Source: Myxococcales bacterium | GTDB taxonomy: Bacteria; Desulfobacterota; Binatia; HRBIN30 | Assembly: GCA_037445065.1 (NCBI GenBank) | Contig: JBBILD010000008.1 | Location: 123,131 to 187,130 of the forward strand | Direction of reading: 5' to 3' | DNA: 64,000 bases | Part shown: positions 1 through 64,000 of the stretch, one piece after another | How positions within the stretch are numbered: the first letter of the stretch is position 1 | Layout: each line of letters begins with the position of its first letter | Program-made: the position numbers and the translations under genes | The notes under the pieces: model-generated | The model's database searches: none | What the model was told of the DNA's origin: nothing | Seen by the model: only the letters and a program-made list of their open reading frames with translations

Positions 1-6
1 CTCTGC

Positions 7-858
7 CTAAGCCTGATTTTTCGTGGCCCACAGTCGGCGGCCGTGCTCGGCAACGAGTTGCACCAATGGCCCCATTCTCGGTGGGTCGGCTTCTAAGTCC
101 GGTTCGATCCCGTGCGCCCGTAAGGCGGAAGAGCAAACAGGCCCCACAGAAGCGACCACGGAGCTCCGTAGGGCTCGGTTCCACGCCTGAGCACGTTCTG
201 GCAGTTCTTCTTGCACAAAGTCGAACACCGCGTGGACTTGGTTGGCGCTGGTGAAGATCACGATTTCGACCCTTCCGCTCAGCGCGGCTTCGACCCCCGC
301 ACGTAGCGCTTCGACGTCGCTGGGACGATCCCACTGGTACAAGGGAACACGCACCACGCGAGCCCCTTTGCTTGCAAGGCCGCGCAACAGCTCGTGGTTT
401 GGAATTCCATACTCTTGCACTGCCACCGTTTTTCCAGTCAGTAGGTGTTCGCGTTCCATGAGTTCGAGCAACTCGCGCCAGGTGTGGGGACTCGGGACGA
501 TATAGTCCGGGCTGAGCCCGAGCCCACGGAGGGCAGCGACCGGCTTGGGGCCGCGTGCCACCAGAACGGCGTGCCGCAGCGCTGCGGCCACTTCGCGGGC
601 GCTCAATTCGGGCTCGACCTGCGCGACTAAAAAGCGAACCCCGACGCCGGTGAGGAGCACCACTACGTCAATGCCTCCTCTCTCCAGCGTGGCGAGGTAG
701 GAACGTAGCTCCTCTTTGCTCGCGGTGGCCACTTCGCGCATACTCGGTGCAGAAAGCGCTCGCCCGCCGTAGTGCTGTATCAGCTTGGCAAGCTCTTGCG
801 CGCGCCGGCTTTCAAAAGCGAGTACGGTCAGCCCCTCTAGCCCACCGCCCTTTGGCAT
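7..858 (-). CDS. hemD: Uroporphyrinogen-III synthase (HemD family)
   Basis: 283 aa; ESRRA...L, LTGVG, ARGPKP, VPLYQW, FTSANQV and SVGPVCSSAL motifs typical of HemD. Confidence 0.85.
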   Translation of the reverse strand: MPKGGGLEGLTVLAFESRRAQELAKLIQHYGGRALSAPSMREVATASKEELRSYLATLERGGIDVVVLLTGVGVRFLVAQVEPELSAREVAAALRHAVLVARGPKPVAALRGLGLSPDYIVPSPHTWRELLELMEREHLLTGKTVAVQEYGIPNHELLRGLASKGARVVRVPLYQWDRPSDVEALRAGVEAALSGRVEIVIFTSANQVHAVFDFVQEELPERAQAWNRALRSSVVASVGPVCSSALRAHGIEPDLEADPPRMGPLVQLVAEHGRRLWATKNQA

Positions 859-867
859 CGGTCCACG

Positions 868-2034
868 TCAGCTCCCGCTCGGCGGATCGGCAAGCGTGTC
901 CATCACCCGTCCGCTTTGGGCGTCCACCAGCTCGAAGCGGACAGTCTCGCTTACCTTGAACCGCGACTTTTGTTCCCGCAACCGGCCGATCATGCGTTCC
1001 CGGAACAGGGCGCGCATCGAGTCTCCCATTTGCTCCATGGGGAAGTCCTTCAGATACACGCGGGCGGCGAACTCTCCCTGCCAGTCAATGCGCTGCACGC
1101 GACTCCCCATCACCGGATTTTGGCGGAACAAGCTTTCTGCCGCGGCTCGGAAGGTGCCGGCCTCGTTCTCTGAGCGACCCGTTCCGGCTTGTACCTGCTC
1201 GGGTTGTGGCGCGCCTTGTACGCGAGCCAGTACCTGATCCACTTGCTCGCGGATCCTTTGGTCCGGGGCGAGGTCCCGTGCCTTCCGGAAGGCGGCGAGA
1301 GCTTCCTCGACCTTGCCCATGCCGTGATACGCCACTCCGAGGTTGAAGTGGGCTTGGAAGAATTCAGGGTTTTTCTCGATCACACTTCGATACGTTTGAA
1401 CCGCCTCGTCCTGCTTGCCACTTGCCAGCAGCATCGTGCCGTAGTCGGTACGAACCTCGGGGTCCTCTGGTTTGACTGCCAGGTAGCGCTGGTAAAAACT
1501 GATCGCGACTGCTGGTTGCTGCCGCTCGTACGCAATGTTTCCTAAAGCCCGGAGCGCATCCAGATCCTCTGGCGCCTTCGCCAAGATGTGTTGGTAGGCG
1601 GTTTCTGCTCCGTCGAGATATTCGGGCTCTAATAAACCCGCACGGTACTGCGCTTGCGCTACCTGTCGCCACAAATCGAGGTTGTCGGGCTCTGCTTTGG
1701 CTTTGTCCCGCAATTCGGAGATTGCCTTCTTGACTTCCTCTGGAATCCGGATCGGCGGGTGGTCTTGGGGCAGCGGCGCTGCTTCAGTGGGTTTGTTGCT
1801 CAACGTCGTTTTGGGCGCTGGGAACAGGAGTCCGGAAACGACCGCGGCGCCGATCGACACGACCACGACACCGGCCACGAACAAAGGGGCGAGTTGGGGG
1901 CTCATTCTGGGCAGGCGCCCTGCCTTGCCGCTACCACTCGGCGCCGCCTCCAGCGGCGCGCCGCACTGGACGCAATAGCGAGCCTGCGGTCCCCGTTCGG
2001 CGCCACAGTACTGGCAGAAACGTGGTGCATGCAT
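868..2034 (-). CDS. Zinc-ribbon, single-TM, TPR-repeat protein (CcmI/CycH-like architecture)
   Basis: N-terminal CQYC...CVQC, hydrophobic helix, PLPQDHPPI motif, several TPRs (ALRALGNIAY, AHFNLGVAY); ends 9 bp upstream of hemD on the same strand. Confidence 0.7.
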   Translation of the reverse strand: MHAPRFCQYCGAERGPQARYCVQCGAPLEAAPSGSGKAGRLPRMSPQLAPLFVAGVVVVSIGAAVVSGLLFPAPKTTLSNKPTEAAPLPQDHPPIRIPEEVKKAISELRDKAKAEPDNLDLWRQVAQAQYRAGLLEPEYLDGAETAYQHILAKAPEDLDALRALGNIAYERQQPAVAISFYQRYLAVKPEDPEVRTDYGTMLLASGKQDEAVQTYRSVIEKNPEFFQAHFNLGVAYHGMGKVEEALAAFRKARDLAPDQRIREQVDQVLARVQGAPQPEQVQAGTGRSENEAGTFRAAAESLFRQNPVMGSRVQRIDWQGEFAARVYLKDFPMEQMGDSMRALFRERMIGRLREQKSRFKVSETVRFELVDAQSGRVMDTLADPPSGS

Positions 2035-2229
2035 TGCGTTGCACGCTAACGACCGCCCTTCGCGCGCGCAATCATGGCTTCCTCACGGAGTCCTGGCGGT
2101 GTGTATGTGCCGCAAACGGGAGAAACTGGCCAGCTCCGTGGCGAGCTTCGACCGGGCGAGCCGAACGAGTTTTTTTCCTGAACGTGCGGGCTATACTGGC
2201 GGCATTTCCGCGAGGAGGAAACGCACTCG

Positions 2230-2787
2230 ATGGTACCCATGCGTGGACGGTGGATGGCAGTGTGGTTGTTGGCCATGAGCTTCTCTTCTTGCACCTGCGA
2301 ACGTGCCTTGCCCCCTGTACCCAACGAAGAAACCACGGCTTTTCGCGAACGGGCTCGTAGCGTGACGACAGCGAGTCCATCTCCCGCCCAGGTTGCGGCA
2401 ACCCCTACGCCGAAGAGCGAGGCGTTGGCAGCGGCATCGCCACCGCCAACGCCCGTGGAGCTGCCGCAGGACTTTCCGGCCGACGTTCCTATTTACCAGG
2501 GAGCGCGCCTCGAGCAGGTGCATGAACTCCCCAACAATGCGCACAACGTGATCTTTCGCACTCCGGGCGAAGTAGACGAGATGAACCGTTTCTATCACGA
2601 GAAACTGCAGGCAGCGGGTTGGAATGTGGTACAGCAGTTCGCGCGCAAAAACCACGCGTTCATGACGTACAAAAAGGGCAATTTGGTAGCCAACATCACC
2701 ATTGCCGAGGACGCGCGTGATCCGAACAACAAGGTGATCGCAGTGATGTACGAAGAAGAGCAGCCGCTGCCATTCGAGGAGTTTTAA
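2230..2787 (+). CDS. Putative lipoprotein of unknown function
   Basis: GAGGAGG RBS, signal peptide with Cys (FSSC), Pro/Ala/Thr linker, LPQDFPADVPIYQGA...FYHEKLQAAGW domain. Start may be 2239. Confidence 0.7.
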   Translation: MVPMRGRWMAVWLLAMSFSSCTCERALPPVPNEETTAFRERARSVTTASPSPAQVAATPTPKSEALAAASPPPTPVELPQDFPADVPIYQGARLEQVHELPNNAHNVIFRTPGEVDEMNRFYHEKLQAAGWNVVQQFARKNHAFMTYKKGNLVANITIAEDARDPNNKVIAVMYEEEQPLPFEEF

Positions 2788-2811
2788 AGCAGCTCGCTGT
2801 TTCTTTGCTGA

Positions 2812-3681
2812 TCAGAAGCGCAGCGTCTGCAGGAAGTCGCAAACTGCCTGTGTGAACAGGTCGTTGCGGTCGCCTGCGATCATATGGCCCGCCTCGGCCA
2901 CGTCCGCGTAGCGCGCATGCGGTACTGCAGCGAGGAATTCGCGAACGCTTTCCTCCGAGATCACGTCGCTCATTCTCCCTCGCACCAGAAGGGTTGGGAT
3001 TTGCAGACGGCGTGCCGCGGCTAGTAGACGCTCGGGTTGCTGCGAGGCGTCCGGGCGCCGCTCACCGAGCACGAAGCGCGGGTCCCAGTGCCACCGATAG
3101 CGTCCATCCTCCCCCCGCCGCAGGTTTTTCTCCAGCCCAGAGAAATCCTTTGGTGGCCTTCGGTGGGGGAGGTAGGCAGCAACCGCCGCCGCGGCCTCCT
3201 CAATCGAGGAGAAACCATCCAGGTGTCCGCGCATGAAGGCGACGATACGCTGCACCCCATTCGGATCCATGCGTGGTGCAATATCAACAAGCACGAGGGC
3301 GCGCAGGGCCCGCGGTGCCTCTTCGCCTGCAGTAAGCAGGCCGGTGATGCCACCGAGGGAAGCACCGACGAGGACGGGAGCTTGGCGCAATTGTGCGAGT
3401 ACACCCAACAAGTCCGCGACAAAGGCTTGCAGCGTGTAATCTCCATCCGGGGCCCATGCACTCGCGCCGTGGCCGCGCAGGTCGAGTGAAACCGCATACC
3501 AGTTCTGCTCAGCTAAGCGCGCGGCCGTGTCGCCCCACGCGTGCCGCGTCTGTCCACCGCCAGGCAGCAAGAGTACGGGCGGGTCCTGGGGGTTTCCCCA
3601 AGCGTCGGCCTGGAGACGAAGCCCCTGGTAGCCGCGAAATTCAATCGTTTGCAGCGTGGGCACGGCCACGCTCATGCGCAA
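2812..3681 (-). CDS. Alpha/beta-fold hydrolase
   Basis: GGGQT, DLRGHG, GASLGG nucleophile elbow, AGHMIAGD His motif. Confidence 0.9.
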   Translation of the reverse strand: MRMSVAVPTLQTIEFRGYQGLRLQADAWGNPQDPPVLLLPGGGQTRHAWGDTAARLAEQNWYAVSLDLRGHGASAWAPDGDYTLQAFVADLLGVLAQLRQAPVLVGASLGGITGLLTAGEEAPRALRALVLVDIAPRMDPNGVQRIVAFMRGHLDGFSSIEEAAAAVAAYLPHRRPPKDFSGLEKNLRRGEDGRYRWHWDPRFVLGERRPDASQQPERLLAAARRLQIPTLLVRGRMSDVISEESVREFLAAVPHARYADVAEAGHMIAGDRNDLFTQAVCDFLQTLRF

Positions 3682-3796
3682 GTGCGGGCGCTACTGCAAG
3701 GGCGTTCGGCATGCGGTGCAGGGGGGCTGTGCCGTCTTGCGCAACGAGTTCTGTGATGGGTTTGGGCTTGGATGATGGGGGTGTGTTCTGGCTCGG

Positions 3797-5020
3797 TCAG
3801 GGAGGCCCGCCAGCGGGTAGCTCGCCGACCGCGATGCGAGCAATATGTTCGCCGATGGCAAGGGAAGCGCTCGCCGCAGGAGACGGAGCGTTGAGCACGT
3901 GGACCGCGTGCGGCCGCGCCAGCACTGCGAAATCGTCAACCAGGCTTCCGTCTGGCGCCACCGCTTGGGCGCGCACGCCGGATCCCCCCGGGATGAGATC
4001 CTCTAAGCCGATGTCTGGCACCAGTTTTTGCAGTGCGCGCCAGAACGCCCGCTTGCTGAGCGAGCGATGGAGCTCCGCTAGTCCGGTTCGCCAATGGCGG
4101 CGCACCATGCGCCGAAACCCCTTGTATGTCAGCATTTGGCCGAGCTCTCGCATGCAGACGTCACGCAGCCGGTAGCCTTCGCGTGCGAACGCCAACACCG
4201 CGTTCGGTCCGGCTTCGAAGTCCCCGGTAATCCGTTTCGTAAAGTGCACCCCAAGAAAAGGAAAGCGCGGGTCCGGAACAGGATAAATCAAGGCTCGCAC
4301 CCACTGCTGGCCCGGGCGAAGCAGGTAATACTCCCCACGGAAAGGCAGGATGCGTACGGTGGGCGTCTCTCCGAGAAGCTGGGCGACACGATCAGCATAC
4401 AACCCGGCACAGTTGATCACGCGGTGCGCTCGTACCTCCCGCCCAAACCTGTCCGTCAAGAGGACCGTGCCTTCCTCGATCCGCGCTGTTTCAACCTTCA
4501 TTCCGAGATGGAAGCTGACTCCCTGGCGGCGCAGAACCTGCGCCAGGGTGCGAGCGACCTGGGCAAAATCGAGCACGGCGGTGAACGGAGAGTGAATAGC
4601 CCGCAACCCGCGCGCATATGGTTCGATCTCCCGTAGTTCCTCCGGACCGATCATGCGCAATCCCGGCACGCTGTTGGCCCGGCCTCGATCCATTAATTGC
4701 TCCAGGCGGGCTAGCTCGTCCTCATTGGTAGCAACAATCACCTTCCCGCAATCGTCAACGGGAATCCCCTGCTCTGCGCAAAACTCGCGCATCCGCGCCA
4801 CGCCTTCGACGCACAGGCGAGCCTTCAAGGAACCCGGTTTGTAATAGATTCCGGCGTGCAGTACCCCGCTGTTGTGAGCGGTTTGATGCCTGCCCACGGC
4901 AGGCTCCTTGTCGATCACAGCGATCCGCTCCTGCGGGCGCAGTGCCCGTAGAGCGCGAGCGGTGGCCAAGCCAACGATCCCGGCACCGATGATCGCATAG
5001 TCGAATCGGTCGTCTCGCAT
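3797..5020 (-). CDS. lhgO: L-2-hydroxyglutarate oxidase (FAD-dependent)
   Basis: GAGIVG FAD motif, HQTAHNSGVLHAGIYYKPGSLKA, PVPDPRFPFLGVHFT, SGVRAQA, NAPSPAASASL. Confidence 0.92.
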   Translation of the reverse strand: MRDDRFDYAIIGAGIVGLATARALRALRPQERIAVIDKEPAVGRHQTAHNSGVLHAGIYYKPGSLKARLCVEGVARMREFCAEQGIPVDDCGKVIVATNEDELARLEQLMDRGRANSVPGLRMIGPEELREIEPYARGLRAIHSPFTAVLDFAQVARTLAQVLRRQGVSFHLGMKVETARIEEGTVLLTDRFGREVRAHRVINCAGLYADRVAQLLGETPTVRILPFRGEYYLLRPGQQWVRALIYPVPDPRFPFLGVHFTKRITGDFEAGPNAVLAFAREGYRLRDVCMRELGQMLTYKGFRRMVRRHWRTGLAELHRSLSKRAFWRALQKLVPDIGLEDLIPGGSGVRAQAVAPDGSLVDDFAVLARPHAVHVLNAPSPAASASLAIGEHIARIAVGELPAGGPP

Positions 5021-5096
5021 CGGCTCGCTTCCTAGGGTTGCACCCGTTTACGCAGTGCCATGATTGCCTTGCAATGGGGCAGGAAGTGACGCCTGC

Positions 5097-6533
5097 TCAC
5101 TCGTGGTAGCCCAGTGCTCGTAGCCGCTGTTGCGTGGCTTCATCCAGGGTCACAGTTGGACCAGGACGGGCCGCGCTGACCAGCGCTTCGATGGCGAGCA
5201 CATGCTGATGTAAGCGCTGCATCGCCTCGGGATTTCGAGCATGTTCTTCAGCCAAGGCTTGTGCACGCACCTGGAACAACTCCCTGCTTCGGTCGGAGTA
5301 CTCCATGAGTTTCCAGCCTCCCTCGATCGCCGCCAGGCGCTGCGACGGAGCTTCTGCGTTGAGCGAGGCGCCGCTGAGCGTCGTCAGTCGGCCGCTGTAA
5401 ACCGGTCTCGAGGTGGTTTGCCACAAGTGACGGCGAAGCCAGGCCCACCATCCCGCGGGCGCTCGCAAGGAGCTTCCGGCCATCGAGTCGGGCACTTTGC
5501 ATCCGGCCACGTCCAGAACCGTCGGAGCTAAGTCGATCAGGGAGACTGTTTGGTGAACATCCGTCCGCGTACGCTGGCCGGGGAAGGAGACAAACAGGGG
5601 CACGCGGATCAGTTCCTCGCGCAGTGCGTGGCCATGTCCGAGCTTGCCGTGTTCGTGGAGTTCTTCTCCATGATCCGCGGTGACAACAACGAGTGCGCGG
5701 TTTAGCAATTGGTAGTGCGATAAGAGCGCAAAAATCCGTGCTAGGGACTCGTCAGCAGCTTTGACCTCTGCGTCGTACAGTGTAACGATTGCTTGGCGTT
5801 CCAACTCACTGGGCTCTTGCCAGCGATTTCTCGGGTCGAAGAATAAGTTGGTGATGGCAACGCGTAGCTCGTCTTGGTTGCCAGCTTGGCGGAGTACTGC
5901 GTCGAGGCTTTCCTGGGGCGGGACATAGAGGAAGTGGGTGTCCATGAGGTGCAGATACAGAAACAGTGGTTTCCCGGACGCGGCGCTCGCCCGTTTCAGC
6001 GTCTCTTCGAGTACGTGCTGCACTCGATCGGCTCGGATCTTCTGCAGTGGCTTGCCGCCGCTAATTTCGTCAGTGACCACGCGCCACTCATCGAAGCCTC
6101 GGGCAAAGCCGCTCTCCTCCCGGAGCAAGGGGTTGGCCGTGATTCCAAGCGTAAAGTAGCCTGCGGCTTGCAGGACCTCGCTGAGCGTTGCGCTGTCACT
6201 GGTCAAAACGGAGCGGAAGGAATTGACCCCATGTGCCCACGGGTACTGTGAGGTGAACATGGAGGCCACCGAGGGCAGAGTCCACGGTGAAGTTGCGTAC
6301 GCTCGCCAGTACACATGAGAGCGTTGCGCAAGCTGGTCGAGAAAGGGCGTAAGGCCGGTTCCTGGGCGGTAAACACCCACTCGATCCCAGCGCAGGCTAT
6401 CCGCCACGACCCACACCACATTCGGGGCCTGCTCTGCGGCGCGAGCGCATCCGCCCCCCAGGGGCATCAACAATAACGCTGTTGCAACGCGAAGCCACCC
6501 TCCGAGCCAGCTCATCCCTTTTGCCGCTAACAT
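5097..6533 (-). CDS. Exported sulfatase-like / alkaline-phosphatase-superfamily hydrolase
   Basis: PNVVWVVADSLRWD, SPWTLPSVASMFTS, TADHGE, C-terminal LRALGY; N-terminal signal. Start uncertain (6593, 6533 or 6515). Confidence 0.85.
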   Translation of the reverse strand: MLAAKGMSWLGGWLRVATALLLMPLGGGCARAAEQAPNVVWVVADSLRWDRVGVYRPGTGLTPFLDQLAQRSHVYWRAYATSPWTLPSVASMFTSQYPWAHGVNSFRSVLTSDSATLSEVLQAAGYFTLGITANPLLREESGFARGFDEWRVVTDEISGGKPLQKIRADRVQHVLEETLKRASAASGKPLFLYLHLMDTHFLYVPPQESLDAVLRQAGNQDELRVAITNLFFDPRNRWQEPSELERQAIVTLYDAEVKAADESLARIFALLSHYQLLNRALVVVTADHGEELHEHGKLGHGHALREELIRVPLFVSFPGQRTRTDVHQTVSLIDLAPTVLDVAGCKVPDSMAGSSLRAPAGWWAWLRRHLWQTTSRPVYSGRLTTLSGASLNAEAPSQRLAAIEGGWKLMEYSDRSRELFQVRAQALAEEHARNPEAMQRLHQHVLAIEALVSAARPGPTVTLDEATQQRLRALGYHE

Positions 6534-6640
6534 CCTCGCTGGTCCCTGTGAAGCCGAAAGCGAAGCAACAGGGCAACGCGCTTGAAGTTGCAACCAGAGC
6601 GGCGCTGGGCGGAGACCACTGTTGTCCAGGGGGCAACCAG

Positions 6641-6699
6641 CCGTTGTTCATGAAAAACGGGGCACCAGAGGAACGTGAGTTCCGCGAGGGTGAGTTCCG
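6641..6699. promoter_or_regulatory. Candidate operator: 20-bp imperfect palindrome plus 10-bp direct repeat
   Basis: CCGTTGTTCATGAAAAACGG at 6641-6660 (18/20 symmetric) and GTGAGTTCCG at 6675-6684 and 6690-6699, in the divergent gap upstream of tal. Confidence 0.35.
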
Positions 6700-6801
6700 A
6701 GGCAACGCGACTCTGCAGGCTAACTCGAGCGGGTGCCTCTTTCGGTTGTGCCGCATAGGGGGTAGGTTACAAGGAGTATCGTTGAAGGAAAGGAGAGCGC
6801 A

Positions 6802-7887
6802 ATGCTGTCAACTCTCGAGCTGCGTGCCAAGGGGCAGAGCGTTTGGCTGGATCAAATTTCCCGTTCGCTTTTGCGAACGGGCACGTTGCGCCGTTACATC
6901 GAGGAGTTCGGGGTCTCCGGCTTGACCTCGAATCCGACGATTTTCGACAACGCGATCAAAACATCGCGCGACTACGATCCGTACATTCGGCGAGGACTGG
7001 CCGCAGGCTTGAGTGGGGAGGAGTTGTTTCTGCACTTGGCGCTGGAAGATCTGCGAGAGGCAGCAGATTTGTTGCGGCCCGAGTTCGAACGTACCAACGG
7101 AGACGACGGATGGGTGTCGCTCGAGGTGTCTCCTCTCCTGGCGTACGATGCGGAGGCGACCGTAAGCGCCGCGCAGTCGCTGTGGGAACGAGCGGAGCGG
7201 CCCAACCTCTTCATCAAAATCCCGGGTACGGAACCTGGATTACGTGCGATCGAAGAAAGCATCTTTCGAGGCGTTCCTGTCAATGTGACCCTGCTCTTTT
7301 CCGCAGAGCATTACCGGGCCGCGGCCGAGGCCTATATGCGGGGTATTGAGCGTCGGTTGGCTGCTGGCCTGGAACCGAGGGTACGCTCGGTCGCTTCGTT
7401 GTTCGTGAGTCGGTGGGACAAGGCTGTGATGGGAGCAGTGCCGGAGTCCCTGCGCAACCGCCTGGGTTACGCCATCGCTTTGCAAACCTATCGTTCGTAT
7501 CGGCAACTTTTGGCCAGTGAGCGCTGGCAGAAGCTAGCCCAGGCCGGAGCGCGGCCGCAAAAGCTTCTGTGGGCCAGCACCGGGACAAAAGACCCGCAAG
7601 CATCCGATGTTTTGTACGTGGAGATGCTCTTCGCTCCCGATACCGTCAACACCATGCCGGAGGAAACGCTGCTGGCTTTCGTAGACCATGGCCGCGTTGG
7701 AGAGCCACTGCCCGCCGATGGGAAGCCTGCGGACGACATCTTGCAGGAGTTTGCCCGGGCGGGAATCGACGTACCGGGGCTTGCGGCGAAGCTGCAGCGC
7801 GACGGGGCGGAAGCCTTTGCCCAATCTTGGCGGAGCCTGCTGGAGCGGCTGGGAACGCGCGCAGAAGAACTGCGGGTTGCGGTGTAA
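6802..7887 (+). CDS. tal: Transaldolase
   Basis: GQSVWLD, GLTSNPTIF, VSLEVSP, IKIPGT (Schiff-base Lys), NVTLLFS, LWASTGTK; AAGGAG RBS. Confidence 0.95.
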   Translation: MLSTLELRAKGQSVWLDQISRSLLRTGTLRRYIEEFGVSGLTSNPTIFDNAIKTSRDYDPYIRRGLAAGLSGEELFLHLALEDLREAADLLRPEFERTNGDDGWVSLEVSPLLAYDAEATVSAAQSLWERAERPNLFIKIPGTEPGLRAIEESIFRGVPVNVTLLFSAEHYRAAAEAYMRGIERRLAAGLEPRVRSVASLFVSRWDKAVMGAVPESLRNRLGYAIALQTYRSYRQLLASERWQKLAQAGARPQKLLWASTGTKDPQASDVLYVEMLFAPDTVNTMPEETLLAFVDHGRVGEPLPADGKPADDILQEFARAGIDVPGLAAKLQRDGAEAFAQSWRSLLERLGTRAEELRVAV

Positions 7888-7914
7888 CGGTTGTTCCCTG
7901 CGGATCTCGGTCTC

Positions 7915-9564
7915 ATGCCTGCGATGCGCCTGCGAGAGCTGCCGGCGTGGCGTGCCCTGGAAGACCACCGCGAAGCCGTCGCGGATCGCCACCTTCGCGA
8001 GTGGTTTCGCTGCGATCCGGACCGTGGCCGCCGTCTGACCTTTGAGGCCGCGGGTTGGCGGGTGGATTTTTCCAAGAACCGCCTAGGGCCGGAAACTTTG
8101 GACTTGCTGGTCCGGCTTGCTGAGCAGTGCGGAGTGCCACAGCGCCGGGATGCAATGCTACGCGGGGAACGAGTGAACTCCACAGAAAATCGCCCGGCGC
8201 TGCACGTGGCCCTGCGCATGCCGCGGTCACGCTCCCTGGTGGTGGGAAGCGAAGACGTCATTCCTCAAGTGCACGCCGTTCTCGATCAAATGTCGGATTT
8301 TGCGACCCGGGTCCGGTGCGGGGCGTGGAAGGGGGCCACGGGTAGGCGCATCCGCCGTGTTGTGCACCTCGGCATCGGCGGTTCCGATCTGGGGCCAGCA
8401 ATGGTGTACGAGGCACTCCGCTTTTACGCGACTCGCGACATCGAGTTTTTCTTTGTCGCCAACATCGATAGCGCGGATTTGCACTTGGCGCTGGCAGGTG
8501 CCGACCCGGCGGAGACCCTCTTCATTGTTTCCTCCAAGACGTTCACCACCTTGGAGACGATGACCAACGCGCACAGTGCGCGGGCCTGGCTGGTGCGTGC
8601 CCTGGGTGATGAGGCGGCGATCAAGCGACACTTCGTCGCTGTTTCTACTAACACAGAGGCGGTCCGCGCCTTCGGAATCGCCCCAGAGAACATGTTCGCG
8701 TTTTGGGACTGGGTGGGTGGCCGCTTTTCGGTGGATTCTGCCATCGGTCTAGCGGTGATGATCGCGATCGGTCCGGATGCCTTTCGCGATTTTCTCGCAG
8801 GCTTTCATGCCATGGATGAGCACTTTGCCAGCGCACCGCTAGCCCGCAACCTGCCCGTGCTGCATGCACTGGTGGCGGTTTGGAACACCAATTTCCTGGG
8901 CGCGGAAAGCCTTGCGGTGATCCCGTACTCGCACTGCTTGCGGCGCTTCCCCGCTTATTTGCAGCAGCTCTTTATGGAGAGCAATGGGAAGCGGGTCACC
9001 GTACACGGGGAACCGGTTGATTACCACACCTGCCCAGTGCTTTGGGGTGAGCCCGGGACGAATGGACAGCATTCGTTTTTTCAACTCCTACACCAAGGCA
9101 CGCGCTTCGTCCCTTGTGACCTGATCGGTTTTTGCGAGCCCCAGGACGGGCGATGGGATCATCACGACGTGCTGATGGCGAACCTCATCGCCCAGGCGCA
9201 AGCTTTGGCCTTTGGGCGCACAGCCGAAGAGACTGCGGAAAGTGGGATGCCTTCGCGACTCGTGCCGCACCGTACCTTTCCTGGAAACCGCCCAACCACC
9301 GCCCTCCTTTCCGTACGCTTGTCCCCACGAACCCTGGGCGCCTTGATCGCATTGTACGAGCACAGCGTGTTTACCCAGGGGGTGATCTGGAACATCAATT
9401 CCTTCGATCAATGGGGTGTCGAGCTAGGCAAGGAGTTGGCGCAAAAAATCGTTCCCCACCTGACCGGGGAAAGTGAGGCCTTGCTCGGTTGCGATTCGTC
9501 GACGGAGGAACTCGTCCGCTACTATCGCAGCAAGCGGCATCAGAGTGGTGGAGAAGCGGGTTGA
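7915..9564 (+). CDS. pgi: Glucose-6-phosphate isomerase
   Basis: [57 protein letters not shown]. Start uncertain (7891, 7915 or 7924). Confidence 0.95.
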
Positions 9565-9624
9565 GAAGCCCACCAAGAAAAGCGGTTTTGCAGTTCGGCA
9601 AAGGCGGCCGGAACGGAGGATGAA

Positions 9625-10644
9625 ATGCAAGTGGGCATGATTGGGTTAGGAAGGATGGGGGCAAATATGGTGCGACGGCTCCTGCGCTCCGGACACGAGT
9701 GCGTGGTGTACAATCGGAGTGCGCCGCCAGTCGAGGAACTCGTCCGCGAGGGTGCCCGCGGTGCAAAATCGCTGGCTGATTTTGCCGACCAATTGCGACC
9801 ACCGCGTACCGTGTGGCTGATGTTGCCAGTCGCAGTGGTGGACGAGGTGATGGATCAACTGGTTCCTTTGCTGACCCCGGGGGACGTGATCGTGGATGGC
9901 GGGAACACGTATTTCCGCCTCGACATTGAGCGCGCCAGCCGGCTTGCTCCGTTGGGAATCCATTACGTGGATTGTGGAGTGAGCGGTGGCGTGTGGGGAC
10001 TGGAGCGGGGATACTGCCTAATGATCGGGGGAGAGCGGGAAATCGTGCAGCGTCTCGACCCCGTGTTCCGCAGCCTCGCTCCCGGATCCGCCAGCGTTCC
10101 TCCCACGCCAGGGCGCCGCGCGCCGAGTACCGCAGAGGTGGGTTACCTGCATTGTGGCCCACACGGTGCTGGGCATTTCGTGAAAATGGTTCACAACGGG
10201 ATCGAGTACGGGCTGATGGCCGCGTACGCGGAGGGTTTCAATATTCTGCGCCATGCTGCCGTGGGCGCTGAGCCGCGTGCCAAAGACGCGGAAACGGCTC
10301 CGGTCACCGATCCGCGCGCCTACCGCTACGAGTTGCCGTTGGCCGACATCGCCGAACTTTGGCGTCGCGGCAGTGTGATCAGCTCGTGGCTTTTGGACTT
10401 GAGCGCCCGCGCTCTCGCTCGCGACCCGAAGCTCGCCGCTTTTCGCGGCGCGGTGGCTGACTCTGGAGAGGGCCGCTGGACGGTGCAAACGGCGGTGGAA
10501 CAGGGTGTACCGGCACACGTCCTCAGCGCTGCGCTATTTGCTCGCTTCTCCTCACGAGGCCACGCGGATTTTGCCCAGCGACTGCTCTCCGCTCTGCGTT
10601 TCGAATTTGGCGGGCACCGCGAGGCAAGCGGAGAGGGGCAGTGA
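9625..10644 (+). CDS. gnd: 6-phosphogluconate dehydrogenase, decarboxylating (short form)
   Basis: GLGRMG, VDGGN, SGGVWG, GHFVKMVHNGIEYG, DSGEGRW, FGGH. Confidence 0.95.
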   Translation: MQVGMIGLGRMGANMVRRLLRSGHECVVYNRSAPPVEELVREGARGAKSLADFADQLRPPRTVWLMLPVAVVDEVMDQLVPLLTPGDVIVDGGNTYFRLDIERASRLAPLGIHYVDCGVSGGVWGLERGYCLMIGGEREIVQRLDPVFRSLAPGSASVPPTPGRRAPSTAEVGYLHCGPHGAGHFVKMVHNGIEYGLMAAYAEGFNILRHAAVGAEPRAKDAETAPVTDPRAYRYELPLADIAELWRRGSVISSWLLDLSARALARDPKLAAFRGAVADSGEGRWTVQTAVEQGVPAHVLSAALFARFSSRGHADFAQRLLSALRFEFGGHREASGEGQ

Positions 10645-12197
10645 GCGCCGACGTTGTCGTTCAGGCTGTTGCTAAGCCGTGTTCCGATTACCGGCTCCCT
10701 CCAGCGGAACCTTGCACGGTCGTGATCTTTGGTGCCATGGGCGACCTCAGCCGCAGAAAGCTCCTACCAGCCTTGTTTACGCTGGCCCGTGAAGGGTGCC
10801 TGAGCCAAGGCTTTGATGTTGTCGGAGTCGCGCGCCGGCCGATTTCCCAGGAGGAATTTCGGGCACAAATGCAAGCGAGTGTCGGAGCCTCGGGTGCGGA
10901 CTGGCACGGCTTTGGGCCGCGTTTGCATTACCTCGAAGGACACCTGGAAGAACCTCGCACGTTTGCCAGGCTAAGCCAACTTCTCGACCAATTGGAAACG
11001 GCAGCGCAACGCCCGCCGAACCGGCTTTTCTATTGCGCAATCCCTCCTTCGCTGGCTCTGCCTATCGTCGAGCGCTTGGGGGCAGCCGGTTTGGCTCGCT
11101 CCCGAGGCTGGGTACGGATCGTGCTCGAAAAACCGTATGGGCGCAATTTGGCTGAGGCGCAGATGCTCAACCAGCGCGTGGCGGCAGTGTTCGACGAGCA
11201 ACAGGTGTTTCGCATCGATCACTACCTGGGCAAGGACACGGTACAGAATCTCTTAGTGTTCCGCTTTGGGAACACCCTTTTCGAGCCTGTTTGGAACCGG
11301 AACTACGTGGATTACGTCGAAATCACAGCGGCGGAAACCTCGGGAGTGGGAACCCGTGCCGGATACTACGAAGAGGCCGGCGCGTTGCGCGACATGGTCG
11401 CGAATCACTTGCTGCAGCTCTTGACCTTGGCAGCGATGGAGCCGCCGGTGGCCTTCGAAGCCGATGCCGTGCGCACGCAGAAAGTGCAGGTATTGTGCGC
11501 CATTGCACCGATGACACCGGAGCAAATTCATACCCAGACGGTGCGCGCCCAATACACCACGGGACGTGTCGCTGGAAGCGACGTGCCGGCGTACCGCGCC
11601 GAACCGAACGTTGGACCGGACTCTCCAACGGAAACGTTTTGCGCCCTGCGCCTGCAAATTGACAATTGGCGCTGGGCAGGTGTGCCGTTTTACTTGCGCA
11701 CAGGAAAACGGCTGGCCAGCACTCTCACCGAGATTTGTGTCCATTTTCGCCGCCCCCCGCAGGCGCTGTTTTCTCGCGCGCAAGAGGGTTCGTTGGAACG
11801 GAACGTGATCGCTCTGCGAATCCAGCCGAATGAAGGGATCTCCCTCGCGTTCGCCGCGAAACGACCCGGGCTCGAGATGCGCACGGCGTCGGTCGAAATG
11901 GACTTTTGCTACCACGCGTCGTTCGGGGTCCGCTCGCACGACGCGTACGTTGTGCTCGTTCTGGACGCGATGCGCGGTGACGCCACTCTGTTCACGCGCA
12001 GCGATGAGGTGGAAGCGCAGTGGCAGGTCATCGATCCGATCCGCCAGGCGTGGGACCAAGATCTCCCTCCACTGACGTTTTATCCTGCTGGCAGCGAAGG
12101 CCCGCGTGATGCCGATGCACTCCTTGAGCGTTCGGGCCATTCCTGGCGTCGCCTGGTGCGCTCGCCCGGTGCGTGTGATTCGGGCGTGGCTCCATGA
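10641..12197 (+). CDS. zwf: Glucose-6-phosphate 1-dehydrogenase
   Basis: GAMGDL, EKPYG, RIDHYLGK, RDMVANH, WAGVPFYLRTGK; start overlaps gnd stop. Confidence 0.96.
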   Translation: MSADVVVQAVAKPCSDYRLPPAEPCTVVIFGAMGDLSRRKLLPALFTLAREGCLSQGFDVVGVARRPISQEEFRAQMQASVGASGADWHGFGPRLHYLEGHLEEPRTFARLSQLLDQLETAAQRPPNRLFYCAIPPSLALPIVERLGAAGLARSRGWVRIVLEKPYGRNLAEAQMLNQRVAAVFDEQQVFRIDHYLGKDTVQNLLVFRFGNTLFEPVWNRNYVDYVEITAAETSGVGTRAGYYEEAGALRDMVANHLLQLLTLAAMEPPVAFEADAVRTQKVQVLCAIAPMTPEQIHTQTVRAQYTTGRVAGSDVPAYRAEPNVGPDSPTETFCALRLQIDNWRWAGVPFYLRTGKRLASTLTEICVHFRRPPQALFSRAQEGSLERNVIALRIQPNEGISLAFAAKRPGLEMRTASVEMDFCYHASFGVRSHDAYVVLVLDAMRGDATLFTRSDEVEAQWQVIDPIRQAWDQDLPPLTFYPAGSEGPRDADALLERSGHSWRRLVRSPGACDSGVAP

Positions 12198-12964
12198 ACG
12201 CCGAGCTGTACGTGGGCTCGAACCAGGAGGAGGTAAGCCGCAAGGCGGCGGAGTGCTTCGTGGCCGCCGCTCGCCATCTGAGTTCCTCGCAACAGAAGTT
12301 CGCTGTGGTGCTTGCCGGAGGGAGTACACCTAGGCGAACGTACCAACTCCTTGCCCAAGAGCCGTTGCGCAGCGCGGTTCAATGGGAGGGAGTTCATTTT
12401 TTCTGGGGCGACGAGCGAGTGGTTCCGCCGGACCACCCGAATTCCAACTACGGCATGGCCCGCGCAACTCTTTTGCAACCCCTGGGCGTGGCTCCGGCGC
12501 AGGTGCACCGCATTTGCGGAGAACATCCGGACCCGCACGCCGCAGCTCAGGCGTACGAGCAGGAAATCGCTCGCTTTTTCTCCCAGCCGCCGTTGAACCC
12601 GCCGCCCTCCTTTGACTTCGTGTTTTTGGGTGTGGGGCCCGATGGCCATGTTGCGTCTCTCTTCCCTGGGATGGCTGCTCTGCAAGAGAGGAAGCGATGG
12701 GTAGTGGCGAATTGGGTTCCTCAACTCCGTAGTTGGCGCATCACGCTTACTCTGCCAGTGCTGAACGCAGCCTCGTGCCTTTGCGTTTTGGTTATGGGCG
12801 CGGAAAAGGCGCCTGTGGTGCGTCGCGCCCTTGTAAACAGAGGAGAGGCGCAGAGCTTGCCCGTAGCGCAACTGAGGCCGAAATACCGGGTCCTCTGGTT
12901 CCTCGACCACGCTGCCGCCAGTGAGCTTCCGAAATCGCTTTGGTACAGCGGCTCTGCCGGCTGA
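12194..12964 (+). CDS. pgl: 6-phosphogluconolactonase
   Basis: LAGGSTP, GDERVVPPDHPNSNY, LGVGPDGHVASLFP, RITLTLP. Confidence 0.95.
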   Translation: MNAELYVGSNQEEVSRKAAECFVAAARHLSSSQQKFAVVLAGGSTPRRTYQLLAQEPLRSAVQWEGVHFFWGDERVVPPDHPNSNYGMARATLLQPLGVAPAQVHRICGEHPDPHAAAQAYEQEIARFFSQPPLNPPPSFDFVFLGVGPDGHVASLFPGMAALQERKRWVVANWVPQLRSWRITLTLPVLNAASCLCVLVMGAEKAPVVRRALVNRGEAQSLPVAQLRPKYRVLWFLDHAAASELPKSLWYSGSAG

Positions 12965-13187
12965 GCGGTGATTCGCCCGCCTTGACAGAATGCTGGGACC
13001 GAACAATCGCCAGGCTGTCCTGCCTAGTTACGACTGTGGCAGGCTCGAGGCGCCGAACACTGGCGCGTCGAGTGTTCGCGATTGGGCGGCAAGCGGTCCG
13101 GCGAAGGGCAAAGAGCGAGAGTTCCGGTTGCCGCTGGGGCCGGCTTTGCGTTAGGAACTCTGTGCACGCAAAACCGAACCTAGCGCG

Positions 13188-14762
13188 ATGTACCGCTTGC
13201 CGAACCGAAACGAAGCCCTCGACCAAGTCCGCTCGCGCCGCAAGCCGTGGGACCTCGCTATCGTCGGCGGCGGTGCCACGGGTGTTGGTGTGGCTCTGGA
13301 TGCCGCTGCACGCGGATACGAGGTCGTGTTGTTCGAGCAAAGCGACTTTGGCAAGGGCACCTCGAGCCGCAGTACGAAGCTGGTGCACGGCGGGGTCCGC
13401 TACCTCGAGCGAGGAGACGTGCCCCTCGTTCTGGAGGCTTTGCGCGAGCGCGGGATCATGCGGCAAAACGCTCCGCATTTGGTCAGCGACCTAGCCTTCG
13501 TGGTGCCCACTTACGCATGGTGGGAAGGGCCGTTTTATGGCGCGGGACTGCGCGTCTACAACTTGCTCGCCGGCCGCTACGGGTTCGGCAAATCGCGCAA
13601 CCTGTCTAAGGAAGAAACTCTCGAGTACTTGCCGACGTTGCGCCGCGACGGCTTGCGCGGAGGAGTGCTGTATTACGACGGGCAGTTCGATGATGCGCGA
13701 TTTTTGATCAGCTTGGTACAGACGGCGTTCGAACAGGGGGCATTCTTGCTGAACTACTGCCCGGTGGAGAGGCTCGAGCGCAACGGGGAAGGCGTGGTGA
13801 CTGCCCTGCACGTCAGGGATGCGGAGACCGGAGAAGAGCTGCGAGTGGAGGCGCGGGTGGTGGTCAACGCGGCTGGTCCTTTCGTTGACTCCGTGCGCCG
13901 CTTGGCCGACCCCTCGGCGCCCGCCTTGGTGACCCCGAGCCAAGGGGTGCACCTGGTTTTTGACCGGTCTTTCTTGCCGGCGGATATGGCGATCATGGTC
14001 CCGCACACGAGCGACGGGCGAGTGTTGTTTGCGATCCCTTGGCAGGAGCACACGTTGATTGGCACCACCGACACGCCGGTGGCCGAAACCTCCCTGGATC
14101 CACGGCCGCTCGAGGTAGAGATTGATTTCATTTTGCGCACTGCTGGACTCTACTTACACAAAGTTCCTCGGCGGGAGGACGTGCTCAGCATGTTCGCCGG
14201 GATCCGACCCCTCGTGCGGGGTGGCAATGGGAAGAGCACTGCCGCCTTGTCGCGCGGGCACACGATTCACGTGGACCAAAACGGTTTGCTGACGATCACC
14301 GGTGGGAAGTGGACGACCTACCGGCAGATGGCGGAGGATTGTGTGGATCACGCCATGATGCTCGCGGGTTTGGAGGAACGGCCGTGCGTGACTCGGACGC
14401 TCAACTTGCACGGCTATCTGCGAAACGCAGAGCGATTCGGACCGCTCGCGGCATACGGTTCGGATGCACCGGCGCTCGATCGGATGGCCCGGGAGGAGCC
14501 TGCACTGGCGGTACAGTTACACCCCGACCTGCCATACCGCGCCGTGCAAGTTGTTTGGGCTGCACGCTACGAGTATGCGCGCACGATTGAAGATGTGCTA
14601 TCTCGCCGCTTGCGAGCCACCTTTTTGAACGCACGGGCCGCGCTCGAAATGGCGCCCCAGGTGGCTGCCTTGTTGGCCGCGGAACTCGGGCGAGACGAGC
14701 GCTGGCAGGAACAGCAGGTCAAGGAGTTTGCCTCGCTTGCAGCTTCGTATTTGCCTGGTTGA
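13188..14762 (+). CDS. glpD: FAD-dependent glycerol-3-phosphate dehydrogenase
   Basis: GGGATG, GTSSRSTKLVHGGVRYL, YYDGQFDDAR, GGKWTTYRQMAED. Confidence 0.93.
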   Translation: MYRLPNRNEALDQVRSRRKPWDLAIVGGGATGVGVALDAAARGYEVVLFEQSDFGKGTSSRSTKLVHGGVRYLERGDVPLVLEALRERGIMRQNAPHLVSDLAFVVPTYAWWEGPFYGAGLRVYNLLAGRYGFGKSRNLSKEETLEYLPTLRRDGLRGGVLYYDGQFDDARFLISLVQTAFEQGAFLLNYCPVERLERNGEGVVTALHVRDAETGEELRVEARVVVNAAGPFVDSVRRLADPSAPALVTPSQGVHLVFDRSFLPADMAIMVPHTSDGRVLFAIPWQEHTLIGTTDTPVAETSLDPRPLEVEIDFILRTAGLYLHKVPRREDVLSMFAGIRPLVRGGNGKSTAALSRGHTIHVDQNGLLTITGGKWTTYRQMAEDCVDHAMMLAGLEERPCVTRTLNLHGYLRNAERFGPLAAYGSDAPALDRMAREEPALAVQLHPDLPYRAVQVVWAARYEYARTIEDVLSRRLRATFLNARAALEMAPQVAALLAAELGRDERWQEQQVKEFASLAASYLPG

Positions 14763-14851
14763 CGCGCATGGCCGCCGCCGCACAGGCGCCCGTCATCCGG
14801 GTGGGTTGCGCCGGCCACCTCTGCGGCGAGCAACGAGAGGAGAGGGAAAGG

Positions 14852-16411
14852 ATGCGCCTGCCACGTGGAAGCGGGGTGCTGCTGCACCCGACAAGCTTGC
14901 CGGGTCCGTTTGGAATCGGTGATCTCGGGCCGGAGGCCCGCGCGTTTGTGGACGGGCTGGCGAGGGCCGGCCAGCAGTGGTGGCAAGTCCTTCCGCTCGG
15001 CCCCACTGGCTACGGCGACTCGCCCTATCAGTGCTTCTCGGCTTTTGCTGGCAATCCGCTGCTCATTGCCCCAGAAGAACTCATCGAGGAAGGCTGGCTC
15101 GAGCGTTCTGATCTGGAGCCGCTTCCTCCGTTCGTGGGGGGGCGTGTGGACTTCGAACGGTTGACGCCTTGGAAGCTTGCCTACTTACGGCGCGCCGCCC
15201 GCGGCTTCCTGCAGCGCGGTGGCGGAAACGCAGCTTCGGAGTTCGAGCGCTTTCGCCAGGAGCACGCGTTTTGGCTCGAGGACTTTGCCTTGTTCATGGC
15301 GCTGAAAGAAGCTCATGGAGGCGCAGTGTGGAGCGAATGGGAGCGGGATGTGGTGTGCCGGAAGGAACGGGCATTGGCGCGATGGCGGGGCGAGCTGGCC
15401 GCAGTGGTGGAGGAGTACAAGACCTTGCAGTTCTTCTTTTTCCGCCAGTGGCAGCGTTTGCGTGACTACGCTGCACATCGGGGTGTGCAACTGATTGGGG
15501 ATGTGCCGATTTTCGTGGCGTACGACAGCGCGGATGTGTGGTGCGCTCCCGAACTGTTCTTCCTGGATAAACAGAGGCATCCAACGGCAGTGGCTGGCGT
15601 TCCCCCGGATTATTTCAGTGCCACGGGGCAACTGTGGGGCAACCCGCTGTACCGATGGGAGCGGATGGCCGAAGATGGGTACCGGTGGTGGATCGCTCGG
15701 GTCCGCCACACCTTGGCGCTGGTTGATGTGGTGCGCATTGACCACTTTATCGGCTTTGTTCGTTACTGGGAAATCCCCGCCGGTGCTCCCACGGCTCAAA
15801 CGGGGCGTTACGTTCCGGGGCCAGGGGCGGATTTCTTACAGGCATTGCAACGGGCGTTGGGTGGTTTGCCGCTGATTGCCGAGGATCTTGGCGCGGTCAC
15901 ACCGGAGGTGGAAGCGCTGCGCGATGCGTTCGCTCTGCCGGGAATGAAGGTGCTGCAGTTCGCCTTTGCGAGCGACGCCCACGATCGTTTCCTCCCTCAT
16001 AACTTCACGCAGAATTTCGTGGTGTACACGGGCACTCACGACAACGACACCACGGTTGGCTGGTTCCAGAGCGCAAGCCCGCGAGAAAAACAGTTTGCCC
16101 TCCGATACTTGGGCCGAAGCGGCAAAGAGATCGCCTGGGAGCTGATTCGCTTGGGGATGTCATCGGTAGCGGACACCTTTGTGGTGCCAGCGCAAGACTT
16201 GCTCTCTTTGGCAAGTGAGGCGCGCATGAACTTTCCCGGTCGGCCCGAGGGCAACTGGGGGTGGCGTCTGCTCCCGGGGCAACTGGGCACGGCAGTTTGG
16301 GACCGGCTGGCCGATCTCACAGATGTGTATGGCCGAGCTCAGCCGGGCCCGAAGGCCCGGAAGGCAGGCTTGCCAGAGAACGGTTGCCCTCCTCCTGTGC
16401 TGCAAGCATAG
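14852..16411 (+). CDS. malQ: 4-alpha-glucanotransferase (GH77, amylomaltase)
   Basis: GVLLHPTSLPG, DSPYQ, GVPPDYFSATGQLWGNPLY, RIDHF, AEDLG, YTGTHDNDT; purine-rich RBS before ATG 14852. Confidence 0.96.
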   Translation: MRLPRGSGVLLHPTSLPGPFGIGDLGPEARAFVDGLARAGQQWWQVLPLGPTGYGDSPYQCFSAFAGNPLLIAPEELIEEGWLERSDLEPLPPFVGGRVDFERLTPWKLAYLRRAARGFLQRGGGNAASEFERFRQEHAFWLEDFALFMALKEAHGGAVWSEWERDVVCRKERALARWRGELAAVVEEYKTLQFFFFRQWQRLRDYAAHRGVQLIGDVPIFVAYDSADVWCAPELFFLDKQRHPTAVAGVPPDYFSATGQLWGNPLYRWERMAEDGYRWWIARVRHTLALVDVVRIDHFIGFVRYWEIPAGAPTAQTGRYVPGPGADFLQALQRALGGLPLIAEDLGAVTPEVEALRDAFALPGMKVLQFAFASDAHDRFLPHNFTQNFVVYTGTHDNDTTVGWFQSASPREKQFALRYLGRSGKEIAWELIRLGMSSVADTFVVPAQDLLSLASEARMNFPGRPEGNWGWRLLPGQLGTAVWDRLADLTDVYGRAQPGPKARKAGLPENGCPPPVLQA

Positions 16412-16418
16412 TCTGGCC

Positions 16419-17225
16419 ATGACCGAAGCTGGCGCAGCGGAAAAGGACACCGCCTCGCTTCTGGCTGCGGCGCAGGCGGGCGACCGTTCGGCCCTCGAAC
16501 GGTTGCTGGCACGCTACCAAGGACACATTTTGCGCTTCGGGCTCAAAATGTGCCGCCACCCGGAAGATGCCCGCGACGTGGTGCAAGAAACGCTGGTGGC
16601 GGCGGCCCGCTCCATTGAGCAGTTCCGCGGCGAAGCCTCGCTCTCCACGTGGCTCTATCGAATTGCGCGCAGCTTCTGTGCCAAAAAGCGTCGCCGGCGC
16701 GAGCTGGGATCGCCAACGGATCGCAGCGAAGAACTCGAGCAGGCCACCGACGCCGTGGCCGAGAGTCCTGAGGAGCAGGTCGGCACGCGCCAACTCGTGG
16801 AAGCCCTCTACGCTGCCCTCGACCAGCTCGACCCAAAATACCGAGAGGTGTTTTTGCTGCGCGATGTCGAGGGACTGAGCGCCGCCCAGACGGCGAGCGT
16901 GCTCGGCTTGCAAGTCGCGACCGTGAAAACCCGCCTGCACCGTGCGCGACTGCAAGTTCGGGCTGCCCTTGCCCCTGTGCTGGGCCGATCCGAACGCCAG
17001 CACGGCTGCCCGGAGATCGCGCGCGTGTTTTCGCGCCACCTTGAGGGTGACTTGTCTCCTCAACTGTGCGCGAAAATGGAGCGGCACCTTCGCCAGTGCA
17101 AGAGCTGCCGCAACGAATGTGAATCTCTCCGTTTCCTCCTTGCGGCTTGCCGCGAACTGCCCGGCACCGAGGTTCCAGAAGACCTGGACCGCGCGGTGCG
17201 CACCGCGATTCGAGAGGTGGCCTGA
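16419..17225 (+). CDS. ECF sigma-70 factor with fused C-terminal zinc-finger (zf-HC2/ZAS) domain
   Basis: Region 2 (DARDVVQET, FRGEASLSTWLYRIA), region 4 (TVKTRLHRAR), then C...HLRQCKSC (HxxxCxxC). Confidence 0.88.
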   Translation: MTEAGAAEKDTASLLAAAQAGDRSALERLLARYQGHILRFGLKMCRHPEDARDVVQETLVAAARSIEQFRGEASLSTWLYRIARSFCAKKRRRRELGSPTDRSEELEQATDAVAESPEEQVGTRQLVEALYAALDQLDPKYREVFLLRDVEGLSAAQTASVLGLQVATVKTRLHRARLQVRAALAPVLGRSERQHGCPEIARVFSRHLEGDLSPQLCAKMERHLRQCKSCRNECESLRFLLAACRELPGTEVPEDLDRAVRTAIREVA

Positions 17226-17340
17226 GGGGCCGGGCGGGTGGTGCGGCGCGCATCCTTGGCTGGCGCTGGGGCTTGGCGCGATAGGCGCGTGCGGGAAGCA
17301 CGCCGCGGCTCGATGGACCGAGCCGGGCAAACTCGCTAGC

Positions 17341-18090
17341 GTGGCCCCTGTGCGTTTGGGCGGTATCACCTTCGACTTTGGCGGCACGCTAGATGCCGAC
17401 GGGGAGCACTGGTGCGACCGCTTTGCTCGCCTGTACGGGGAAGTCGGCTGTAGGGTTGATCCCGCCCAGCTTCGCGCCGCGTTCGATGAAGCAACCCGCG
17501 CTGGCTACGCCGCCTCGGGGTTGCGGCATGCAAGCCTCTCCGAGCTAGTAGACTTCCACTTGCGCGCGCAGTGGAAGGCCTTGGGCTGGAAGTGGGGTGA
17601 TTCCGCCCAAGCCATTGTTGTCCTCTTCCTGCAAGAGGCCCAGGCGTATCTTCAGCGTAACCGTGCCCTGTTGGAGCGCTTGCGGGGTCGCGTGCGGCTC
17701 GGGGTGATTTCGAATTTCTATGGAAACTTGCCACGCGTGCTCGAGGAGGCAGGAATGGCGTGCCTGTTCGATAGCGTGCTCGACTCGACGATCGAGGGTT
17801 TTCGCAAGCCGGCTCCAGAAATCTTTGCTTTGGCTGCTGCTCGCTTGCAGGTAGCGCCCCGAGAACTCCTGCACATTGGCGACTCTCTCGAGCAGGATGT
17901 TTTCGCCGCCAAGCGCGCCGGGTTTCAAGCCGCCTGGCTGTGCGGCAACCAAGACAACACGGGTTGCCAGCGGCGCGAAGCAGACTGCGTGTTGCGCTCG
18001 CTCGAAGAGCTGATCCCCCTGGTGGAGCGTGCCGCCGTGCTTGACTCCCCGCACGGCAGCGCGGCCGTCCCCGTGCTTGGCCGGAGATGA
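17341..18090 (+). CDS. HAD-superfamily hydrolase (phosphatase)
   Basis: FDFGGTLD motif I, ISNFYGN motif II, KPAPEIF, HIGDSLEQDV motif IV. GTG start inferred. Confidence 0.88.
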   Translation: MAPVRLGGITFDFGGTLDADGEHWCDRFARLYGEVGCRVDPAQLRAAFDEATRAGYAASGLRHASLSELVDFHLRAQWKALGWKWGDSAQAIVVLFLQEAQAYLQRNRALLERLRGRVRLGVISNFYGNLPRVLEEAGMACLFDSVLDSTIEGFRKPAPEIFALAAARLQVAPRELLHIGDSLEQDVFAAKRAGFQAAWLCGNQDNTGCQRREADCVLRSLEELIPLVERAAVLDSPHGSAAVPVLGRR

Positions 18091-18794
18091 TTCAGCAGGC
18101 CGGGATCCTTGCTGCTGGGTTAGGAACGCGCTTGGTCCAGGACCGGGCGGCCGGGAAGCCAATGGTAGAGGTGCGGGGAAAGCCTTTGATCCATTACGTT
18201 GTTGCCGGGCTCGTCCAGGCTGGGGTGCGGCGCGTAGCCATGGTGCTCAATTCTCGCGGGCGAGCCGTCGAGGCGTACTGCCGGACAGCTTTTCCGCGTG
18301 TGGACTGGCGCATCGCCTATCATGACACTGCTCATTCCCTCGAAACGTTTCGTGCCCTACAGCCGCTCTTAGAGCGCCAGCGGTTCGTCTTGAGCATGGC
18401 GGACACTGTGCTGGCTCCGCGGGCACTGATCGCCTTCGTGAGCGAGGCGAGCGTGCGTTCTGAAACGATCACGCTGGCGGTGACGGACTGGGTTGACGAC
18501 GAAAAACCCTTGTGGGTTCGTTTCGATGCAAAAGGACGCGTAACAGCGCTTGGGCCTGAGGCGGCTGGCAGCGGTTGGGTGACGGCCGGGGTCTACGCCG
18601 TGGCCTCGGAGGTGTACTCCTGGCTCGACCGTTCTCAGGTAAGAAGCATGCATGGACTGAGTGAATTCTTTGCGTACTCGGTCAGAGTAGGGGCTGCTGT
18701 TCGCGCCATTCCGGTCGGCCAGGCGGTGGATGTGGACCGACCGGGAGACCTGGTGCAAGCAGAGCGCCTGCTTGAGCGACTGAAGCTGCCATGA
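18087..18794 (+). CDS. Sugar/cyclitol-phosphate nucleotidyltransferase (NTP_transferase)
   Basis: ILAAGLGTRL, KPMVEVRGKPLI, VDDEKPLWV, VDVDRPGDL; start overlaps HAD stop. Confidence 0.85.
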   Translation: MIQQAGILAAGLGTRLVQDRAAGKPMVEVRGKPLIHYVVAGLVQAGVRRVAMVLNSRGRAVEAYCRTAFPRVDWRIAYHDTAHSLETFRALQPLLERQRFVLSMADTVLAPRALIAFVSEASVRSETITLAVTDWVDDEKPLWVRFDAKGRVTALGPEAAGSGWVTAGVYAVASEVYSWLDRSQVRSMHGLSEFFAYSVRVGAAVRAIPVGQAVDVDRPGDLVQAERLLERLKLP

Positions 18795-19603
18795 TTCCTG
18801 ACTTTGTGTGCGTCTTGCGCGAGCCAGAGTTTTCTCCCGGACGCGTCGAAGATGATGCAGGGATCCTGCTTGCCGTTGCTAGTGTCCTGCGCAACCGGGG
18901 TTACACGGTGGAGCTCGTACAGGCACACGCACAGCGCTGGCCAAGGATCGGTACGGAAACGCTAGTGCTGTCTATGGCACAGGGCACGCCGGCTCTGGAG
19001 CGCCTCCGTGTTTGGGAAGTTGAGGGGGTACGGGTCATCAACTCGGTGAGCGCCGTGCAGAATTGCAGGCGAGCAGTTACCGACCGACTGCTGCGCCAGG
19101 GAGGCATTCCTCACCCTCCCACCCGCCTCCTTCCCTTGGACGCGCAAGTGTTGCCGACGGAGTGGTTTGCCTCGGGCGTATGGATCAAACGGGGCGACTT
19201 CCACGCCATGGCCGAGGGTGACGTGTCGTTGGTGCACTCCCCTGTGGAAGCAGACGCTGCGCTCGGGCGGCTGCGGGGGCGTGGCGTGGAGTACGCTGTG
19301 GTGCAGCAAAACGTGACCGGCCGAGTCGTGAAGTTCTATGTTGTGGCGGAGCAGTTCCTTTGCGTCACAGATGGGGGGGTGCCGGTAGCGGTACAACGCA
19401 AGATTGGAACGCTCGCGCGCCGTGCGGCAGCGTTGCTCGGGCTAGAGGTGTTCGGCGGTGACTGCGTTGTGACGCAGGCCGGCGAGTGTCTCTTGATTGA
19501 CTTGAACGACTGGCCTAGCTACGCCCGTTGCCGTCTTTCCGCAGCCGCGGCGATTGCCGCTTACGCGCAAGCAGAAAAGGGGAAGGGCTCGTCCCAAGAA
19601 TAG
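18791..19603 (+). CDS. ATP-grasp-fold protein (ITPK1-like motifs)
   Basis: RVINS...NC, WIKRGDFHA, VVQQNVTGRVVKFYVV, GLEVFGGD, LIDLNDWPSY; start overlaps upstream stop. Confidence 0.7.
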   Translation: MIPDFVCVLREPEFSPGRVEDDAGILLAVASVLRNRGYTVELVQAHAQRWPRIGTETLVLSMAQGTPALERLRVWEVEGVRVINSVSAVQNCRRAVTDRLLRQGGIPHPPTRLLPLDAQVLPTEWFASGVWIKRGDFHAMAEGDVSLVHSPVEADAALGRLRGRGVEYAVVQQNVTGRVVKFYVVAEQFLCVTDGGVPVAVQRKIGTLARRAAALLGLEVFGGDCVVTQAGECLLIDLNDWPSYARCRLSAAAAIAAYAQAEKGKGSSQE

Positions 19604-19614
19604 AGCCGAAGATC

Positions 19615-20949
19615 ATGACGCCTTTCGATTTCGTTCCAGGGCCGGGCTCGCGGCGAGTGGTTGAAGAGGAGCGGCTCTATCTCGCTCCGGGTGTGCAGCG
19701 CATTGCCTCGCTCTCTGGCTTGGTGTTCCATCGCGGCCGAGGGTGTACGCTCGAGGACGTGGATGGCAACCGGTACCTGGACTTTTTTGCCGGTGTCGGG
19801 GTGGCAAGCTTGGGCCACAGTCACCCGCGCTTCGTTAGCGCCGTTCAGCGGCAGGTGGAGCGGTTGGTTGTCGGCAGCTTCACTTCGCAAGCCCGCGCTC
19901 GCCTCTTGCGCCTGTTGGCGGAACTAGGCCCGGGCAGGCTGCAGCGGTCCCAACTGTACAGTGGTGGTGCCGAGGCCGTAGAAGCAGCCATTCGGCTGGC
20001 GAAGTCGTACACGAAGAAATTCGAAGTGATTGGATTCTGGGGTGGTTTTCACGGGAAGACCGGTGGAGTCATCGGCCTGATTGGCGATCCCTGGAAACAG
20101 CATTGGGGACCGTTGCCTCCCGGAACGCACTTGCTGCCGTACGCGGATTGTTACCGCTGCCCGTTCGACCTGCAGTACCCGAGCTGCGGTATGTTTTGCT
20201 TGGAGTTCGCACGCCGGGCCATCAAACGGAGCACTGCCGGAGCCGTTGCGGCCATTGTCGTCGAGCCGATGCAAGGGACGGCGGGGAACGTGATTCCTCC
20301 GCCTGAGTTTCTGCCTGGCGTGGCGGAAATCGCGCGTGAGCACGATGCGGTGCTGATTTGCGACGAGATCATTACCGGCTTTGGGCGTACGGGAACAATG
20401 TTCGCGTGCGAGCACACCGGGGTCGAGCCAGACGTAATGACGATCGGGAAGGGCTTCGGGAACGGCTTCCCGATCAGCGGCCTCATTGCCCGCGAGGAGG
20501 TTACGCAAGCAGAACCGTTCTCCAGACCGAGCGCCTCTTCTTCCAGCTACGGAGGGAATCCCCTGGCAGCCACCGCGGCCCTCGCGACGGTGGAAACCAT
20601 CGTCGAAGAAAACTTGGTCACGCACGCCGCCCGGGTCGGCGAGCGGTTACTGAATGAGCTGCGAGCCCTGCAGGAAAAGTACCCCTTTGTCGGCGACGTG
20701 CGTGGCGCTGGGCTTCTTATCGGTCTGGACCTGGTGCGCGATCGGCGCAGTAAGGAGCCTTTGCCCGCCGAAGTAACCGAGTGGGTCTTCCTGCAGGCGC
20801 TGCAGCGGGGTTTGCTGTTTATGGGGTACTTCTCCCGCGTTCGCATCAATCCTCCGTTGGTTCTAACCGAGAGTGAGGCGCGCGACGGGGCGGCAATCTT
20901 GGACGAGGTGTTTGCTGAGTTGGAGCGGAGTGGGCGGCATCGCGCATGA
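19615..20949 (+). CDS. Class III PLP-dependent aminotransferase
   Basis: DVDGNRYLDF, SGGAEAVE, FHGKT, EPMQG, DEIITGFGRTG, IGKGFGNG, SYGGNP. Confidence 0.92.
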   Translation: MTPFDFVPGPGSRRVVEEERLYLAPGVQRIASLSGLVFHRGRGCTLEDVDGNRYLDFFAGVGVASLGHSHPRFVSAVQRQVERLVVGSFTSQARARLLRLLAELGPGRLQRSQLYSGGAEAVEAAIRLAKSYTKKFEVIGFWGGFHGKTGGVIGLIGDPWKQHWGPLPPGTHLLPYADCYRCPFDLQYPSCGMFCLEFARRAIKRSTAGAVAAIVVEPMQGTAGNVIPPPEFLPGVAEIAREHDAVLICDEIITGFGRTGTMFACEHTGVEPDVMTIGKGFGNGFPISGLIAREEVTQAEPFSRPSASSSSYGGNPLAATAALATVETIVEENLVTHAARVGERLLNELRALQEKYPFVGDVRGAGLLIGLDLVRDRRSKEPLPAEVTEWVFLQALQRGLLFMGYFSRVRINPPLVLTESEARDGAAILDEVFAELERSGRHRA

Positions 20950-21962
20950 CACGACGGCGGCGTGGGGCACTGCTTGGCTTCGGAGAAATGGCGCGCCTGG
21001 GGCACTTGCCTGCCTGGAGGGAGCGGCCGGAGTTCGAACTGGTCGCGGTGGTTGACCCCAACCCGGAGCGACTGGCATTGGCCCGGCAGGCCCTACCACA
21101 CGCTCGGCCCTGCTCGACCTTGGAGGAATTGTGGGAGCACGGCCCCCTCGACTTCGTAGACATTGCTACGCCACCCACTTTCCACACCGCTATGGCCCGA
21201 GCTGCCCTCGATCGCGGGATCGCTGTTTTGTGCGAAAAGCCCTTGACGACGAATTTGACCGAATTCCTCGTGCTCGCGGCCATCAGCCGGAGCGGCGGTA
21301 TTGCCCTCCACACGGTTCACAATTGGCGCCATTCGCCTGCGCAGCGGGCCGTTTCCGCGTTGTTGCAAAGCGGGCGTATCGGACGAGTGCGTCGCGCCGA
21401 AATCCGCGTCGAACGAGAAGGGTGTGCGGTGGGAAGCGCAGGTGACTGGCGCCTGCTGGGCGAGGTCGCGGGAGGGGGAATCCTCACCGATCACGGCTGG
21501 CATGCGTTCTATTTGGTCGCGGGGTGGTTGGGCGGCACCCCGCGATTCGTTCGCGCCTCGGCGGAGCAGCGGCGCTACCTCCATGCCGAGGTGGAAGATA
21601 CGTCGCACTGCGTGATCGAGTTCCCGAGCGGAACGGCGGAGCTGCACCTCACTTGGGCTGCGTCACGACGCCACACAGCGTGGCGAATCGAAGGGGAGCG
21701 CGGGGAAATTCGAGTCGAGCAAGGGGTTTTGGTGCTCGAGGATGAGCGGGGGCGGATGCGGCGGCCAGTTGCGGGGCTGTCTGCTGGTTCCCATCACCCG
21801 GATTGGTTCGGCGCCGTCATCGAGGAGTTTCGTTCTGTCCTGGAGGACCCTACGCAGTCCAATTTAGAGCAGGCCGGCTGGTGCGTGGCTCTCCTGAGCC
21901 AGGCGTACCGCTCGATTCGTCAAGGGGGAGCCAGGGTGCCTGTGTCCCTGTCGCTCCCGTGA
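20946..21962 (+). CDS. Gfo/Idh/MocA-family NAD(P)-dependent oxidoreductase
   Basis: GFGEMA, IATPPTFH, CEKPL, GGGILTDHGWH; start overlaps aminotransferase stop. Confidence 0.9.
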   Translation: MTRRRRGALLGFGEMARLGHLPAWRERPEFELVAVVDPNPERLALARQALPHARPCSTLEELWEHGPLDFVDIATPPTFHTAMARAALDRGIAVLCEKPLTTNLTEFLVLAAISRSGGIALHTVHNWRHSPAQRAVSALLQSGRIGRVRRAEIRVEREGCAVGSAGDWRLLGEVAGGGILTDHGWHAFYLVAGWLGGTPRFVRASAEQRRYLHAEVEDTSHCVIEFPSGTAELHLTWAASRRHTAWRIEGERGEIRVEQGVLVLEDERGRMRRPVAGLSAGSHHPDWFGAVIEEFRSVLEDPTQSNLEQAGWCVALLSQAYRSIRQGGARVPVSLSLP

Positions 21963-21975
21963 GCGGGAACGAGGA

Positions 21976-23169
21976 GTGGACATGGATCGCGCGGTGATTC
22001 TACCGCCCACGGAAGCTAGCTTTTGGCGCGTTGCGGGGCTCACGGTATTGGAACGGGTAATACGGACTGCCCAGCGCGCTGGTTTCCAGACGGTGGCGGT
22101 GTGGTTGCCGGAGGAGCGAGATCCCGCCCCGTGCGGGAGTGCCGAGCGCAATGCTCGACCTCTCTTGTCCGACGTCCGTCTCCAGCCAAAACCCCGATTG
22201 GATGACCATGTGTGGGTGCTTTTGCCGAGCGATGCAGTGTGGCCGGCTGCTACCTTACACGCTTTGCGTGGGTTGCCCCTGAACGGCGCCGTACAGGAGA
22301 TCGAGCTTGCGCCGGGCGTGAGCGTGTGGGTCGGGCCCGGAAAGCAATTGACTCGCATCCTCGAGGGTTGCGAGCCTGCTCGCGCCGCAAAGCTTTTAAG
22401 TACGCTAGCCAGCGCAAAACTCTCTCTGCCCGACGGGGTAGGCGTGCGAGTCGCACAGCGCCGAGCCGTGGATCACGCCGAGCGCGTGCTGTGCGAACAC
22501 ATTCGCGGCCAGACGGCGGGGTCGGATGGTTTGCTGGCACGCTGGTTCGACCGCCGACTGTCGCTTTGGCTGAGCCGACAAATCGTTCGCTACACCTCGC
22601 TCCGCCCGAATCATATCACGCTGCTGGGCACCGCCGTGGGCTTGTTTGGGGCTGCTTTGCTGCTGCGTGGCGAGTACGCGAGCAATGTGCTGGGAACAGC
22701 GTTGTTCTGGCTGGCGACGGTGCTCGATGGATGCGACGGAGAGGTGGCTCGGCTCAAACTGAGCGAGTCGAAATTTGGGCAGGTGCTGGACGTGGCTACC
22801 GACAACCTCGTCCACGCGGCTGTGTTTCTCGGCCTGGGGTTGGGTTACGCCCGCGCGCAGCCGGAGGCCCCGTACGGGTGGCTCACGGTTTTGTTGCTCG
22901 GCGGCTTCGTCTGCGCTGGAGGTGCGAGCTACTTTGCGCTGGTGCGGCACCCCGAACTTTTTGTGGGGGACCAGCGCCGTGCCTCGCGAACAGCCCGGAT
23001 GCGAGCGGCTTTGCTGCAGGGACTCAAGGCGCTCATGACCCGGGATTTTGCGTATCTGCTTTTGCTTCTCGCTTTCCTCGACCGCTTGCATTGGTTCTTG
23101 TGGGGTGCAGCTTTCGGCACGTACGGTTTTTGTCTCCTGCTTTTGCTCCTCTACCGCTGGCGCCCTTGA
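21976..23169 (+). CDS. CDP-alcohol phosphotransferase (DIPPS-like) with degenerate N-terminal NTP-transferase-like region
   Basis: DGLLARWFDRRLS...PNHIT, LDGCDGEVAR...GQVLDVATD CDP-alcohol motif; N-terminal VAGLTVLERVIRTAQRAG. Confidence 0.87.
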   Translation: MDMDRAVILPPTEASFWRVAGLTVLERVIRTAQRAGFQTVAVWLPEERDPAPCGSAERNARPLLSDVRLQPKPRLDDHVWVLLPSDAVWPAATLHALRGLPLNGAVQEIELAPGVSVWVGPGKQLTRILEGCEPARAAKLLSTLASAKLSLPDGVGVRVAQRRAVDHAERVLCEHIRGQTAGSDGLLARWFDRRLSLWLSRQIVRYTSLRPNHITLLGTAVGLFGAALLLRGEYASNVLGTALFWLATVLDGCDGEVARLKLSESKFGQVLDVATDNLVHAAVFLGLGLGYARAQPEAPYGWLTVLLLGGFVCAGGASYFALVRHPELFVGDQRRASRTARMRAALLQGLKALMTRDFAYLLLLLAFLDRLHWFLWGAAFGTYGFCLLLLLLYRWRP

Positions 23170-23183
23170 GAGGTGGGCGAGCC

Positions 23184-24188
23184 ATGGGAGTACTGCGCTC
23201 GCGGAAATTCGAGGCGGCCTTTTTTCTCCTGGGCATCGCGTTGTTTGCCTGGCTGGCGCAGCGCTTTGGCTGGTCAACGCTCGTGGATGCGGTGCAACTC
23301 GCCGGCTGGGGTTTGCTGGCCGTTGTCGCGCAGGAGATCCTCGCGCATCTCTTGAACACGCTCGGCTGGTATTTTGCGTTTGCCCGCACCAGCCGCCGCC
23401 CTCCGTTCTCCTCGATGCTCCTCGCCCGCATCGCGGGGGATGCCGCCAATTACCTTACCCCGACTGCGACCCTGGGTGGTGAGTTTGTCCGCTTGCAACT
23501 GCTGCGGGATGCTACCCATGGCCGGGAGCTGGTGGCTTCGCTGGCGGTAGCGAAGTTGGCGCAAAGCGCGGGACAAGTGGTGTTTATTTCTGCCGGTGCC
23601 CTCGTGCTCCTGCCGGCCCTTGCACTCGATGCGAAGTGGTGGTGGACGATAGCTGCAACCATCGCGCTCATGGCCGTAGCGTTGGCCGTGCTTTTGTGGT
23701 GGCAGCGGCGAGGTATGTTCACTTCGCTGGGAGGTTGGCTGGGACGCGCCAACCCTTTAGCGCGCGAGCGATGGGACCGCCGCTTGGCTGTGCTCGACGC
23801 CGAAGTTAGCCGCGTGTACCAGGAGGCCGGGCTGCGCATGCCGCTTTCGGTGCTCGCCTTTGCTCTCGGTTGGGCGGCGGGCGTGATCGAGATGTACCTG
23901 ATCCTCTGGTGTTTAGGATTGCCGGCAAGCTGGAGCCTCGCGCTGGCGATCGAGGTGCTCTCGGTGACCGTTGACGGTTTGCTCTTTTTTATTCCGGCCA
24001 AAATGGGTGCGCAGGAGGGGGGTAAGGCGTTGATCTTTGCCCTCTTGGGGCTGGACCCGAGCCGCGGCTTCTCTGCTGGCGTGCTGCGCCGAATTCGTGA
24101 ACTGGTTTGGTCGGGCGTTGGCCTTGGCCTGTGGTGGCTCGTCCGCTGGCGGAACGGAGTGCAGGTCTCCGCGGCCAGTTTGGGGTAA
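23184..24188 (+). CDS. Lysylphosphatidylglycerol-synthase TM / flippase-like membrane protein (HpnL-like)
   Basis: Multi-TM; RIAGDAANYLTPTATLGGE, FFIPAKMGAQEGG, RRIRELVW. Confidence 0.82.
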   Translation: MGVLRSRKFEAAFFLLGIALFAWLAQRFGWSTLVDAVQLAGWGLLAVVAQEILAHLLNTLGWYFAFARTSRRPPFSSMLLARIAGDAANYLTPTATLGGEFVRLQLLRDATHGRELVASLAVAKLAQSAGQVVFISAGALVLLPALALDAKWWWTIAATIALMAVALAVLLWWQRRGMFTSLGGWLGRANPLARERWDRRLAVLDAEVSRVYQEAGLRMPLSVLAFALGWAAGVIEMYLILWCLGLPASWSLALAIEVLSVTVDGLLFFIPAKMGAQEGGKALIFALLGLDPSRGFSAGVLRRIRELVWSGVGLGLWWLVRWRNGVQVSAASLG

Positions 24189-24197
24189 GGAGGGGGC

Positions 24198-25166
24198 TTG
24201 CTGCCAGCGAGTGTTGCAGCAGGGCGGGAACCCGCAGCGCGTCTCGGGCCGCAGCAGGCTCTTATCGTCTCTGCAGATGATTTTGGCCTCTCCCACGGCG
24301 TCAACGAGGCAGTCCGGCAGGCGCACTGCCACGGTGTGCTCACCAATGCGAGCCTGATGGTCAATGGCTCAGCGTTCGAGGAAGCGGTAGACATCGCGCA
24401 CTCGCTGCCGAGCATGGGCGTGGGCTTGCACTTGGTGCTCTTGCAGGGGCGCGCAACCCTTACCGAACTCGACCTCCCAGGACTGATTTCTCGCGAGGGT
24501 TTCTTCCGGCAAGACCCGGTCCGTACCGGCTTGCTCTATTTTTTCGCAAAGCGCTTGCGCGACCAACTCGAAAGAGAAATCCGCGCTCAGCTCGAAAAGT
24601 TCCTGGCCAGCGGGCTCGCGTTGTCGCACGTTGACGGGCATTTGAACATCCACGTGCACCCAACGGTGCTGAGCATCCTTGTCAGCGTTGCGGCGGAGTA
24701 CGGCATTCGCGCCCTGCGCCTGCCTAGGGAGCCTTTGCGGTTATCGCTGCGCGCTAACCACTCGCAACTGCTGCGCAAAGTGGTCGAGTCACTCACCTTT
24801 CGCGCGTTGTGCCGCCATGCGGCCAGGCGGCTCGACGAGCATCGGATCGCTTATCCCGATCAGCTTTTTGGGTTGCATCACTCGGGGCACATGACCGAAT
24901 CGTACCTGCGGGTGATGACCGAGAGCCTGCCGCCAGGAGTGACCGAAATCTACACGCATGCTTCGCGGGTGGACGACGAGGCAGCCCGTTGGCGTCCGCG
25001 GGACTACGAGTGTGAAGGCGAGCTGCAAGCTTTGCTCAGTGCGCAACTAAAACAGCAGATCCAAGACCGTGGCATCGCGCTGATCACGTACCGGGATCTG
25101 CCGCGACTTCGGGGGGCGGAGCAGAACGAGACTCGGTCGCCGTCGCAAGCAACGCTGCTCCGCTAA
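24198..25166 (+). CDS. hpnK: Hopanoid biosynthesis-associated deacetylase (YdjC/ChbG family)
   Basis: SADDFGLS, ASLMVNG, GLHLVL, HVDGHLNIHVHP, GVTEIYTH; close to hpnJ. Confidence 0.85.
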   Translation: MLPASVAAGREPAARLGPQQALIVSADDFGLSHGVNEAVRQAHCHGVLTNASLMVNGSAFEEAVDIAHSLPSMGVGLHLVLLQGRATLTELDLPGLISREGFFRQDPVRTGLLYFFAKRLRDQLEREIRAQLEKFLASGLALSHVDGHLNIHVHPTVLSILVSVAAEYGIRALRLPREPLRLSLRANHSQLLRKVVESLTFRALCRHAARRLDEHRIAYPDQLFGLHHSGHMTESYLRVMTESLPPGVTEIYTHASRVDDEAARWRPRDYECEGELQALLSAQLKQQIQDRGIALITYRDLPRLRGAEQNETRSPSQATLLR

Positions 25167-25956
25167 TGGCCAAAACGAAGGCCAGCAGGCGATAACTTGC
25201 CTCTGGCTGCTGTGGGGGAAGACGCTCGCCGAGCACGACCAAACCAGCGACGATGGGCAACATGTCGGAAAGAACTGTGAGGATCGGCACCACCACCACA
25301 CCGCGCCCGTGCTGCAGTGCTGACTGCATCAGGGAAAAGCCGGCGACATTGGTAACGATAGTCAGCCAAAGAGCTGAGCTACGCAGCACCTCGGCCAAGG
25401 ACGGCGCCACCGCCAGGAGTTTCGCAAAAAGCCCTGAGAGACCGAGGATCAGACCCGCCGCGATCGAGTACCCTACGGGCCGCCCCGGCCGCGAATCGAG
25501 CCCGAATGCCAGCGTGGCAAGCAACACTTGAGTCGCGACGAACCACCACAAACCTCGCGGTGCGGTCGGGAGCACCGGCTCGTCGTCCAAGGAAAGCCCG
25601 AACAAGACCAAGGCCACGGTGATCGAGAGGGCTCCGAGCCACTCCCGTTTCCCCGCCGACTCGCCGAGCAGCGAAACTGCCAAGAGCAGGAACAGGACCA
25701 GCCCCCCGCTCAAAGCAGTGTGGACGAGGGACAGAGGAGCGAAGCGGAGCACGGCAAGATAGAGTCCGTACCCAAGCGCTTGCAGGGCGACTCCCCAGAG
25801 CCAGGCAGGGTTGCGCAAGAAAGCCGCCCACGATCGGAACCGTAGGCCACCCGCCAGTTCCGGCATCTTTGGTGCCTCGCGCTTCATCAGGTAGAGGCCG
25901 CAACTCAGAAAAGCGCTGGCTACGGCGGCAAGAAACAGGGCGAGTTGCGGGCTCAT
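25084..25956 (-). CDS. DMT-superfamily membrane protein
   Basis: About 9 hydrophobic helices; NPAWLWG, APLSLV, GESAGKREWLG, FSLMQSALQHG; 3' end overlaps hpnK by 83 bp. Confidence 0.75.
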   Translation of the reverse strand: MSPQLALFLAAVASAFLSCGLYLMKREAPKMPELAGGLRFRSWAAFLRNPAWLWGVALQALGYGLYLAVLRFAPLSLVHTALSGGLVLFLLLAVSLLGESAGKREWLGALSITVALVLFGLSLDDEPVLPTAPRGLWWFVATQVLLATLAFGLDSRPGRPVGYSIAAGLILGLSGLFAKLLAVAPSLAEVLRSSALWLTIVTNVAGFSLMQSALQHGRGVVVVPILTVLSDMLPIVAGLVVLGERLPPQQPEASYRLLAFVLAISGAALLATATESRSAPPPEVAADPGT

Positions 25957-26058
25957 GCGTGCAGTCGGGCCGAGCTGTTGCAAAACTCCTGCAGAGCTGC
26001 CCCCGGGGCCAATGTTCCGTTCGGGGAGGGGTGAGCAACCAGGTGAGGAGTCAAGCGG

Positions 26059-27492
26059 TCAGGCAGATGCTGCCGGCTCCCGCCTCTGGGCAAAGAAGGA
26101 GAAAAACTCGCGCGCCTCGCGCAAGCGGCGAACCATCACTTTGCGGTCTTTGAGCATGTCCTTCATAATCCGCAGAATCGGCCGCGGGCGCAGGTAAAAC
26201 GCCTTGTAAAAATGCTCGAGCGCCTCGTGCATTTCCTGCGACGAGAGTTCTGGGTAGTTCAGAACCGCTTGCTGGATACCGTGGTCTTCTACGAGTCCGT
26301 CTTCTCGATCCGGCGGTAGCCAGCCTTTTTCCTTCGCCTGACGGTACAACTCCGTTCCCGGATACGGGGCAGCCAGGGACACCTGCAAGCTGTACGGGTC
26401 GAGTTCCTTGGCGAACTCGAGGGTGCGCGCGATGGTTTCTGGCGTCTCGCCCGGCAGGCCAATGATAAACGTGCCGTGCACCAAGATGCCGAGCTTATGG
26501 CAATCGCGCATGAATTCGCGCGCGCGGTCCACCCGCGTGCCTTTGCGGATATTGTTCAAGATGTGTTGGTTCCCGGTTTCGAAGCCAACCAAGAGCAGCC
26601 GCAGCCCATTGTCCTTGAGCACCTTGAGCGTTTCGTACGGGACGTTTGCTTTCGCGTTGCAGGACCATGTGATCCCTAGTTTCCCGAGGCCGCGCGCGAT
26701 TGCCTCGGCGCGCGGGCGATCATCGGTAAAGGTGTCGTCGTCGAAAAAGAACTCCCGCACCTGAGGAAAAATCTCTTTGGCGTGCGCCATCTCAGCGATC
26801 ACGTGCTCGGCGCTGCGGGTGCGGTAGACGTGCCCGGCGATCGTTTGTGGCCACAAGCAAAAGCTGCATTTGCTCCGGCAGCCGCGCCCGGTGTACAAGG
26901 ACACGTACGGGTGCTGCAAATAACCAATGTAGTAGTTCTCGATGACGAGGTGCTTTTTGTACACGTCCACCACGAACGGGAACGCATCTAGGTCGTGGAT
27001 GGGCGGCCGAGTCGGGGTGCGCCGGATCTCCGTTCCCTCGCGGTACGCCAATCCGGCCACGTTCTGGTAGGGCTGGCCTTCGGCGATGTCGCGGATCACG
27101 TAGTCGAATTCGCCGAGCGTGACAAAGTCCACCGCAGGAGCCACCTGCAGTGTCTGCTCAGGAAGCACCATGGTGTGGGCGCCGACAAAGCCGATCACGG
27201 CGTGCGGGTACGCCTCTTTGAGGGCGGCCGCGACTTTGGCGTCGGACCGCAACGATGGCGTAGAGGTGTGGATGACGATCAAATCGTGGCCAGCCGCGCG
27301 CTGAATGACTTCTTCCAAGCCGAGTTCGTGCGGCGGTGCATCAATCAACGTACTGTCGGGAAGCAGCGATGCAGCCTGGGCAAGCCAAGTCGGGTACCAG
27401 AAGGAACGGACTTCGCGCCGCGCCTGGTAGCGCGACCCAGCCCCGCCGTCGAAATGGTCGAACGACGGTGGGTTCAAGAACAACGTTTTCAT
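26059..27492 (-). CDS. hpnJ: Hopanoid biosynthesis-associated radical SAM protein
   Basis: MKTLFLNPPSFDHFDGGAGSRYQARREVRSFWYPTWLAQ N-terminus characteristic of HpnJ; CRSKCSFC radical-SAM motif; FFDDDTFTD. Confidence 0.93.
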   Translation of the reverse strand: MKTLFLNPPSFDHFDGGAGSRYQARREVRSFWYPTWLAQAASLLPDSTLIDAPPHELGLEEVIQRAAGHDLIVIHTSTPSLRSDAKVAAALKEAYPHAVIGFVGAHTMVLPEQTLQVAPAVDFVTLGEFDYVIRDIAEGQPYQNVAGLAYREGTEIRRTPTRPPIHDLDAFPFVVDVYKKHLVIENYYIGYLQHPYVSLYTGRGCRSKCSFCLWPQTIAGHVYRTRSAEHVIAEMAHAKEIFPQVREFFFDDDTFTDDRPRAEAIARGLGKLGITWSCNAKANVPYETLKVLKDNGLRLLLVGFETGNQHILNNIRKGTRVDRAREFMRDCHKLGILVHGTFIIGLPGETPETIARTLEFAKELDPYSLQVSLAAPYPGTELYRQAKEKGWLPPDREDGLVEDHGIQQAVLNYPELSSQEMHEALEHFYKAFYLRPRPILRIMKDMLKDRKVMVRRLREAREFFSFFAQRREPAASA

Positions 27493-27800
27493 CGCCACAG
27501 CATCACCCCGTTTCCAGGCCGCTGCACAGTAACCGAGCCCACCTGCACGATCAAGGCAAAGTGCGCGCAGCTTTGGGGAAGGGTTTCCTTGTCTTTGGCC
27601 CGATGGTGCTTCTCGACAGCCTGGGTGTGCCGCCTGGGAGGAATGGGCGGAAGGGAAAGTCGCAGTGAGCAACGAAGCGATCCGCCCGCTCTGACGGTAG
27701 CCGGATGGAGGCACGAGCGAAAAGAACGGCTGGGGTGGAGGCAACGTTGGCGGAAATCGAGTTCTGGCTAGCCGCGGCGGTGAGGTGCTAACTAGCCGCC

Positions 27801-28610
27801 ATGGCAAAAGCGACGGTTTTGGCGCTTACCGCCGGAGCGGTGATGTGGCTGACGTTCCTTGGCCACTCTGCGCGCGCGCAAAGCAAGTTTGCGGGGCTAG
27901 TTGAAACGCGGCGCGTGGAGGTGGATGCAAACACGTTGGTTCGCGTTCTGGGTGGAGTTGCCGGGGATCCGGTGCAAGTGTTCAGCTTGCCGAGTGAGCG
28001 GATCGTGCGCCTGAAAGAGCAGGGAGATCCCGGGGTGCAAGTCAAGGAAGAAGTCTTCCGTGTGCGAGACGGTGTTGTTCGCGCAGATGTACCCTGGCGG
28101 AACGGGCCTTCGTTTGTCCTGATCCGCGTTGGTCAGGACGTTATGGAATGGGTCCATCCCGGGGAACGCACTGTGATCCAGTGGCGCAAACCGCCCATTT
28201 TGCGCCAGCTCACGCCGAGCCCGACTCCCGCGTTACAACCCTTGCAGCGAACGGTTTCGCTGGGGGGCCTCGAGGCCGAAGGCTACCAGCTCAAGCGAGG
28301 AAGCGAGATCGCCTGGGTGTGGATTGCTCGCTCGCCTGCAGGCCTGGCGGAAATCGCGAAAGCCGTGGCCGCCTTATCGCAGGCAATCAAACCGGAAGCG
28401 GAGCGCGTGGACGATTTTGCAATACGGGCCGCTTCTGCGATCGGATTTCCGGCCCGTGTGCAGGCGTGGACTGCGCGTGGCTACACCTTGTACGAAGTGG
28501 TGCGCGTGGAGCCGAAGGAACAACCCGCGGAGGATTTTGCGGCGCCGCGGGACTTTCGCCGCGTGTCTACGGGCGATCTCCAAGGCGAGAAAGAGAGCCG
28601 ACAGCCGTGA
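27801..28610 (+). CDS. Exported protein, DUF4412-like
   Basis: Signal peptide (ARA-Q), TVSLGGLEAEGYQL, IGFPARV, C-terminal FAAPRDF; resembles 44355-45167. Confidence 0.55.
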   Translation: MAKATVLALTAGAVMWLTFLGHSARAQSKFAGLVETRRVEVDANTLVRVLGGVAGDPVQVFSLPSERIVRLKEQGDPGVQVKEEVFRVRDGVVRADVPWRNGPSFVLIRVGQDVMEWVHPGERTVIQWRKPPILRQLTPSPTPALQPLQRTVSLGGLEAEGYQLKRGSEIAWVWIARSPAGLAEIAKAVAALSQAIKPEAERVDDFAIRAASAIGFPARVQAWTARGYTLYEVVRVEPKEQPAEDFAAPRDFRRVSTGDLQGEKESRQP

Positions 28611-29443
28611 GCGAGGGGCGTGCAGCCTGGGAGATTTTCGCGCCGGATTTATTCCGTGGCCACACCGCACTGGTAACGGGTGGTGGCCGCGGCATTGGTC
28701 GGGCAATCGCCCATGGTTTTGCCAAGTACGGCGCAAACGTCGTGATTGCTGCCCGCAACCCTGAAAACCTCGAGCGGACACGAGCGGAACTGGAAGCGAT
28801 GGGAGTCGGTTGCCTGGCGGTGCCAGCCAACATCCGCGAAGTGCAGCAAGTGGAAGAGTTGGTGCAACGAACGCTCGAGCGCTTCGGTGCGATCGATTAC
28901 TTGGTCAATAACGCTGGAGGGCAGTTCCCGGCGCGGCCACAGGAAATCAGCGACCGTGGTTGGCGGGCGGTTGTAGACCTCAACCTCAACGGTACGTGGA
29001 ACATGTGCAGCCGAGTCGGGCCCCACATGCTGGCGCGGGGGAAGGGCGCGGTGGTGAACATCGTGCACATTTATTCGTTCGAGCGCGGCGCCCCGGCTTT
29101 CGCCCACTCGGGGGCAGCCAGAGCCGGGGTGGTCAACCTCACCCGCTCTTTGGCTTATTACTGGGCCCGGCGCGGAGTGACGATCAACGCCTTGGCCCCA
29201 GGCACAGTTTCGACCCGGGGTCTCCGCGAAGAGGAATTCAGCCGCGCGGAAGTGAGCGATTACGAGGCATTGGCGGTCCGCGACATCCCAGCGCACCGCT
29301 TGGCGGAGCCCGAGGAAATCGCCGCGGCGGTGTTGTTTCTCTGCTCGCCCGCAGCCCGTTACATTAACGGTTCGGTGCTGGTCGTGGACGGGGCCTTGTC
29401 CTTGAGCAATTGGACTCCGCTCTTCGACCCAGAAACGTTTTGA
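28607..29443 (+). CDS. Short-chain dehydrogenase/reductase (trans-2-enoyl-CoA reductase-like)
   Basis: TGGGRGIG, NNAGGQF, HSGAARAG, NALAPG; GTG start overlaps upstream stop. Confidence 0.88.
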   Translation: MSEGRAAWEIFAPDLFRGHTALVTGGGRGIGRAIAHGFAKYGANVVIAARNPENLERTRAELEAMGVGCLAVPANIREVQQVEELVQRTLERFGAIDYLVNNAGGQFPARPQEISDRGWRAVVDLNLNGTWNMCSRVGPHMLARGKGAVVNIVHIYSFERGAPAFAHSGAARAGVVNLTRSLAYYWARRGVTINALAPGTVSTRGLREEEFSRAEVSDYEALAVRDIPAHRLAEPEEIAAAVLFLCSPAARYINGSVLVVDGALSLSNWTPLFDPETF

Positions 29444-29669
29444 AGGAACCCTGCCGGCCGCCGTCTTGGTTGGGGTGCTTCGTCGCCAGAGCGCTGCGGG
29501 CCCGAGAAGGTTCTGCGCACAGAGCCTGGCACGCTCACGATCGGCGGCGAGCAGGCTAGCGCCGTCATGCCACGGACCCCCGCGCTAAGCTTTGGTTGTT
29601 TTCGGGGCCCCTGACTCTGGCGAAGAGGTAACGCAGCGCCTAACCCCAGGCGAACTCCCGGAGGTGCCC

Positions 29670-30308
29670 ATGAGTGAGATTGATCAATTGTTCACCAACA
29701 ACCGCCGCTGGGCGCGGCAACTGACCGATCGAGATCCTGACTTTTTCTTGAGGCTTTCTCGCCAGCAAGCGCCGCCGTATTTGTGGATCGGTTGCGCCGA
29801 TTCGCGCGTTCCGGCCAATGAGATTGTCGGCCTCTTGCCCGGCGAGCTGTTCGTGCACCGCAACGTAGCCAATATCGTCCTGCACGCGGATGTGAACTGC
29901 CTTTCTGTTCTGCAGTACGCGGTCGAGGTGTTGCGCGTCCGGCACATTATCGTCTGCGGCCATTATGGCTGCGGCGGCGTTGCGCACGCCATGGGCCATG
30001 GAGAGCTGGGCCTGATCGACAACTGGCTGCGCTGTATCAAGGACTTGTACGAGAGGAACCTGCAGGAACTCGAAAAGCTCGAACCACAGGCGCGCTTGCG
30101 GCGGCTGTGCGAACTCAACGTCGCGCAGCAGGTGCGCAACGTAGCGCACACCACGATTGTTCAAAGAGCCTGGCTCGATGGCCGCTCGCTGGCCGTGCAC
30201 GGCTGGATTTACGACATCGCCGATGGCCTGCTCCATGACCTTGGTGTGAGTATTGCGGGCCTGGATCAGCTTTCCTCTATCTACCGACTCCAACCGCCGA
30301 ATGCGTGA
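29670..30308 (+). CDS. can: Beta-class carbonic anhydrase
   Basis: WIGCADSRVP, FVHRNVAN, CGHYGCGG; GGAGG RBS. Confidence 0.95.
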   Translation: MSEIDQLFTNNRRWARQLTDRDPDFFLRLSRQQAPPYLWIGCADSRVPANEIVGLLPGELFVHRNVANIVLHADVNCLSVLQYAVEVLRVRHIIVCGHYGCGGVAHAMGHGELGLIDNWLRCIKDLYERNLQELEKLEPQARLRRLCELNVAQQVRNVAHTTIVQRAWLDGRSLAVHGWIYDIADGLLHDLGVSIAGLDQLSSIYRLQPPNA

Positions 30309-30387
30309 AACAGCAACCGCCCGGCTTGCCCGAAGGCGCCGGCTGGGTATGATGCGAAGCATCAACGAGGCAGGAGGGAACTGACGC

Positions 30388-31773
30388 TTGGCAGGAATCG
30401 TTCGGTACGGGAGCTATGTGCCTTATTTCCGGTTACAACGCGCGGCCTTCGGTGCTGGAAAGGGCGAACGAGCGGTAGCGAGTTATGACGAAGACGCCGC
30501 GTCGCTCGCGGTCGAGGCAGCGCGTGATGCCGTGCGGGGCTCGCCACCGGTAGACGCGCTGTTATTCGCCACCACCAGTCCCCCGTACGCGGAAAAGTTG
30601 AACGCTGCCACCGTGCAGGCAGCACTCGATCTGCCCGAGTCGATTGCCGCCTTCGAGCTGTCTGCCTCCACGCGCATGGGTGCGGCAGCGCTGTCGCTTG
30701 GGTGCGATTTGGCGGACGGGGGGCGCCGCGTCTTGGTGTGCGCTGGCGACGTGACGGTTGGCGCGCCCGGGGGCTTGCGTGAGGCACAAGGAGCAGATGC
30801 GGGAGTCGCGTTCTTGCTCGGTCCGGATCAGGAGTCTATCGCGCGCCTGATCGGCAAGTCCCAGCGAACCGTGGAGATTCTCGATGTTTGGCGAGTTCCG
30901 GAGGAGCGCTTCCCGCGGCAATGGGAAGAGCGGTTTGCCGCGGAGACGCTCTCGCCGATTGTAGTAGAGGTGGCACGCCAAGCACTGCTCGCGGCAGGCG
31001 TGAGCCCAGAACAGTTGGCGGCGGTGATCCTCGACGGTGTCAATCCTCGCACGCTGGCGGCGTTGCCCCGGGCACTGGGGATCGATCCGACGCGCTGTGC
31101 GGACCCGGTGGCCATGGCCATCGGCCGTGCTGGCTGCGCGGCAGCGGGCTTGGCTCTCGCTCACGTTCTGGACCAGGCACAGCCAGGGGAGCGCGTGCTT
31201 GTGGTCAGCGAGGCAGACGGGGTCGATGCGCTGGTGTTCGAAATCACGAGCCACATCCGCAGCGCGCCTAGGCCGCGGCCTGTGCAACGGTGGATCGAGT
31301 CGAAACGCAACGATCTGCCCTACACAACGTACCTGAAGTGGCGTGGGATCTTGCCGTTCGAGCCACCGCGGCGGCCCGACCCAGAGCGACCGGCCGCGCC
31401 GGTGATGCGGCGCCACGAGCGCTGGAAGATGGCGTTTGTCGGCTCTCGCTGCCGTCGGTGCCGGACAGGGCACCTGCCTCCCCAGCGCGTGTGCGTGCAA
31501 TGCGGTGCCGTAGACGAGATGGACGACGAACGGTACGCCGACACCGCGTGTCGCGTTGCCACCTACACCCTGGACTACCTGGCCTATTCCCTGCAGCCGC
31601 CGGTGGTGGTGGCAGTGGCTGATTACGAGGGCGGTGGCCGGTTTAGCTGCGAGCTGACCGATGTCGATCCAAAGCAAGTCAAGATTGGCGATCAGTTGGA
31701 AATGACGTTCCGCCGGCTCTACACCGCTCAGGGGGTTCACAACTACTTTTGGAAAGCGCGGCCAATGCGCTAA
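30388..31773 (+). CDS. HMG-CoA-synthase-like domain fused to Zn-ribbon/OB-fold (DUF35)
   Basis: GIVRYGSYVPYFRL, ERAVASYDED; C-terminal CRRC...PPQRVCVQC and VKIGDQLEMTFRR...YFWKARP; TTG start with GGAGG RBS. Confidence 0.85.
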   Translation: MAGIVRYGSYVPYFRLQRAAFGAGKGERAVASYDEDAASLAVEAARDAVRGSPPVDALLFATTSPPYAEKLNAATVQAALDLPESIAAFELSASTRMGAAALSLGCDLADGGRRVLVCAGDVTVGAPGGLREAQGADAGVAFLLGPDQESIARLIGKSQRTVEILDVWRVPEERFPRQWEERFAAETLSPIVVEVARQALLAAGVSPEQLAAVILDGVNPRTLAALPRALGIDPTRCADPVAMAIGRAGCAAAGLALAHVLDQAQPGERVLVVSEADGVDALVFEITSHIRSAPRPRPVQRWIESKRNDLPYTTYLKWRGILPFEPPRRPDPERPAAPVMRRHERWKMAFVGSRCRRCRTGHLPPQRVCVQCGAVDEMDDERYADTACRVATYTLDYLAYSLQPPVVVAVADYEGGGRFSCELTDVDPKQVKIGDQLEMTFRRLYTAQGVHNYFWKARPMR

Positions 31774-31809
31774 GCGAAGCCGCTGGCAAGCAGAAAGAGG
31801 AGGCAGCCA

Positions 31810-32985
31810 ATGGCAAGCAACGGAATCAAAGATCGGGTGGCCATCGTCGGCATGGGTTGCACCCCATTCGGCGAGCACTGGGATAAGGGACCAGAGGACC
31901 TGTTGATCGAAGCAGCCAAGGAAGCGTACGCCTCGGCTCACATCGCTCCCGAACAAGTGGACGCTTACTGGCTGGGTACCATGGCGAGTGGGTTCTCGGG
32001 TTTGATGCTGTCGGAAGCCCTCAAAATTCCGTACAAGCCGGTCACTCGTTTGGAAAACATGTGCGCAACAGGGAGCGAGGCGTTGCGTAACGCTGCTTAC
32101 GCGGTGGCGAGCGGGGCGTACGACTTGGTGATGGCGATCGGGGTGGAGAAGCTCAAAGACTCAGGATTTTCGGGTCTAGCCATGCAGAATCCTCCACACG
32201 ATGGCACGATTTCCAACATGACCGCACCGGCCACGTTTTCGTTGCTGGCGCCGGCGTATGCAAAGAAGTACGGCGTTCCGGAAGACACTCTCAAGCAAGT
32301 GCTGGCCCGCATTGCCTGGAAGAACCATAAGAACGGTGCCCGCAATCCGAAAGCGCAGTTTCGGAAGGAAGTCTCGATGGAAACCATCTGTAAGTCGCCT
32401 CCGGTGGCGGGCATGCTCGGGATTTTCGATTGCTCGGGGGTGAGCGACGGAGCTGCGGCTGCGATTCTTTGCCGTGCTGAGGATGCACACAAGTACACGG
32501 ACAAACCCATCTTTATCAAAGCGCTTGCCTTCGCGGCCGGACCAGCAGAGGGATACTTTAGCCAGAACTACGATTTCACCACCTTCCCAGAGGTGGTGCG
32601 TAGCGCCGAGGACGCCTACCGGCAGGCAGGGGTGACGAATCCGCGCGAGGAAATCAGCATGGCAGAAGTGCACGACTGTTTTACCCCAACCGAACTCGTG
32701 CTGATGGAGGACATGGGCTTTTCTCCGCGCGGGCAGGCGTGGCGAGACGTGCTCGACGGCCGCTTCGATGGAGACGGGCCTCAGCCGGTGAACCCGGACG
32801 GAGGACTGAAGAGCTTCGGGCACCCGATCGGAGCCAGCGGCCTGCGCATGATGTACGAGATGTGGTTGCAACTGCGCGGGGAAGCCGGCCCGCGCCAAAT
32901 CCCCAACCCAAAGCTTGGGCTCACCCACAATTTAGGCGGAGCACCCGGACGGTGCGTGAGCTTCGTCTCGATCGTCGGCTTGTGA
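31810..32985 (+). CDS. Thiolase-family acyltransferase (SCP-x/PhlC-like)
   Basis: ENMCATGS, SDGAAA, EVHDCF, GHPIGASG, HNLGG. Confidence 0.9.
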   Translation: MASNGIKDRVAIVGMGCTPFGEHWDKGPEDLLIEAAKEAYASAHIAPEQVDAYWLGTMASGFSGLMLSEALKIPYKPVTRLENMCATGSEALRNAAYAVASGAYDLVMAIGVEKLKDSGFSGLAMQNPPHDGTISNMTAPATFSLLAPAYAKKYGVPEDTLKQVLARIAWKNHKNGARNPKAQFRKEVSMETICKSPPVAGMLGIFDCSGVSDGAAAAILCRAEDAHKYTDKPIFIKALAFAAGPAEGYFSQNYDFTTFPEVVRSAEDAYRQAGVTNPREEISMAEVHDCFTPTELVLMEDMGFSPRGQAWRDVLDGRFDGDGPQPVNPDGGLKSFGHPIGASGLRMMYEMWLQLRGEAGPRQIPNPKLGLTHNLGGAPGRCVSFVSIVGL

Positions 32986-33006
32986 GGCTTTGCGAGGGAG
33001 CCTGCA

Positions 33007-34203
33007 ATGCGCGAGGCCCGTCATCCGGTGGACGAGGGAATTCGGCTGGTGCACGGAGATTTTTACGCTCACGACCCACACCCGTTCTTCACCTGGATGC
33101 GCAAAAACGCGCCCGTGTATTGGGACGAAGGTGGCCAGGTTTGGGGCATCACCCGCTACGAAGACGTCATGCGGATTTCCCGCGACGGGCAGACGTTTTC
33201 CAACCGCTATGGTATGCGGCCCGACTCGCCTCCCATGCCCTCGATGATCAACCTGGATGACCCCGAGCACAAGCGGCGGCGCAGCTTGGTGAACAAGGGG
33301 TTCACCGCCGGCCGCGTGCGCGCACAAGAGGACAAAATCCGCCGCTGGTGCCGGCAACTGTTGGACCGGGCACAGGAGAAGAGGCAGTTCGACTTCGTGC
33401 GCGAAGTAGCGATGCCTTTGCCCATGCTGGTGATTGGCGACATGCTGGGCGTTGCGGAGGAAGACCACGAAACGCTGCTGCGCTGGTCCGACGAGCTGAT
33501 CTTGGGCTCCACTATGACCGCTCCCCAAGAATGTATCGAGGCGGCGCAGCGCGCCTTCGAAGAGTACGCTGAGTACCACCGCCGGGTTGCCGAGGACCGG
33601 CGCCGCAACCCGCGCGAGGATTTGATCAGCGTCCTCGTGCACGCCGAGATTGACGGCGACCGCCTAAGCGAGGACGAATTGCTGCACGAAACCTTGCTCA
33701 TCCTGGTAGGTGGGGATGAAACGACGCGCCACGTGATCAGCGGGGGACTATACGAGTTGTTGCGCCATCCGGATCAATGGTCGTTGTTGCAAGAAGAACC
33801 TGCGCGAATCCCGGTGGCCGTCGAGGAAATGTTGCGGTGGGTAAGCCCGATCCAGAACATGGCGCGCACGGCGACCCGAGACGTGGAAATTCGCGGTCAG
33901 CGCATTGCCGCCGGTGACAAACTCCTCTTGTTGTACCCATCTGCCAATCGCGACGAGGATGTATTTCCAGAACCGTTTCGCTTCGATGTGACCCGTCATC
34001 CGAACGAGCACGTCGCGTTTGGTGGATACGGTACGCACTTTTGCCTGGGTGCGAACTTAGCCCGTTTGGAATTGCGCGTTCTGTTCGAGGAGCTTGCCTC
34101 GCGCAAACCCCAGTTGGAACTCCTGGGCGAAGGGCCCCCTCCGCGGAGGCCGTCGAACTTCATCGTCGGCTTCGAGTCCCTCCCCGTGCGCTGGCAGTCG
34201 TAA
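33007..34203 (+). CDS. Cytochrome P450 (CYP142/CYP125-like)
   Basis: LVGGDETTRH I-helix, EEMLRW (ExxR), FGGYGTHFCLG heme motif. Confidence 0.93.
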   Translation: MREARHPVDEGIRLVHGDFYAHDPHPFFTWMRKNAPVYWDEGGQVWGITRYEDVMRISRDGQTFSNRYGMRPDSPPMPSMINLDDPEHKRRRSLVNKGFTAGRVRAQEDKIRRWCRQLLDRAQEKRQFDFVREVAMPLPMLVIGDMLGVAEEDHETLLRWSDELILGSTMTAPQECIEAAQRAFEEYAEYHRRVAEDRRRNPREDLISVLVHAEIDGDRLSEDELLHETLLILVGGDETTRHVISGGLYELLRHPDQWSLLQEEPARIPVAVEEMLRWVSPIQNMARTATRDVEIRGQRIAAGDKLLLLYPSANRDEDVFPEPFRFDVTRHPNEHVAFGGYGTHFCLGANLARLELRVLFEELASRKPQLELLGEGPPPRRPSNFIVGFESLPVRWQS

Positions 34204-34406
34204 GATTGGCTGCGCGCTCAGTGGGAATGGGGGCTCAAAGCGTGGCCCCGCTTGGGCTTAGGCGCGGCGGCGAGTGCGGGACCGTTCGCGACACCGCTTT
34301 CGACGGTAGCCCCGTGCCCAGTGAGAGCGCTCCACCGATGATCTTCGAGCTTCCGAGACCAGCGCGCTAGGTTCTTCGAGGAGCGCACCGGATACACGCA
34401 GAGAAT

Positions 34407-35027
34407 TTAGGGCCTGCTTACCCCCGCGCGCATGCACACCTCTTCGAAGGCCCGTTGAAGATCCGCGTACGTGTGCGCAACGCGAAACTGCGGAAATTGA
34501 GCAGCGATTTGTTGCGGTGGGCGAAACAGGATCCCATAGTCCGCCTCGGCCAGCATGGTGACATCGTTGTAAGAATCCCCGGCTGCAACCACGTCGAAGT
34601 TCAACAGCTTGAGTGCCATGACCGCTTTGCGCTTGCCGTCACGAATTCGAATTCGATAGTCCCGAACGCGCCCCTCCTCGTCAACCACAAGAGAATTGCA
34701 GAAGAGGGTCGGATACCCCAGTTGCTCCATGAGTGGGTGCGCAAACTGCTCGAAGGTGTCGGACAAGATGATCACCTGAAAGCGGCGGCGCAGCCAATCG
34801 AGAAACGCATGTGCACCCTCCAACGGGCGCATTTGGCGAATGACCGCTTGAATATCGGCGAGTCTGAGTCCGTGCGCATCGAGGATTTCCAGCCGGCGGC
34901 GCATGAGCTTGTCATAGTCGGGTTCGTCTCGGGTGGTGCGGCGCAGCTCTGCGATGCCGGTACGTTCTGCCACATTGATCCAGATCTCGGGGACCAGAAC
35001 CCCTTCCAAATCGAGGCAAGCGATCAT
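34407..35027 (-). CDS. thrH: Phosphoserine phosphatase / homoserine phosphotransferase
   Basis: CLDLEGVLVPEIW, TTRDEPDYD, ILSDTF, AAGDSYND. Confidence 0.93.
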   Translation of the reverse strand: MIACLDLEGVLVPEIWINVAERTGIAELRRTTRDEPDYDKLMRRRLEILDAHGLRLADIQAVIRQMRPLEGAHAFLDWLRRRFQVIILSDTFEQFAHPLMEQLGYPTLFCNSLVVDEEGRVRDYRIRIRDGKRKAVMALKLLNFDVVAAGDSYNDVTMLAEADYGILFRPPQQIAAQFPQFRVAHTYADLQRAFEEVCMRAGVSRP

Positions 35028-35080
35028 GACCGGCGGTTAAGATCAGTGCCGCGCGACGTGCAAGCCTGCTGCAGGCGCAA

Positions 35081-35479
35081 TCACTGGAGTACACCGGGTA
35101 CTGCCAAGGTAAAAGGAGCGATTTCGATGTCGAAGTACGAGCCGTCGTTGCGCCGCATGCGGTAGCTGCCATGCATCGAGCCGATCGGCGTCGGGAGCGG
35201 GCAAAAAGAGGAGTACTCGAAGACGTCGCCCGGCCGCAGGAAGGGCTGCTCCCCGACCACCCCTGCGCCCTGAACTTCTTTGACGCGTCCCTCGGCGTCG
35301 GTGATGATCCAGTGGCGGCTTACCAAGCGGGCACTTTCGCTCCCTTCGTTGGCGATCGTCACGTGGTACACGAACAACCAGCGATTGTCCTCGGGGGCAG
35401 AATGGTCTGGGGCATAATGGGCGGCCACGCGCACGCGAAATCCGCGCGTGAGGGCTTCTGACGTGAATCGCTCGATCAT
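35081..35479 (-). CDS. apaG: ApaG protein
   Basis: YHVTIAN, LVSRHWIITDAEG, GVVGEQP, GSMHGSY. Confidence 0.93.
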   Translation of the reverse strand: MIERFTSEALTRGFRVRVAAHYAPDHSAPEDNRWLFVYHVTIANEGSESARLVSRHWIITDAEGRVKEVQGAGVVGEQPFLRPGDVFEYSSFCPLPTPIGSMHGSYRMRRNDGSYFDIEIAPFTLAVPGVLQ

Positions 35480-35601
35480 GGGGAAAACTTCTGTAATGAG
35501 CACTGACCAGCCGTGCAACGCTCGGGTTCCGAGAGATCCGTGGCGAGTTGACACTTTTTGCTGCTGTGCAAAGCACGATGCCGGGAGTCGGGAGCACGAA
35601 G

Positions 35602-36081
35602 ATGATGGCGGAAGAACGACCCTTTCGGGTACTCGGGATACAACAGATTGCGATTGGTGCCCGCGACAAGAATGCCTTGCGGAGGCTGTGGGTGGAATTG
35701 TTCGGCTTGCCAGTGACCGGCAATTTCCGCAGCGAAAGCGAGAACGTGGATGAGGACATCTGCGTGCTGGGCTCCGGCGCTGTGCGGGTAGAGGTGGACC
35801 TCATGCAACCGATCGATCCGGAGAAGCGGCCGAAGGTCCATGAGCCTCCCCTCAACCACATTGGGCTTTGGGTGGACGATCTCAAGACTGCTGTCGAATG
35901 GTTGCAAAATCGAGGCGTTCGCTTCGCGCCCGGGGGGATCCGCAAAGGCGCCGCGGGTTACGACGTTTGCTTTATCCATCCCAAGGGGAACGAGGAATTT
36001 CCGTTCAGCGGGGAGGGGGTGTTGATCGAACTCGTGCAAGCCCCACCCGAAGTGATCGAAGCGCTTACCCAAAACGAATAG
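35602..36081 (+). CDS. VOC-family protein (methylmalonyl-CoA epimerase-like)
   Basis: [41 protein letters not shown]. Confidence 0.85.
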
Positions 36082-36145
36082 TTGCGCAGAGGTTCCTTTG
36101 CGCCGCTGGTGGGGACCGCAGCGCAAAGGATCTGCTGCGGACTCG

Positions 36146-36886
36146 TCAAGACCGGCGTTGCCTGCGCATCTGCCGTTCTAGGAAAAGCGCGGCACGGGTC
36201 ACGCGCGCTTGCAAGATATCGAGCCCTCGCCGCCGGAACGAACGGATCCAGGTGCGAACGTGGTTGAGCGCGACGCCGAGAGCTGCCGCGATTTCCTCGT
36301 CGCTGCGCCCTTCATGGGCTGCCAAAAGCACCTGTGCGAGTAGCCTTCTGCCCGGTTGGGGGTTGCGGCGCCAAACCTGGAGCACTCGTTCCACTGCGGG
36401 CGTCAAACGCAACCGCAAGTGCCTTGCCCTGCGCCAGTACTGGGGCGGGAGCTCACTGCCACGAAGCAACTGCCGCAGTCCCTCGACGCTGATTTCGTAG
36501 ATCAGCCCCTGTTCGAGCAAGTAGGAACGGAGCAAGCGCAGAGACCAGCGTCCCCGCGCAAGCCCGAGGCTGCGTGGAGAACTCTGCGCGATGCGGATGA
36601 TTTGGGATTTCGTATCCTCGTCGAACAACAGCGGGCGCGCCGTGCCCGTGGCTGCGTGCATGAGGCCTGGGATTCCGCGTTCGCAAAAATTCAAGACGCA
36701 GTTCCGCACTGTGTTCGGATGGATGCGGAAGCGGCGGGCAATCTCTTTGAACGGATAGCCGGAGCCACGGGCGAGGATGATTCGCGCCCTGCGTGCGACT
36801 CGCGCTGAGGCGTGTTTAGCGAGCCATTCCAGTTCTCTTTGCTCGGCTTCGCTCAATTGCAACGGGTCCCGTAGCGGTCGCTTCAT
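36146..36886 (-). CDS. Tandem helix-turn-helix protein derived from the IS630-type transposase DNA-binding region (no DDE domain)
   Basis: LSEAEQRELE...RRARIIL...EIARRFRIHPNTVR...RWSLRLL...ISVEGLRQLL, then a second HTH copy (EIAAALGVALNHVRTWIRSF); GGAG RBS before ATG 36886. Confidence 0.7.
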   Translation of the reverse strand: MKRPLRDPLQLSEAEQRELEWLAKHASARVARRARIILARGSGYPFKEIARRFRIHPNTVRNCVLNFCERGIPGLMHAATGTARPLLFDEDTKSQIIRIAQSSPRSLGLARGRWSLRLLRSYLLEQGLIYEISVEGLRQLLRGSELPPQYWRRARHLRLRLTPAVERVLQVWRRNPQPGRRLLAQVLLAAHEGRSDEEIAAALGVALNHVRTWIRSFRRRGLDILQARVTRAALFLERQMRRQRRS

Positions 36887-36929
36887 TTGCTCAGCTCCCC
36901 CACACACGCGCCGAACGTGCAGTTGCTGT

Positions 36930-36958
36930 TGCATATGCGCTCTGGCAAGCAAAGTCAA
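36930..36958 (-). promoter_or_regulatory. Putative sigma-70 promoter for the HTH gene
   Basis: Minus strand TTGACT-N17-TATGCA, with the -10 box about 44 bp upstream of ATG 36886. Confidence 0.5.
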
Positions 36959-37009
36959 CGGAAAACTGGGCAAAGACTCCGTCTCTAGGGAGGAGGGTAG
37001 GGGAAACCG

Positions 37010-37795
37010 ATGAATGCTGAGAGGCCGCAAGTGCGATGCGAGGAACGGGATGGGGTGGTCTGGATCGTCATTGACCGGGCGGAGAGCCGCAACGCTCTTA
37101 GCTTGCAAACCTGGCGGGAACTCGAGCATGCGGCCAAACAAGCCAACGCAAGCTCAGCCCGGGTCGTTGTGGTGCGCGGCGCGGGGGACGAAGCCTTTGT
37201 TTCCGGCGCCGACATCCGCGAATTTCCCCGCTATCGGGCCAATCCTGAGCAAGCCAGATTGTACGATCGAGTGAGTCAGGCTGCCCTCGCTGCGGTATCG
37301 GCGGTGGAGAAGCCAGTGATCGCCATGATCAACGGACTGTGTTACGGCGGCGGGTGCGCACTTGCGCTCGCCTGCGACCTGCGCTTTGCCGCTCAGCACG
37401 CGCGCTTCAGTATTCCTGCCGTCCGCCTGGGGCTGGCCTACCCACTGCACTACGGAATCGCACCGTTGGTGGCCACGGTTGGCAGTGGCCGCGCTGCAGA
37501 ACTCCTACTCTCTGGCCGTGTTTTTGATGCTCAGGAGGCGCTGGCCATCGGTTTCGTGCACCGGGTCTTCCCAGCGAGCGAGCTGGAGGCCTGCACCTTG
37601 GAGTATGCGCGCGAGTTGAGCCAGTCGGCACCGCTGACTCTGGCTGCGCACAAAGCCGCGGTTCGTGCCCTCGCGCTCGGCGAGGACACCGCCCTGGTGG
37701 AAGAAAAAATCCGCCGTTGCTTTGCAAGCGAAGATTATCAGGAAGGAATCCAGGCGTTCCTGGAGAAACGGCCGCCTCGCTTTCGCGGCCGCTGA
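37010..37795 (+). CDS. Enoyl-CoA hydratase/isomerase
   Basis: AFVSGADI, AMINGLCYGGG, CDLRFA, EDYQEGIQAFLEKRPP. Confidence 0.92.
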   Translation: MNAERPQVRCEERDGVVWIVIDRAESRNALSLQTWRELEHAAKQANASSARVVVVRGAGDEAFVSGADIREFPRYRANPEQARLYDRVSQAALAAVSAVEKPVIAMINGLCYGGGCALALACDLRFAAQHARFSIPAVRLGLAYPLHYGIAPLVATVGSGRAAELLLSGRVFDAQEALAIGFVHRVFPASELEACTLEYARELSQSAPLTLAAHKAAVRALALGEDTALVEEKIRRCFASEDYQEGIQAFLEKRPPRFRGR

Positions 37796-37801
37796 GTTTG
37801 C

Positions 37802-38617
37802 CTACATCACCAGCCCGCCGTTGGGCGAGAGCACTTGCCCGACCATGTAACTGGCCTCGTCGCCGGCCAGGAACACAGCAACCGCCGCGACTTCTTCCGC
37901 AAGTCCAAGTCGTCCGAGGGGCGTTTGCAGCGCAATGCTCTGTTTGAGCGCCGGGTCGAATTCCGCGAGCAGCGGAGTGTCGATAAAGCCCGGGGCAATC
38001 GCGTTGACGAAAATTCCGGCCAGGATCGCTTCACGCGCGACCGCCTTGGTAAAGCCGATCACCCCCGCTTTCGCCGCGGAATACGCAGCCGCACCCACCA
38101 GGCCGGTCAAACCGGCCACGGAAGCCATGTTGATGATCTTCCCGCTCCGCTGCACCTCCATGATCTTCAATGCTTCGCGCGTGCAGTAAAACGTTCCGTC
38201 GAGATGAACCGCTAAGGTGCGCCGCCAATCACTGTCGGAAAGCGTCGAGGTCGCACGGATGGGCTCGCTGATCCGTTGCCCAGACAAGCGTTCCGCTTGT
38301 GCGCGCATTAGATTTTGCCGCACGGTTGGATCGATCAGCACGATACCAGCATTGTTGACCAAAATGTCCAGCCGCTGCCACTTTTCGCGCAACTCTTCGA
38401 ACCAATACGCCACTTCCACGCTGTCGGACACGTCACCCACGAACACCAGTGACTGCCTACCAAGTTCGCGCACCGCACGCGCGGTGTCCTCTGCTGCGTC
38501 GCGGCGAATATCGTTCACAGCCACGTTCGCACCTTCGCGGGCGAACGCTACGGCGATCGCCCGGCCGAGGCCGGACCCGGCGCCGGTAATGAATGCTGCC
38601 CGATTCTCCAACTTCAT
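37802..38617 (-). CDS. Short-chain dehydrogenase/reductase (FabG-like)
   Basis: TGAGSGLG, NNAG, YSAAK, NAIAPG. Confidence 0.9.
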   Translation of the reverse strand: MKLENRAAFITGAGSGLGRAIAVAFAREGANVAVNDIRRDAAEDTARAVRELGRQSLVFVGDVSDSVEVAYWFEELREKWQRLDILVNNAGIVLIDPTVRQNLMRAQAERLSGQRISEPIRATSTLSDSDWRRTLAVHLDGTFYCTREALKIMEVQRSGKIINMASVAGLTGLVGAAAYSAAKAGVIGFTKAVAREAILAGIFVNAIAPGFIDTPLLAEFDPALKQSIALQTPLGRLGLAEEVAAVAVFLAGDEASYMVGQVLSPNGGLVM

Positions 38618-38681
38618 GGGCTCCTCCGCTTTCGTTGCTGTCGCCGCTGGGCGATAATGACGCTCCGGGACGCTAAGCGAG

Positions 38682-39671
38682 ATGCAACGATATGTCCATG
38701 TTGTCAGTCACGGTCCGCAGTGTCTGGACGGTGTGACCGCGGCCGTGGTGGTCTCCTGCTTCCACCCAGACACCTGTTTGCCCCCGCTGTTTTGCAGCAA
38801 CACGAGTGTGAATCGGACGTTGCGTGAGTTTGAACCCAAGCCGGCGTCTGCCGAGCACGAACTTTGGATTACGGACATCTCGTGGACTGACCCGGCGGCA
38901 GATGAGCACCTCACGAACTTGCAAAAACAGGGGGTGCAAATCGTTTGGATTGATCATCATCGCACTGCCATCGAACGGTTTCGCGCCGGCCAGGTGCAAG
39001 CCCGCGTCTTGCACACCGTATTGGACGAAACATACGCTGCTTCGCGGTTGACCTTCGACTTCTTACGGCGCCGGTATCCCGATGCGACCCTGCCCCCCTT
39101 TCTCGAGCGGCTCGTTGAACTCGCGGACGACAACGATCGCTGGTTGCACCGCTTCCCGGAGTCGCACGCGCTCGCCCTCGCGGTTGGCGCTTTGGACGGC
39201 AGCCAGACCTTTTCTGAGCTCATGGCCTTTGCGCAAAGCGGTGCCTGGGGAGAACGCTTGCAGGCAGCGCACACGCGTGCCCAGAGAGAAGTGGGAGAAA
39301 GCTTGACCCTGGCCAATCTTACCCGCCGCGAGCGGAAAGTCCCGGAAAGGGGCGTAACGGTGGTCGCAGCACTCTGCGATGGGTACCCGAGCGAGGTGGC
39401 GGAGAGCTGGAAAGGCACTTCGAAGGAGTCAGTCTTTGCCTTTTTTGATTTGCGCAGCCGTACGGTGAGCTTTCGCCGCACCCCAGACTGCTCGGTGGAC
39501 CTCTCGCAGCTCGCTCGGCGTCTCGGTGGTGGGGGCCATCCCGCAGCAGCAGGATGTGACCTCCCTGAACTTTTCCAGGCGCTTGCCGCTGAATTGCTCG
39601 ACACAGTGGAAGGCGCCTTGCGAAGCTCCGGCGCAAAGGATCCGGAAGGGCAAGGCGGCGGGGGCACGTAG
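38682..39671 (+). CDS. DHH/DHHA1 phosphoesterase
   Basis: SHGPQCLDG, ITD, IDHH, GGGHPAAAG. Confidence 0.85.
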   Translation: MQRYVHVVSHGPQCLDGVTAAVVVSCFHPDTCLPPLFCSNTSVNRTLREFEPKPASAEHELWITDISWTDPAADEHLTNLQKQGVQIVWIDHHRTAIERFRAGQVQARVLHTVLDETYAASRLTFDFLRRRYPDATLPPFLERLVELADDNDRWLHRFPESHALALAVGALDGSQTFSELMAFAQSGAWGERLQAAHTRAQREVGESLTLANLTRRERKVPERGVTVVAALCDGYPSEVAESWKGTSKESVFAFFDLRSRTVSFRRTPDCSVDLSQLARRLGGGGHPAAAGCDLPELFQALAAELLDTVEGALRSSGAKDPEGQGGGGT

Positions 39672-40181
39672 ACACATTCGCAAGGACGCAGCGCCAGTCG
39701 CCCCGCGCTTTCGCGACTGGCCCCTCCCCCTGGCTTGGTGGCCAGAGTCAATAGCGTGACCGAGCAAGCGATCCCCGGAGGCTTGCCCGCGAAGGCAGCT
39801 TGGGGAGATGTGCTGAGCGTACTTGCCCTGCGGAGGGCAAGAAGCGCTGCTCCTTGGTACCGCAGAGCGAGTATCTCTGCCCTTGCTTAGCTCGGAAGCT
39901 GCCGAGTGGTGAAGGCGTCTTGCCGATTGTGTCTCGAGTTGTCCCAGCAAGCCCATGCGCTGAAGGAAGGGAACTGCGCCGGGCGCGGAGGAAACGGGGA
40001 GCTACCCTTTGGTCGCTGGGAATGCACACCCGCACGCCGGTCCACCGATTGGGTCCGCACGGGCTCGTAGGGGAGCGCGCGGTGCCGGCAGTGCGCACAG
40101 ACTGTAAGTTTTTGCGGACGACTCTGTACAAAAGGGGCTCGCTTGTGGCAGGATGCCTGCGCGTTTTGGTGGTATCCCGGG

Positions 40182-40197
40182 TGGCATCCGGGTTGCT
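40182..40197 (+). promoter_or_regulatory. Putative sigma-54 (-24/-12) promoter
   Basis: TGGCAT-CCGGG-TTGCT matches TGGCAC-N5-TTGCW with correct spacing, 30 bp upstream of ATG 40228. Confidence 0.6.
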
Positions 40198-40227
40198 CGA
40201 AGCTGAGCAGGTTGGAGGAGGTGGAAG

Positions 40228-40527
40228 ATGGCGAGAGGTGGATTGCTCGGAACCGAGCCGCGCAAACGGGCGCTTACGGCGGAAGAGCTGCTGATGCTCG
40301 CAGTACTGGAGCAAGCGCTTGCGGACCTTGATAACCCTTGCCCTGCTGTTCGGGCGGATGCCGATGCCTACTTTTTTTCGTACGGTCCTGACTACAGCAT
40401 TTTCAGCTTCGATTCGGTCTGCCGGCACTTTCACTTGAGCCCCACCGCGGTCCGCGAGGCGTTACGGCTGCGTGCTCGGAAGCTGCCGAAGCGCAAGACA
40501 CCGCGCTCGTACCGCCGCGCTGCGTGA
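40228..40527 (+). CDS. Small conserved hypothetical protein (paralog of 41256-41630)
   Basis: GGAGGAGG RBS; EELLMLAVLEQALADL...ADAYFFS...FSFDSVCRHFHLSPTAVREAL. Confidence 0.75.
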   Translation: MARGGLLGTEPRKRALTAEELLMLAVLEQALADLDNPCPAVRADADAYFFSYGPDYSIFSFDSVCRHFHLSPTAVREALRLRARKLPKRKTPRSYRRAA

Positions 40528-40560
40528 GTAGGCGGGTTGCGGCCAAAACGTCGGCCGCTG

Positions 40561-41154
40561 CTAACAGTCACGGGCGAGGGCTTCTTCGACTTGCCGGCGC
40601 AGAGCCTCGATGTCGCCGGAGTTGTCGAGAATGACGTCCGCGAAGGGCCGCCGCGCGTCGTCGTTCCACTGCGCATGTCTACGCGCTTCGAAATCAGCCG
40701 GATCCATGTGTCGCTGTTCCGCCAGGCGCTGGCGAGCCAAATGTGTCGGCGTCACCACCAACCACACTTGGTCGACCAGCGAGTGCCACCCAGCCTCGAG
40801 GAGAAGAGCCGCTTCTAGCACCACGGGTCCTCCGAGTCGGTCCGACCGCAGGCGCTCGATACGCTTGCGCAGCTCCGCATCCACGAGTGGGTGCATGATC
40901 CGGTTCAGGCGCGAGAGAGCCGCGCGGTCCGCGAACACGATTGCCGCGAGTTTTCTGCGATCGATGGTTCCGTCGGGTGCAACGATTCCTTGCCCAAAGG
41001 CGGATACCACTTCCTGCCAGCCTGGCGTCCCGGGCTCGTAGACTTGATGAGCCACTCGGTCTGCGTCGATGATATGGGCCCCCCGCTCTTGGAGGATGCG
41101 GGCTACGGTGGACTTACCGCTGCCGATCCCACCGGTGAGGCCGATGACCTTCAT
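40561..41154 (-). CDS. coaE: Dephospho-CoA kinase
   Basis: GLTGGIGSGKST P-loop, IDAD, IDRRKL, LEAALLLE. Confidence 0.95.
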   Translation of the reverse strand: MKVIGLTGGIGSGKSTVARILQERGAHIIDADRVAHQVYEPGTPGWQEVVSAFGQGIVAPDGTIDRRKLAAIVFADRAALSRLNRIMHPLVDAELRKRIERLRSDRLGGPVVLEAALLLEAGWHSLVDQVWLVVTPTHLARQRLAEQRHMDPADFEARRHAQWNDDARRPFADVILDNSGDIEALRRQVEEALARDC

Positions 41155-41255
41155 CGCTGCTCGCTAAGTGTCCACGCTCGCGCCCTCGGTTTCAACTGCC
41201 GGAGGCGTAGGGAGAAAGCGAGCACCAGTTCCGAACGCTCGTCGCGATGAAGGCC

Positions 41256-41630
41256 TCAACGCCCGCGCGGGCTGCGGCGGGGAAATTGAGGCAGTGAGGA
41301 ATCGCCAGGGTTCTCCTTTGCCCGAGCGTACCACTCCTCGAGGCCGCGCCGGACATAGTCCGGGTCGAGCCCGAGCGCGTCGCATATGTTCTCGAAGGAG
41401 TACCACCACTGCCGGTCGGCGGCAAAAATCCAATCATGCGCTTCGCGAAAGATTTGTTGGCTGCGGTGATCGCGGGAGAACGCGTGCTTGCGGAAACACT
41501 CTAAAGCGTCCTGAAGAACGGCCATCATCAAGCGCCGTTCCGGGTAGGCTGGCGAGCCCTGCCGGAAATTCGCATAAAACTGCGCCGGCAACAGCGCATC
41601 GGGTTCGAACAACCCAGAACTTCGCTCCAT
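41256..41630 (-). CDS. Small conserved hypothetical protein (paralog of 40228-40527)
   Basis: FEPDALLPAQFY...PERRLMMAVLQDALECF...AHDWIF...YSFENICDALGLDPDYVRRGL; GGGAGG RBS. Confidence 0.8.
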   Translation of the reverse strand: MERSSGLFEPDALLPAQFYANFRQGSPAYPERRLMMAVLQDALECFRKHAFSRDHRSQQIFREAHDWIFAADRQWWYSFENICDALGLDPDYVRRGLEEWYARAKENPGDSSLPQFPRRSPRGR

Positions 41631-41779
41631 GGTGACCCTCCCGTGGACCGAATAAATTTTTTGATTTTGCCCGCCGACTCGCCGCGGATTTGCGTACCAC
41701 GCTCGGTATGCCCCGGGGCTCCAGCCTCCCCCCTTCTACGTCGGTACCCGAGTACGGACCGGGGCAAGCATAACGGGGC

Positions 41780-42064
41780 TTACTTTTTCGTTCCGAGGAC
41801 GGAGTCCTTGAACGATTTTGCTACTGAGAAACGAACTTTTTTCCGGGCCGGAATCTTAATCGGCTCACCCGTTTGTGGATTGCGCCCCATCCGAGCCTTG
41901 GTCTGCACTTTGCGGAAGGTCCCAAGCCCGGGGATCTTCACTGGGTCGCCCTTTTTTACCGAGGCCACGGTGACTTGCACGAGCGTCTGCAGGACCGTGT
42001 CTGCCTGCTTCTTGGAGATGCTTGCTGCATCGGCCAGCTTCTGCACCAGTTGCGACTTCGTCAT
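41780..42064 (-). CDS. hup: HU-family histone-like DNA-binding protein
   Basis: MTKSQLV, IPGLGTF, ARMGRNPQTGEPIKIPA; AGGAG RBS. Confidence 0.95.
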   Translation of the reverse strand: MTKSQLVQKLADAASISKKQADTVLQTLVQVTVASVKKGDPVKIPGLGTFRKVQTKARMGRNPQTGEPIKIPARKKVRFSVAKSFKDSVLGTKK

Positions 42065-42240
42065 GCTTTACTCTCCTCTCCCCTCAGCTTGCGTTCCGTT
42101 TTGCCACGCCACCTCACAACCGGCGAGACAGTTGCGGCTATAGTTGCAACGATCCAAGTGCCCGTGTCAAGAAACCCCAGCGACTTTTTGCAAAAAAAGC
42201 GTGGCGATTGGGGCCGCAGGTTGTGGCGCACCGGGCAGGA

Positions 42241-43557
42241 TCAGTCGTAATATTCGAGCCCCAGGTGGGTGATGAGTTCTTCGCCCCGCAAGTACCGCAG
42301 GGTGTTCTTCAGCTTCATGAGCTGAATGAAGAGATCGTGTTCGGGATAGAGTCCCGGAGCGGTCTGCGGGTTTTTGAAGTAAAAGGACAGCCACTCTTGG
42401 ATCCCGCGCATGCCTGCGCGCTGTGCGAGGTCCAGAAACAGCGCGAGGTCCAACACCAGGGGCGCCGCCAAGATGGAATCCCGGCAGAGAAAGTTCACCT
42501 TGATCTGCATCGAGTAACCGAGCCAGCCGAAAATATCGATGTTGTCCCAGCCCTCTTTGTTATCCCCCCGCGGCGGGTAGTAGTGAATGTGAACCTGATG
42601 CACGAAGTCGCGGTAGAGATCCGGATACACCTCGGGCTGCAAGATCACTTCTAGGGGAGAGAGTTTGCTTTCCTCCTTGGTCTTGAAGGAGCCCGGCTCG
42701 GCCAGCACCTCTCCATCTCGGTTTCCGAGGATGTTCGTCGAGAACCAGCCTTGCAGGCCGAGCAGGCGGGCTTTGAGTCCGGGCGCGATGATCGTTTTCA
42801 TGAGGGTTTGGCCCGTCTTGAAATCCTTGCCGCAAATCGGCACGTGCTGGCGTTGCGCCAGCTCGACCATGGCGGGAATATCCACGGTGAGGTTAGGGGC
42901 ACCGTTCCCAAACGGAATCCCGCTGCGCAGAGCCGCGTACGCGTAAATCATGCTGGGCGCGATATCCGGGTCGTTGCGTTCCAACCCGGCTTCCAGGGCG
43001 GCAAGGGAGCTGTGAACTGCACTTGGCCTTAGATAGCTCTCCGTGCTTCCGCACCAAATCATGACCGCTCGCGCCACCCCGTGTTCGCGGCAAAATGTGC
43101 GAATGTCTTCACACAGTTGTTCAGCTAGGTCTCGCTTGTTCTTGCCGTGCTTGACGAAGGTGCCGTGCAAGCGTTTTACGAAAGCGGGCTCGAACACCCC
43201 CGGCCACGGCTGAACAGCTTCCAGGAAATCTCGGATTTGTTCGAGCTGGCTTCGCTCGAGTACGCCGGCGCGAAGTGCGGCTTCGTAGGCGTTGTCGGGG
43301 AAAATATCCCATGCTCCGAAAACCAAATCCGAAAGTTCGGCCAGCGGTACGAAATCGCGGATTTTGGGAACCCGACGTTCGGTGCGCTTGCCGAGGCGGA
43401 TGGTGCCCATTTGCGTCAGCGAACCAATCGGCTTGGCTAGCCCTCTGCGCACCAGTTCCACACCCGCGATAAAGGTACTGCTGACGGCGCCGAGCCCTAC
43501 CAAGAGTACGCCGAGTTTTCCTTGTGCTGGCTGGATCGGTGTTGGCGTCGGGGTCAT
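42241..43557 (-). CDS. ino1: Myo-inositol-1-phosphate synthase
   Basis: GLGAVSST, WCGSTE, NGAPN, GKDFKTGQTLMK, NILGNRDG, YYPPRGDNKEGWD, CRDSILAAPL, FYFK. Confidence 0.93.
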   Translation of the reverse strand: MTPTPTPIQPAQGKLGVLLVGLGAVSSTFIAGVELVRRGLAKPIGSLTQMGTIRLGKRTERRVPKIRDFVPLAELSDLVFGAWDIFPDNAYEAALRAGVLERSQLEQIRDFLEAVQPWPGVFEPAFVKRLHGTFVKHGKNKRDLAEQLCEDIRTFCREHGVARAVMIWCGSTESYLRPSAVHSSLAALEAGLERNDPDIAPSMIYAYAALRSGIPFGNGAPNLTVDIPAMVELAQRQHVPICGKDFKTGQTLMKTIIAPGLKARLLGLQGWFSTNILGNRDGEVLAEPGSFKTKEESKLSPLEVILQPEVYPDLYRDFVHQVHIHYYPPRGDNKEGWDNIDIFGWLGYSMQIKVNFLCRDSILAAPLVLDLALFLDLAQRAGMRGIQEWLSFYFKNPQTAPGLYPEHDLFIQLMKLKNTLRYLRGEELITHLGLEYYD

Positions 43558-43659
43558 GGGTCGCGGCTCTAGAGTACGGCGCGAAGCCTGACAAGCGAAA
43601 TTGCTTTGCCGGGTAGAGCTGCTGTGATACGCAAGAGCCATCGGAGCGGAAGGACGGAA

Positions 43660-44334
43660 ATGGCTAGGATTGCAATCCTGGGTGGGACGGGTCCGGAGGG
43701 CATGGGCTTGGCAGCTCGCTTCGCGTTTGCCGGCGAGCAAGTGCTGATCGGATCGCGACAGCGAGAACGGGCGGAACAGGCAGCTGCGAAGCTGCATGAC
43801 AAACTGCACTCGGCCGGTTGTTCGAGCGTTGTGGATGCGGGAGAAAATCAGGAGATCGTGCGGCACGCCGAGGTAGTGGTGCTGGCCTTTCCGTTTGAAG
43901 GCGCGGAACCACTCCTGACCGGATTGCGGCAAGAGCTCCGCGGCAAGATCGTCCTCGATACTCTGAACCCGATGGTTTTGCGGGACGGGCTGTTCCATCT
44001 CGTCCCAGTCCCGGCTGGGTCGGCGGGTCAACAGATCCAACAATGGCTTCCGGAGTCGCCGGTGGTGGCCGGCTTTAAAAACTTGAGCGCCCGCGAGCTG
44101 TGGGACGTTCCCCACCGACTGGAAGGAGATGTGCTCCTGTGTGGAGACTTTCCCGAGGCCACCCGGTTCTTTGCGGACTTGATCCGCCGCATGCCGGATC
44201 TCCGAGCGGTGGATGCGGGGCCGCTGGCGAATTCTCATCACTTGGAAAGCATCACCACTTTGCTCATGAATCTGAACCGGCGGTACAAGGCGCGCACTTC
44301 TGTGCTGATTCTAGGACTGAAGCTTGACCGATAG
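43660..44334 (+). CDS. npdG: NADPH-dependent F420 reductase
   Basis: GGTGPEGMGLA, IGSR, VVAGFKNLSA, VDAGPLANS...ESIT. Confidence 0.88.
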   Translation: MARIAILGGTGPEGMGLAARFAFAGEQVLIGSRQRERAEQAAAKLHDKLHSAGCSSVVDAGENQEIVRHAEVVVLAFPFEGAEPLLTGLRQELRGKIVLDTLNPMVLRDGLFHLVPVPAGSAGQQIQQWLPESPVVAGFKNLSARELWDVPHRLEGDVLLCGDFPEATRFFADLIRRMPDLRAVDAGPLANSHHLESITTLLMNLNRRYKARTSVLILGLKLDR

Positions 44335-44354
44335 GCGGCTAGAAAGGACGAGAC

Positions 44355-45167
44355 ATGAGCGGTGTCCGGGGTGTGAAAGCCTGGTGTTCGCGAACAGCGG
44401 TGGTCGGGTTCTCGCTGGCGGCGTGGACTTGCTGCTTTCGAGGAGCCGTGTATGGCGCGGGCGGCCTTGCCTGGGAAGCAGAGTTGAGGATGAACGCCGG
44501 AGAAACCAGGCACCTTCGGGTGGTCACGGCGGAGCGGAAAGCCAAGATCAGCGAGCGAGGCGGCATGGAATATGTGCTGCGGATGGACCGCGATGAAATG
44601 TACTGGCTCGATCCGAAGCGCCGCACCTACCAGGTGGTGAAGCTCAGCGAGGTGGAACGAGCCGCCAAAGGCATGGAAGAGCAAATGCGGGTTGCCTTGT
44701 CGAAAATGAAAAAAGAGTTGCAAAGTCTTCCCCCTGAGCAGCGAGCCATGATCGAGCAAATGATCGCCAACAGCCGGGGCGAGCCCGCTCAACGCTCGCC
44801 ACGTGCGCAAGTGACAAAGACAGGCGTACAAAAAACCATCGCTGGGCTGCGTTGCGAAGAGTATGTGGTGGAGGTGGAAGGCAAGCAGCGGCTGAGGGCC
44901 TGCACGACAGACCAGGTGCCGGGGTTCGAAGCGATGCGCGGCGAGTGGCTGGACGTGCAGAGGCGCATGGCGGAGTGGATGCCAATGGGATTCGGGCGCG
45001 GTGCGGATGGATTCGAAAAAGTCCCCGGTTTCCCACTCGAAAGCGAAATGGGCCATCTGTATGCGGTCGTGCGCAAGATCGAGAGTGCAGCTCCCCCGCC
45101 TTCCGAATTCGAGGTTCCTGCCGGCTACGAACGCCGCCCCGGTCCGTTGTTCCCCCCCGTGCAGTGA
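44355..45167 (+). CDS. Exported DUF4412-like protein
   Basis: Signal-like N-terminus, LPPEQRAMIEQM, KTIAGLRCEEY, GFPL, FEVPAGY. Confidence 0.75.
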   Translation: MSGVRGVKAWCSRTAVVGFSLAAWTCCFRGAVYGAGGLAWEAELRMNAGETRHLRVVTAERKAKISERGGMEYVLRMDRDEMYWLDPKRRTYQVVKLSEVERAAKGMEEQMRVALSKMKKELQSLPPEQRAMIEQMIANSRGEPAQRSPRAQVTKTGVQKTIAGLRCEEYVVEVEGKQRLRACTTDQVPGFEAMRGEWLDVQRRMAEWMPMGFGRGADGFEKVPGFPLESEMGHLYAVVRKIESAAPPPSEFEVPAGYERRPGPLFPPVQ

Positions 45168-45191
45168 TCCAAGACGCCGAGGGCTCGCCGT

Positions 45192-46361
45192 ATGAGCAGC
45201 ACAGGCGAGGGTGGCCGTTGGGTTGTAGATGCAGACGGGCATGTGCTCGAGCCGCCCGACCTTTGGGCTCGCTATGTAGACCCGACGTATCGGGATCGAG
45301 CGATTCGCGTTTGCACCGGTCCTGATGGCCGCGATGCTCTGTGGATTGACGGTAGGCCCGCGCGCCTGACGACTACGGAAATGTTGGGTGGCATCGGTTG
45401 TATGGGCCAGGACTTGTCGGTGCTAGCGGAAGCGGCCACCTCAGGGCGGTACCTGGCTTTTGCCGCTCCGGCTGCCTACGAGCCTCGCGAGCGCTTGGCC
45501 TTGCTCGATCGAGAAGGCGTCACCCACGCGGTGCTCTACCCGACTTTAGGGTTGCAGTGGGAGGCAGAGGCTCCGGACGCGGATTACGCGTTTGCTCATG
45601 CACAAGCGTATAACCGGTGGATCGAAGAGTTTTGCTCGAGTAGTCGGGGACGCCTGGTCCCCGTGGCGCACTTGGTGTTGGGTGACCCGCACCGTGCCGC
45701 ACAAGAGCTAGAGCGCGCCGTGCGCCACGGAGCGCGCGGTGGATTTGTGTTGCCCTTTACCTCGAGCGGGCTTCCTCATGGGCATCCTGACCACGACCCT
45801 TTATGGGCGAAGGCGCAGGAGTTGGACGTGCCCATTGCCATTCACACCGGGGTTGACCCACCGCAGCGGAGCTTGCACCACCGCTACGACGGTTTGTCAT
45901 GGCCGGAGGCGGTGCCGGCGGGCATCTGGTACCTGCAGCTCTTGTTCGCGCACGCCGTGCAGCAGGCCTTCAGCTCGTTTTTCCTCTACGCCACCTTCGA
46001 TCGGTTCCCCGGGCTCAAGCTTGTCCTGCTCGAATCTGGTGCGGGTTGGCTGCCGTATTGGATGGATCGGATGGACAATTTCTACAAGGGTGCGCTGCGC
46101 ATCACATTGCCGCTACGCGATTTGCCGAGCAGCTACGTGCGCCGCCAGTGCTGGATCGCTGCGGATCCGGATGAACACACGCTTCCCTTCGTTCTCCAAG
46201 AAGTGGGCGCAGAAAGGGTCTTGTGGGCCAGTGATTATCCGCACAGTGACCACGCAGGCACCTACATGCGCGAGCTGGACGAGCTGTGTGCCAACCTCGA
46301 TGCCGAGGTGGCGTTGCGCCTGCGCGGAGAGAATGCGGCCCGGCTCTACCGGCTTGCCTGA
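45192..46361 (+). CDS. Amidohydrolase_2 family protein
   Basis: DADGHVLEP, LYPT, AYNRW, IHTG, LESGAGW, WASDYPHSD. Confidence 0.9.
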   Translation: MSSTGEGGRWVVDADGHVLEPPDLWARYVDPTYRDRAIRVCTGPDGRDALWIDGRPARLTTTEMLGGIGCMGQDLSVLAEAATSGRYLAFAAPAAYEPRERLALLDREGVTHAVLYPTLGLQWEAEAPDADYAFAHAQAYNRWIEEFCSSSRGRLVPVAHLVLGDPHRAAQELERAVRHGARGGFVLPFTSSGLPHGHPDHDPLWAKAQELDVPIAIHTGVDPPQRSLHHRYDGLSWPEAVPAGIWYLQLLFAHAVQQAFSSFFLYATFDRFPGLKLVLLESGAGWLPYWMDRMDNFYKGALRITLPLRDLPSSYVRRQCWIAADPDEHTLPFVLQEVGAERVLWASDYPHSDHAGTYMRELDELCANLDAEVALRLRGENAARLYRLA

Positions 46362-46978
46362 GCCGCGCCGCTGCCCTCACAGCAGGCCTGCCACAACTCG
46401 TGCAGACGCGCGTGGCCGTCACGAAAGATCGGCCATCCATCCCCGACCAGCACGGCTTCAATCGCTGGCAGACGCACGAGCCGCGAGATCGAGGCACACG
46501 CTGCAGCGCGGTCTCGCAGTTTGGGTTCCGGCAGGAGCGTGAGCCAACCGCCACGGTGGCTGCGGATCAGGTCGCCACAAATCAGGGTGTCCGGCTGTAA
46601 AAACAAAGCGAGTTCTCCGGGGGTTTTGGAGCCGCCCAACTCGAAAACGCTCAGGCCATGGACGACTTCGTCTCCGTCGGCGAGCCAACGGTCGCAGGCG
46701 AGGGGAAAAGAGTCGCGCTCGGCTCGAGGGCCAGCGAGCTTGGCACCGGTAGCGCGCGCCAGCTCAGGGGCGGCGCGAACATGGTCGGAGTTGGTGACCA
46801 CGATCCACTGCACCGAGCCGAGTTGCGCCAAGTGTGTTCGATCGTGTTCCGACAAGGGCAAAGGGTCAACCACCACGTTCCCCCCGGCGCGCACCCAGAG
46901 ATAGCTGTGAAAATCCAGGTCTCGTTCTTCGTTGAACAGAGACCAGCAGAACAAATCGTCGCGGTGCAGCCGTTTCAT
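46346..46978 (-). CDS. Metallo-beta-lactamase-fold protein
   Basis: TNSDHVR, GSKTPGE, CGDL, LVGDGW (degenerate MBL motifs). Confidence 0.8.
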   Translation of the reverse strand: MKRLHRDDLFCWSLFNEERDLDFHSYLWVRAGGNVVVDPLPLSEHDRTHLAQLGSVQWIVVTNSDHVRAAPELARATGAKLAGPRAERDSFPLACDRWLADGDEVVHGLSVFELGGSKTPGELALFLQPDTLICGDLIRSHRGGWLTLLPEPKLRDRAAACASISRLVRLPAIEAVLVGDGWPIFRDGHARLHELWQACCEGSGAAQASR

Positions 46979-46991
46979 GACAGTGCCGCGC

Positions 46992-48191
46992 TCACTCGTG
47001 TTCTGCCAGCTCCCACTTAGCGATCTGGTTACGATGCACTTCGTCCGGACCGTCGGCAATACGGAGTGTTCGGGCCCCCGCGAAGGCGTAAGCGAGCCCG
47101 AAGTCATCACACACACCCGCCGCGCCGTGTGCCTGGATTGCCCAGTCGATCACTTGCTGCGCCATGTTCGGCGCGGCCACCTTGATCATCGCGATTTCTT
47201 TGCGGGCAGCTTTGTTGCCGACCGTATCCATCATGTAGGCAGCTTTCAAAACGAGTAGCCGTGCTTGTTCGATCCGGATGCGTGCTTCGGCGATCCGTTC
47301 TAGCGTGACGGTCTGTTCGGCCAGGGGCTTGCCGAAGGCAACCCTCCGTTTCACCCGCTTACACATGGCATCCAGTGCTCGCTCGGCGAGGCCGATCAGC
47401 CGCATGCAATGGTGAATGCGTCCCGGCCCCAGGCGGCCTTGCGCGATTTCGAATCCACGGCCTTCGCCCAACAAAATATTGCTCGTTGGCACGCGCACGT
47501 CTTCGAACACGACTTCCCCGTGCCCATGCGGCGCGTCGTCATACCCGAACACGGGGAGATGGCGGACCACCCGCACCCCTGGGGTATCGCGCGGCACCAG
47601 CACTTGCGATTGCTGTTGGTGTCGGGGTGCGTCAGGATTGGTCTTTCCCATGACAATGATGAGCTTGCAATTCGGGTGGAGAATACCGGACGTCCACCAT
47701 TTCCGGCCATTGATGACGTACTGATCCCCGTCGCGGCGAATGCTGCATTGTATGTTGGTTGCGTCGGAGGAGGCGACCTCGGGCTCGGTCATCGCGAAGG
47801 CAGAGCGAATCTTGCCTTCGAGCAGTGGCTCTAACCACTCTCGCTGTTGCTCCGGGGTGCCGTAACGGTCGAGGATTTCCATGTTGCCGGTATCCGGTGC
47901 CGCGCAATTGAACACTTCTGGCGCAATGTGGGAGCGGCCCATGATCTCGCACAATGGGGCGTACTCGAGGTTCGTGAGGCCCGCGCCGCGCGGGCTGTCG
48001 GGAAGAAACAAGTTCCACAAGCCCGCCTTGCGTGCTTTCTCTTTGAGTTCCTCCATGATCGGCGGTTGCGCCCAACGTTGTGCCTCGAGCTGTTGGTGGT
48101 ACACGGGTTCTGCGGGATATACGTAGTCCTCCATAAATTGTTCGAGCTTCTTCTGCAGCTCGCGCACCTTTGGCGAAAAAGCGAAGTCCAT
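46992..48191 (-). CDS. Acyl-CoA dehydrogenase (ACAD10/11-like)
   Basis: [54 protein letters not shown]. Confidence 0.93.
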
Positions 48192-48289
48192 GTCTGCTCT
48201 CCTCCATTTGGTTCCTTGGGGGATCGCGCGAGTTCGGTCAAGCACACCGCCGCTTGCAGGCGGCGGCCGATGAAGGGATAAGGCCACGG

Positions 48290-48655
48290 ATGAAACGCGA
48301 CGCCAAGAAACACGCAGCTCCGCGCGAGCCTCTTCGAACGCACCGGGTTTGGCGGCTGGTGGAGGGACTGGCGGTGGTGTTCAAACCCAAGGGGCACACC
48401 GAGCCCGAGCATTGCCACCCGTACCCGATGCGCTTGCGCGTGTTGCGTGGTTGCCTCGAGATCCGTGCGCAACGCAGCACACGCAAGCTGCGCAGCCCGG
48501 GCCGGCCCTTGGTTCTCGCAGCCGGAGTGCCTCACGCGACGCGCGCAATCGAAGATACGTGGGTATGGGTGGAGGTTGGGGGCGAACCGGGCATCCACAA
48601 CCCCGCCTCACCCGCTACCCAGGGGCCCGAGAAGGGAAAGGCTAGGCGGTCTTAA
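48290..48655 (+). CDS. Small cupin-fold protein
   Basis: HCHP...VLRGCL motif 1 and [13 protein letters not shown] motif 2. Confidence 0.6.
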
Positions 48656-48873
48656 GCCGCCTCTTCCCCGGTGCCTTTCCCGTATTCCTTGGCGAAATGC
48701 TCGGCGCACAGGCCGCGCCGCAGCAACGGCTTACGGCAGCCCTCAGCATGACACGTTTTGTAGCGCGGTTTGGGTAACTTCCCTCGACGCCATTGCCGGT
48801 AGTGACGTGCACAATACCCTTTTCCTTGCACGGCTCCGCGGCAGCCCTCGATCTTGCAGGTTCCCCTTCCCAT
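48652..48873 (-). CDS. Small basic protein with two C-x4-C-x9-C-x2-H zinc-finger-like repeats
   Basis: CKIEGCRGAVQGKGYCARH and CHAEGCRKPLLRRGLCAEH; GAGGAG RBS; start lies 12 bp downstream of gpsA stop. Confidence 0.8.
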   Translation of the reverse strand: MGRGTCKIEGCRGAVQGKGYCARHYRQWRRGKLPKPRYKTCHAEGCRKPLLRRGLCAEHFAKEYGKGTGEEAA

Positions 48874-48885
48874 AGGCCTCTCCTC

Positions 48886-49893
48886 TTATCCCCAAAACTC
48901 TGGTTTTGATTCACGGCGTAAGAGGTCCGTAAGCACTTGCAGCGCGGGCTTATCCTCGTGCAACAAGGCTCGCACCTGTTCCGTGATCGGCATCTCGACA
49001 CCATTGCGGCGGGCGAGTTCGCTGATGCTCAAGCTGTTGCGGACTCCCTCGGCAATCATGTGCATGCCGCCGAGGATGTCGGATAGGCGTTCGCCGCGGC
49101 CAAGGCGGACCCCCAGGGTGCGGTTGCGGCTCAAGTCCCCTGTGCAGGTGAGAACCAAATCACCCACACCGGACAAGCCAGACACAGTTTGTGCCTCTCC
49201 GCCTAGCCGGGTAACAAGGCGACTGATTTCCGCCACGCCGCGGGTGATCAGTGCCGCGCGGCTGCTGTGCCCGAGGCCGAGGCCGTCGCTCACTCCTGCC
49301 GCAATTGCAATCACGTTCTTGGTCGCTCCGCCGATCTCGACGCCGACCACATCGTGGTGTGTGTACACTCGAAACGTCGGAGCCCGGAATGCGGCCTGCG
49401 TTGCGCGGGCGGCTTCTAGGTCCTGGCCGGCCGCGGTTACCGCTGTGGGCATTCCGAGAGCGACCTCGCGCGCGAAACTCGGCCCTGAAAGCACCACGAC
49501 CCGCTCCTGCGCGTCGCCGCCGAACACCTCCGACAGCACTTGTGACATGCGCAAGAGAGAACCCTCTTCGACGCCCTTCGTTGCACTCACCAGGATGGGT
49601 TTCTGATTCGCCAGCAGGCTCGGTACTGGTGCGATCACGTCGCGAACCACATGCGAGGGGGTGGCGACGACCAGCATCTCGGCTCGGTTCACGGCCAGCG
49701 CCAAGTCGCAGGTCGGGCGAATGGTCTCAGGCAGTGGAATCCCGGGAAGATAACGGGAGTTTTCCCGCCGCGCGGCGATTTCCTCGGCGCGCTCTGCAGA
49801 GTGGCACCACAACGCCACGCTATGGCCGTTCTCCGCAAGTAATTTGGCCAAGGCGGTTCCGAAACTCCCAGCTCCAATCACTGCGACCTGCAT
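48886..49893 (-). CDS. gpsA: NAD(P)H-dependent glycerol-3-phosphate dehydrogenase
   Basis: GAGSFGTALA, SATKG, LSGPSFA, GATKNVIAIAAG, GDLVLTCTGDLSRNR. Confidence 0.95.
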   Translation of the reverse strand: MQVAVIGAGSFGTALAKLLAENGHSVALWCHSAERAEEIAARRENSRYLPGIPLPETIRPTCDLALAVNRAEMLVVATPSHVVRDVIAPVPSLLANQKPILVSATKGVEEGSLLRMSQVLSEVFGGDAQERVVVLSGPSFAREVALGMPTAVTAAGQDLEAARATQAAFRAPTFRVYTHHDVVGVEIGGATKNVIAIAAGVSDGLGLGHSSRAALITRGVAEISRLVTRLGGEAQTVSGLSGVGDLVLTCTGDLSRNRTLGVRLGRGERLSDILGGMHMIAEGVRNSLSISELARRNGVEMPITEQVRALLHEDKPALQVLTDLLRRESKPEFWG

Positions 49894-49955
49894 GGCTTGC
49901 CGCAACTGCCTGGCACACGTTTCCGTGTTTGGCAATCGCAACGACTGGAAGGCGT

Positions 49956-51641
49956 TCAGAAAACCCGCACGACGATGTACGCCGGGCGGCCCAGATTCCC
50001 GGCTCGGTCTCGCCATTGAACGGCCAGGATCGTATCGCCGCGAGGGAATCGCATCTCGTTACCGATCACTGTGTCGGTGCAAACCTGCACTGTGGAATCG
50101 GAACGCACAAAGGCCGGCCGTTCGAGGGCGTCGAGGGTGCAGGGAAAGAGCGTATTGTCACTTAAGCGGCAGCCAAGGTCATTGAGCGCGCGGGCTATCG
50201 CTTCCGAGGTGGGATCGAAGACCAGGCTGGGGAAGCCAGGCACTCCGCCAATGGGTAGGGGAGCAGGTCCTTTGTCGCACACTTCGCTACTGCCATTGCC
50301 AAGGGGCCGGGAGGCGAGGATTTGCACGTCGGGCCACACCGTGGGGTCGCTCGCGTTAAATAGAGTGCGCGTATCCGGTGGACTGTTGCTGGTCCCTGGC
50401 TTGGCTTCGATCACCAAAAAGAAACCAGCGCCGACGGAGCGGATGAAAATTGGGCGTCCGGCCTCGTCCACCCCCGTGGGTTCGATCAAGCGGTTGTCCG
50501 CAGTGGTAAGGCCGAAGTGGGTGATCACCGGCCCTGCAAGTGGCGGGAAGGTCGGTGTTGGGGTGCGCGTTACAGTGGGGGTGCGCGATGCGCTCGGCGT
50601 CAAAGTAATGGTCGGCGTATTGGTGGGTGTGCGGGTTTGGGTGACTGTGCGCGTTACCGTGCGCGTTGCGGTGATCGTCGGAGTTGGAGAACTGCTCGGG
50701 GTGGCGGTGGCTGTGCGAGTTCGGGAAGGAGTGCGCGTGCTGGTGGGCGAAGCGGTAGGCGAGATGGTGCGGGTTTCCGTGGTTGTTGGGGTTGCCGTGC
50801 GAGTGCGGGAAGGGGTGCGGGAACTTGTCGCAGTCAAGGTTGGCGATGGGCTCGCGGTCGGAGAGGGAGTGCGGGTGATGGTGACGGTGCGGGTGGGGGT
50901 GTTGGTTGGGCGCTCGCTCGGTGTGGCAGTGGGCGTGATGGTCGCCGTGCCCGTTCGAGTCGCGCTCGCGGTACGCGAAGGCGATCCCGGCGTGGGGCTG
51001 GATGGAGAAGCACTAGGAGTGGCCGAAGGAGGCGCAGGAGTGGCGCTGGTTGTGGGTGATGGCTGTGCCGTAGCCGTCTCCGATGGCAGCGGGGTCGAAG
51101 TTCCTGTCGGGCGCGGGCTTTCACTTGCGCTGGGGGACGCAGTGGAAGACGGCGTCCGGGTTCCGGTGGGAGTGACCGAGGAAGTCGGAGAGGGAGCAGT
51201 GTGTGTCGGGGTTGCGCTACGCGCGGGTGTGAGCGTCGGCGTGGAACTGGACGTCAGGGTAGGCGTTCCGGTTGCGGCGGCGGGAGTCGAGGGCGTGGGA
51301 CTGGCTGGCGGAGTCGGCGTTCCGCCCGTGGGGGTCGGCGAGGCGGAGGGCTCCCCTGGCGTGGGCGTCGAGCTGCGCAGGAGTTCTTCGATGGTGACGA
51401 CCAGATCCGCGGCACTGAGAACCCCGTCCGCGTTACCGTCGGCCATCGGGCAGGCCATCTCTTGGGAGAACAAGAACGTGGCGATCGCTGCGAGGTCCGC
51501 CTCCTCTACCGCTCCGTTGCAGTCAGCGTCACCGCGCGGGGTGCTCTGCGCCCTTGCGGAGGTGAACAAACCCAGTAACGCAAGCAACAGACCGCAACCG
51601 AACCACCTGCGGAGCCCAGTCCTTCTCGCTCGTGCCGCCAT
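49956..51641 (-). CDS. Secreted protein: dockerin-like pair, long Pro/Thr/Ser linker, Cys-containing C-terminal domain
   Basis: Signal (ARA-Q), GDADCNGAVEEADL / DGNADGVLSAADL, about 280 aa of PT/TRT repeats, globular C-terminus. Confidence 0.8.
   Translation of the reverse strand: MAARARRTGLRRWFGCGLLLALLGLFTSARAQSTPRGDADCNGAVEEADLAAIATFLFSQEMACPMADGNADGVLSAADLVVTIEELLRSSTPTPGEPSASPTPTGGTPTPPASPTPSTPAAATGTPTLTSSSTPTLTPARSATPTHTAPSPTSSVTPTGTRTPSSTASPSASESPRPTGTSTPLPSETATAQPSPTTSATPAPPSATPSASPSSPTPGSPSRTASATRTGTATITPTATPSERPTNTPTRTVTITRTPSPTASPSPTLTATSSRTPSRTRTATPTTTETRTISPTASPTSTRTPSRTRTATATPSSSPTPTITATRTVTRTVTQTRTPTNTPTITLTPSASRTPTVTRTPTPTFPPLAGPVITHFGLTTADNRLIEPTGVDEAGRPIFIRSVGAGFFLVIEAKPGTSNSPPDTRTLFNASDPTVWPDVQILASRPLGNGSSEVCDKGPAPLPIGGVPGFPSLVFDPTSEAIARALNDLGCRLSDNTLFPCTLDALERPAFVRSDSTVQVCTDTVIGNEMRFPRGDTILAVQWRDRAGNLGRPAYIVVRVF
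50550..51370 (-). repeat. Low-complexity Pro/Thr/Ser(Arg) coding repeat
   Basis: Repeated TPT, SPT and TRTPSRTRTAT units within the CDS; boundaries approximate. Confidence 0.8.
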
Positions 51642-51716
51642 CCGTGCTGCCGCTGCATACACGGATTTTGCGCAACGCGCTACCTAGAGAATTTGCTGCG
51701 CGTCTCTCTCCTGGCG

Positions 51717-53138
51717 CTAGTGCCCGCAAAAGCGGAACGAGGTGATCAGATCGCTTCCTTGAAAGGTGTGCAACGCGGGTGCGACGAGCGCAAAGCATCC
51801 TGGACCCTCGGGATTGGTCCAATCAGTGCAGGAAAAATTCTCACCTCTCGAAGTAAAGACAAGATTGCTGCCCTCCTCGTTGTTGGCGTTCTGAATTTCT
51901 CCCCGCACCGTTGCCGTGGTGAAGGCGAACGCCTGGCTGAACCCGCTACCGGCTTCATCCCCACAGGGGAGATCGCGCTCGATCGCCAGTTCCGCCGGAA
52001 AACCAGTGAGTCCAAAAACCGGGGCGATCACTGCGGCTCCCGGGCCGCTGTCTTCGCCTACAGAGGACACGGAGAACGTCCCGTTGCAAACTCCGGGGTG
52101 AACCCCGCCAGGACCGCACGCGCCGTCAGAGGCGCCGGGCTGCGAGTCGCACTCTGCATCGGCTCGGCACGGGTTGCCCACCCTACCCTGCCGGCAGGTC
52201 GGCTGGGGACGGCAGGTGCCCGCTTGCGAGTCGGTGGCGCACTCGGCGTCACTCGCGCACGGTTCTCCCACACGGCCCCTCGTGCAGTACCTGCCCAAAC
52301 CGCAAATCCCATCGCCTGCTTCGCTGGCCGTATCGCAGTCTGCGGCTGCTCGGCACTGTTCGCCGATCAGCCCGGCGGCGCAGATTTGGTCCGGCGCCTC
52401 CACTGTGCCGCAGCCGCCGGCGTTACAAGCGCTCAAGCAGTCGCTTAGCGTAAAGTCGCCGTGCCCGATTTGGCCAAGCCGGTGATTGGCACAGAGAATG
52501 ATGCTGTAATCGAAGCCACCCTGGCACGCGACGACGCCGGCGTTGCGAATGGGCACCAGCGGTTTGAGGCAAAGAACAATCTGGGCGACCCTCCGGGCGT
52601 CGACAAAAAAGTAGTCGGAAGCTTCCGTGATCTCGAGCGGCGCTAGACCTGAGGAGTCCGGTTCGCCGGCGCGCAGAACTAGGTAAGCGGGTTCTTCGAC
52701 CCCGTTTTTTTGCCCGCGAAAGCTGCCCAGGGGGAGGGAAAACCCACCGGACAACACCGCCCGAAACTCACTCCGGTCGCTCAAGGTGAAGCGGCGGTCG
52801 CCGAGCGGCCCAGACGGCCCTGAGGTCGGGGATGGAGACGGTGATGGGGACGGAGAGGCAACTGGGCAGGCGTCGAGGGCGAAATTCACCGCGGCAACAA
52901 TTTCCTCCACCGTCACCGTGCCGCTTCCATCGCGATCCCCAGCGGGGCAGTCGTCCACCTGGCGGCTTTCGAGCGCAATGTTGACCATGAGCACGATCTC
53001 ATCTACCGTGACGTTGCCGTCGCCGTTGCAATCGCCAACGCAGTTCGCCTGTGCCGAACCCGCAAGACAGGTTGCAACGGCGAGTGCGCCGACCCACCAG
53101 GTGCGTAGCATACGACTCTCCCCTCCCTCGTGATTCAT
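51717..53138 (-). CDS. Secreted Cys-rich protein with N-terminal dockerin-like module
   Basis: Signal (AQA-N), CVGDCNGDGNVTVDEIVLMVNIAL...CPAGDRDGSGTVTVEEIVAAVNFALDAC, three C..G..G.PC..D..C repeats. Start may be 53111. Confidence 0.82.
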   Translation of the reverse strand: MNHEGGESRMLRTWWVGALAVATCLAGSAQANCVGDCNGDGNVTVDEIVLMVNIALESRQVDDCPAGDRDGSGTVTVEEIVAAVNFALDACPVASPSPSPSPSPTSGPSGPLGDRRFTLSDRSEFRAVLSGGFSLPLGSFRGQKNGVEEPAYLVLRAGEPDSSGLAPLEITEASDYFFVDARRVAQIVLCLKPLVPIRNAGVVACQGGFDYSIILCANHRLGQIGHGDFTLSDCLSACNAGGCGTVEAPDQICAAGLIGEQCRAAADCDTASEAGDGICGLGRYCTRGRVGEPCASDAECATDSQAGTCRPQPTCRQGRVGNPCRADAECDSQPGASDGACGPGGVHPGVCNGTFSVSSVGEDSGPGAAVIAPVFGLTGFPAELAIERDLPCGDEAGSGFSQAFAFTTATVRGEIQNANNEEGSNLVFTSRGENFSCTDWTNPEGPGCFALVAPALHTFQGSDLITSFRFCGH

Positions 53139-53227
53139 CGGTCTCCCCTACGTGCTCACGCCCGTCAAGGCAACTCCCATCCCGCCGAACGGTCGAAAGC
53201 GCCGCCGCACCGGCGCACACCAGAAGC

Positions 53228-53980
53228 TCACCAATGCATGCGGCTCCGCAACTCGCGTGTTTGGCTGCGACTGAGTTCGACTTCAGAACCCTTTTGGTCC
53301 TTCATCACCAGCTTGTAGCGTCCACCGAACCAGGGCACGATCGCTTTGATTTGCTTCAAGTTGACGAGCCGCGATTTGTGCGCCCGAAAGAACACATTGG
53401 GGTCCAAGTGCTCTTCGAGTTCTTTGAGGGTAAAGTTGGTCATGTACCGGTCGCCGTCCACGTGGGCGAACACGAGGCGGTATTCTACCTCGAACCAGAG
53501 GATGTCCTCGACGGGGAGCACGATGATGTTCCGGCCGCGCTGCACCGGCACTTGCGACAGGTACCGCCGCTCTCGCTGCTCGATCAGCGCCAGCAGTTGC
53601 TCGAGAGAGTGGTTCGAGCTCTTGCTCTCGATGCGGCTGCGCACGCGCCGCAAGCTCTCAGCGAGACGTTCGCGGGAGATAGGCTTGAGCAAGTAATCTA
53701 CCGCTGAAACCTCGAAGGCCTGGATTGCGTATTGATCGTACGCTGTTGCAAAGATGATTTCGGGCCGGTGGTGAATTCGTTGCAGAACCCCAAAGCCATC
53801 GAGTCCCGGCATTTGCACGTCGAGAAACACGACATCCGGCTTCAAAGCGTCGATGCTTTTCACCGCCTCGAGCCCGTTTTTCGCCACCCCGACCACCTCG
53901 ACGTCCGGTTGGTTTTGCAGAAACGACTGAAGCCGCTCGCGAGCGAGTTTCTCGTCATCCACGATCAGCGCACGAATCAT
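53228..53980 (-). CDS. LytTR-family response regulator
   Basis: IVDDE, FLDVQMP, ATAYDQYA, DYLLKP, FFRAHKSRLVN. Confidence 0.95.
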   Translation of the reverse strand: MIRALIVDDEKLARERLQSFLQNQPDVEVVGVAKNGLEAVKSIDALKPDVVFLDVQMPGLDGFGVLQRIHHRPEIIFATAYDQYAIQAFEVSAVDYLLKPISRERLAESLRRVRSRIESKSSNHSLEQLLALIEQRERRYLSQVPVQRGRNIIVLPVEDILWFEVEYRLVFAHVDGDRYMTNFTLKELEEHLDPNVFFRAHKSRLVNLKQIKAIVPWFGGRYKLVMKDQKGSEVELSRSQTRELRSRMHW

Positions 53981-55221
53981 GTCGTGTCCTCGCTTGTTTG
54001 GAATGGGATCTGTACGGTCACACAGGTTCCTCGCTCCGGCTGCGAGTCGAAGGCAAGTGCAGCGCGCTGCCCATAAATCCGCAGCAGTCGGTCGCGCACA
54101 CTGCGCAGACCGATTCCACTGTCGAATACCGCCCCGCTGTCTTGCACGCCGTTTCCGGTATCGGCCACGCGGAGAAGCAAATGGCCGTCCCGTACTTGTG
54201 CGGCAATCTGCAGCGTGCCCCCGCCGATTTTCTGGGAAACCCCATGTTTGACCGCGTTTTCTACCAGCGGTTGCAAGACGAAGGCTGGAATCTGTGCGCT
54301 TCGTGCCTGCTCTTCGACTCGCCACTCCACGCGCAGATCGTCGCCAAAACGAGCGTGCTCGATATCGAGGTAGGCTTCCACCAACCGTAGCTCGTCCGCC
54401 AGGGGTACGAACTCGCGGTCGCTGCGCTGGAGCAAGTAGCGAAAGATCTCCCCCAGTCGCTCGACGCATGTCTCCGCCTTGTCAGGATCGGCATGAATCA
54501 GCTGCGCAATCGAATTCAGGCTGTTGAAGAAGAAGTGCGGGTGAATCTGGGCGCGAAGTGCTGCCAGTTGCGCCGAGGCGGCGAGTTCTTGCAGTTCGCG
54601 TTCGCGCGCTTGCATGAGGAGAATGCGCCACCAGTGCAGGTTGAAGCCGACCACGCAAAGAATCGCCGAAGGGACAATGGGCATGAGGGCGTAAATGATC
54701 GGGGCCCCGCGCATTGCGGCCGCTGGGATGGTGATGGTGCGGTCCGGCCCGTCGTACGGATTGAGAATCGAGTGCCCCCCGAACAGAAAAGAGTTTGCTT
54801 CGACGGTGACAAAAGAGAGAGCGGCGAATGCCGCAACAGAGGCCAGCAACTGTGCAGTCAAGCGCTGCAGGAAGGGGCGTTCGGCAAAGCGTGGCAAAAG
54901 CCAGTTCCACAGCCCGAGCATGAGCGTGGCATACACCACGGTGGCACCCAGGAAGAAGAAAAAGGCACCGGGTGAGCGCCACAGGTAGAGGTGAATGAGA
55001 GCAATGTGCAGCCCAATGGCGAGCCCGGTGCCGTAAACAAAAAGGATCTGCAGACGGCGGGAGCGACTGTCCGCGGGTGGGGGGCGCAAGAGAGTGCCGC
55101 CTTCCGTTTTAGGGAGATGTGGAGGCAGGGTGGCGGTTCGGGCGGAGCTTTTCGGCTGCACGAGGTGCCACCACGACCGCTGGGACACAGGCGAGTTTGA
55201 CATAGCCGAAACGCTCGGCAT
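53977..55221 (-). CDS. LytS/YehU-type membrane histidine kinase
   Basis: About 4 TMs, LRAQIHPHFFFNSLNSI, QPLVENAVKHG, DTGNG, GIGL. Start may be 55203. Confidence 0.92.
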   Translation of the reverse strand: MPSVSAMSNSPVSQRSWWHLVQPKSSARTATLPPHLPKTEGGTLLRPPPADSRSRRLQILFVYGTGLAIGLHIALIHLYLWRSPGAFFFFLGATVVYATLMLGLWNWLLPRFAERPFLQRLTAQLLASVAAFAALSFVTVEANSFLFGGHSILNPYDGPDRTITIPAAAMRGAPIIYALMPIVPSAILCVVGFNLHWWRILLMQARERELQELAASAQLAALRAQIHPHFFFNSLNSIAQLIHADPDKAETCVERLGEIFRYLLQRSDREFVPLADELRLVEAYLDIEHARFGDDLRVEWRVEEQARSAQIPAFVLQPLVENAVKHGVSQKIGGGTLQIAAQVRDGHLLLRVADTGNGVQDSGAVFDSGIGLRSVRDRLLRIYGQRAALAFDSQPERGTCVTVQIPFQTSEDTT

Positions 55222-55233
55222 ACTACTGCGAAC

Positions 55234-55608
55234 ATGAGCGGAAAAAAAGCGTTCCGGTTAGCAGCGCTGCTGGCCGTCGGTTGTTGGTTCGCGGCAGCGA
55301 GCGAAAGCCTGCAGGCTCAGGAAGTCGTCACCGTGCAAGGCGAAGTGGTCGACATGGCCTGTTACATGGCCAAGGGCAGTAAAGGGCCCGGCCACAAGAG
55401 CTGCGCGCAGATGTGCGCAAAAAAGGGAGTACCGTTGGGCCTGCTGACCGACGGCGGGGAGCTGTACCTCTTGCTTGACGACCATGACAACGTTGCCGCT
55501 TATGACGCGGTAAAAAAGCTCGCCGGCGAGCGAGCCCAGGTGAGCGGTAAAAAGTTCGTCAAGCAGGGTGTGGCCAGCATCGTCGTCGGCGAGGCGAAGC
55601 CCCAGTAA
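55234..55608 (+). CDS. Small exported protein with C...HxxCAxxC motif
   Basis: Signal peptide, TVQGEVVDMACY, GHKSCAQMCAKKGVPLGLL. Confidence 0.75.
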   Translation: MSGKKAFRLAALLAVGCWFAAASESLQAQEVVTVQGEVVDMACYMAKGSKGPGHKSCAQMCAKKGVPLGLLTDGGELYLLLDDHDNVAAYDAVKKLAGERAQVSGKKFVKQGVASIVVGEAKPQ

Positions 55609-55626
55609 ACCCTCACCGGAATCGGT

Positions 55627-56097
55627 ATGCCTGGGCAGATCGGACCGGGAGGCTTTTCCCGGGCAGGGTGGGTGTATGTGTGGTCGTTGCTGTCCTGCTT
55701 GGCCGCGACTGCACCGATGGGCTGCGCCGGGGATGGTTCTGACCCCGTTACCCTCAGCAGCGGGACCTTTGCTGAGTTGCAGGCCAGGGTGTTCGATGCG
55801 CGTTGCACCTTGGGCCCCTGCCACTCGGCAGCGACGGCGGCTGGAGGTTTGGTCTTAGAAGGAGCGTCGGCTTACGAGCAGCTCGTCGGTGTGGAGCCGA
55901 TGAACCCCGCGGCTGTTGCTGCGGGGTTGCTGCGTGTAGCTCCGGGAGAACCGGAACGCAGCTTTCTCTGGGTGAAGCTCACGCAACCTGGAGCTGCGCA
56001 AGGAAGTCGCATGCCCTTGGGGGCGGAACCGCTGCCCGCTCACGAACTCGAGGAAATCCGCGCTTGGATTTTGGCTGGAGCCCCGCGCGATCCGTGA
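55627..56097 (+). CDS. Lipoprotein with putative atypical c-type cytochrome domain
   Basis: Lipobox-like PMGC, CTLGPCH (CX4CH), PGEPERSFL, RMP, IRAWILAGA. Confidence 0.7.
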   Translation: MPGQIGPGGFSRAGWVYVWSLLSCLAATAPMGCAGDGSDPVTLSSGTFAELQARVFDARCTLGPCHSAATAAGGLVLEGASAYEQLVGVEPMNPAAVAAGLLRVAPGEPERSFLWVKLTQPGAAQGSRMPLGAEPLPAHELEEIRAWILAGAPRDP

Positions 56098-56111
56098 GGG
56101 CCTGACTCTGC

Positions 56112-58409
56112 TCACAAGCCCTGGCAAAGGAACAGCGGCTCGCTCTCGCCGGCGGTTGTGCGCACGACAAGCGGGACCGGGGCGGCGCACGTAAAGGGCA
56201 TCCGGATCACGAGCATTGTCGGCGTCATCGCTTCGAGCTGGGCCGGAATCCCCGCGACGGTAACACACAGTCCGTCGCGATCGGGCATGCAGTCGAAGCG
56301 GGCCGGTCCGGGTTGGCAGATGGAGTTCGGAGAGACACGGTGGGTCAGGAAGTGCTCGCCGAAAACCCGAACGTGCTCTCCCGCGGCGGCTGCATTCGGG
56401 CGAGCGGTCACAAGCCGCGGGGCTGCTGCCGCTGGCAGCGCAGGCTCGCCGAGCGACACAGCCGCCGTTCTGCCGCGTAATTCGCGGTCTCGAACTTGCG
56501 CCGCCGAGCAGCTCCCGGCTGCCAAGCACGATTCCCAAAAATTTGCCTCCGCCCACAGCGTGCCCTCGCCAAGCCAAACCAAATTGGGCCCTGGCGAGGG
56601 GAGACGGTTCCAAGCGAACAGATTACGGCCGGGGCTCCCAGATGGGCCGCCGCCGAGGTCTGCCAAGCTCGCGGCCTCTGCGACGACGCCGTTGCTCGAA
56701 TTGCAGGCAAACACCGAGCCGGTCGCGCGCACGCCCGGGACTCGAAAGCCCGCCTCCTGGATGCGCAGTCCGTCGCGAGCATTCGCAATCGACGCCGAAT
56801 GTTCGATCCAGGCAATTGAGTTTGCCCGCACAGAGGCGCCGCTTCCTCCGTTGCTGCGGGTGATGGTGCTTTGAGCGATCAGCCAGGCAGGCGAATCGGG
56901 CGTCTCTAGGGCCGCACCGTTTGCTGACAGACCATTTTGCGCGGTTTGCCCGCCGTTTCCCTCGATGAGAGAGTCGCGTACCCAAACGCGCCCGCCGAGG
57001 GTGGCTTGGATGCCGCCGTTTGCATTGCCATGGACCCAGCACCGCTCGATGACAGCCGTGGCCCCGGTCGTGACTTTGATGCCCTTATCGAAGGCAGCTC
57101 GCACCTCGGAGTCCCGCACGATGTTCGGAGCGAGCAGGAAGTTTCGTCCGGCTCGGTCATCGATCCCGATCGCGTCCGCGGTCGCTGCTACCTGAACCCG
57201 GCAGTGTTCGATCACATTGCCGTATGCCCCCGCGCCCCGGATGGAAAGCACATCGCGGTTGTTTCCTCCGGCGTTCTGCAGCGTCAACCCGCTGATCCGG
57301 TTGCCGCTGCCGAGCACGGTGAGGGCGGAGAATGGTTGGCCGTTCACATCAATGACCCGCCAGCCCGGCTGTCCCTCAGAGTCGAAGCCGTCCATGGTCA
57401 CCTGCGAGGTGTCGAGCGGGGGTAACGGGGAGGAGAGGACGATGCGCGTTTCGGTGCCGGGCGGAAACACGTCATCGTCGAAGCGGATCAGGTAAGGCTT
57501 GGGGGCGTCAGCGGCACGCAGCAGGCCAGTCCGCAGGGAATGAGCATTCAGCGAATCCTCGGGGTCGCGGACAACAAACGTTTCAGCGTACAAGCGCCAG
57601 TCAAGACGATTGTAGGTGGGGGAAGCAATGAGTAGGGAGCGCCGATACTGAACTTGTCCCGTAGGGGGTTCTAGTACGTCAATCCCATGGAGCCACAGCC
57701 CGGGGTGCAGATTGTCGAGCAGCAGGGTTCCCGGCCCTCGCTCCTCCTCATAGGCCGTGTTCCAGCCGGGTGCGTGACGGCAGCTCGGAACGAGTAACCT
57801 GCCGTGCAGGCGCGCTCGCGCCGAGGCATACTCGGCGAGCGAAGGGGTCAGCCGAATCTCCAGCGTTGCAGGTGATGGAGGGCAGAGGTCCGGAGTCGGA
57901 CTAATGGTGGGAGAGGCGGTGATCGTCGGGGTGGGGGTAACGGTGGGAGTGGCCGTGCGCGTGGGACTAAACGTCCGGCTCGCTGTGGCCGATGGCGATG
58001 GTGTTGGTGTTTCGCTGGGGCTTGCGGTTGCCGAAGGGGTTGGGCTGGGAGTCACCGACTCACTGGGCGTGGCGCTCGGCGTGAGCGTGAGGAAGGGCAG
58101 CGCCTGGATCCGTTCGACCAAGTCTGCCACGGTGACTCGCCCGTCTTGATTCGTGTCGAAGTGGGTGTCCGCTTCCGGCGTGAACAGCGGCTCGATGAGC
58201 GCGAACACCAGCGCTTCGGGCTGCATCGGCTCCGGGCTCCACCCGGCTCCGGTGAGATCGCCTAGGAGGAAAATCAGCGCCACGGACGAACGGGAGCGCG
58301 CCAGCCGACGGGCCAGGGCTTTTACACGGAGAGCGCGCTGAAACACTCGCGCCGCCAGGTCAACCGCGCGCGAGCATTGGCTGGCTTCAGCTTTTGAGGC
58401 CGATGCCAC
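56112..58409 (-). CDS. Secreted protein: degenerate dockerin-like motif, PT linker, right-handed beta-helix, IPT/TIG-like C-terminus
   Basis: DTNQDGRVTVADL, TPSATPS linker, beta-helix repeats (NRISGLTLQN, IEGN, SIANARDGLRI), AAGEHVRVFGEHF. Start uncertain. Confidence 0.75.
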   Translation of the reverse strand: MASASKAEASQCSRAVDLAARVFQRALRVKALARRLARSRSSVALIFLLGDLTGAGWSPEPMQPEALVFALIEPLFTPEADTHFDTNQDGRVTVADLVERIQALPFLTLTPSATPSESVTPSPTPSATASPSETPTPSPSATASRTFSPTRTATPTVTPTPTITASPTISPTPDLCPPSPATLEIRLTPSLAEYASARARLHGRLLVPSCRHAPGWNTAYEEERGPGTLLLDNLHPGLWLHGIDVLEPPTGQVQYRRSLLIASPTYNRLDWRLYAETFVVRDPEDSLNAHSLRTGLLRAADAPKPYLIRFDDDVFPPGTETRIVLSSPLPPLDTSQVTMDGFDSEGQPGWRVIDVNGQPFSALTVLGSGNRISGLTLQNAGGNNRDVLSIRGAGAYGNVIEHCRVQVAATADAIGIDDRAGRNFLLAPNIVRDSEVRAAFDKGIKVTTGATAVIERCWVHGNANGGIQATLGGRVWVRDSLIEGNGGQTAQNGLSANGAALETPDSPAWLIAQSTITRSNGGSGASVRANSIAWIEHSASIANARDGLRIQEAGFRVPGVRATGSVFACNSSNGVVAEAASLADLGGGPSGSPGRNLFAWNRLPSPGPNLVWLGEGTLWAEANFWESCLAAGSCSAAQVRDRELRGRTAAVSLGEPALPAAAAPRLVTARPNAAAAGEHVRVFGEHFLTHRVSPNSICQPGPARFDCMPDRDGLCVTVAGIPAQLEAMTPTMLVIRMPFTCAAPVPLVVRTTAGESEPLFLCQGL

Positions 58410-58638
58410 GCCGCCGTGCTTCTTCGAGCCCCTCGTTTAAGAGCGCGATGATGGCGACCGTTTTCGTGACCCCGATTTTTTCGGCCAAGTGATGCACGCG
58501 GGCGAGAACATCCGCTGGAATCTTGAGATTCACCATGCGCTGCTCGCGCAGTCGTTTGCTCTGGCGCAAGATGTCCTCGAACTTGATCTCGGTGAGCGAG
58601 ATGGTGGCGGTTTTCGTCGATCGCTTTCGCGTAGACAT
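58387..58638 (-). CDS. Ribbon-helix-helix (CopG-like) DNA-binding protein
   Basis: RMVNLKIPADVLARVHHLAEKIGVTKTVAIIALLNEGL strand-helix-helix pattern; GGAGGAG RBS. Confidence 0.7.
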   Translation of the reverse strand: MSTRKRSTKTATISLTEIKFEDILRQSKRLREQRMVNLKIPADVLARVHHLAEKIGVTKTVAIIALLNEGLEEARRRGIGLKS

Positions 58639-58680
58639 TGGCTCCTCCTGATCTGCTGAACCTATGCTTGGCAAGCCCCC

Positions 58681-58785
58681 AGCTTTACTGCGTGTGCGCA
58701 TTCTGTCAAGTTGCGGATTGCAATCCACGCCCGCGTGCTGGGGCAAGAGGTGTGGTTGACTTGCCGGCACACTCCTCACTAGCTT
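58681..58785. promoter_or_regulatory. Putative divergent sigma-70 promoters (RHH gene / aldolase)
   Basis: Minus strand TTGACA (58709-58704) followed by TAAAGCT 16 nt later; plus strand TTGACT(58756)-N18-TAGCTT(58780). Confidence 0.4.
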
Positions 58786-58826
58786 GGGCGTATGGTTGCC
58801 GTCCGGCACGAGGTGGAGGTGAGACG

Positions 58827-59750
58827 ATGACAGAACGCGTGCGCGAGATTTTGAGCTGGTACCAAGGTGAGAACCCGGGGGTGCTGACCAACCTGGCACG
58901 GCTGCTCAACCACGGCCGGCTCGCAGGCACGGGCAAGTTGGTCATCCTGCCCGTGGACCAAGGGTTCGAGCACGGTCCGGCGCGGAGCTTCGCTCCGAAC
59001 CCTGCGGGTTACGATCCACGCTATCACTTCGAACTCGCGATTGAGGCCGGATGCAACGCGTACGCCGCGCCGCTCGGTTTTCTCGAAGCTGGCGCTGCGC
59101 AGTACGCAGGCCAAATCCCATTGATCTTGAAACTCAACAACTCGGATACGCTGTACACAGGGTCCGATCCGTGTCCTGCCGTAACGGGCAGCGTGGATGA
59201 CGCGTTGCGTTTGGGTTGTGTGGCCATTGGTTTTACGATCTACCCGGGTTCGGCCGCACGGAACGAGATGTACGGGCAACTCAGGGAGCTGGCCGCCGAA
59301 GCGAAGCGCAAGGGGCTGGCGGTCGTGGTCTGGTCTTACCCGCGGGGCTCGGGGCTTTCGAAACAAGGGGAGACTGCGGTGGACGTGGTCGCGTATGCGG
59401 CGCAGATCGCTGCCCAGTTGGGCGCACATCTGATCAAAGTCAAACCGCCCACAGCCCACATCGAGCAGGAAGCGGCGCGCAAGGTGTACGAAAAGCAGCG
59501 GATTCCGATCGAGACGCTAGCGGACCGGGTACGGCATGTCGTGCAAAGTGCGTTCAATGGGCGCAGGATCGTGATCTTCTCGGGCGGCGAGGCAAAAGAA
59601 ACCAACCAGATCCTCGACGAAATCCGGGCCATTCGTGACGGGGGAGGTTTTGGCAGCATTATCGGCAGAAATTCCTTCCAGCGCCCGAAGTCCGAGGCGC
59701 TAGAGTTTCTGCGCACCGTCATGGATATTTACGCGGGGGCCAGCAGGTAA
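58827..59750 (+). CDS. fbaB: Class I fructose-bisphosphate aldolase (DhnA/FbaB type)
   Basis: ILPVDQGFEHGP, WSYPRG, AHLIKVKPP, FSGGE, GSIIGRNSFQRP; GGAGG RBS. Confidence 0.93.
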   Translation: MTERVREILSWYQGENPGVLTNLARLLNHGRLAGTGKLVILPVDQGFEHGPARSFAPNPAGYDPRYHFELAIEAGCNAYAAPLGFLEAGAAQYAGQIPLILKLNNSDTLYTGSDPCPAVTGSVDDALRLGCVAIGFTIYPGSAARNEMYGQLRELAAEAKRKGLAVVVWSYPRGSGLSKQGETAVDVVAYAAQIAAQLGAHLIKVKPPTAHIEQEAARKVYEKQRIPIETLADRVRHVVQSAFNGRRIVIFSGGEAKETNQILDEIRAIRDGGGFGSIIGRNSFQRPKSEALEFLRTVMDIYAGASR

Positions 59751-59823
59751 GGCTTGCGCGCTGGAGCCTCTGGCGTTTCGTGCCGCCGTCTCCGAGTTGC
59801 GGTTGGCCAGGTGTGCTGGCCGC

Positions 59824-60966
59824 TCAGCGTTTGAGCAGGTTGCGGGCAATGACCACCCGCTGGATTTGCGAGGTTCCCTCGTAAATCTGCAGTAGCTTTG
59901 CGTCCCGCATGAGCTTTTCCACCGGGTACTCGCGCATGTAGCCATAGCCGCCGAAGATCTGCACTGCGTCCGTAGTGATGCGCATGGCCGCGTCGGCGCC
60001 GAAGGCTTTCGCGTAGCTCGACACAATCGGTGCTGCAGCACCTTGATCAATGAGCCAGGCTGCCTTGTAGGTCAGCAGTCGCATGGCCTCGATCTCGATC
60101 GCCATATCGGCCAGCATGAACTGAATCGCCTGGAAATTTGCGATTGGCTGCCCGAAGGCATGGCGTTCGAGAGCGTACTTGGTGGCCTCGTCGAGGGCGC
60201 GCTGCGAGATGCCGATGGCGATGGCGCCAATCTCAGGGCGAGTGTGATCGAAGGTTTGCATGGCAAGCTTGAACCCTTGTCCCTCCTCGCCAACCAGCGC
60301 CGATTTCGGAACCACCACCTCCTCGAAGACCACCTCAGCGGTGTCCGCAGCTCGCTGCCCCAGCTTGCCGTGCATGCGCTGGCGGCGAATGCCGGGGGTG
60401 TCCGCCGGCACTACGAAGCAGGAGATGCCCTGGTGGCGGAGCGCCTTGTCCTTGGTTGCGAACACCGTGTACCAGTGTGCCATCGAGCCATTCGAGATAA
60501 AGTGCTTGACACCGTTGATGACGAAATCGTCCCCGACTCGACGGTACGTCGTGGACATTCCAGCGACGTCGGAACCCGCCCCTGGCTCAGTCGTGCAGAA
60601 CGCGGCAAAGGAAAATTCGTTGGCGAGCATGCCGAGGTACTTGCGCTTTTGTTCTTCGCTGCCCGCTTTGAGGAGCGGAACGGCGGCCAGGCCGTTGGCG
60701 GCAAGTGCGTTTGTGATTCCTGCGCATCCATAATTCAGCTCTTCCAGAATCAAAATCGTGTCGAGCACGCCGAGGCCGGGCCCCCCGTACTGCTTCGGGA
60801 TTTCCAAGTTCATGAGCCCCAGCTCCCAGGCTTTGCGGCAAACGTCGAGCGGGAACGTTTCCGTCGCATCGCACTGTGCCGCAATGGGAATGATCTCTTC
60901 GGCGGCAAACTTGCGGGCCAGTTCCTTCATCTCGCGTTGCTCGGGGTTCATTTCGAAGGAAAACAT
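59824..60966 (-). CDS. Acyl-CoA dehydrogenase (medium-chain-like)
   Basis: FCTTEPGAGSDV, KLGQRAADT, FQAIQFMLADM, QIFGGYGY, IYEGTSQIQR. Confidence 0.94.
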   Translation of the reverse strand: MFSFEMNPEQREMKELARKFAAEEIIPIAAQCDATETFPLDVCRKAWELGLMNLEIPKQYGGPGLGVLDTILILEELNYGCAGITNALAANGLAAVPLLKAGSEEQKRKYLGMLANEFSFAAFCTTEPGAGSDVAGMSTTYRRVGDDFVINGVKHFISNGSMAHWYTVFATKDKALRHQGISCFVVPADTPGIRRQRMHGKLGQRAADTAEVVFEEVVVPKSALVGEEGQGFKLAMQTFDHTRPEIGAIAIGISQRALDEATKYALERHAFGQPIANFQAIQFMLADMAIEIEAMRLLTYKAAWLIDQGAAAPIVSSYAKAFGADAAMRITTDAVQIFGGYGYMREYPVEKLMRDAKLLQIYEGTSQIQRVVIARNLLKR

Positions 60967-61242
60967 TTGTCTGTGTCTCCTTTTCGGGGCTTCTGATACG
61001 CGCTTTTGGTTGTGCGGGCGGCTCCTAGCACGAGCCGCGGGAACCCGTCCACCCGACTTTTTCGCGCTTGCTTTATGCGCCGACTTATGCGCTAAAGGCG
61101 ACTCCGGCTCGGGAGGATTTTCGTTTGACAAACCAGAGTTCGGGTTGAAGAGTAGGAGCCTGCGTCAGGATTAGCACGATGCTTGGCTTGCGCTGATTGT
61201 TTTTGGTAAGGCGGCGACGATTCGGATTGAGGAGAGTACTCG

Positions 61243-63960
61243 ATGAGGCGGAACATTGCTGTTGCACTTACGATCGTGCACGGGGCGCTGGTCTGGTCCG
61301 TAGCGGGCCAAGCGCAGATTTCTTTTATTCCGAGCTTGCAGCGTTCAGTGCCGAACGGCCCGACCTTTGTGACCGGGGGGGACTTCAATGGGGACAACAT
61401 CAATGACGTGGTGGTGAGCAGCACTGTCCGCGACCGGGTGACGGTCCTTCTTGGTACTCCGGATGGGACCCCAGGGACCCCCGTTGAGATCCCGGTGGGA
61501 GCATTGTTGCGCGGCGTCGCAGTGGGCGACCTAAATGGCGACGGCCGCAACGATATTGCGGTGGCGGACTTCAGCCAAAACCGCCTCTTTGTGGTTTTCG
61601 GGCGCGGTGATGGTACCTTCGCTTCCCCGCAAGGGTTTGCAACCGCGCGGCGTGGCCCGGTGTGGGTCGCTTTAGGGAATTTCGACAATCGCCCCGGTCT
61701 GGACGCGGCTACGGCCAACGGTGTGGCCGACTCCTTCAGCGTGCTTGTCAACGAGGGAGGAAACCGAGGTCTACGTTTGGCTGGCAACTTCCCCGTCGGA
61801 TCGAATTCCAATCCGCGCGTCATTCTGGCGCACGATCTGAACGGCGACCGCATTGATGATCTCATGTTGTTGGATACGGGTACGCGCGGTACCGACGAGG
61901 TCTCGGTGTTCTTGAATACAGGAACCGGTTCTTTTTCCGGTGTGATCCCACAGCGCTTTGTGGTGGGGATCGACGCCATTGGTATGGCCAAGGGCGACTT
62001 TAACAACGATGGTCGGATCGATCTCGCCGTTTTGAATCGCCAACTCCAGCAACTGAATCGTTTCTCCATTTCGATTCTTTTGGGTAGTGAGAGCCCACTG
62101 TTCCGGGTTTTGCCGCCGATCGAATTTTCCTGTCCTTCCCGAATCAACGGAATCGAGGTGTTTTGCACGCCGCAGGACATTGCTGCCGCGGATTTTGACC
62201 TCGATACGCGCACGGACTTAGCGGTCTCTTTCAGCACACGGGCAACCGACAACTCGCAAACCACGGCTGGGTTCGTGACTGTGTACGCGGGTCTTGGAGA
62301 TGGCCGCTTCGAGTTTGGCACTCAGGTCATCGTCGGTTTAGGCCCCCGGCGCATCGCGGCCATGGACTTTACGGGTGACGCGGTGCCAGACATTGCGGTG
62401 GCGGAGTTTTCCAACAACTCCGTACGGATCCTGCGTGGTAAAGAGCCGCCTAGGAGACCGAACGGGGCGTCGTGCGTGGTTGGCCGCCAATGCGAGTCGA
62501 ATGCGTGCGTGGACAATGTTTGCTGCGCGACCCCCTCTTGCCCCGAGGGGCAGCGTTGCGATGTCTTGCCGCCGAATTCTTCGATCCTGGACGGGGTTTG
62601 CCGGCCTCCGGCACCGAATGGCAACCGTTGCACCTCGGGAGAACAGTGCCAGTCACGCCGGTGCGTGGACGGCTTCTGCTGTGCGTCGGCGGCGTGCCCG
62701 CAAGGCCAATTCTGTAACACGGGCACCTGCGGTCCACCGGCGCCAAACGGCGTGCCGTGCAACGCCGGAGAGCAGTGTGCATCGGGCAACTGCACCGACG
62801 GTGTTTGTTGCGCGGACCCGCAATGCGCGGTGAACGCGGCGTGTAACATTCCTGGATCCGAGGGCGTCTGCACCACCCGCCGGCCGATTGGTAGCCCGTG
62901 CACGGACCCCGCTCAGTGCTGCACAGATGCGACCGACCCGACTCGTTGCGATCCCTCGTTCTGCATTGAAGGCTTCTGCTGCGAGCGTGCCTGTGGCCCG
63001 AATGAGACTTGCAGCATGCCGGGCTTCGAGGGACTCTGCATGTTAAAGCCAACACCGACTCCGACCCCGCCTTTTACCCCGACCCCGAAAGCGATCGGAG
63101 ATCGCTGCGTGACAGACAGCGAGTGCATCAGCGGCTTCTGCGTGGACTTTGCATGTTGCCGCGAGCGGTCCTGCCCAGCCGGGCAGACCTGTAGCTTCCC
63201 CGGAAGCGCAGGGACGTGCACCAACCGGGGGAACAACGGAAGCGTGTGTGACGGAAACGAGGACTGCAATTCTGGCTTCTGCCGCTTGCCCGTCGGTGGA
63301 AGTCTGGGCGTCTGTGACAACCCTCCACCGACTCCGACTCCAACCCCGGTTCCTCCTGGCCGGCCCTGTTCCGATACGCTTCAGTGCACCGGCGGTTTCT
63401 TCTGTAACCTGCGGGAGGGTGGTATCTGCTGCAACCTCGAAGAGTGTCCAGCCAATATGAGTTGCCGGGTCCCTGGCCAGGAGGGCTTCTGCAACCCCAT
63501 TCCTCCGACTCCGACGCCGCGCAAATTTTTGGCGACTCCTTGTATTCGTTCCGAGGAATGTGAGTCGTTTGCTTGCGTGCACGGAGTGTGTTGCGAGACG
63601 GCGGAATGCCCGCCGGGTGAGGAGCCGGAACGACGCTGCGACATTACCGGTTTTGAGGGGTTCTGCGTTCCGCCGTTGGGAGTGGACGAGCCTTGCAGGA
63701 AGAACTCCGACTGCTTGCCCCCGAACGTGTGCCGGGAGTCTGGGCTGCAATTGGTTTGCGGGCCTCCGCCTACCCCGACGCTGCCGCTGCCGACGCCACC
63801 GATCGCTACCCCGACACCCGACATTCAAACAGAAATCGATCGTTCTGGCGGGTGTCAGATTGACCGCGAAGGCGGAAGCCTGTCGTGGTGGCCGCTAGTG
63901 TTCTTGACCGGGTTGTTGTGGTTGCGGCGGCGGCAATCGGCGCGGGTCAGAGTACGCTGA
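61243..63960 (+). CDS. Surface protein: FG-GAP repeats, Cys-rich repeats, PT linkers, MYXO-CTERM-like anchor
   Basis: Signal peptide; about 7 GDFNGD...D repeats; repeated C....C.SG.C.DG.CC units; C-terminal SGGCQI...WWPLVFLTGLLWLRRRQ. Confidence 0.88.
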   Translation: MRRNIAVALTIVHGALVWSVAGQAQISFIPSLQRSVPNGPTFVTGGDFNGDNINDVVVSSTVRDRVTVLLGTPDGTPGTPVEIPVGALLRGVAVGDLNGDGRNDIAVADFSQNRLFVVFGRGDGTFASPQGFATARRGPVWVALGNFDNRPGLDAATANGVADSFSVLVNEGGNRGLRLAGNFPVGSNSNPRVILAHDLNGDRIDDLMLLDTGTRGTDEVSVFLNTGTGSFSGVIPQRFVVGIDAIGMAKGDFNNDGRIDLAVLNRQLQQLNRFSISILLGSESPLFRVLPPIEFSCPSRINGIEVFCTPQDIAAADFDLDTRTDLAVSFSTRATDNSQTTAGFVTVYAGLGDGRFEFGTQVIVGLGPRRIAAMDFTGDAVPDIAVAEFSNNSVRILRGKEPPRRPNGASCVVGRQCESNACVDNVCCATPSCPEGQRCDVLPPNSSILDGVCRPPAPNGNRCTSGEQCQSRRCVDGFCCASAACPQGQFCNTGTCGPPAPNGVPCNAGEQCASGNCTDGVCCADPQCAVNAACNIPGSEGVCTTRRPIGSPCTDPAQCCTDATDPTRCDPSFCIEGFCCERACGPNETCSMPGFEGLCMLKPTPTPTPPFTPTPKAIGDRCVTDSECISGFCVDFACCRERSCPAGQTCSFPGSAGTCTNRGNNGSVCDGNEDCNSGFCRLPVGGSLGVCDNPPPTPTPTPVPPGRPCSDTLQCTGGFFCNLREGGICCNLEECPANMSCRVPGQEGFCNPIPPTPTPRKFLATPCIRSEECESFACVHGVCCETAECPPGEEPERRCDITGFEGFCVPPLGVDEPCRKNSDCLPPNVCRESGLQLVCGPPPTPTLPLPTPPIATPTPDIQTEIDRSGGCQIDREGGSLSWWPLVFLTGLLWLRRRQSARVRVR

Positions 63961-64000
63961 CGCTGGGCTGCGCAAACAGTGCCTGACAAGCGGCCCGCCA

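Follow-up and report, generated by a model that had tools for sequence, protein, structure and literature searches.

Gene organization of the locus

The window, that is the whole stretch of 64,000 nucleotides analysed here, originates from an uncultured soil or subsurface Binatia bacterium. It contains eight genes, all on the plus strand between positions 17341 and 25166, which overlap by 4 nt or are separated by gaps of 9-14 nt. Judged from its sequence, this region is a genuine eight-gene operon, which probably builds and attaches an activated head group. It faces two convergent genes of the minus strand, coding for a DMT transporter and HpnJ, and the ino1 gene, coding for myo-inositol-1-phosphate synthase (MIPS; PF07994, 332.7 bits; PF01658, 102.9 bits), was located about 17 kb downstream in the same window. 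All the genes listed in the original prediction were found, at the same positions or a few bases away.

Table 1 Genes of the operon and associated genes in the window.
Gene product	Position	Strand	Remarks
HAD-superfamily hydrolase	17341-18090	+	operon gene 1; PF00702
NTP_transf_3 nucleotidyltransferase	18087-18794	+	4-nt overlap with HAD gene; PF12804
ATP-grasp enzyme	18791-19603	+	4-nt overlap with NTP_transf_3 gene; fold from model
Class III aminotransferase (omega-type, PLP)	19615-20949	+	11-nt gap; PF00202
Gfo/Idh/MocA NAD(P)-dependent sugar or cyclitol dehydrogenase	20946-21962	+	4-nt overlap; PF01408, PF22725
CDP-alcohol phosphotransferase, AF2299/DIPPS branch	21976-23169	+	13-nt gap; PF01066
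LPG_synthase_TM/HpnL-like "flippase-like" membrane protein	23184-24188	+	14-nt gap; PF03706
HpnK, YdjC-family deacetylase, BHT-glucosamine/cyclitol-ether route	24198-25166	+	9-nt gap; last operon gene; TIGR03473
DMT-family transporter	25084-25956	-	downstream of hpnJ; 3' end overlaps 3' end of hpnK
HpnJ, B12-binding radical SAM, putative ring contraction to BHT cyclitol ether	26059-27492	-	TIGR03471
Myo-inositol-1-phosphate synthase (MIPS, ino1)	42241-43557	-	PF07994, PF01658

Conservation and distribution of the cassette

The synteny in Binatia was analysed on 14 loci retrieved from a set of 29 related genomes holding an orthologue of the transferase. The order and strand of the seven genes from the nucleotidyltransferase to HpnK were kept in 14/14 loci, with hpnK always at the same position, and the arrangement is therefore far beyond chance. 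All eight genes were colinear in 13 of these loci, the remaining one lacking a match to the HAD protein only. The DMT transporter and HpnJ genes were adjacent in 5/14 loci, and also in L039 and L041, and MIPS adjoins hpnJ in one genome (G008, locus L018).

At least eight phyla have a cassette made up of the six enzyme genes plus the HpnL-like gene. A wider survey with the transferase profile gave 80 loci: eight were of the Binatia type with hpnK, 25 had the cassette followed directly by MIPS, 12 the cassette with no MIPS in the fetched stretch, seven a transferase/HpnL-like pair beside hpnJ and/or hpnK, six the transferase with MIPS (mostly on short contigs) and 22 the transferase alone. The MIPS orthologues directly behind the transferase in the 25 loci, which belong to other phyla, shared 61-74% identity, and MIPS was found in 30/30 cassette-positive genomes of the Binatia order. 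Both the joint conservation of the gene set and its tie to ino1, on which the original prediction relied, are thus borne out. The operon is best explained as the Binatia version of a widespread, uncharacterised cassette that appears to travel with hopanoid biosynthesis.

Link with hopanoid biosynthesis

The HpnK of the operon (TIGR03473, 331.2 bits, cut-off 232.6) is the only HpnK match in its genome, whose sole hpnK would thus be co-transcribed with the cassette. HpnJ scored 745.1 bits with TIGR03471 (cut-off 577.6) and matched PF04055 and PF02310, and a HpnI over the NCBIfam cut-off was found on contig C2. The DMT transporter stayed below the cut-off of NF038012 (44.3 vs 50) and matched ArnE weakly (E 1e-4). 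HpnI, HpnK and HpnJ make BHT cyclitol ether (Schmerk et al. 2015, as cited in PMC12583986), in agreement with what had been stated for this locus. All three proteins of the present genome exceed their cut-offs, but the seven genes upstream of hpnK have no place in this route, in which the cyclitol comes from GlcNAc and not from inositol.

Squalene-hopene cyclase (SHC) was found in 38/38 cassette genomes reached through loci (over the cut-off in 5/5 and then in 32/33 further genomes, the 33rd being divided between two contig ends). Among 151 sampled Elusimicrobia, 9/9 SHC-positive genomes had the ATP-grasp marker and 0/139 marker-negative genomes had SHC. In Acidobacteriota, the cassette lies within a shc-hpnH locus: L101 holds SHC, a HpnH-type radical SAM gene, an epimerase, PNP_UDP and SQS_PSY, and in L098 SQS_PSY, DXS and IspH precede the cassette and MIPS, all on the same strand. 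The transferase/HpnL-like pair is located among hpnI/J/K in Elusimicrobia, in Gemmatimonadota and in some Binatia (in L093 and L040 as hpnJ-hpnI-transferase-HpnL-like, with hpnK alongside), and 5/5 tested genomes of this kind also had the ATP-grasp gene. The proposed tie to hopanoid genes is therefore supported. HpnJ was over the cut-off in only 22/38 carriers outside Binatia and absent from 14/38, and the cassette is therefore independent of hpnJ.

The link with the cyclase is not absolute, since SHC was undetected in 13 cassette carriers. Of the 30 Binatia-order genomes that have an orthologue of the transferase, 23 had SHC; it was not found in G003, G005, G006, G013, G023, G031 and G035, all assemblies of at least 120 contigs; SHC was present in 10/10 cassette-positive genomes of this order with at most 100 contigs. 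HpnH was present in G003 and G035 and also not found in G005, G006 and G013. In the phylum samples, 3/12 marker-positive Elusimicrobia and 3/5 marker-positive Acidobacteriota had no SHC even at E 1e-5, and HpnH was not found in any of five tested SHC-negative carriers of these two phyla.

These exceptions bear on another reading, in which the HpnI/K/J of these lineages act on the inositol lipid of the cassette, beyond BHT: the (amino)inositol head group would receive a GlcNAc residue that is then deacetylated and rearranged, comparable to the GlcN-inositol of GPI anchors and mycothiol. Five SHC-negative Binatia (G005, G006, G013, G023 and G031) have HpnI over the cut-off and the hpnK operon, four of them (not G031) HpnJ, and three lack HpnH; moreover, hpnK is co-transcribed with the cassette and genes for a PIPS-like protein, an LPG_synthase_TM protein and a PAP2_3 protein are found at most 9 kb from the hpnI of the present genome. 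We nevertheless regard this reading as improbable: the three proteins exceed equivalog cut-offs trained on hopanoid loci, a published survey (bioRxiv 10.1101/2025.07.29.667474) detected HpnI and HpnJ domains only where SHC and HpnH were also present, and the exceptions are all fragmented assemblies.

HAD, nucleotidyltransferase and ATP-grasp proteins

The first protein of the operon belongs to the HAD family, as predicted (PF00702, 66.8 bits, cut-off 26.4), with REG-2-like/CTE7 matches in NCBIfam that were all sub-threshold. Its motif I (D12-F-G-G-T-L-D18) departs from the canonical form in having Gly instead of Asp at +2, and its conservation across 52 orthologues is 95% or more. Because this motif lacks the second Asp, the acid/base residue expected of a phosphatase, the label "HAD phosphatase" originally given is insecure. 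The nucleotidyltransferase, of the MobA-like/sugar-1-phosphate NTP-transferase family (PF12804, 47.9 bits, cut-off 27), showed weak matches to the IPCT/DIPPS, MurU, GalU and HddC models of NCBIfam and, in the PDB, to 4jd0, 8hhd and IPCT 2xme. Its LAAGxGTRL signature and one Lys are conserved in 56 orthologues, and this soluble enzyme is predicted to make the CDP-alcohol.

The ATP-grasp protein gave no hit in a Pfam search and only 26.5 bits with the RimK family model of NCBIfam, far under the cut-off of 143. Its AlphaFold model (pLDDT 95.4) gave VIA-align Z scores of 22.0 with ArgX, 21.0 with RimK, 17.9 with ITPK1 and 17.8 with PPIP5K2, and in the PDB its profile matched PsnB at 4e-7, RimK at 1e-4 and ITPK1/4 at 1e-4 over the C-terminal motif only. 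The modelled fold is thus closest to the ArgX/LysX/RimK ligases rather than to kinases, in an uncharacterised family of 599 representatives (E <= 1e-30); a kinase would be a second possible role. The best 150 relatives included 11 long forms, of which eight were NTP+ATP-grasp, one HAD+NTP+ATP-grasp (P0009) and one ATP-grasp+CDP-OH transferase; the eleventh had no Pfam domain. Because of these natural fusions, the HAD, ATP-grasp and nucleotidyltransferase proteins are taken as acting together.

Aminotransferase and dehydrogenase

The aminotransferase (PF00202, 330.8 bits) is the most conserved gene product of the cassette, with 68-80% identity inside Binatia and 50-62% in other phyla. It reached no equivalog cut-off in NCBIfam (best score 379.9 vs 552), and its best PDB match was 7vno, followed by GabT-type enzymes. 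The dehydrogenase (PF01408, 72.1 bits; PF22725, 73.5 bits) scored 58.6 with the IolG model (cut-off 355) and matched aldose-aldose oxidoreductase and scyllo-inositol dehydrogenase (5ya8, E 5e-14) in the PDB. None of the cassette enzymes reached an inositol-specific equivalog cut-off of NCBIfam. The aminocyclitol pathways of aminoglycosides and rhizopine likewise have a dehydrogenase and aminotransferase pair beside an inositol source; in aminoglycoside pathways, however, a DegT/StsC-type aminotransferase acts on inosose, whereas that of the window is a GabT-like class III enzyme, and its dehydrogenase is below the IolG cut-off.

CDP-alcohol phosphotransferase and HpnL-like protein

The full ORF of the transferase codes for 397 amino acids (PF01066, 49.5 bits), and 15 orthologues show no variation in its motif D251x2D254G255x2A258R259x8G268x3D272x3D276. 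The profile matched AF2299 (4o6m, 1.1e-26), IPCT/DIPPS (A. fulgidus AF0263, 4mnd, 2.3e-20) and PIPS (1e-12); the two nearest solved relatives, which are paralogues, are members of the soluble CDP-alcohol branch. Like these two, the transferase of the window combines a cytosolic N-domain with a juxtamembrane helix and the DGxxAR...GxxxDxxxD motif. In the window protein, this N-domain of about 160 residues is nucleotidyltransferase-like and conserved but degenerate, with LPPTxxSF where the nucleotide-binding signature GxGTR is expected. An IPCT-like nucleotidyltransferase is specified by a gene of its own further upstream. The NF041135 score was 72 vs a cut-off of 580. In a transferase tree, the window clustered with all seven hpnJ/K-embedded loci.

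The HpnL-like protein (PF03706, 86.6 bits) scored 157.5 with the HpnL model TIGR03476 (cut-off 195.65) and 58.1 with TIGR00374 (cut-off 43.2). A search of the genome with its own profile matched no other protein, and its gene comes after that of the transferase in all Binatia loci. HpnL is a membrane protein of hopanoid loci whose function is stated to be unknown in bioRxiv 10.1101/2025.07.29.667474 and PMC12583986. The window protein is of the same LPG_synthase_TM fold family and likewise tied to hopanoid loci, but it is under the HpnL cut-off and always paired with a CDP-alcohol phosphotransferase.

Given that IPCT/DIPPS is the characterised enzyme nearest to the transferase, the product might be a soluble phosphodiester of the di-myo-inositol-phosphate or glycero-phospho-inositol type instead of a lipid. 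The separate IPCT-like transferase, the HAD hydrolase and MIPS fit the logic of the DIP pathway, and sequencing runs holding the window DNA were labelled subsurface and hot-spring metagenomes. This is very improbable, as the cassette always includes a flippase-like membrane protein, the setting is that of a bacterial membrane and of hopanoid loci, the dehydrogenase, aminotransferase and ATP-grasp enzyme would be superfluous in a DIP route, and most carriers are, by their record titles, MAGs from groundwater, soil and peat rather than thermophiles.

Proposed pathway and acceptor

From the genes present and their conservation, the intact catalytic motifs, the family assignments and the synteny with MIPS and hpn genes, we infer the following steps. 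MIPS, the presumed cyclitol source, would provide inositol phosphate, the ring of which would be oxidized by the dehydrogenase and then aminated by the aminotransferase. The HAD, ATP-grasp and nucleotidyltransferase proteins would jointly convert the cyclitol into the CDP-alcohol, the ATP-grasp enzyme acting either as the kinase of a kinase/phosphatase/nucleotidyltransferase trio, or as a ligase N-acylating the amine. The AF2299/DIPPS-type transferase would move the phospho-head group to a membrane alcohol and the HpnL-like protein would handle or flip the product. We consider it fairly probable that a CDP-activated, probably aminated cyclitol phosphate is moved to a membrane alcohol in this way. 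The favoured acceptor would be a hopanoid polyol, BHT or the glucosamine or cyclitol-ether form made by HpnI/K/J. The amino-inositol-phosphate head group of the original prediction is partly supported: the conserved gene set and the ties to ino1 and hopanoid genes agree with it, and amination of the ring, by a class III GabT-like enzyme that reaches no equivalog cut-off, would be a probable step. Such a product would be a membrane lipid type so far undescribed, possibly a hopanoid with an inositol-derived head group; the five BHP types listed for Alphaproteobacteria in PMC12583986 include none with phosphate or inositol. The gene combination had not been recognised as described, and our literature searches likewise gave no published description of it.

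In the Kennedy pathway, a nucleotidyltransferase activates the alcohol phosphate and a CDP-alcohol phosphotransferase transfers it, normally to diacylglycerol. The cassette shares this logic of activation and transfer, the head group here being a cyclitol. An amino-inositol phospholipid on diacylglycerol or ceramide is accordingly a possible, although rather unlikely, product, and the cassette would then represent a more elaborate version of the alternative cluster for inositol lipids in Bacteroides vulgatus and Prevotella, itself putative and not experimentally confirmed (Heaver et al. 2022, PMC9246714). By its gene description in that article, which agrees with the account in the original prediction, this cluster has the same core set (NTP transferase, CDP-alcohol transferase, HAD, LPG-synthase-TM homologue and MIPS) and the same proposed logic of CDP-inositol formation and transfer. 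The window cassette adds the dehydrogenase, aminotransferase and ATP-grasp enzyme and is tied to hopanoid genes. The carriers lacking SHC or HpnJ would also suit a phospholipid, whose co-occurrence with hopanoids could reflect a cooperation of both lipids in the membrane. Against it stand the presence of SHC in all carriers reached through loci and the insertion of the cassette inside shc-hpnH loci and among hpnI/J/K. In addition, 7/13 SHC-negative carriers keep other hopanoid-specific genes, the seven Binatia among the 13 being fragmented, and the present genome already encodes another transferase, PIPS-like and paired with a flippase-like protein of its own, which probably serves ordinary phosphatidylinositol.

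The activation step has a further parallel in NDP-heptose synthesis, which uses a trio of kinase, HAD-phosphatase and nucleotidyltransferase. The HAD+NTP+ATP-grasp fusions resemble this trio, in which the putative kinase would here be the ATP-grasp enzyme.

Organization of the operon

The cassette is a real, conserved and undescribed gene set for a predicted pathway of the CDP-alcohol head-group type, and in the genome studied here it is in one predicted transcription unit with hpnK, beside hpnJ. This genome (3.79 Mb, 46 contigs, 62% G+C) carries the window on contig C8 at positions 123131-187130. The gene map rests on the ORFs, their start codons and their matches in Pfam and NCBIfam; GC3 was unable to separate the coding frames at 62% GC and the Pfam/NCBIfam matches were relied on. 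The ORF, Pfam and NCBIfam data bore out the original prediction of eight co-oriented, tightly spaced genes facing hpnJ and a DMT transporter gene, with 4-nt overlaps at three junctions and gaps of 9-14 nt at the remaining ones. Between 16000 and 28800, neither promoter-like sites (1 versus 1.5 expected) nor terminator-like sites (13 versus 13.9 expected) gave a signal, and none of the 9 runs containing this DNA was an RNA dataset. Clusters in the protein atlas were labelled 'hypothetical protein' throughout.

Genes of the operon and its surroundings, and inositol-lipid-type genes of locus L114 on contig C2
Feature	Position	Strand	Assignment
HAD hydrolase	17341-18090	+	Pfam HAD superfamily
NTP_transf_3 nucleotidyltransferase	18087-18794	+	Pfam
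ATP-grasp protein, 270 aa	18791-19603	+	no Pfam match; fold from predicted structure
Class III aminotransferase	19615-20949	+	Pfam
Gfo/Idh/MocA dehydrogenase	20946-21962	+	Pfam
CDP-alcohol phosphotransferase	21976-23169	+	PF01066
LPG_synthase_TM / HpnL-like protein	23184-24188	+	PF03706, TIGR00374
HpnK	24198-25166	+	TIGR03473, PF04794
DMT transporter	25084-25956	-	converges on operon
HpnJ	26059-27492	-	TIGR03471; converges on operon
MIPS	42241-43557	-	PF07994 + PF01658
LPG_synthase_TM gene	L114:3501-4499		
PIPS/AIPS-like CDP-alcohol transferase	L114:4719-5480		
PAP2_3 gene	L114:11893-12816		

Predicted activities of the cassette enzymes

The CDP-alcohol phosphotransferase scored 49.5 bits with PF01066 (gathering threshold 22). 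Its full 397-aa ORF was aligned end to end with 15 orthologues, across which the motif D251x2D254G255x2A258R259x8G268x3D272x3D276 is invariant. A conserved N-domain of about 160 aa is nucleotidyltransferase-like, with LPPTxxSF where GxGTR is expected; this signature being lost, and the score with NF041135 being 72.4 bits against 580, the protein falls outside the IPCT/DIPPS equivalog group. It also stays below the phosphatidylinositol-phosphate synthase models (NF045883, 52.2 against 170; NF040950, 52.3 against 180). Profile comparison placed AF2299 (4o6m, E 1.1e-26) first and IPCT/DIPPS (4mnd, 2.3e-20) next, with the PIP synthases far behind. Judged from its sequence, the transferase is thus a member of the family branch whose known member takes a soluble CDP-alcohol. 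The separate, soluble nucleotidyltransferase retains the LAAGxGTRL signature and showed weak matches to sugar-1-phosphate and inositol-1-phosphate nucleotidyltransferases.

The AlphaFold model of the 270-aa protein (pLDDT 95.4) predicts an ATP-grasp fold, closest to ArgX (Z 22.0), RimK (21.0) and LysX/ArgX (20.9), then to ITPK1 (17.9) and PPIP5K2 (17.8). K133, K181, D224, D237 and N239, the Lys and Asp/Asn positions predicted to serve Mg-ATP, are invariant. The predicted fold agrees with the RimK/LysX ligases, and the TIGR00768 score is below the cut-off (26.5 against 143.4). The family is small: a search of 1.84 billion proteins gave 599 representatives at E <= 1e-30. We scanned the best 150 ATP-grasp relatives for fusions and annotated the 11 long forms with Pfam: eight were NTP-transferase+ATP-grasp, one HAD+NTP-transferase+ATP-grasp, one ATP-grasp+CDP-alcohol transferase and one had no Pfam domain. 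These natural fusions indicate that the enzymes serve one pathway.

Two roles were considered for the ATP-grasp enzyme. As a ligase it would N-acylate the amine of the head group, which would fit a fold nearest to carboxylate-amine ligases. NDP-heptose synthesis uses a kinase/HAD-phosphatase/nucleotidyltransferase trio, which the HAD/ATP-grasp/nucleotidyltransferase fusions resemble, and this likeness would fit a cyclitol kinase. An ITPK1-like kinase is kept as an option and disfavoured, because the similarity in sequence is confined to the C-terminal Mg-binding motif (E ~1e-4) and the fold ranks under the ligases. From the predicted structure, the ligase role appears slightly the better candidate. 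The idea, taken from an acidobacterial locus (L101), that a genome may keep the ATP-grasp gene and lack the aminotransferase was rejected, since the aminotransferase gene lies just beyond that locus.

HAD phosphatases use the Asp at +2 of motif I as acid/base. The 'HAD phosphatase' of the original prediction does belong to the HAD superfamily by Pfam, with the nucleophile Asp, Ser, Lys and the GDS...D motif present, but in place of the phosphatase form DxDx(T/V) its motif I reads D-F-G-G-T-L-D, and the Gly at +2 is conserved across 52 orthologues. The phosphatase label is therefore uncertain. The aminotransferase is GabT-like and the dehydrogenase a generic sugar/cyclitol oxidoreductase of the Gfo/Idh/MocA superfamily, neither reaching an equivalog cut-off; with the IolG model TIGR04380 the dehydrogenase scored 58.6 bits against 355.

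Hopanoid and inositol genes of the genome

The HpnK of the operon exceeded the TIGR03473 cut-off (331.2 bits against 232.6), contains the YdjC deacetylase domain (PF04794, 238.4 bits) and is the single HpnK match in the genome. HpnJ exceeded TIGR03471 (745.1 against 577.6), with both the B12-binding (PF02310) and radical SAM (PF04055) domains matched. The LPG_synthase_TM protein fell below the HpnL model TIGR03476 (157.5 against 195.65) and matched the broader models TIGR00374 (58.1 against 43.2) and PF03706; we call it HpnL-like. MIPS scored 332.7 bits with PF07994 and 102.9 bits with PF01658. HpnI is encoded on contig C2, and SHC with HpnC/D, HpnE, HpnG-like and HpnH on contig C1. On C1, HpnC and HpnD form one 590-aa fusion protein (L112:13468-15240, minus strand), and the same locus has genes for HMG-CoA reductase, mevalonate kinase, phosphomevalonate kinase and diphosphomevalonate decarboxylase beside shc.

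A second CDP-alcohol transferase, on C2, is much nearer to the PIP synthase models NF045883 / NF040950 (120.6 and 150.8 bits). It scored 150.8 bits with the AIP-synthase model and 130.3 with the BT_1523 model, and has its own flippase-like partner; from these matches, the two would form a separate gene pair for ordinary phosphatidylinositol. On this contig (L114:3501-12816), hpnI (9269-10558) has three inositol-lipid-type genes no more than 9 kb away, one of them of PAP2_3, the family of the AUR1-type inositol-phosphoceramide synthases. In this set, inositol-lipid genes like those of Bacteroides thetaiotaomicron are interleaved with the hopanoid glycosyltransferase gene.

Conservation in Binatia

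A full-length transferase orthologue (E <= 1e-70) was found in 29 of 40 related genomes, and 14 of these 29 loci were fetched. In all 14 the nucleotidyltransferase, ATP-grasp, aminotransferase, dehydrogenase, transferase, HpnL-like and HpnK genes keep the same order and strand; HAD was detected in 13, L023 being the exception. The aminotransferase/dehydrogenase pair is thus conserved together with hpnK, one of the co-occurrences that the original prediction put forward for checking. The link to hpnJ holds in part: DMT and hpnJ adjoin the operon in 5/14 Binatia loci, and outside Binatia HpnJ is over the cut-off in 22 of 38 carriers (2 more copies are cut by contig ends), so the association is not constant and the cassette does not need the cyclitol-ether route. 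The link to ino1 is supported. MIPS is encoded in 39 of the 41 genomes of the order (30/30 with a transferase orthologue, 9/11 without), and beside hpnJ in one Binatia locus (L018); its gene is 17 kb away here.

Distribution beyond Binatia

The transferase profile was run against a single genome of each species, and 80 loci were kept. The window proteins were mapped on these by tblastn (E <= 1e-6, coverage >= 0.4; identity >= 50% for MIPS and >= 45% for HpnJ), a cassette being called when at least three of the five soluble enzymes were present. Eight loci were of the Binatia type with hpnK. In 25 loci, from Acidobacteriota (Thermoanaerobaculia), Elusimicrobia, Nitrospirota and Verrucomicrobiota, the cassette has MIPS directly 3' of the transferase; in 12, from Myxococcota, Alphaproteobacteria, Methylomirabilota/Rokubacteria and others, there is no MIPS in the stretch fetched. 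In seven loci the sole members present are the transferase and HpnL-like genes, which adjoin hpnJ and/or hpnK; six have transferase and MIPS only, mostly on short contigs, and 22 have a transferase homologue alone. In the five genomes tested among those with the pair embedded among hpnI/J/K, the ATP-grasp gene was found elsewhere in the genome each time.

Several loci join the cassette genes to hopanoid or isoprenoid genes. By Pfam, an Elusimicrobia locus (L093) has hpnJ, a GT21 gene (hpnI type), the transferase, the HpnL-like gene and hpnK alongside, and L040 has the same gene set. In L101 the cassette is beside DUF2279, SQS_PSY, PNP_UDP (hpnG type), an epimerase (hpnA type), radical SAM+DUF3463 (hpnH type) and SHC, and in L098 the genes for SQS_PSY, DXS and IspH are followed on one strand by those for HpnL-like, NTP, ATP-grasp, aminotransferase, dehydrogenase, transferase and MIPS.

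A quick maximum-likelihood tree of 92 transferase sequences, midpoint-rooted and with the careful search unfinished, has two groups with SH-aLRT 99 each. The window falls in the group of 42, together with all Binatia, with Myxococcota and with every one of the 7 hpnJ/K-embedded loci; the group of 50 takes in all 25 cassette+MIPS loci, and Elusimicrobia possess both paralogues.

In genome G002, the transferase and HpnL-like protein are encoded in one 765-aa ORF (L030:8334-10631, minus strand). This was the only single ORF among the 45 loci with both genes, which is too thin to claim a complex of the two proteins. The HpnL-like alignment leaves out one row with an internal stop.

Association with hopanoid synthesis

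Hopanoids rank among the major membrane lipids of bacteria, and geohopane biomarkers derive from them. SHC (TIGR01507) was over the cut-off in 5/5 and then in 32 of 33 further cassette-locus genomes, the 33rd having it split over two contig ends. By the survey count in bioRxiv 10.1101/2025.07.29.667474, SHC occurs in about 10% of species (1645/15541). Samples of 151 genomes per phylum were examined with the ATP-grasp gene as marker. In the even sample of Elusimicrobia, 12 genomes have the marker and 9 have SHC; the SHC-positives are all marker-positive (9/9), and SHC was found in 0/139 marker-negatives. In Verrucomicrobiota the marker is confined to the seed genome, which also has SHC, and 8 others have SHC without the marker. 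In Acidobacteriota, 5 have the marker, 23 SHC and only 2 both, a number that depends in part on one of the two, G409, an unpublished genome. Three Acidobacteriota and three Elusimicrobia marker-positives (genome completeness not given) gave no SHC even at E 1e-5, and HpnH was not found in the five tested of these six.

In the Binatia order, SHC was found in 23 of the 30 genomes that have a transferase orthologue, against 3 of the 11 that lack one. The seven SHC-negative carriers are all in at least 120 contigs, and all 10 transferase-positive genomes of at most 100 contigs have SHC. HpnH was detected in two of the seven (G003 and G035) and not found in G005, G006 and G013. These last three, with G023 and G031, all hold the hpnK operon; HpnI is over the cut-off in all five and HpnJ in four, not in G031. 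Either the core hopanoid locus is systematically missing from these fragmented MAGs, or HpnI/J/K act there on another substrate. Related genomes do not count as independent cases here, and many of those surveyed are MAGs; the cassette's association with hopanoid synthesis is strong, though not proven obligatory.

Proposed pathway and product

A CDP-alcohol head-group pathway from inositol phosphate would account for the gene set; the pointers are the family placement of the transferase, the separate and predicted-active nucleotidyltransferase, the synteny with MIPS and the fusions seen in nature. Most simply, the dehydrogenase and aminotransferase would oxidise and aminate a cyclitol ring. For the acceptor we tentatively favour a hopanoid, somewhat short of an even chance, over diacylglycerol or ceramide, owing to the SHC association, the loci in which cassette genes sit among hpn genes, the presence of the genome's one hpnK in the operon, and the separate phosphatidylinositol gene pair. 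The product could be a new hopanoid class.

That the cassette makes the first phosphodiester-linked hopanoid (a 'hopanoid phospholipid'), in either direction and with the HpnL-like protein as flippase or partner, is possible, rather than probable. We infer every step in both directions. In the first, a CDP-activated (amino)cyclitol would be transferred onto the BHT side-chain polyol, BHT-glucosamine or BHT cyclitol ether. In the mirror image, the phosphoribosyl-hopane expected from HpnG would be activated with CTP by the nucleotidyltransferase and transferred to inositol-1-phosphate, matching the donor use of DIPPS/PIPS, and the HAD enzyme would trim the product. Phosphoribohopane is described in PMC13459092 as a theoretical HpnG product, never observed.

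A close described gene set is the alternative, unconfirmed inositol-lipid cluster of Bacteroidetes, in which genes for an NTP transferase, a CDP-alcohol transferase and a HAD protein lie near MIPS and an LPG-synthase homologue is close by (PMC9246714, Heaver et al. 2022). Its core gene types, compared by description, are also present in the cassette, which adds three enzymes and the hopanoid context. The HpnI/K/J steps are set out in PMC12583986, whose list of five BHP types includes none with phosphate or inositol, and whose account of cultured Alphaproteobacteria reports no further candidate genes evident near hpn clusters. As summarised there and in bioRxiv 10.1101/2025.07.29.667474, hpnA, B, L and M are without known function and hopanoid head-group diversity is still being charted. 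In the literature searched, we found no paper joining the themes of hopanoid/hpn, inositol/MIPS, CDP-alcohol transferase, aminotransferase and ATP-grasp.

The conserved, multi-phylum union of inositol phosphate synthesis, CDP-alcohol chemistry and an HpnL-like protein with hopanoid loci therefore predicts a concrete, testable lipid class rich in phosphorus and nitrogen, which derivatisation-based BHP analyses would probably overlook. If the cassette does make a phosphodiester-linked hopanoid, the HpnL family would have a function for the first time. Were the acceptor diacylglycerol, the lipid would still be new, a bacterial amino-inositol phospholipid tracking hopanoid producers, and would bear on the cooperation of hopanoids and polar lipids in membranes.

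Genes surrounding the operon

Directly 5' of the operon is an ECF sigma-70 ORF (16323-17225) whose 300-aa frame also encodes a zf-HC2 anti-sigma zinc finger. It was rejected as a conserved regulator, being absent beside the cassette in other loci save for a 31% match in L077. Just 5' of the operon, positions 6802-16411 hold the glucose-6-phosphate-related genes tal, pgi, gnd, zwf, a glpD-like FAD oxidoreductase and malQ; in 6/14 Binatia loci a divergent glpD-like gene (35-37% identity) adjoins HAD. The 3' end of the DMT transporter gene overlaps that of hpnK by 83 nt, its product weakly matches the ArnE flippase subunit (E 1e-4), and the DMT-hpnJ pair was seen again in further Binatia loci. 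At 30388-34203 (plus strand), 3 kb from hpnJ, adjacent genes for a KAS-III-like protein with a ChsH2-type OB-fold and zinc ribbon, an SCP-x/Ltp-type thiolase and a cytochrome P450 are reminiscent of steroid side-chain cleavage modules.

Follow-up and report, generated by a model that had tools for sequence, protein, structure and literature searches.

Inositol lipids are rare in bacteria and common in gut Bacteroidota. CDP-inositol systems are known from the di-myo-inositol phosphate of Archaeoglobus and Thermococcales and from Rhodothermus marinus (BEPIS), and direct use of CDP-inositol is ascribed to Rhodothermus. In IPCT/DIPPS systems and CDP-inositol ether-lipid synthesis, inositol phosphate derived from myo-inositol-1-phosphate synthase (MIPS) is the substrate of a cytidylyltransferase and a CDP-alcohol transferase, and a phosphatase finishes the product; neither an ATP-grasp enzyme nor an amination is needed. 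Streptomycin-type aminocyclitol pathways lead from an inositol dehydrogenase to an aminotransferase and on to a scyllo-inosamine kinase.

For Bacteroides (Phocaeicola) vulgatus and Prevotella a "putative alternative inositol lipid cluster" was described by Heaver et al. 2022 (PMC9246714). According to the parts of that article cited here, the model comprises three genes (BVU_RS13095, RS13105 and RS13115), the cluster is credited with plain phosphoinositol dihydroceramide (PI-DHC), which is reported for B. vulgatus and P. veroralis, and the inositol lipids of gut Bacteroidota affect capsule and host fitness. The locus analyzed here shares components with this cluster and has an ATP-grasp gene among them.

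Organization of the locus

The analyzed DNA, referred to as the window, is a stretch of 64,000 nucleotides from a Myxococcales bacterium. The genes relevant to this report are:

17350..18090, + strand, HAD-IA phosphatase-type hydrolase (Pfam Hydrolase 4.3e-18, HAD_2, Hydrolase_like); start approximate, the ORF being open from 16942 with the HAD domain from residue 141 of that ORF
18087..18794, + strand, sugar/polyol-phosphate nucleotidyl(cytidylyl)transferase (Pfam NTP_transf_3 2.2e-12, NTP_transferase 2.3e-8)
18791..19603, + strand, stand-alone ATP-grasp enzyme of an unnamed family, Q64/E11 subtype, 270 aa
19615..20949, + strand, class-III (acetylornithine/GABA-type) PLP aminotransferase, amination module (Pfam Aminotran_3 1.3e-98)
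20946..21962, + strand, Gfo/Idh/MocA oxidoreductase (inositol-dehydrogenase-like), amination module (Pfam GFO_IDH_MocA and C-terminal domains)
21976..23169, + strand, CDP-alcohol phosphotransferase with an N-terminal extension of ~200 aa (Pfam CDP-OH_P_transf 8.1e-13, residues 211-325)
23184..24188, + strand, flippase-like membrane protein (LPG_synthase_TM; HpnL-like; Pfam LPG_synthase_TM 2.7e-24)
24198..25166, + strand, HpnK, YdjC-type deacetylase of the hopanoid cyclitol-ether pathway (TIGR03473 331.2 bits, cut-off 232.6)
25084..25983, − strand, DMT-family membrane transporter (NCBIfam DMT_1 1.3e-11, sub-cut-off; weak Pfam EamA/NIPA)
26059..27492, − strand, HpnJ, B12-binding radical SAM enzyme of the hopanoid cyclitol-ether pathway (TIGR03471 745.1 bits, cut-off 577.6); start approximate, TIGR03471 covering residues 106-576 of a 582-aa ORF
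42241..43550, − strand, MIPS (Pfam NAD_binding_5 3.6e-99, Inos-1-P_synth 1.3e-29); start approximate, the ORF being open to 44241 with the domain from ORF residue 243

The operon runs in the order HAD, cytidylyltransferase, ATP-grasp enzyme, class-III aminotransferase, Gfo/Idh/MocA oxidoreductase, CDP-alcohol transferase and flippase-like protein, which supports the initial annotation on the position of the ATP-grasp gene between a nucleotidyltransferase and redox genes; what follows it is the pair of aminotransferase and oxidoreductase genes. The start ATG of the ATP-grasp gene overlaps the stop of the nucleotidyltransferase gene (ATGA, 18791-18794), and both genes are therefore regarded as translationally coupled. 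The stop of the HAD gene likewise overlaps the start of the nucleotidyltransferase gene (18087/18090), and the oxidoreductase gene has a 4-nt overlap with the aminotransferase stop. The MIPS gene lies about 23 kb downstream of the ATP-grasp gene and is the sole MIPS match in the genome.

Several neighbors match models of inositol-related enzymes. The nucleotidyltransferase matches the N-terminal half of the NCBIfam IPCT/DIPPS model (8.9e-11, residues 4-229, far below the cut-off), and the oxidoreductase matches myo_inos_iolG at 4.7e-16, which is below the cut-off. The best NCBIfam models of the CDP-alcohol transferase, all of them sub-cut-off, are IPCT/DIPPS (3.5e-20, yet only 72 bits compared to a cut-off of 580), archaetidylinositol-phosphate synthase (5.9e-14) and PIP synthase (6e-14). 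The flippase-like protein reaches 157.5 bits with TIGR03476 (HpnL; cut-off 195.65); the hpnL literature states the function of HpnL as unknown. Unlike the IPCT/DIPPS systems, the window cluster contains such lipid-export-type genes. It has in common with the cluster of Heaver et al. the NTP transferase, CDP-alcohol phosphatidyltransferase, HAD and LPG-synthase-like genes (17350..24188) as well as MIPS in the genome, but adds the oxidoreductase and aminotransferase pair, is joined to hpnK/hpnJ, and includes the ATP-grasp gene that is missing from the three-gene model as given in the cited parts of PMC9246714.

Sequence motifs and family assignment

The open reading frame at 18791..19603 gives a stop-free translation of 270 codons, and all three motifs quoted in the initial annotation are found in it (residues 170-185, nt 19298-19345; residues 217-227, nt 19439-19471; residues 235-244, nt 19493-19522). 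These motifs are near-invariant among 211 aligned family members, and thus no chance strings; they form the most conserved parts of this ATP-grasp family. K181, Y183, G222, N239 and P242 occur in all 211 members, as does K133, while D224 and D237 are found in 210, W241 and S243 in 207, and D240 in 196 out of 211. The ATP-grasp catalytic set is thereby conserved, namely the ATP-phosphate lysines K133 and K181 and the Mg2+ ligands D224, D237 and N239, whose canonical roles were assigned from HMMER alignments to RimK and ITPK. R10, E11, Q64, D240 and W241 may contribute to the substrate pocket, as judged by their conservation.

The initial annotation had considered the C-terminal motifs to be closer to the inositol phosphate kinase ITPK1 than to RimK-type peptide ligases, and this holds: HMMER aligns ITPK in exactly these segments. 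The last metal motif is of the D-x-N type (D237-L-N239-D-W-P-S-Y) and aligns with "iDiNafPgY" in ITPK1 and "vDlNylPsf" in ITPK4, whereas RimK has "mEvNssPG" (E-x-N) at the aligned place. The family consensus is D-x-N with N-D-W-P-S-[FY], compared to D-x-N-x-F-P-G-Y in ITPK. Both groups share the turn of an aromatic residue followed by P-[GS]-[YF], a G-x-D strand and a K-[FV]-[YF]-V strand, in which K181 aligns to the lysine of the ITPK4 "KFY" strand in the family profile alignment, and both occur in an inositol context.

On the strongest reading of the initial annotation, the enzyme could for these reasons be a genuine orthologue of the eukaryotic or Asgard ITPKs, making soluble inositol polyphosphates (InsP3-InsP6) for signalling or storage, and the presence of MIPS in 45 out of 48 carrier genomes would agree with such a role; phosphorylation of MIPS-derived Ins-3-P is itself reported for ITPK1 (Desfougeres 2019, as cited in PMC8024741). 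We regard this as extremely improbable. The Pfam model PF05770 (ITPK) scores only 12.7 bits on the window protein (E 0.091, cut-off 23) and covers residues 205-246 only. An ITPK-type N-terminal (pre-ATP-grasp) domain was found neither for the window protein at E ≤ 10 nor among the 25 commonest families of 44 members, and ITPK membership is therefore ruled out. The alignment with ITPK is limited to the C-terminal 70-90 residues, and ITPKs are longer (310-340 aa) than the more compact window protein. Besides the ATP-binding residues, the invariant basic residues that could line a polyphosphate pocket are few (R10 and R134; H138 in 181 out of 211). PF05770 has no match in the window's own genome, and its 5 weak matches in 301 genomes of the window's phylum provided none usable for an ITPK profile. 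The premise that bacteria lack this family was nevertheless too strong, as bacterial neighbor clusters in the protein atlas carry PF05770 in 21-77% of their members. The atlas neighbors of our protein have mixed RimK and PF05770 labels and do not discriminate.

PF05770 is the commonest Pfam match among the 44 members (18 out of 44 at E ≤ 10, best 4e-4, all but sub-threshold). The NCBIfam matches of the window protein are weak RimK/MptN/LysX hits at residues 65-113 only, with 26.5 bits for TIGR00768 (RimK; cut-off 143.4) and 20.1 bits for the LysX model TIGR02144 (cut-off 275.6), and PF08443 is absent from the matches of the window protein and from the 25 commonest families of the 44 members. 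These low scores, together with D-x-N in place of E-x-N, rule out RimK/LysX membership as well. The protein hence belongs to neither the ITPK nor the RimK family.

Searches against the PDB led to a similar picture. The single sequence aligned with human ITPK1 (2odt) over residues 205-245 (E 0.9, HMMER), and the single-sequence and 44-sequence profile searches gave no separation between RimK (E 0.0016) and ITPK (0.002-0.005). A profile of 108 sequences raised all scores and left the order interleaved: PsnB 2.5e-8, RimK 3.5e-7 (over residues 69-270), ITPK4 7pup 7.8e-7, again RimK, and ITPK1 2odt/2q7d/2qb5 2.8e-4. ITPK was thus matched, but RimK and the ester- and amide-forming macrocyclase PsnB rank at least as high. 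A family assignment is beyond the reach of sequence alone.

With 511 relatives in species-representative genomes, the ATP-grasp protein represents a large unnamed family that recurs in at least seven phylum-level groups. Our literature search found no paper on this enzyme; the family is widespread and unstudied.

Predicted structure

The AlphaFold (AF2) model of the protein has a pLDDT of 95.3 and a pTM of 0.90. Structural matches obtained with Foldseek and VIA span residues 1-270 and indicate a complete three-domain ATP-grasp fold with Z up to 21.8, which bears out the original assignment as an ATP-grasp protein. Foldseek returned at least 500 PDB matches at E ≤ 0.001; the top ones are all ATP-grasp enzymes, and those among the matches listed are all Ddl, ArgX, LysX, RimK or VanA. 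The closest folds in the VIA search are ArgX 3vpb (Z 21.8, residues 3-264), RimK 4iwx (20.8), LysX/ArgX 5k2m (20.6) and Ddl (20.3). ITPK1 and PPIP5K2 reach Z 17.4-17.8, about 4 units below the best ligases. As ITPK does appear in the VIA search, its absence from the listed Foldseek matches carries no weight. The ITPK structures (human ITPK1 2q7d/2qb5/2odt, Entamoeba 1z2n, potato 8oxe and Arabidopsis ITPK4 7pup) have the same fold, with Z 17.7, 17.5, 17.4 and 16.1 over 233-250 residues. On this point the structural comparison counts against the initial annotation, which had named amide ligases as best structural matches as one of two signs against its reading: the best matches are indeed amide ligases (ArgX 21.8, RimK 20.8, Ddl about 20), with ITPK1 at 17.7.

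The structural ranking leads to the main rival explanation, a carboxylate-amine or carboxylate-hydroxyl ligase. Such an enzyme would activate an amino acid or other acid as acyl phosphate and join it to the amine made by the aminotransferase, or to an inositol hydroxyl where that gene is absent, and the N-acyl or aminoacyl cyclitol head group would be exported by the protein with the MprF-like flippase domain. The ligases ArgX, RimK, LysX and Ddl are the best folds (Z 20-22). The RimK, LysX and ArgX group of alpha-L-glutamate and amino-group-carrier ligases (3vpb, 4iwx, 5k2m, 7qyr) matches with Z 21.8, 20.8 and 20.6 at 2.6-3.4 Å rmsd over 241-250 residues and is similar in size and three-domain layout. 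PsnB and RimK head the profile matches in the PDB, and 10 out of 44 members weakly match PF14397 ("sugar-transfer associated ATP-grasp"). The aminotransferase directly downstream is a plausible source of the nucleophile, and MprF, an aminoacyl-lipid synthase, has a flippase part to which the neighboring LPG_synthase_TM protein is related. Serinol/ethanolamine amidation of the Campylobacter capsule employs a comparable set of aminotransferase, ATP-grasp amidoligase and HAD phosphatase. We still consider a ligase unlikely: the D-x-N metal motif differs from the E-x-N of RimK, Ddl and LysX, the RimK-family models remain far under their cut-off, and the window gene has no peptide or carrier-protein partner gene, its context being CDP-alcohol chemistry. 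Further arguments arise from the loci of other genomes, as described below.

PurK, PurT and carbamoyl-phosphate synthetase domains are also close (Z 18.4-19.9). The enzyme might accordingly form carboxyphosphate in the manner of PurK or biotin carboxylase and N-carboxylate the new amine to a carbamate head group, and methanotrophs are known to contain carbamylated amino-hopanoids. The protein matched no PurK or biotin-carboxylase family model of Pfam or NCBIfam, and its retention in loci that lack the amination genes argues against N-carboxylation. Alternatively, it could be an ATP-binding, non-catalytic scaffold for a complex of cytidylyltransferase and CDP-alcohol transferase, with which its fusions to three pathway partners would also be compatible; the full catalytic set is, on the other hand, conserved in 210-211 out of 211 members. 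Both possibilities are judged very unlikely. The genomic context is more informative about the function than the fold.

Conservation of the gene cassette

The nucleotidyltransferase is present at 78 out of 80 genome loci, the aminotransferase at 77 (ORF BLAST) and the oxidoreductase at 64, and a HAD homologue adjoins the ATP-grasp gene at 74. The aminotransferase is the most conserved gene of the cassette, with 50-77% identity across phyla. MIPS lies within the locus in 15 out of 80 genome loci, 10 of these directly upstream of HAD, and in 42 out of 80 metagenome loci; its presence in 45 out of 48 carrier genomes likewise belongs to the context that favors a kinase. Fusions occur between the nucleotidyltransferase and the ATP-grasp enzyme (four proteins: P0133, P0157, P0208 and P0229), between HAD, nucleotidyltransferase and ATP-grasp enzyme (P0264), and also between the ATP-grasp enzyme and the CDP-alcohol transferase. 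Within genomes capable of inositol phosphate synthesis, the ATP-grasp enzyme is an obligatory and often fused neighbor of three enzymes, namely a HAD phosphatase, a cytidylyltransferase and a CDP-alcohol phosphotransferase. Fusions of kinases with nucleotidyltransferases are a known pattern for consecutive steps (HldE, FKP), and nucleotidyltransferase and HAD as fusion partners count against a ligase. The same is true for the lack of any conserved carboxylate donor, carrier protein or acid-supplying gene in the cassette.

The recurrent partners are genes for lipid head groups and lipid transport (CDP-alcohol transferase, flippase-like, Mla, MMPL and YhdP). Further kinases or phytases are not among the invariant partners, which is a further difference from the polyphosphate pathways of ITPKs. 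The cultured carrier Desulfoferrobacter suflitae DRH4 (L015) has hpnJ together with HAD, nucleotidyltransferase, ATP-grasp, aminotransferase and oxidoreductase genes. The hopanoid gene shc scores over the cut-off in 36 out of 48 carrier genomes and is absent in all five Bacteroidota carriers, and a general dependence of the family on hopanoids was rejected for this reason.

The amination genes are not always present. In 69 loci with arginine at residue 64 the cassette consists of nucleotidyltransferase, ATP-grasp enzyme, CDP-alcohol transferase, HAD and MIPS, with neither an aminotransferase nor an oxidoreductase, and an orthologue of the aminotransferase is likewise missing from one complete Bacteroidales chromosome (best match 33% identical). 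An ATP-grasp enzyme acting only on the amine from the aminotransferase is thereby rejected. This minimal pathway contains no intermediate with a carboxylate for a ligase to activate.

Relation to the inositol lipid cluster of Bacteroidota

The R64 loci constitute a sister subfamily found in clusters of the gut Bacteroidota type, including contigs from the human gut. Among 301 sampled Bacteroidota genomes, all 17 that bear the enzyme have an orthologous CDP-alcohol transferase gene adjacent to it. Five of the 301 have the transferase without the ATP-grasp gene; as these loci also lack nucleotidyltransferase, HAD and MIPS nearby, they represent a different context and not exceptions. Judging from a gap in the locus tags and from the human-gut contigs, the B. 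vulgatus cluster presumably contains the ATP-grasp gene, which is unmentioned in the main text and eight supplement files of PMC9246714. To the three genes of the putative "alternative" pathway as published, the gene of a conserved ATP-consuming enzyme may hence be added as a fourth, sitting between them.

The product of this cluster, undecorated PI-DHC according to the cited parts of PMC9246714, lacks any additional acyl or aminoacyl group. Such a product agrees with a phosphate that is consumed or removed, and speaks against a decorating ligase. The same source reports a fusion of CDP-alcohol transferase and HAD in P. veroralis, in agreement with a HAD enzyme acting after the transfer, as in the first of the two routes considered in the following section.

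Potential function and mechanism

We propose, with modest confidence, that the ATP-grasp enzyme is probably an ATP-dependent cyclitol or cyclitol-phosphate kinase in a pathway to CDP-activated, inositol-type lipid head groups. Given the context of MIPS, CDP-alcohol transferase and HAD, this is the most economical function, and phosphate addition to inositol (here aminated) is the most likely role, without true kinship to ITPK1. The enzyme would transfer the gamma-phosphate of ATP to a cyclitol hydroxyl. In the window, two steps would precede phosphorylation: the Gfo/Idh/MocA enzyme would oxidize the cyclitol, and the class-III aminotransferase would then convert it to an amino-inositol by transamination.

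Two routes are conceivable. In route (a), which we prefer, the ATP-grasp enzyme would phosphorylate MIPS-derived (amino)inositol monophosphate, or CDP-(amino)inositol, so that the activated donor would bear a second phosphate. The PIP-synthase-like transferase would then join phospho-(amino)inositol-phosphate to a lipid alcohol, after which the extra phosphate would be stripped by the HAD enzyme. In the Kennedy-type route (b), the HAD enzyme would free the cyclitol, which after amination would be re-phosphorylated by the ATP-grasp enzyme for the cytidylyltransferase. Route (b) follows the order of chemistry in the streptomycin system, that is Gfo/Idh/MocA-type oxidation, transamination and ATP-dependent phosphorylation, but the kinase there is of the aminoglycoside-phosphotransferase type and the aminotransferase of the DegT type. 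Some points count against a kinase. MIPS already supplies a phosphomonoester, so a kinase is not strictly required, and Rhodothermus is credited with using CDP-inositol as such. Both routes also cost an ATP for a phosphate that is removed or replaced further on. Should the enzyme be a kinase, the chemistry of the pathway would change, with CDP-inositol-phosphate as the donor and an added role for the HAD enzyme.

The adjacent hpnK and hpnJ suggest that the lipid acceptor is a hopanoid in this organism. Together with the amination module this linkage is suggestive of amino-inositol phospholipids or of hopanoid conjugates, both of them unreported by lipidomics. A more specific and quite doubtful idea is that the Q64/E11 subfamily are amino-inositol(-phosphate) kinases whose CMP-activated product would be transferred to a hopanoid (bacteriohopanetetrol or its cyclitol ether) and not to diacylglycerol, and that the family as a whole would provide the missing fifth enzyme of a bacterial inositol-lipid route that uses CDP-inositol-phosphate instead of CDP-diacylglycerol, including human-gut Bacteroides and Prevotella. 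A hopanoid acceptor would, if true, imply a phospho-aminocyclitol hopanoid, a lipid class so far undescribed.

Residue 64 and the amination genes

Residue 64 is Gln in 90 loci, 89 of which have the aminotransferase (88 by ORF BLAST and L039 by tblastn; L031 is a truncated locus), and Arg in all 69 loci without amination genes. At residue 11, Glu occurs in 71 out of the 90 Q64 loci and Ala or Gly in 53 out of the 69 R64 loci. As residue 64 tracks the amination genes, the ATP-grasp enzyme probably binds the cyclitol itself. On the tree, the correlation goes back to just two independent changes (sign test p 0.5), and it is largely a subfamily difference. One locus (L071) shows an independent exchange of Q64 to Arg inside the Q-type clade, and both amination genes were lost along with it. 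The pair Q64/E11 versus R64/A11 could represent a natural specificity switch, and as such a candidate open to mutagenesis.

Operon and conserved residues

The ATP-grasp gene is the third gene of the operon listed below (the cassette). Its start codon overlaps with the stop codon of the upstream nucleotidyltransferase (ATGA), and by their coordinates four-base overlaps likewise occur at the HAD/nucleotidyltransferase and the aminotransferase/oxidoreductase junctions. The genes therefore form a translationally coupled operon.

Genes of the operon and associated features of the window. Counts give occurrence in the best 80 genome loci by BLAST with the window's proteins, and are lower bounds because several loci are short contigs.
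Gene 1, HAD-IA hydrolase; 74/80
Gene 2, nucleotidyltransferase; 78/80
Gene 3, 18791..19603, + strand, ATP-grasp ORF of 270 residues
Gene 4, class-III aminotransferase; 77/80
Gene 5, Gfo/Idh/MocA oxidoreductase; 64/80
Gene 6, CDP-alcohol phosphotransferase, best models IPCT/DIPPS, archaetidylinositol-phosphate synthase and PIP synthase, all sub-threshold; 49/80
Gene 7, LPG_synthase_TM/HpnL-like flippase-type protein; 47/80
Gene 8, HpnK, over cut-off; 19/80
Opposite strand, next to the operon, DMT transporter
Opposite strand, next to the operon, HpnJ, over cut-off; 22/80
42241..44241, − strand, myo-inositol-1-phosphate synthase (MIPS), sole MIPS gene of the genome, 23 kb farther along the window

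The three motifs from which, together with the neighboring genes, the initial annotation had read a bacterial ITPK1-like cyclitol or inositol-phosphate kinase are present in the ORF (residues 170-185, 217-227 and 235-244). They are not incidental, as they form the conserved core of the family in an alignment of 211 members. K133, K181, Y183, G222 and N239 are invariant in this alignment, and D224, D237, W241, P242 and S243 are kept in all but at most four sequences.

Several further features of the window were observed. An ECF-type sigma factor (Sigma70_r2, r4_2; 16323..17225, + strand) with a C-terminal zf-HC2 anti-sigma-type zinc finger (residues 229-263) lies directly upstream of the cassette. 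By eye, the first approximately 200 residues of the CDP-alcohol transferase (21976..22600) are a candidate degenerate nucleotidyltransferase domain without G-x-G-T-R; the Bacteroidota transferases (325-332 residues) do not have this extension. A DUF4412 protein adjoins the cluster (27801..28610, + strand; 20.9 bits, just under the cut-off), and another adjoins the nucleotidyltransferase gene of the Bacteroidales cluster L072 (7689..8513, E 9.4e-10). Between cassette and MIPS lies an IS630-family transposase fragment (36146..37141, − strand; 83.6 bits, cut-off 100). The MIPS frame is open for 666 codons with the domain starting at codon 243, indicating a long N-terminal extension or an upstream in-frame start.

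Family assignment

The sole Pfam match is ATPgrasp_ST (sub-threshold, E 0.0056), and the sole NCBIfam match is a weak one to the RimK family (residues 65-113; 26.5 bits, cut-off 143.4). The ITPK ATP-grasp domain PF05770 matches residues 205-246 at 12.7 bits (E 0.091), short of its cut-off of 23, and is the Pfam family touched by most relatives (18/44, best E 4e-4; ATPgrasp_ST 10/44). Ligases and kinases are interleaved in both profile rankings against PDB sequences: a 44-sequence profile gave RimK (0.0016), ITPK4 (0.0021) and ITPK1 (0.005), and a 108-sequence profile PsnB (2.5e-8), RimK (3.5e-7), ITPK4 (7.8e-7), other RimK (approximately 6e-6) and ITPK1 (2.8e-4). The alignments to RimK and PsnB span approximately residues 60-270, those to ITPK the C-terminal 70-90 residues only. 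Neighbors in the protein atlas are bacterial clusters, labeled partly RimK and partly PF05770.

The comparison of an AlphaFold2 model (pLDDT 95.3, pTM 0.90) with ITPK1 and RimK structures ranked amide ligases above the kinase family. The nearest solved folds are ArgX (Z 21.8), RimK (20.8), LysX/ArgX (20.6) and Ddl (approximately 20), and the best Foldseek rows are all Ddl, ArgX, LysX or RimK. Inositol-kinase folds rank after the ligases (PPIP5K2 17.8, human ITPK1 17.7, Entamoeba ITPK1 17.5, potato ITPK1 17.4, ITPK4 16.1). Thus, of the proposed likeness to ITPK over RimK, the D-x-N/aromatic-Pro turn shared with the inositol kinases stands, while PF05770 stays sub-threshold and the overall compact shape is that of ArgX, RimK and Ddl. 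The protein represents a separate ATP-grasp family that has no name, close to both RimK and ITPK but included in neither by those families' own criteria.

Inositol and hopanoid links

MIPS lies inside 15 of the 80 loci, in 10 of them directly upstream of the HAD gene, and was found in 45 of the 48 carrier genomes searched (control set 6/14). The hopanoid gene shc is over cut-off in 36/48 carriers, but none of the five from Bacteroidota has it. Thus the tie of the cassette to inositol phosphate is general, while that to hopanoids holds in some lineages only. Where hopanoid genes occur the link is tight: hpnK, the DMT transporter gene and hpnJ abut the cassette in the window (24198..27492) and in Binatia relatives, and loci L033 and L052 have shc, hpnK, hpnJ, MIPS and cassette on one contig. 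We newly report that in four other lineages (Desulfoferrobacter and MAGs of Syntrophobacteraceae, Thermodesulfobacteriota and Myxococcales) the radical-SAM genes adjoining the cassette are bona fide HpnJ, scoring 739-754 bits against the equivalog cut-off of 577.6. In the genome of the window shc, hpnH and hpnI are on other contigs. The function of HpnL is given as unknown in the hpnL literature.

Genes for lipid transport (MlaD/E/F, MlaC, MMPL, YhdP and an outer-membrane efflux protein) are found within the clusters or next to them, suggesting that the product is a membrane lipid and not a solute.

hpnJ-type and lipid-transport genes at loci of relatives.
L015 (Desulfoferrobacter suflitae DRH4), 7082-8542, hpnJ-type, directly beside cassette
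L071, 6993-8471, hpnJ-type, directly beside cassette
L033, 5373-6872, hpnJ-type, directly beside cassette
L036, 12663-14687, hpnJ-type, directly beside cassette
L063 (Bacteroidota), 7436..9942, MlaE/MlaF/MlaD between nucleotidyltransferase and ATP-grasp gene
L015, 14220..16564 and 19998..20663, outer-membrane efflux protein, MlaC, YhdP
L071, 3791..6610, MMPL transporter

Residue 64 and the amination genes

Among the first 80 loci, L071 and L072 are without aminotransferase and oxidoreductase. On the complete chromosome from which L072 derives, the best aminotransferase match reaches 33% identity, while cassette orthologues share at least 50%. We scored position 64, which lies in the N-terminal domain within the loop M62-x-Q64-G, over 160 loci, one row being too gappy. 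Gln64 occurs in 90 loci, 88 of them with an aminotransferase by ORF BLAST. As for the other two, L039 has an aminotransferase split over three frames (10815..12119, tblastn), probably by assembly error rather than decay, and the sequence of L031 ends at the ATP-grasp gene. Arg64 occurs in 69 loci, none with aminotransferase or oxidoreductase, and in 35 of them the sequence extends for 3 kb or more in both directions. Residue 11 runs in parallel (Glu in 71/90 Q64 loci, Ala/Gly in 53/69 R64 loci).

On a FastTree phylogeny built without the columns of residues 64 and 11 the residue-64 state changes only twice, too few times for a statistical test, so that the correlation mostly reflects the division of the family into two subfamilies. 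The second change is nevertheless informative. L071, nested among Q-type Syntrophobacteraceae sequences, has lost the aminotransferase as well as the oxidoreductase. Compared with its ten closest relatives it differs at 19 positions, two of which converge on the state of the R clade: Q64R (present in 68/68 sequences of the R clade and 0/91 of the Q clade) and L238F (59/68 and 3/91). This split tied to amination genes, with one independent reversal, is new. Judged by sequence, residues 11 and 64 may face a ring position that carries OH in one of the subfamilies but NH3+ in the second, which would mean that a cyclitol is the substrate and that amination precedes the ATP-grasp step.

Relation to a published cluster and proposed function

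Heaver et al. 2022 described a "putative alternative inositol lipid cluster" adjoining MIPS in B. vulgatus and Prevotella, with the NTP transferase BVU_RS13095, the CDP-alcohol phosphatidyltransferase RS13105 and the HAD hydrolase RS13115, often joined by an LPG-synthase-like gene. In that paper (PMC9246714) CDP-inositol and lipid are proposed to give PI, and phosphoinositol dihydroceramide is credited to the cluster. An ATP-grasp gene is mentioned neither in its text nor in the eight supplements searched; the locus tag skipped between RS13095 and RS13105 would fit the position of such a gene. Metagenome loci akin to L072 have the order nucleotidyltransferase, ATP-grasp, CDP-alcohol transferase, (flippase-like), HAD, MIPS.

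The ATP-grasp gene was found in 17 of 301 sampled Bacteroidota genomes, in all 17 with an orthologous transferase within approximately 3 kb. Five more genomes (L175-L179) have the transferase orthologue (40-45% identity to the cluster enzyme) without it. We ruled these out as exceptions to the pairing, as nucleotidyltransferase, HAD and MIPS are likewise missing nearby and the context is thus different. Both the 17/17 adjacency and the separate context of the five genomes are new results, and the ATP-grasp enzyme is thus a constant, overlooked member of the alternative-cluster gene set. One of the five loci has a flippase-like neighbor.

Jorge et al. reportedly treated CDP-inositol in Rhodothermus. 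Our literature search found no publication on an ATP-grasp enzyme of this family.

Beyond fold, conservation and gene association, all that concerns mechanism is what we infer. On balance we lean towards a kinase. The minimal cluster (MIPS, nucleotidyltransferase, ATP-grasp, CDP-alcohol transferase, HAD) offers no carboxylate-bearing intermediate, the enzyme persists in loci without any amine, the metal motif is the kinase-type D-x-N, and the ATP-grasp domain is fused to a nucleotidyltransferase in four examples among 150 listed proteins. Other fusions among the proteins listed are to HAD plus nucleotidyltransferase and to CDP-alcohol transferase. The product reported for such clusters in PMC9246714 is, moreover, undecorated.

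These observations, together with the 17/17 pairing and the transferase-HAD fusion of P. veroralis described there, also speak against a ligase, which we regard as rather improbable although the fold is closer to ArgX/RimK/Ddl, the profiles match PsnB and RimK, and an amide-forming enzyme would be an attractive partner for the aminotransferase and an MprF-like flippase. That the enzyme is a true ITPK making soluble polyphosphates seems very unlikely.

For a kinase two routes may be envisaged. In route (a) the five enzymes would act in succession, with a single step each: MIPS would form Ins-3-P, the ATP-grasp enzyme would add a further phosphate, either preceding or following activation with CMP, the transferase would attach the phosphorylated head group to a lipid alcohol, keeping that phosphate as its relatives do in their products (PIP, AIP, DIPP), and HAD would remove the surplus phosphate. 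The fusion in P. veroralis agrees with this order. Route (b) would be a Kennedy-type salvage, in which HAD acts first, the free cyclitol is aminated and then re-phosphorylated. This mirrors streptomycin biosynthesis, which proceeds in the order dehydrogenase, aminotransferase, kinase.

Distribution of the family

With E-value limits of 1e-3, 1e-10 and 1e-30, a representative library contains 929, 578 and 119 proteins, respectively, and 511 of 514 candidate stretches (contigs, one genome per species) encode a relative. These relatives occur in Ca. Binatia, Terriglobales, Thermodesulfobacteriota/Syntrophobacteraceae, Myxococcota, Verrucomicrobiota, Bacteroidota, Ignavibacteria and Planctomycetia, and in the isolate D. 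suflitae DRH4. A metagenome scan added at least 594 relatives, human-gut assembly contigs among them.

Two Bacteroidota genomes have tandem duplicate ATP-grasp genes (G449:C51:12677-14327 and G520:C4:50869-52496), the former with a third copy on a separate contig. Residue 64 is Glu in a third subgroup (11/211 sequences: P0127, P0166, P0189, P0205, P0218-P0221, P0224, P0255 and P0256).
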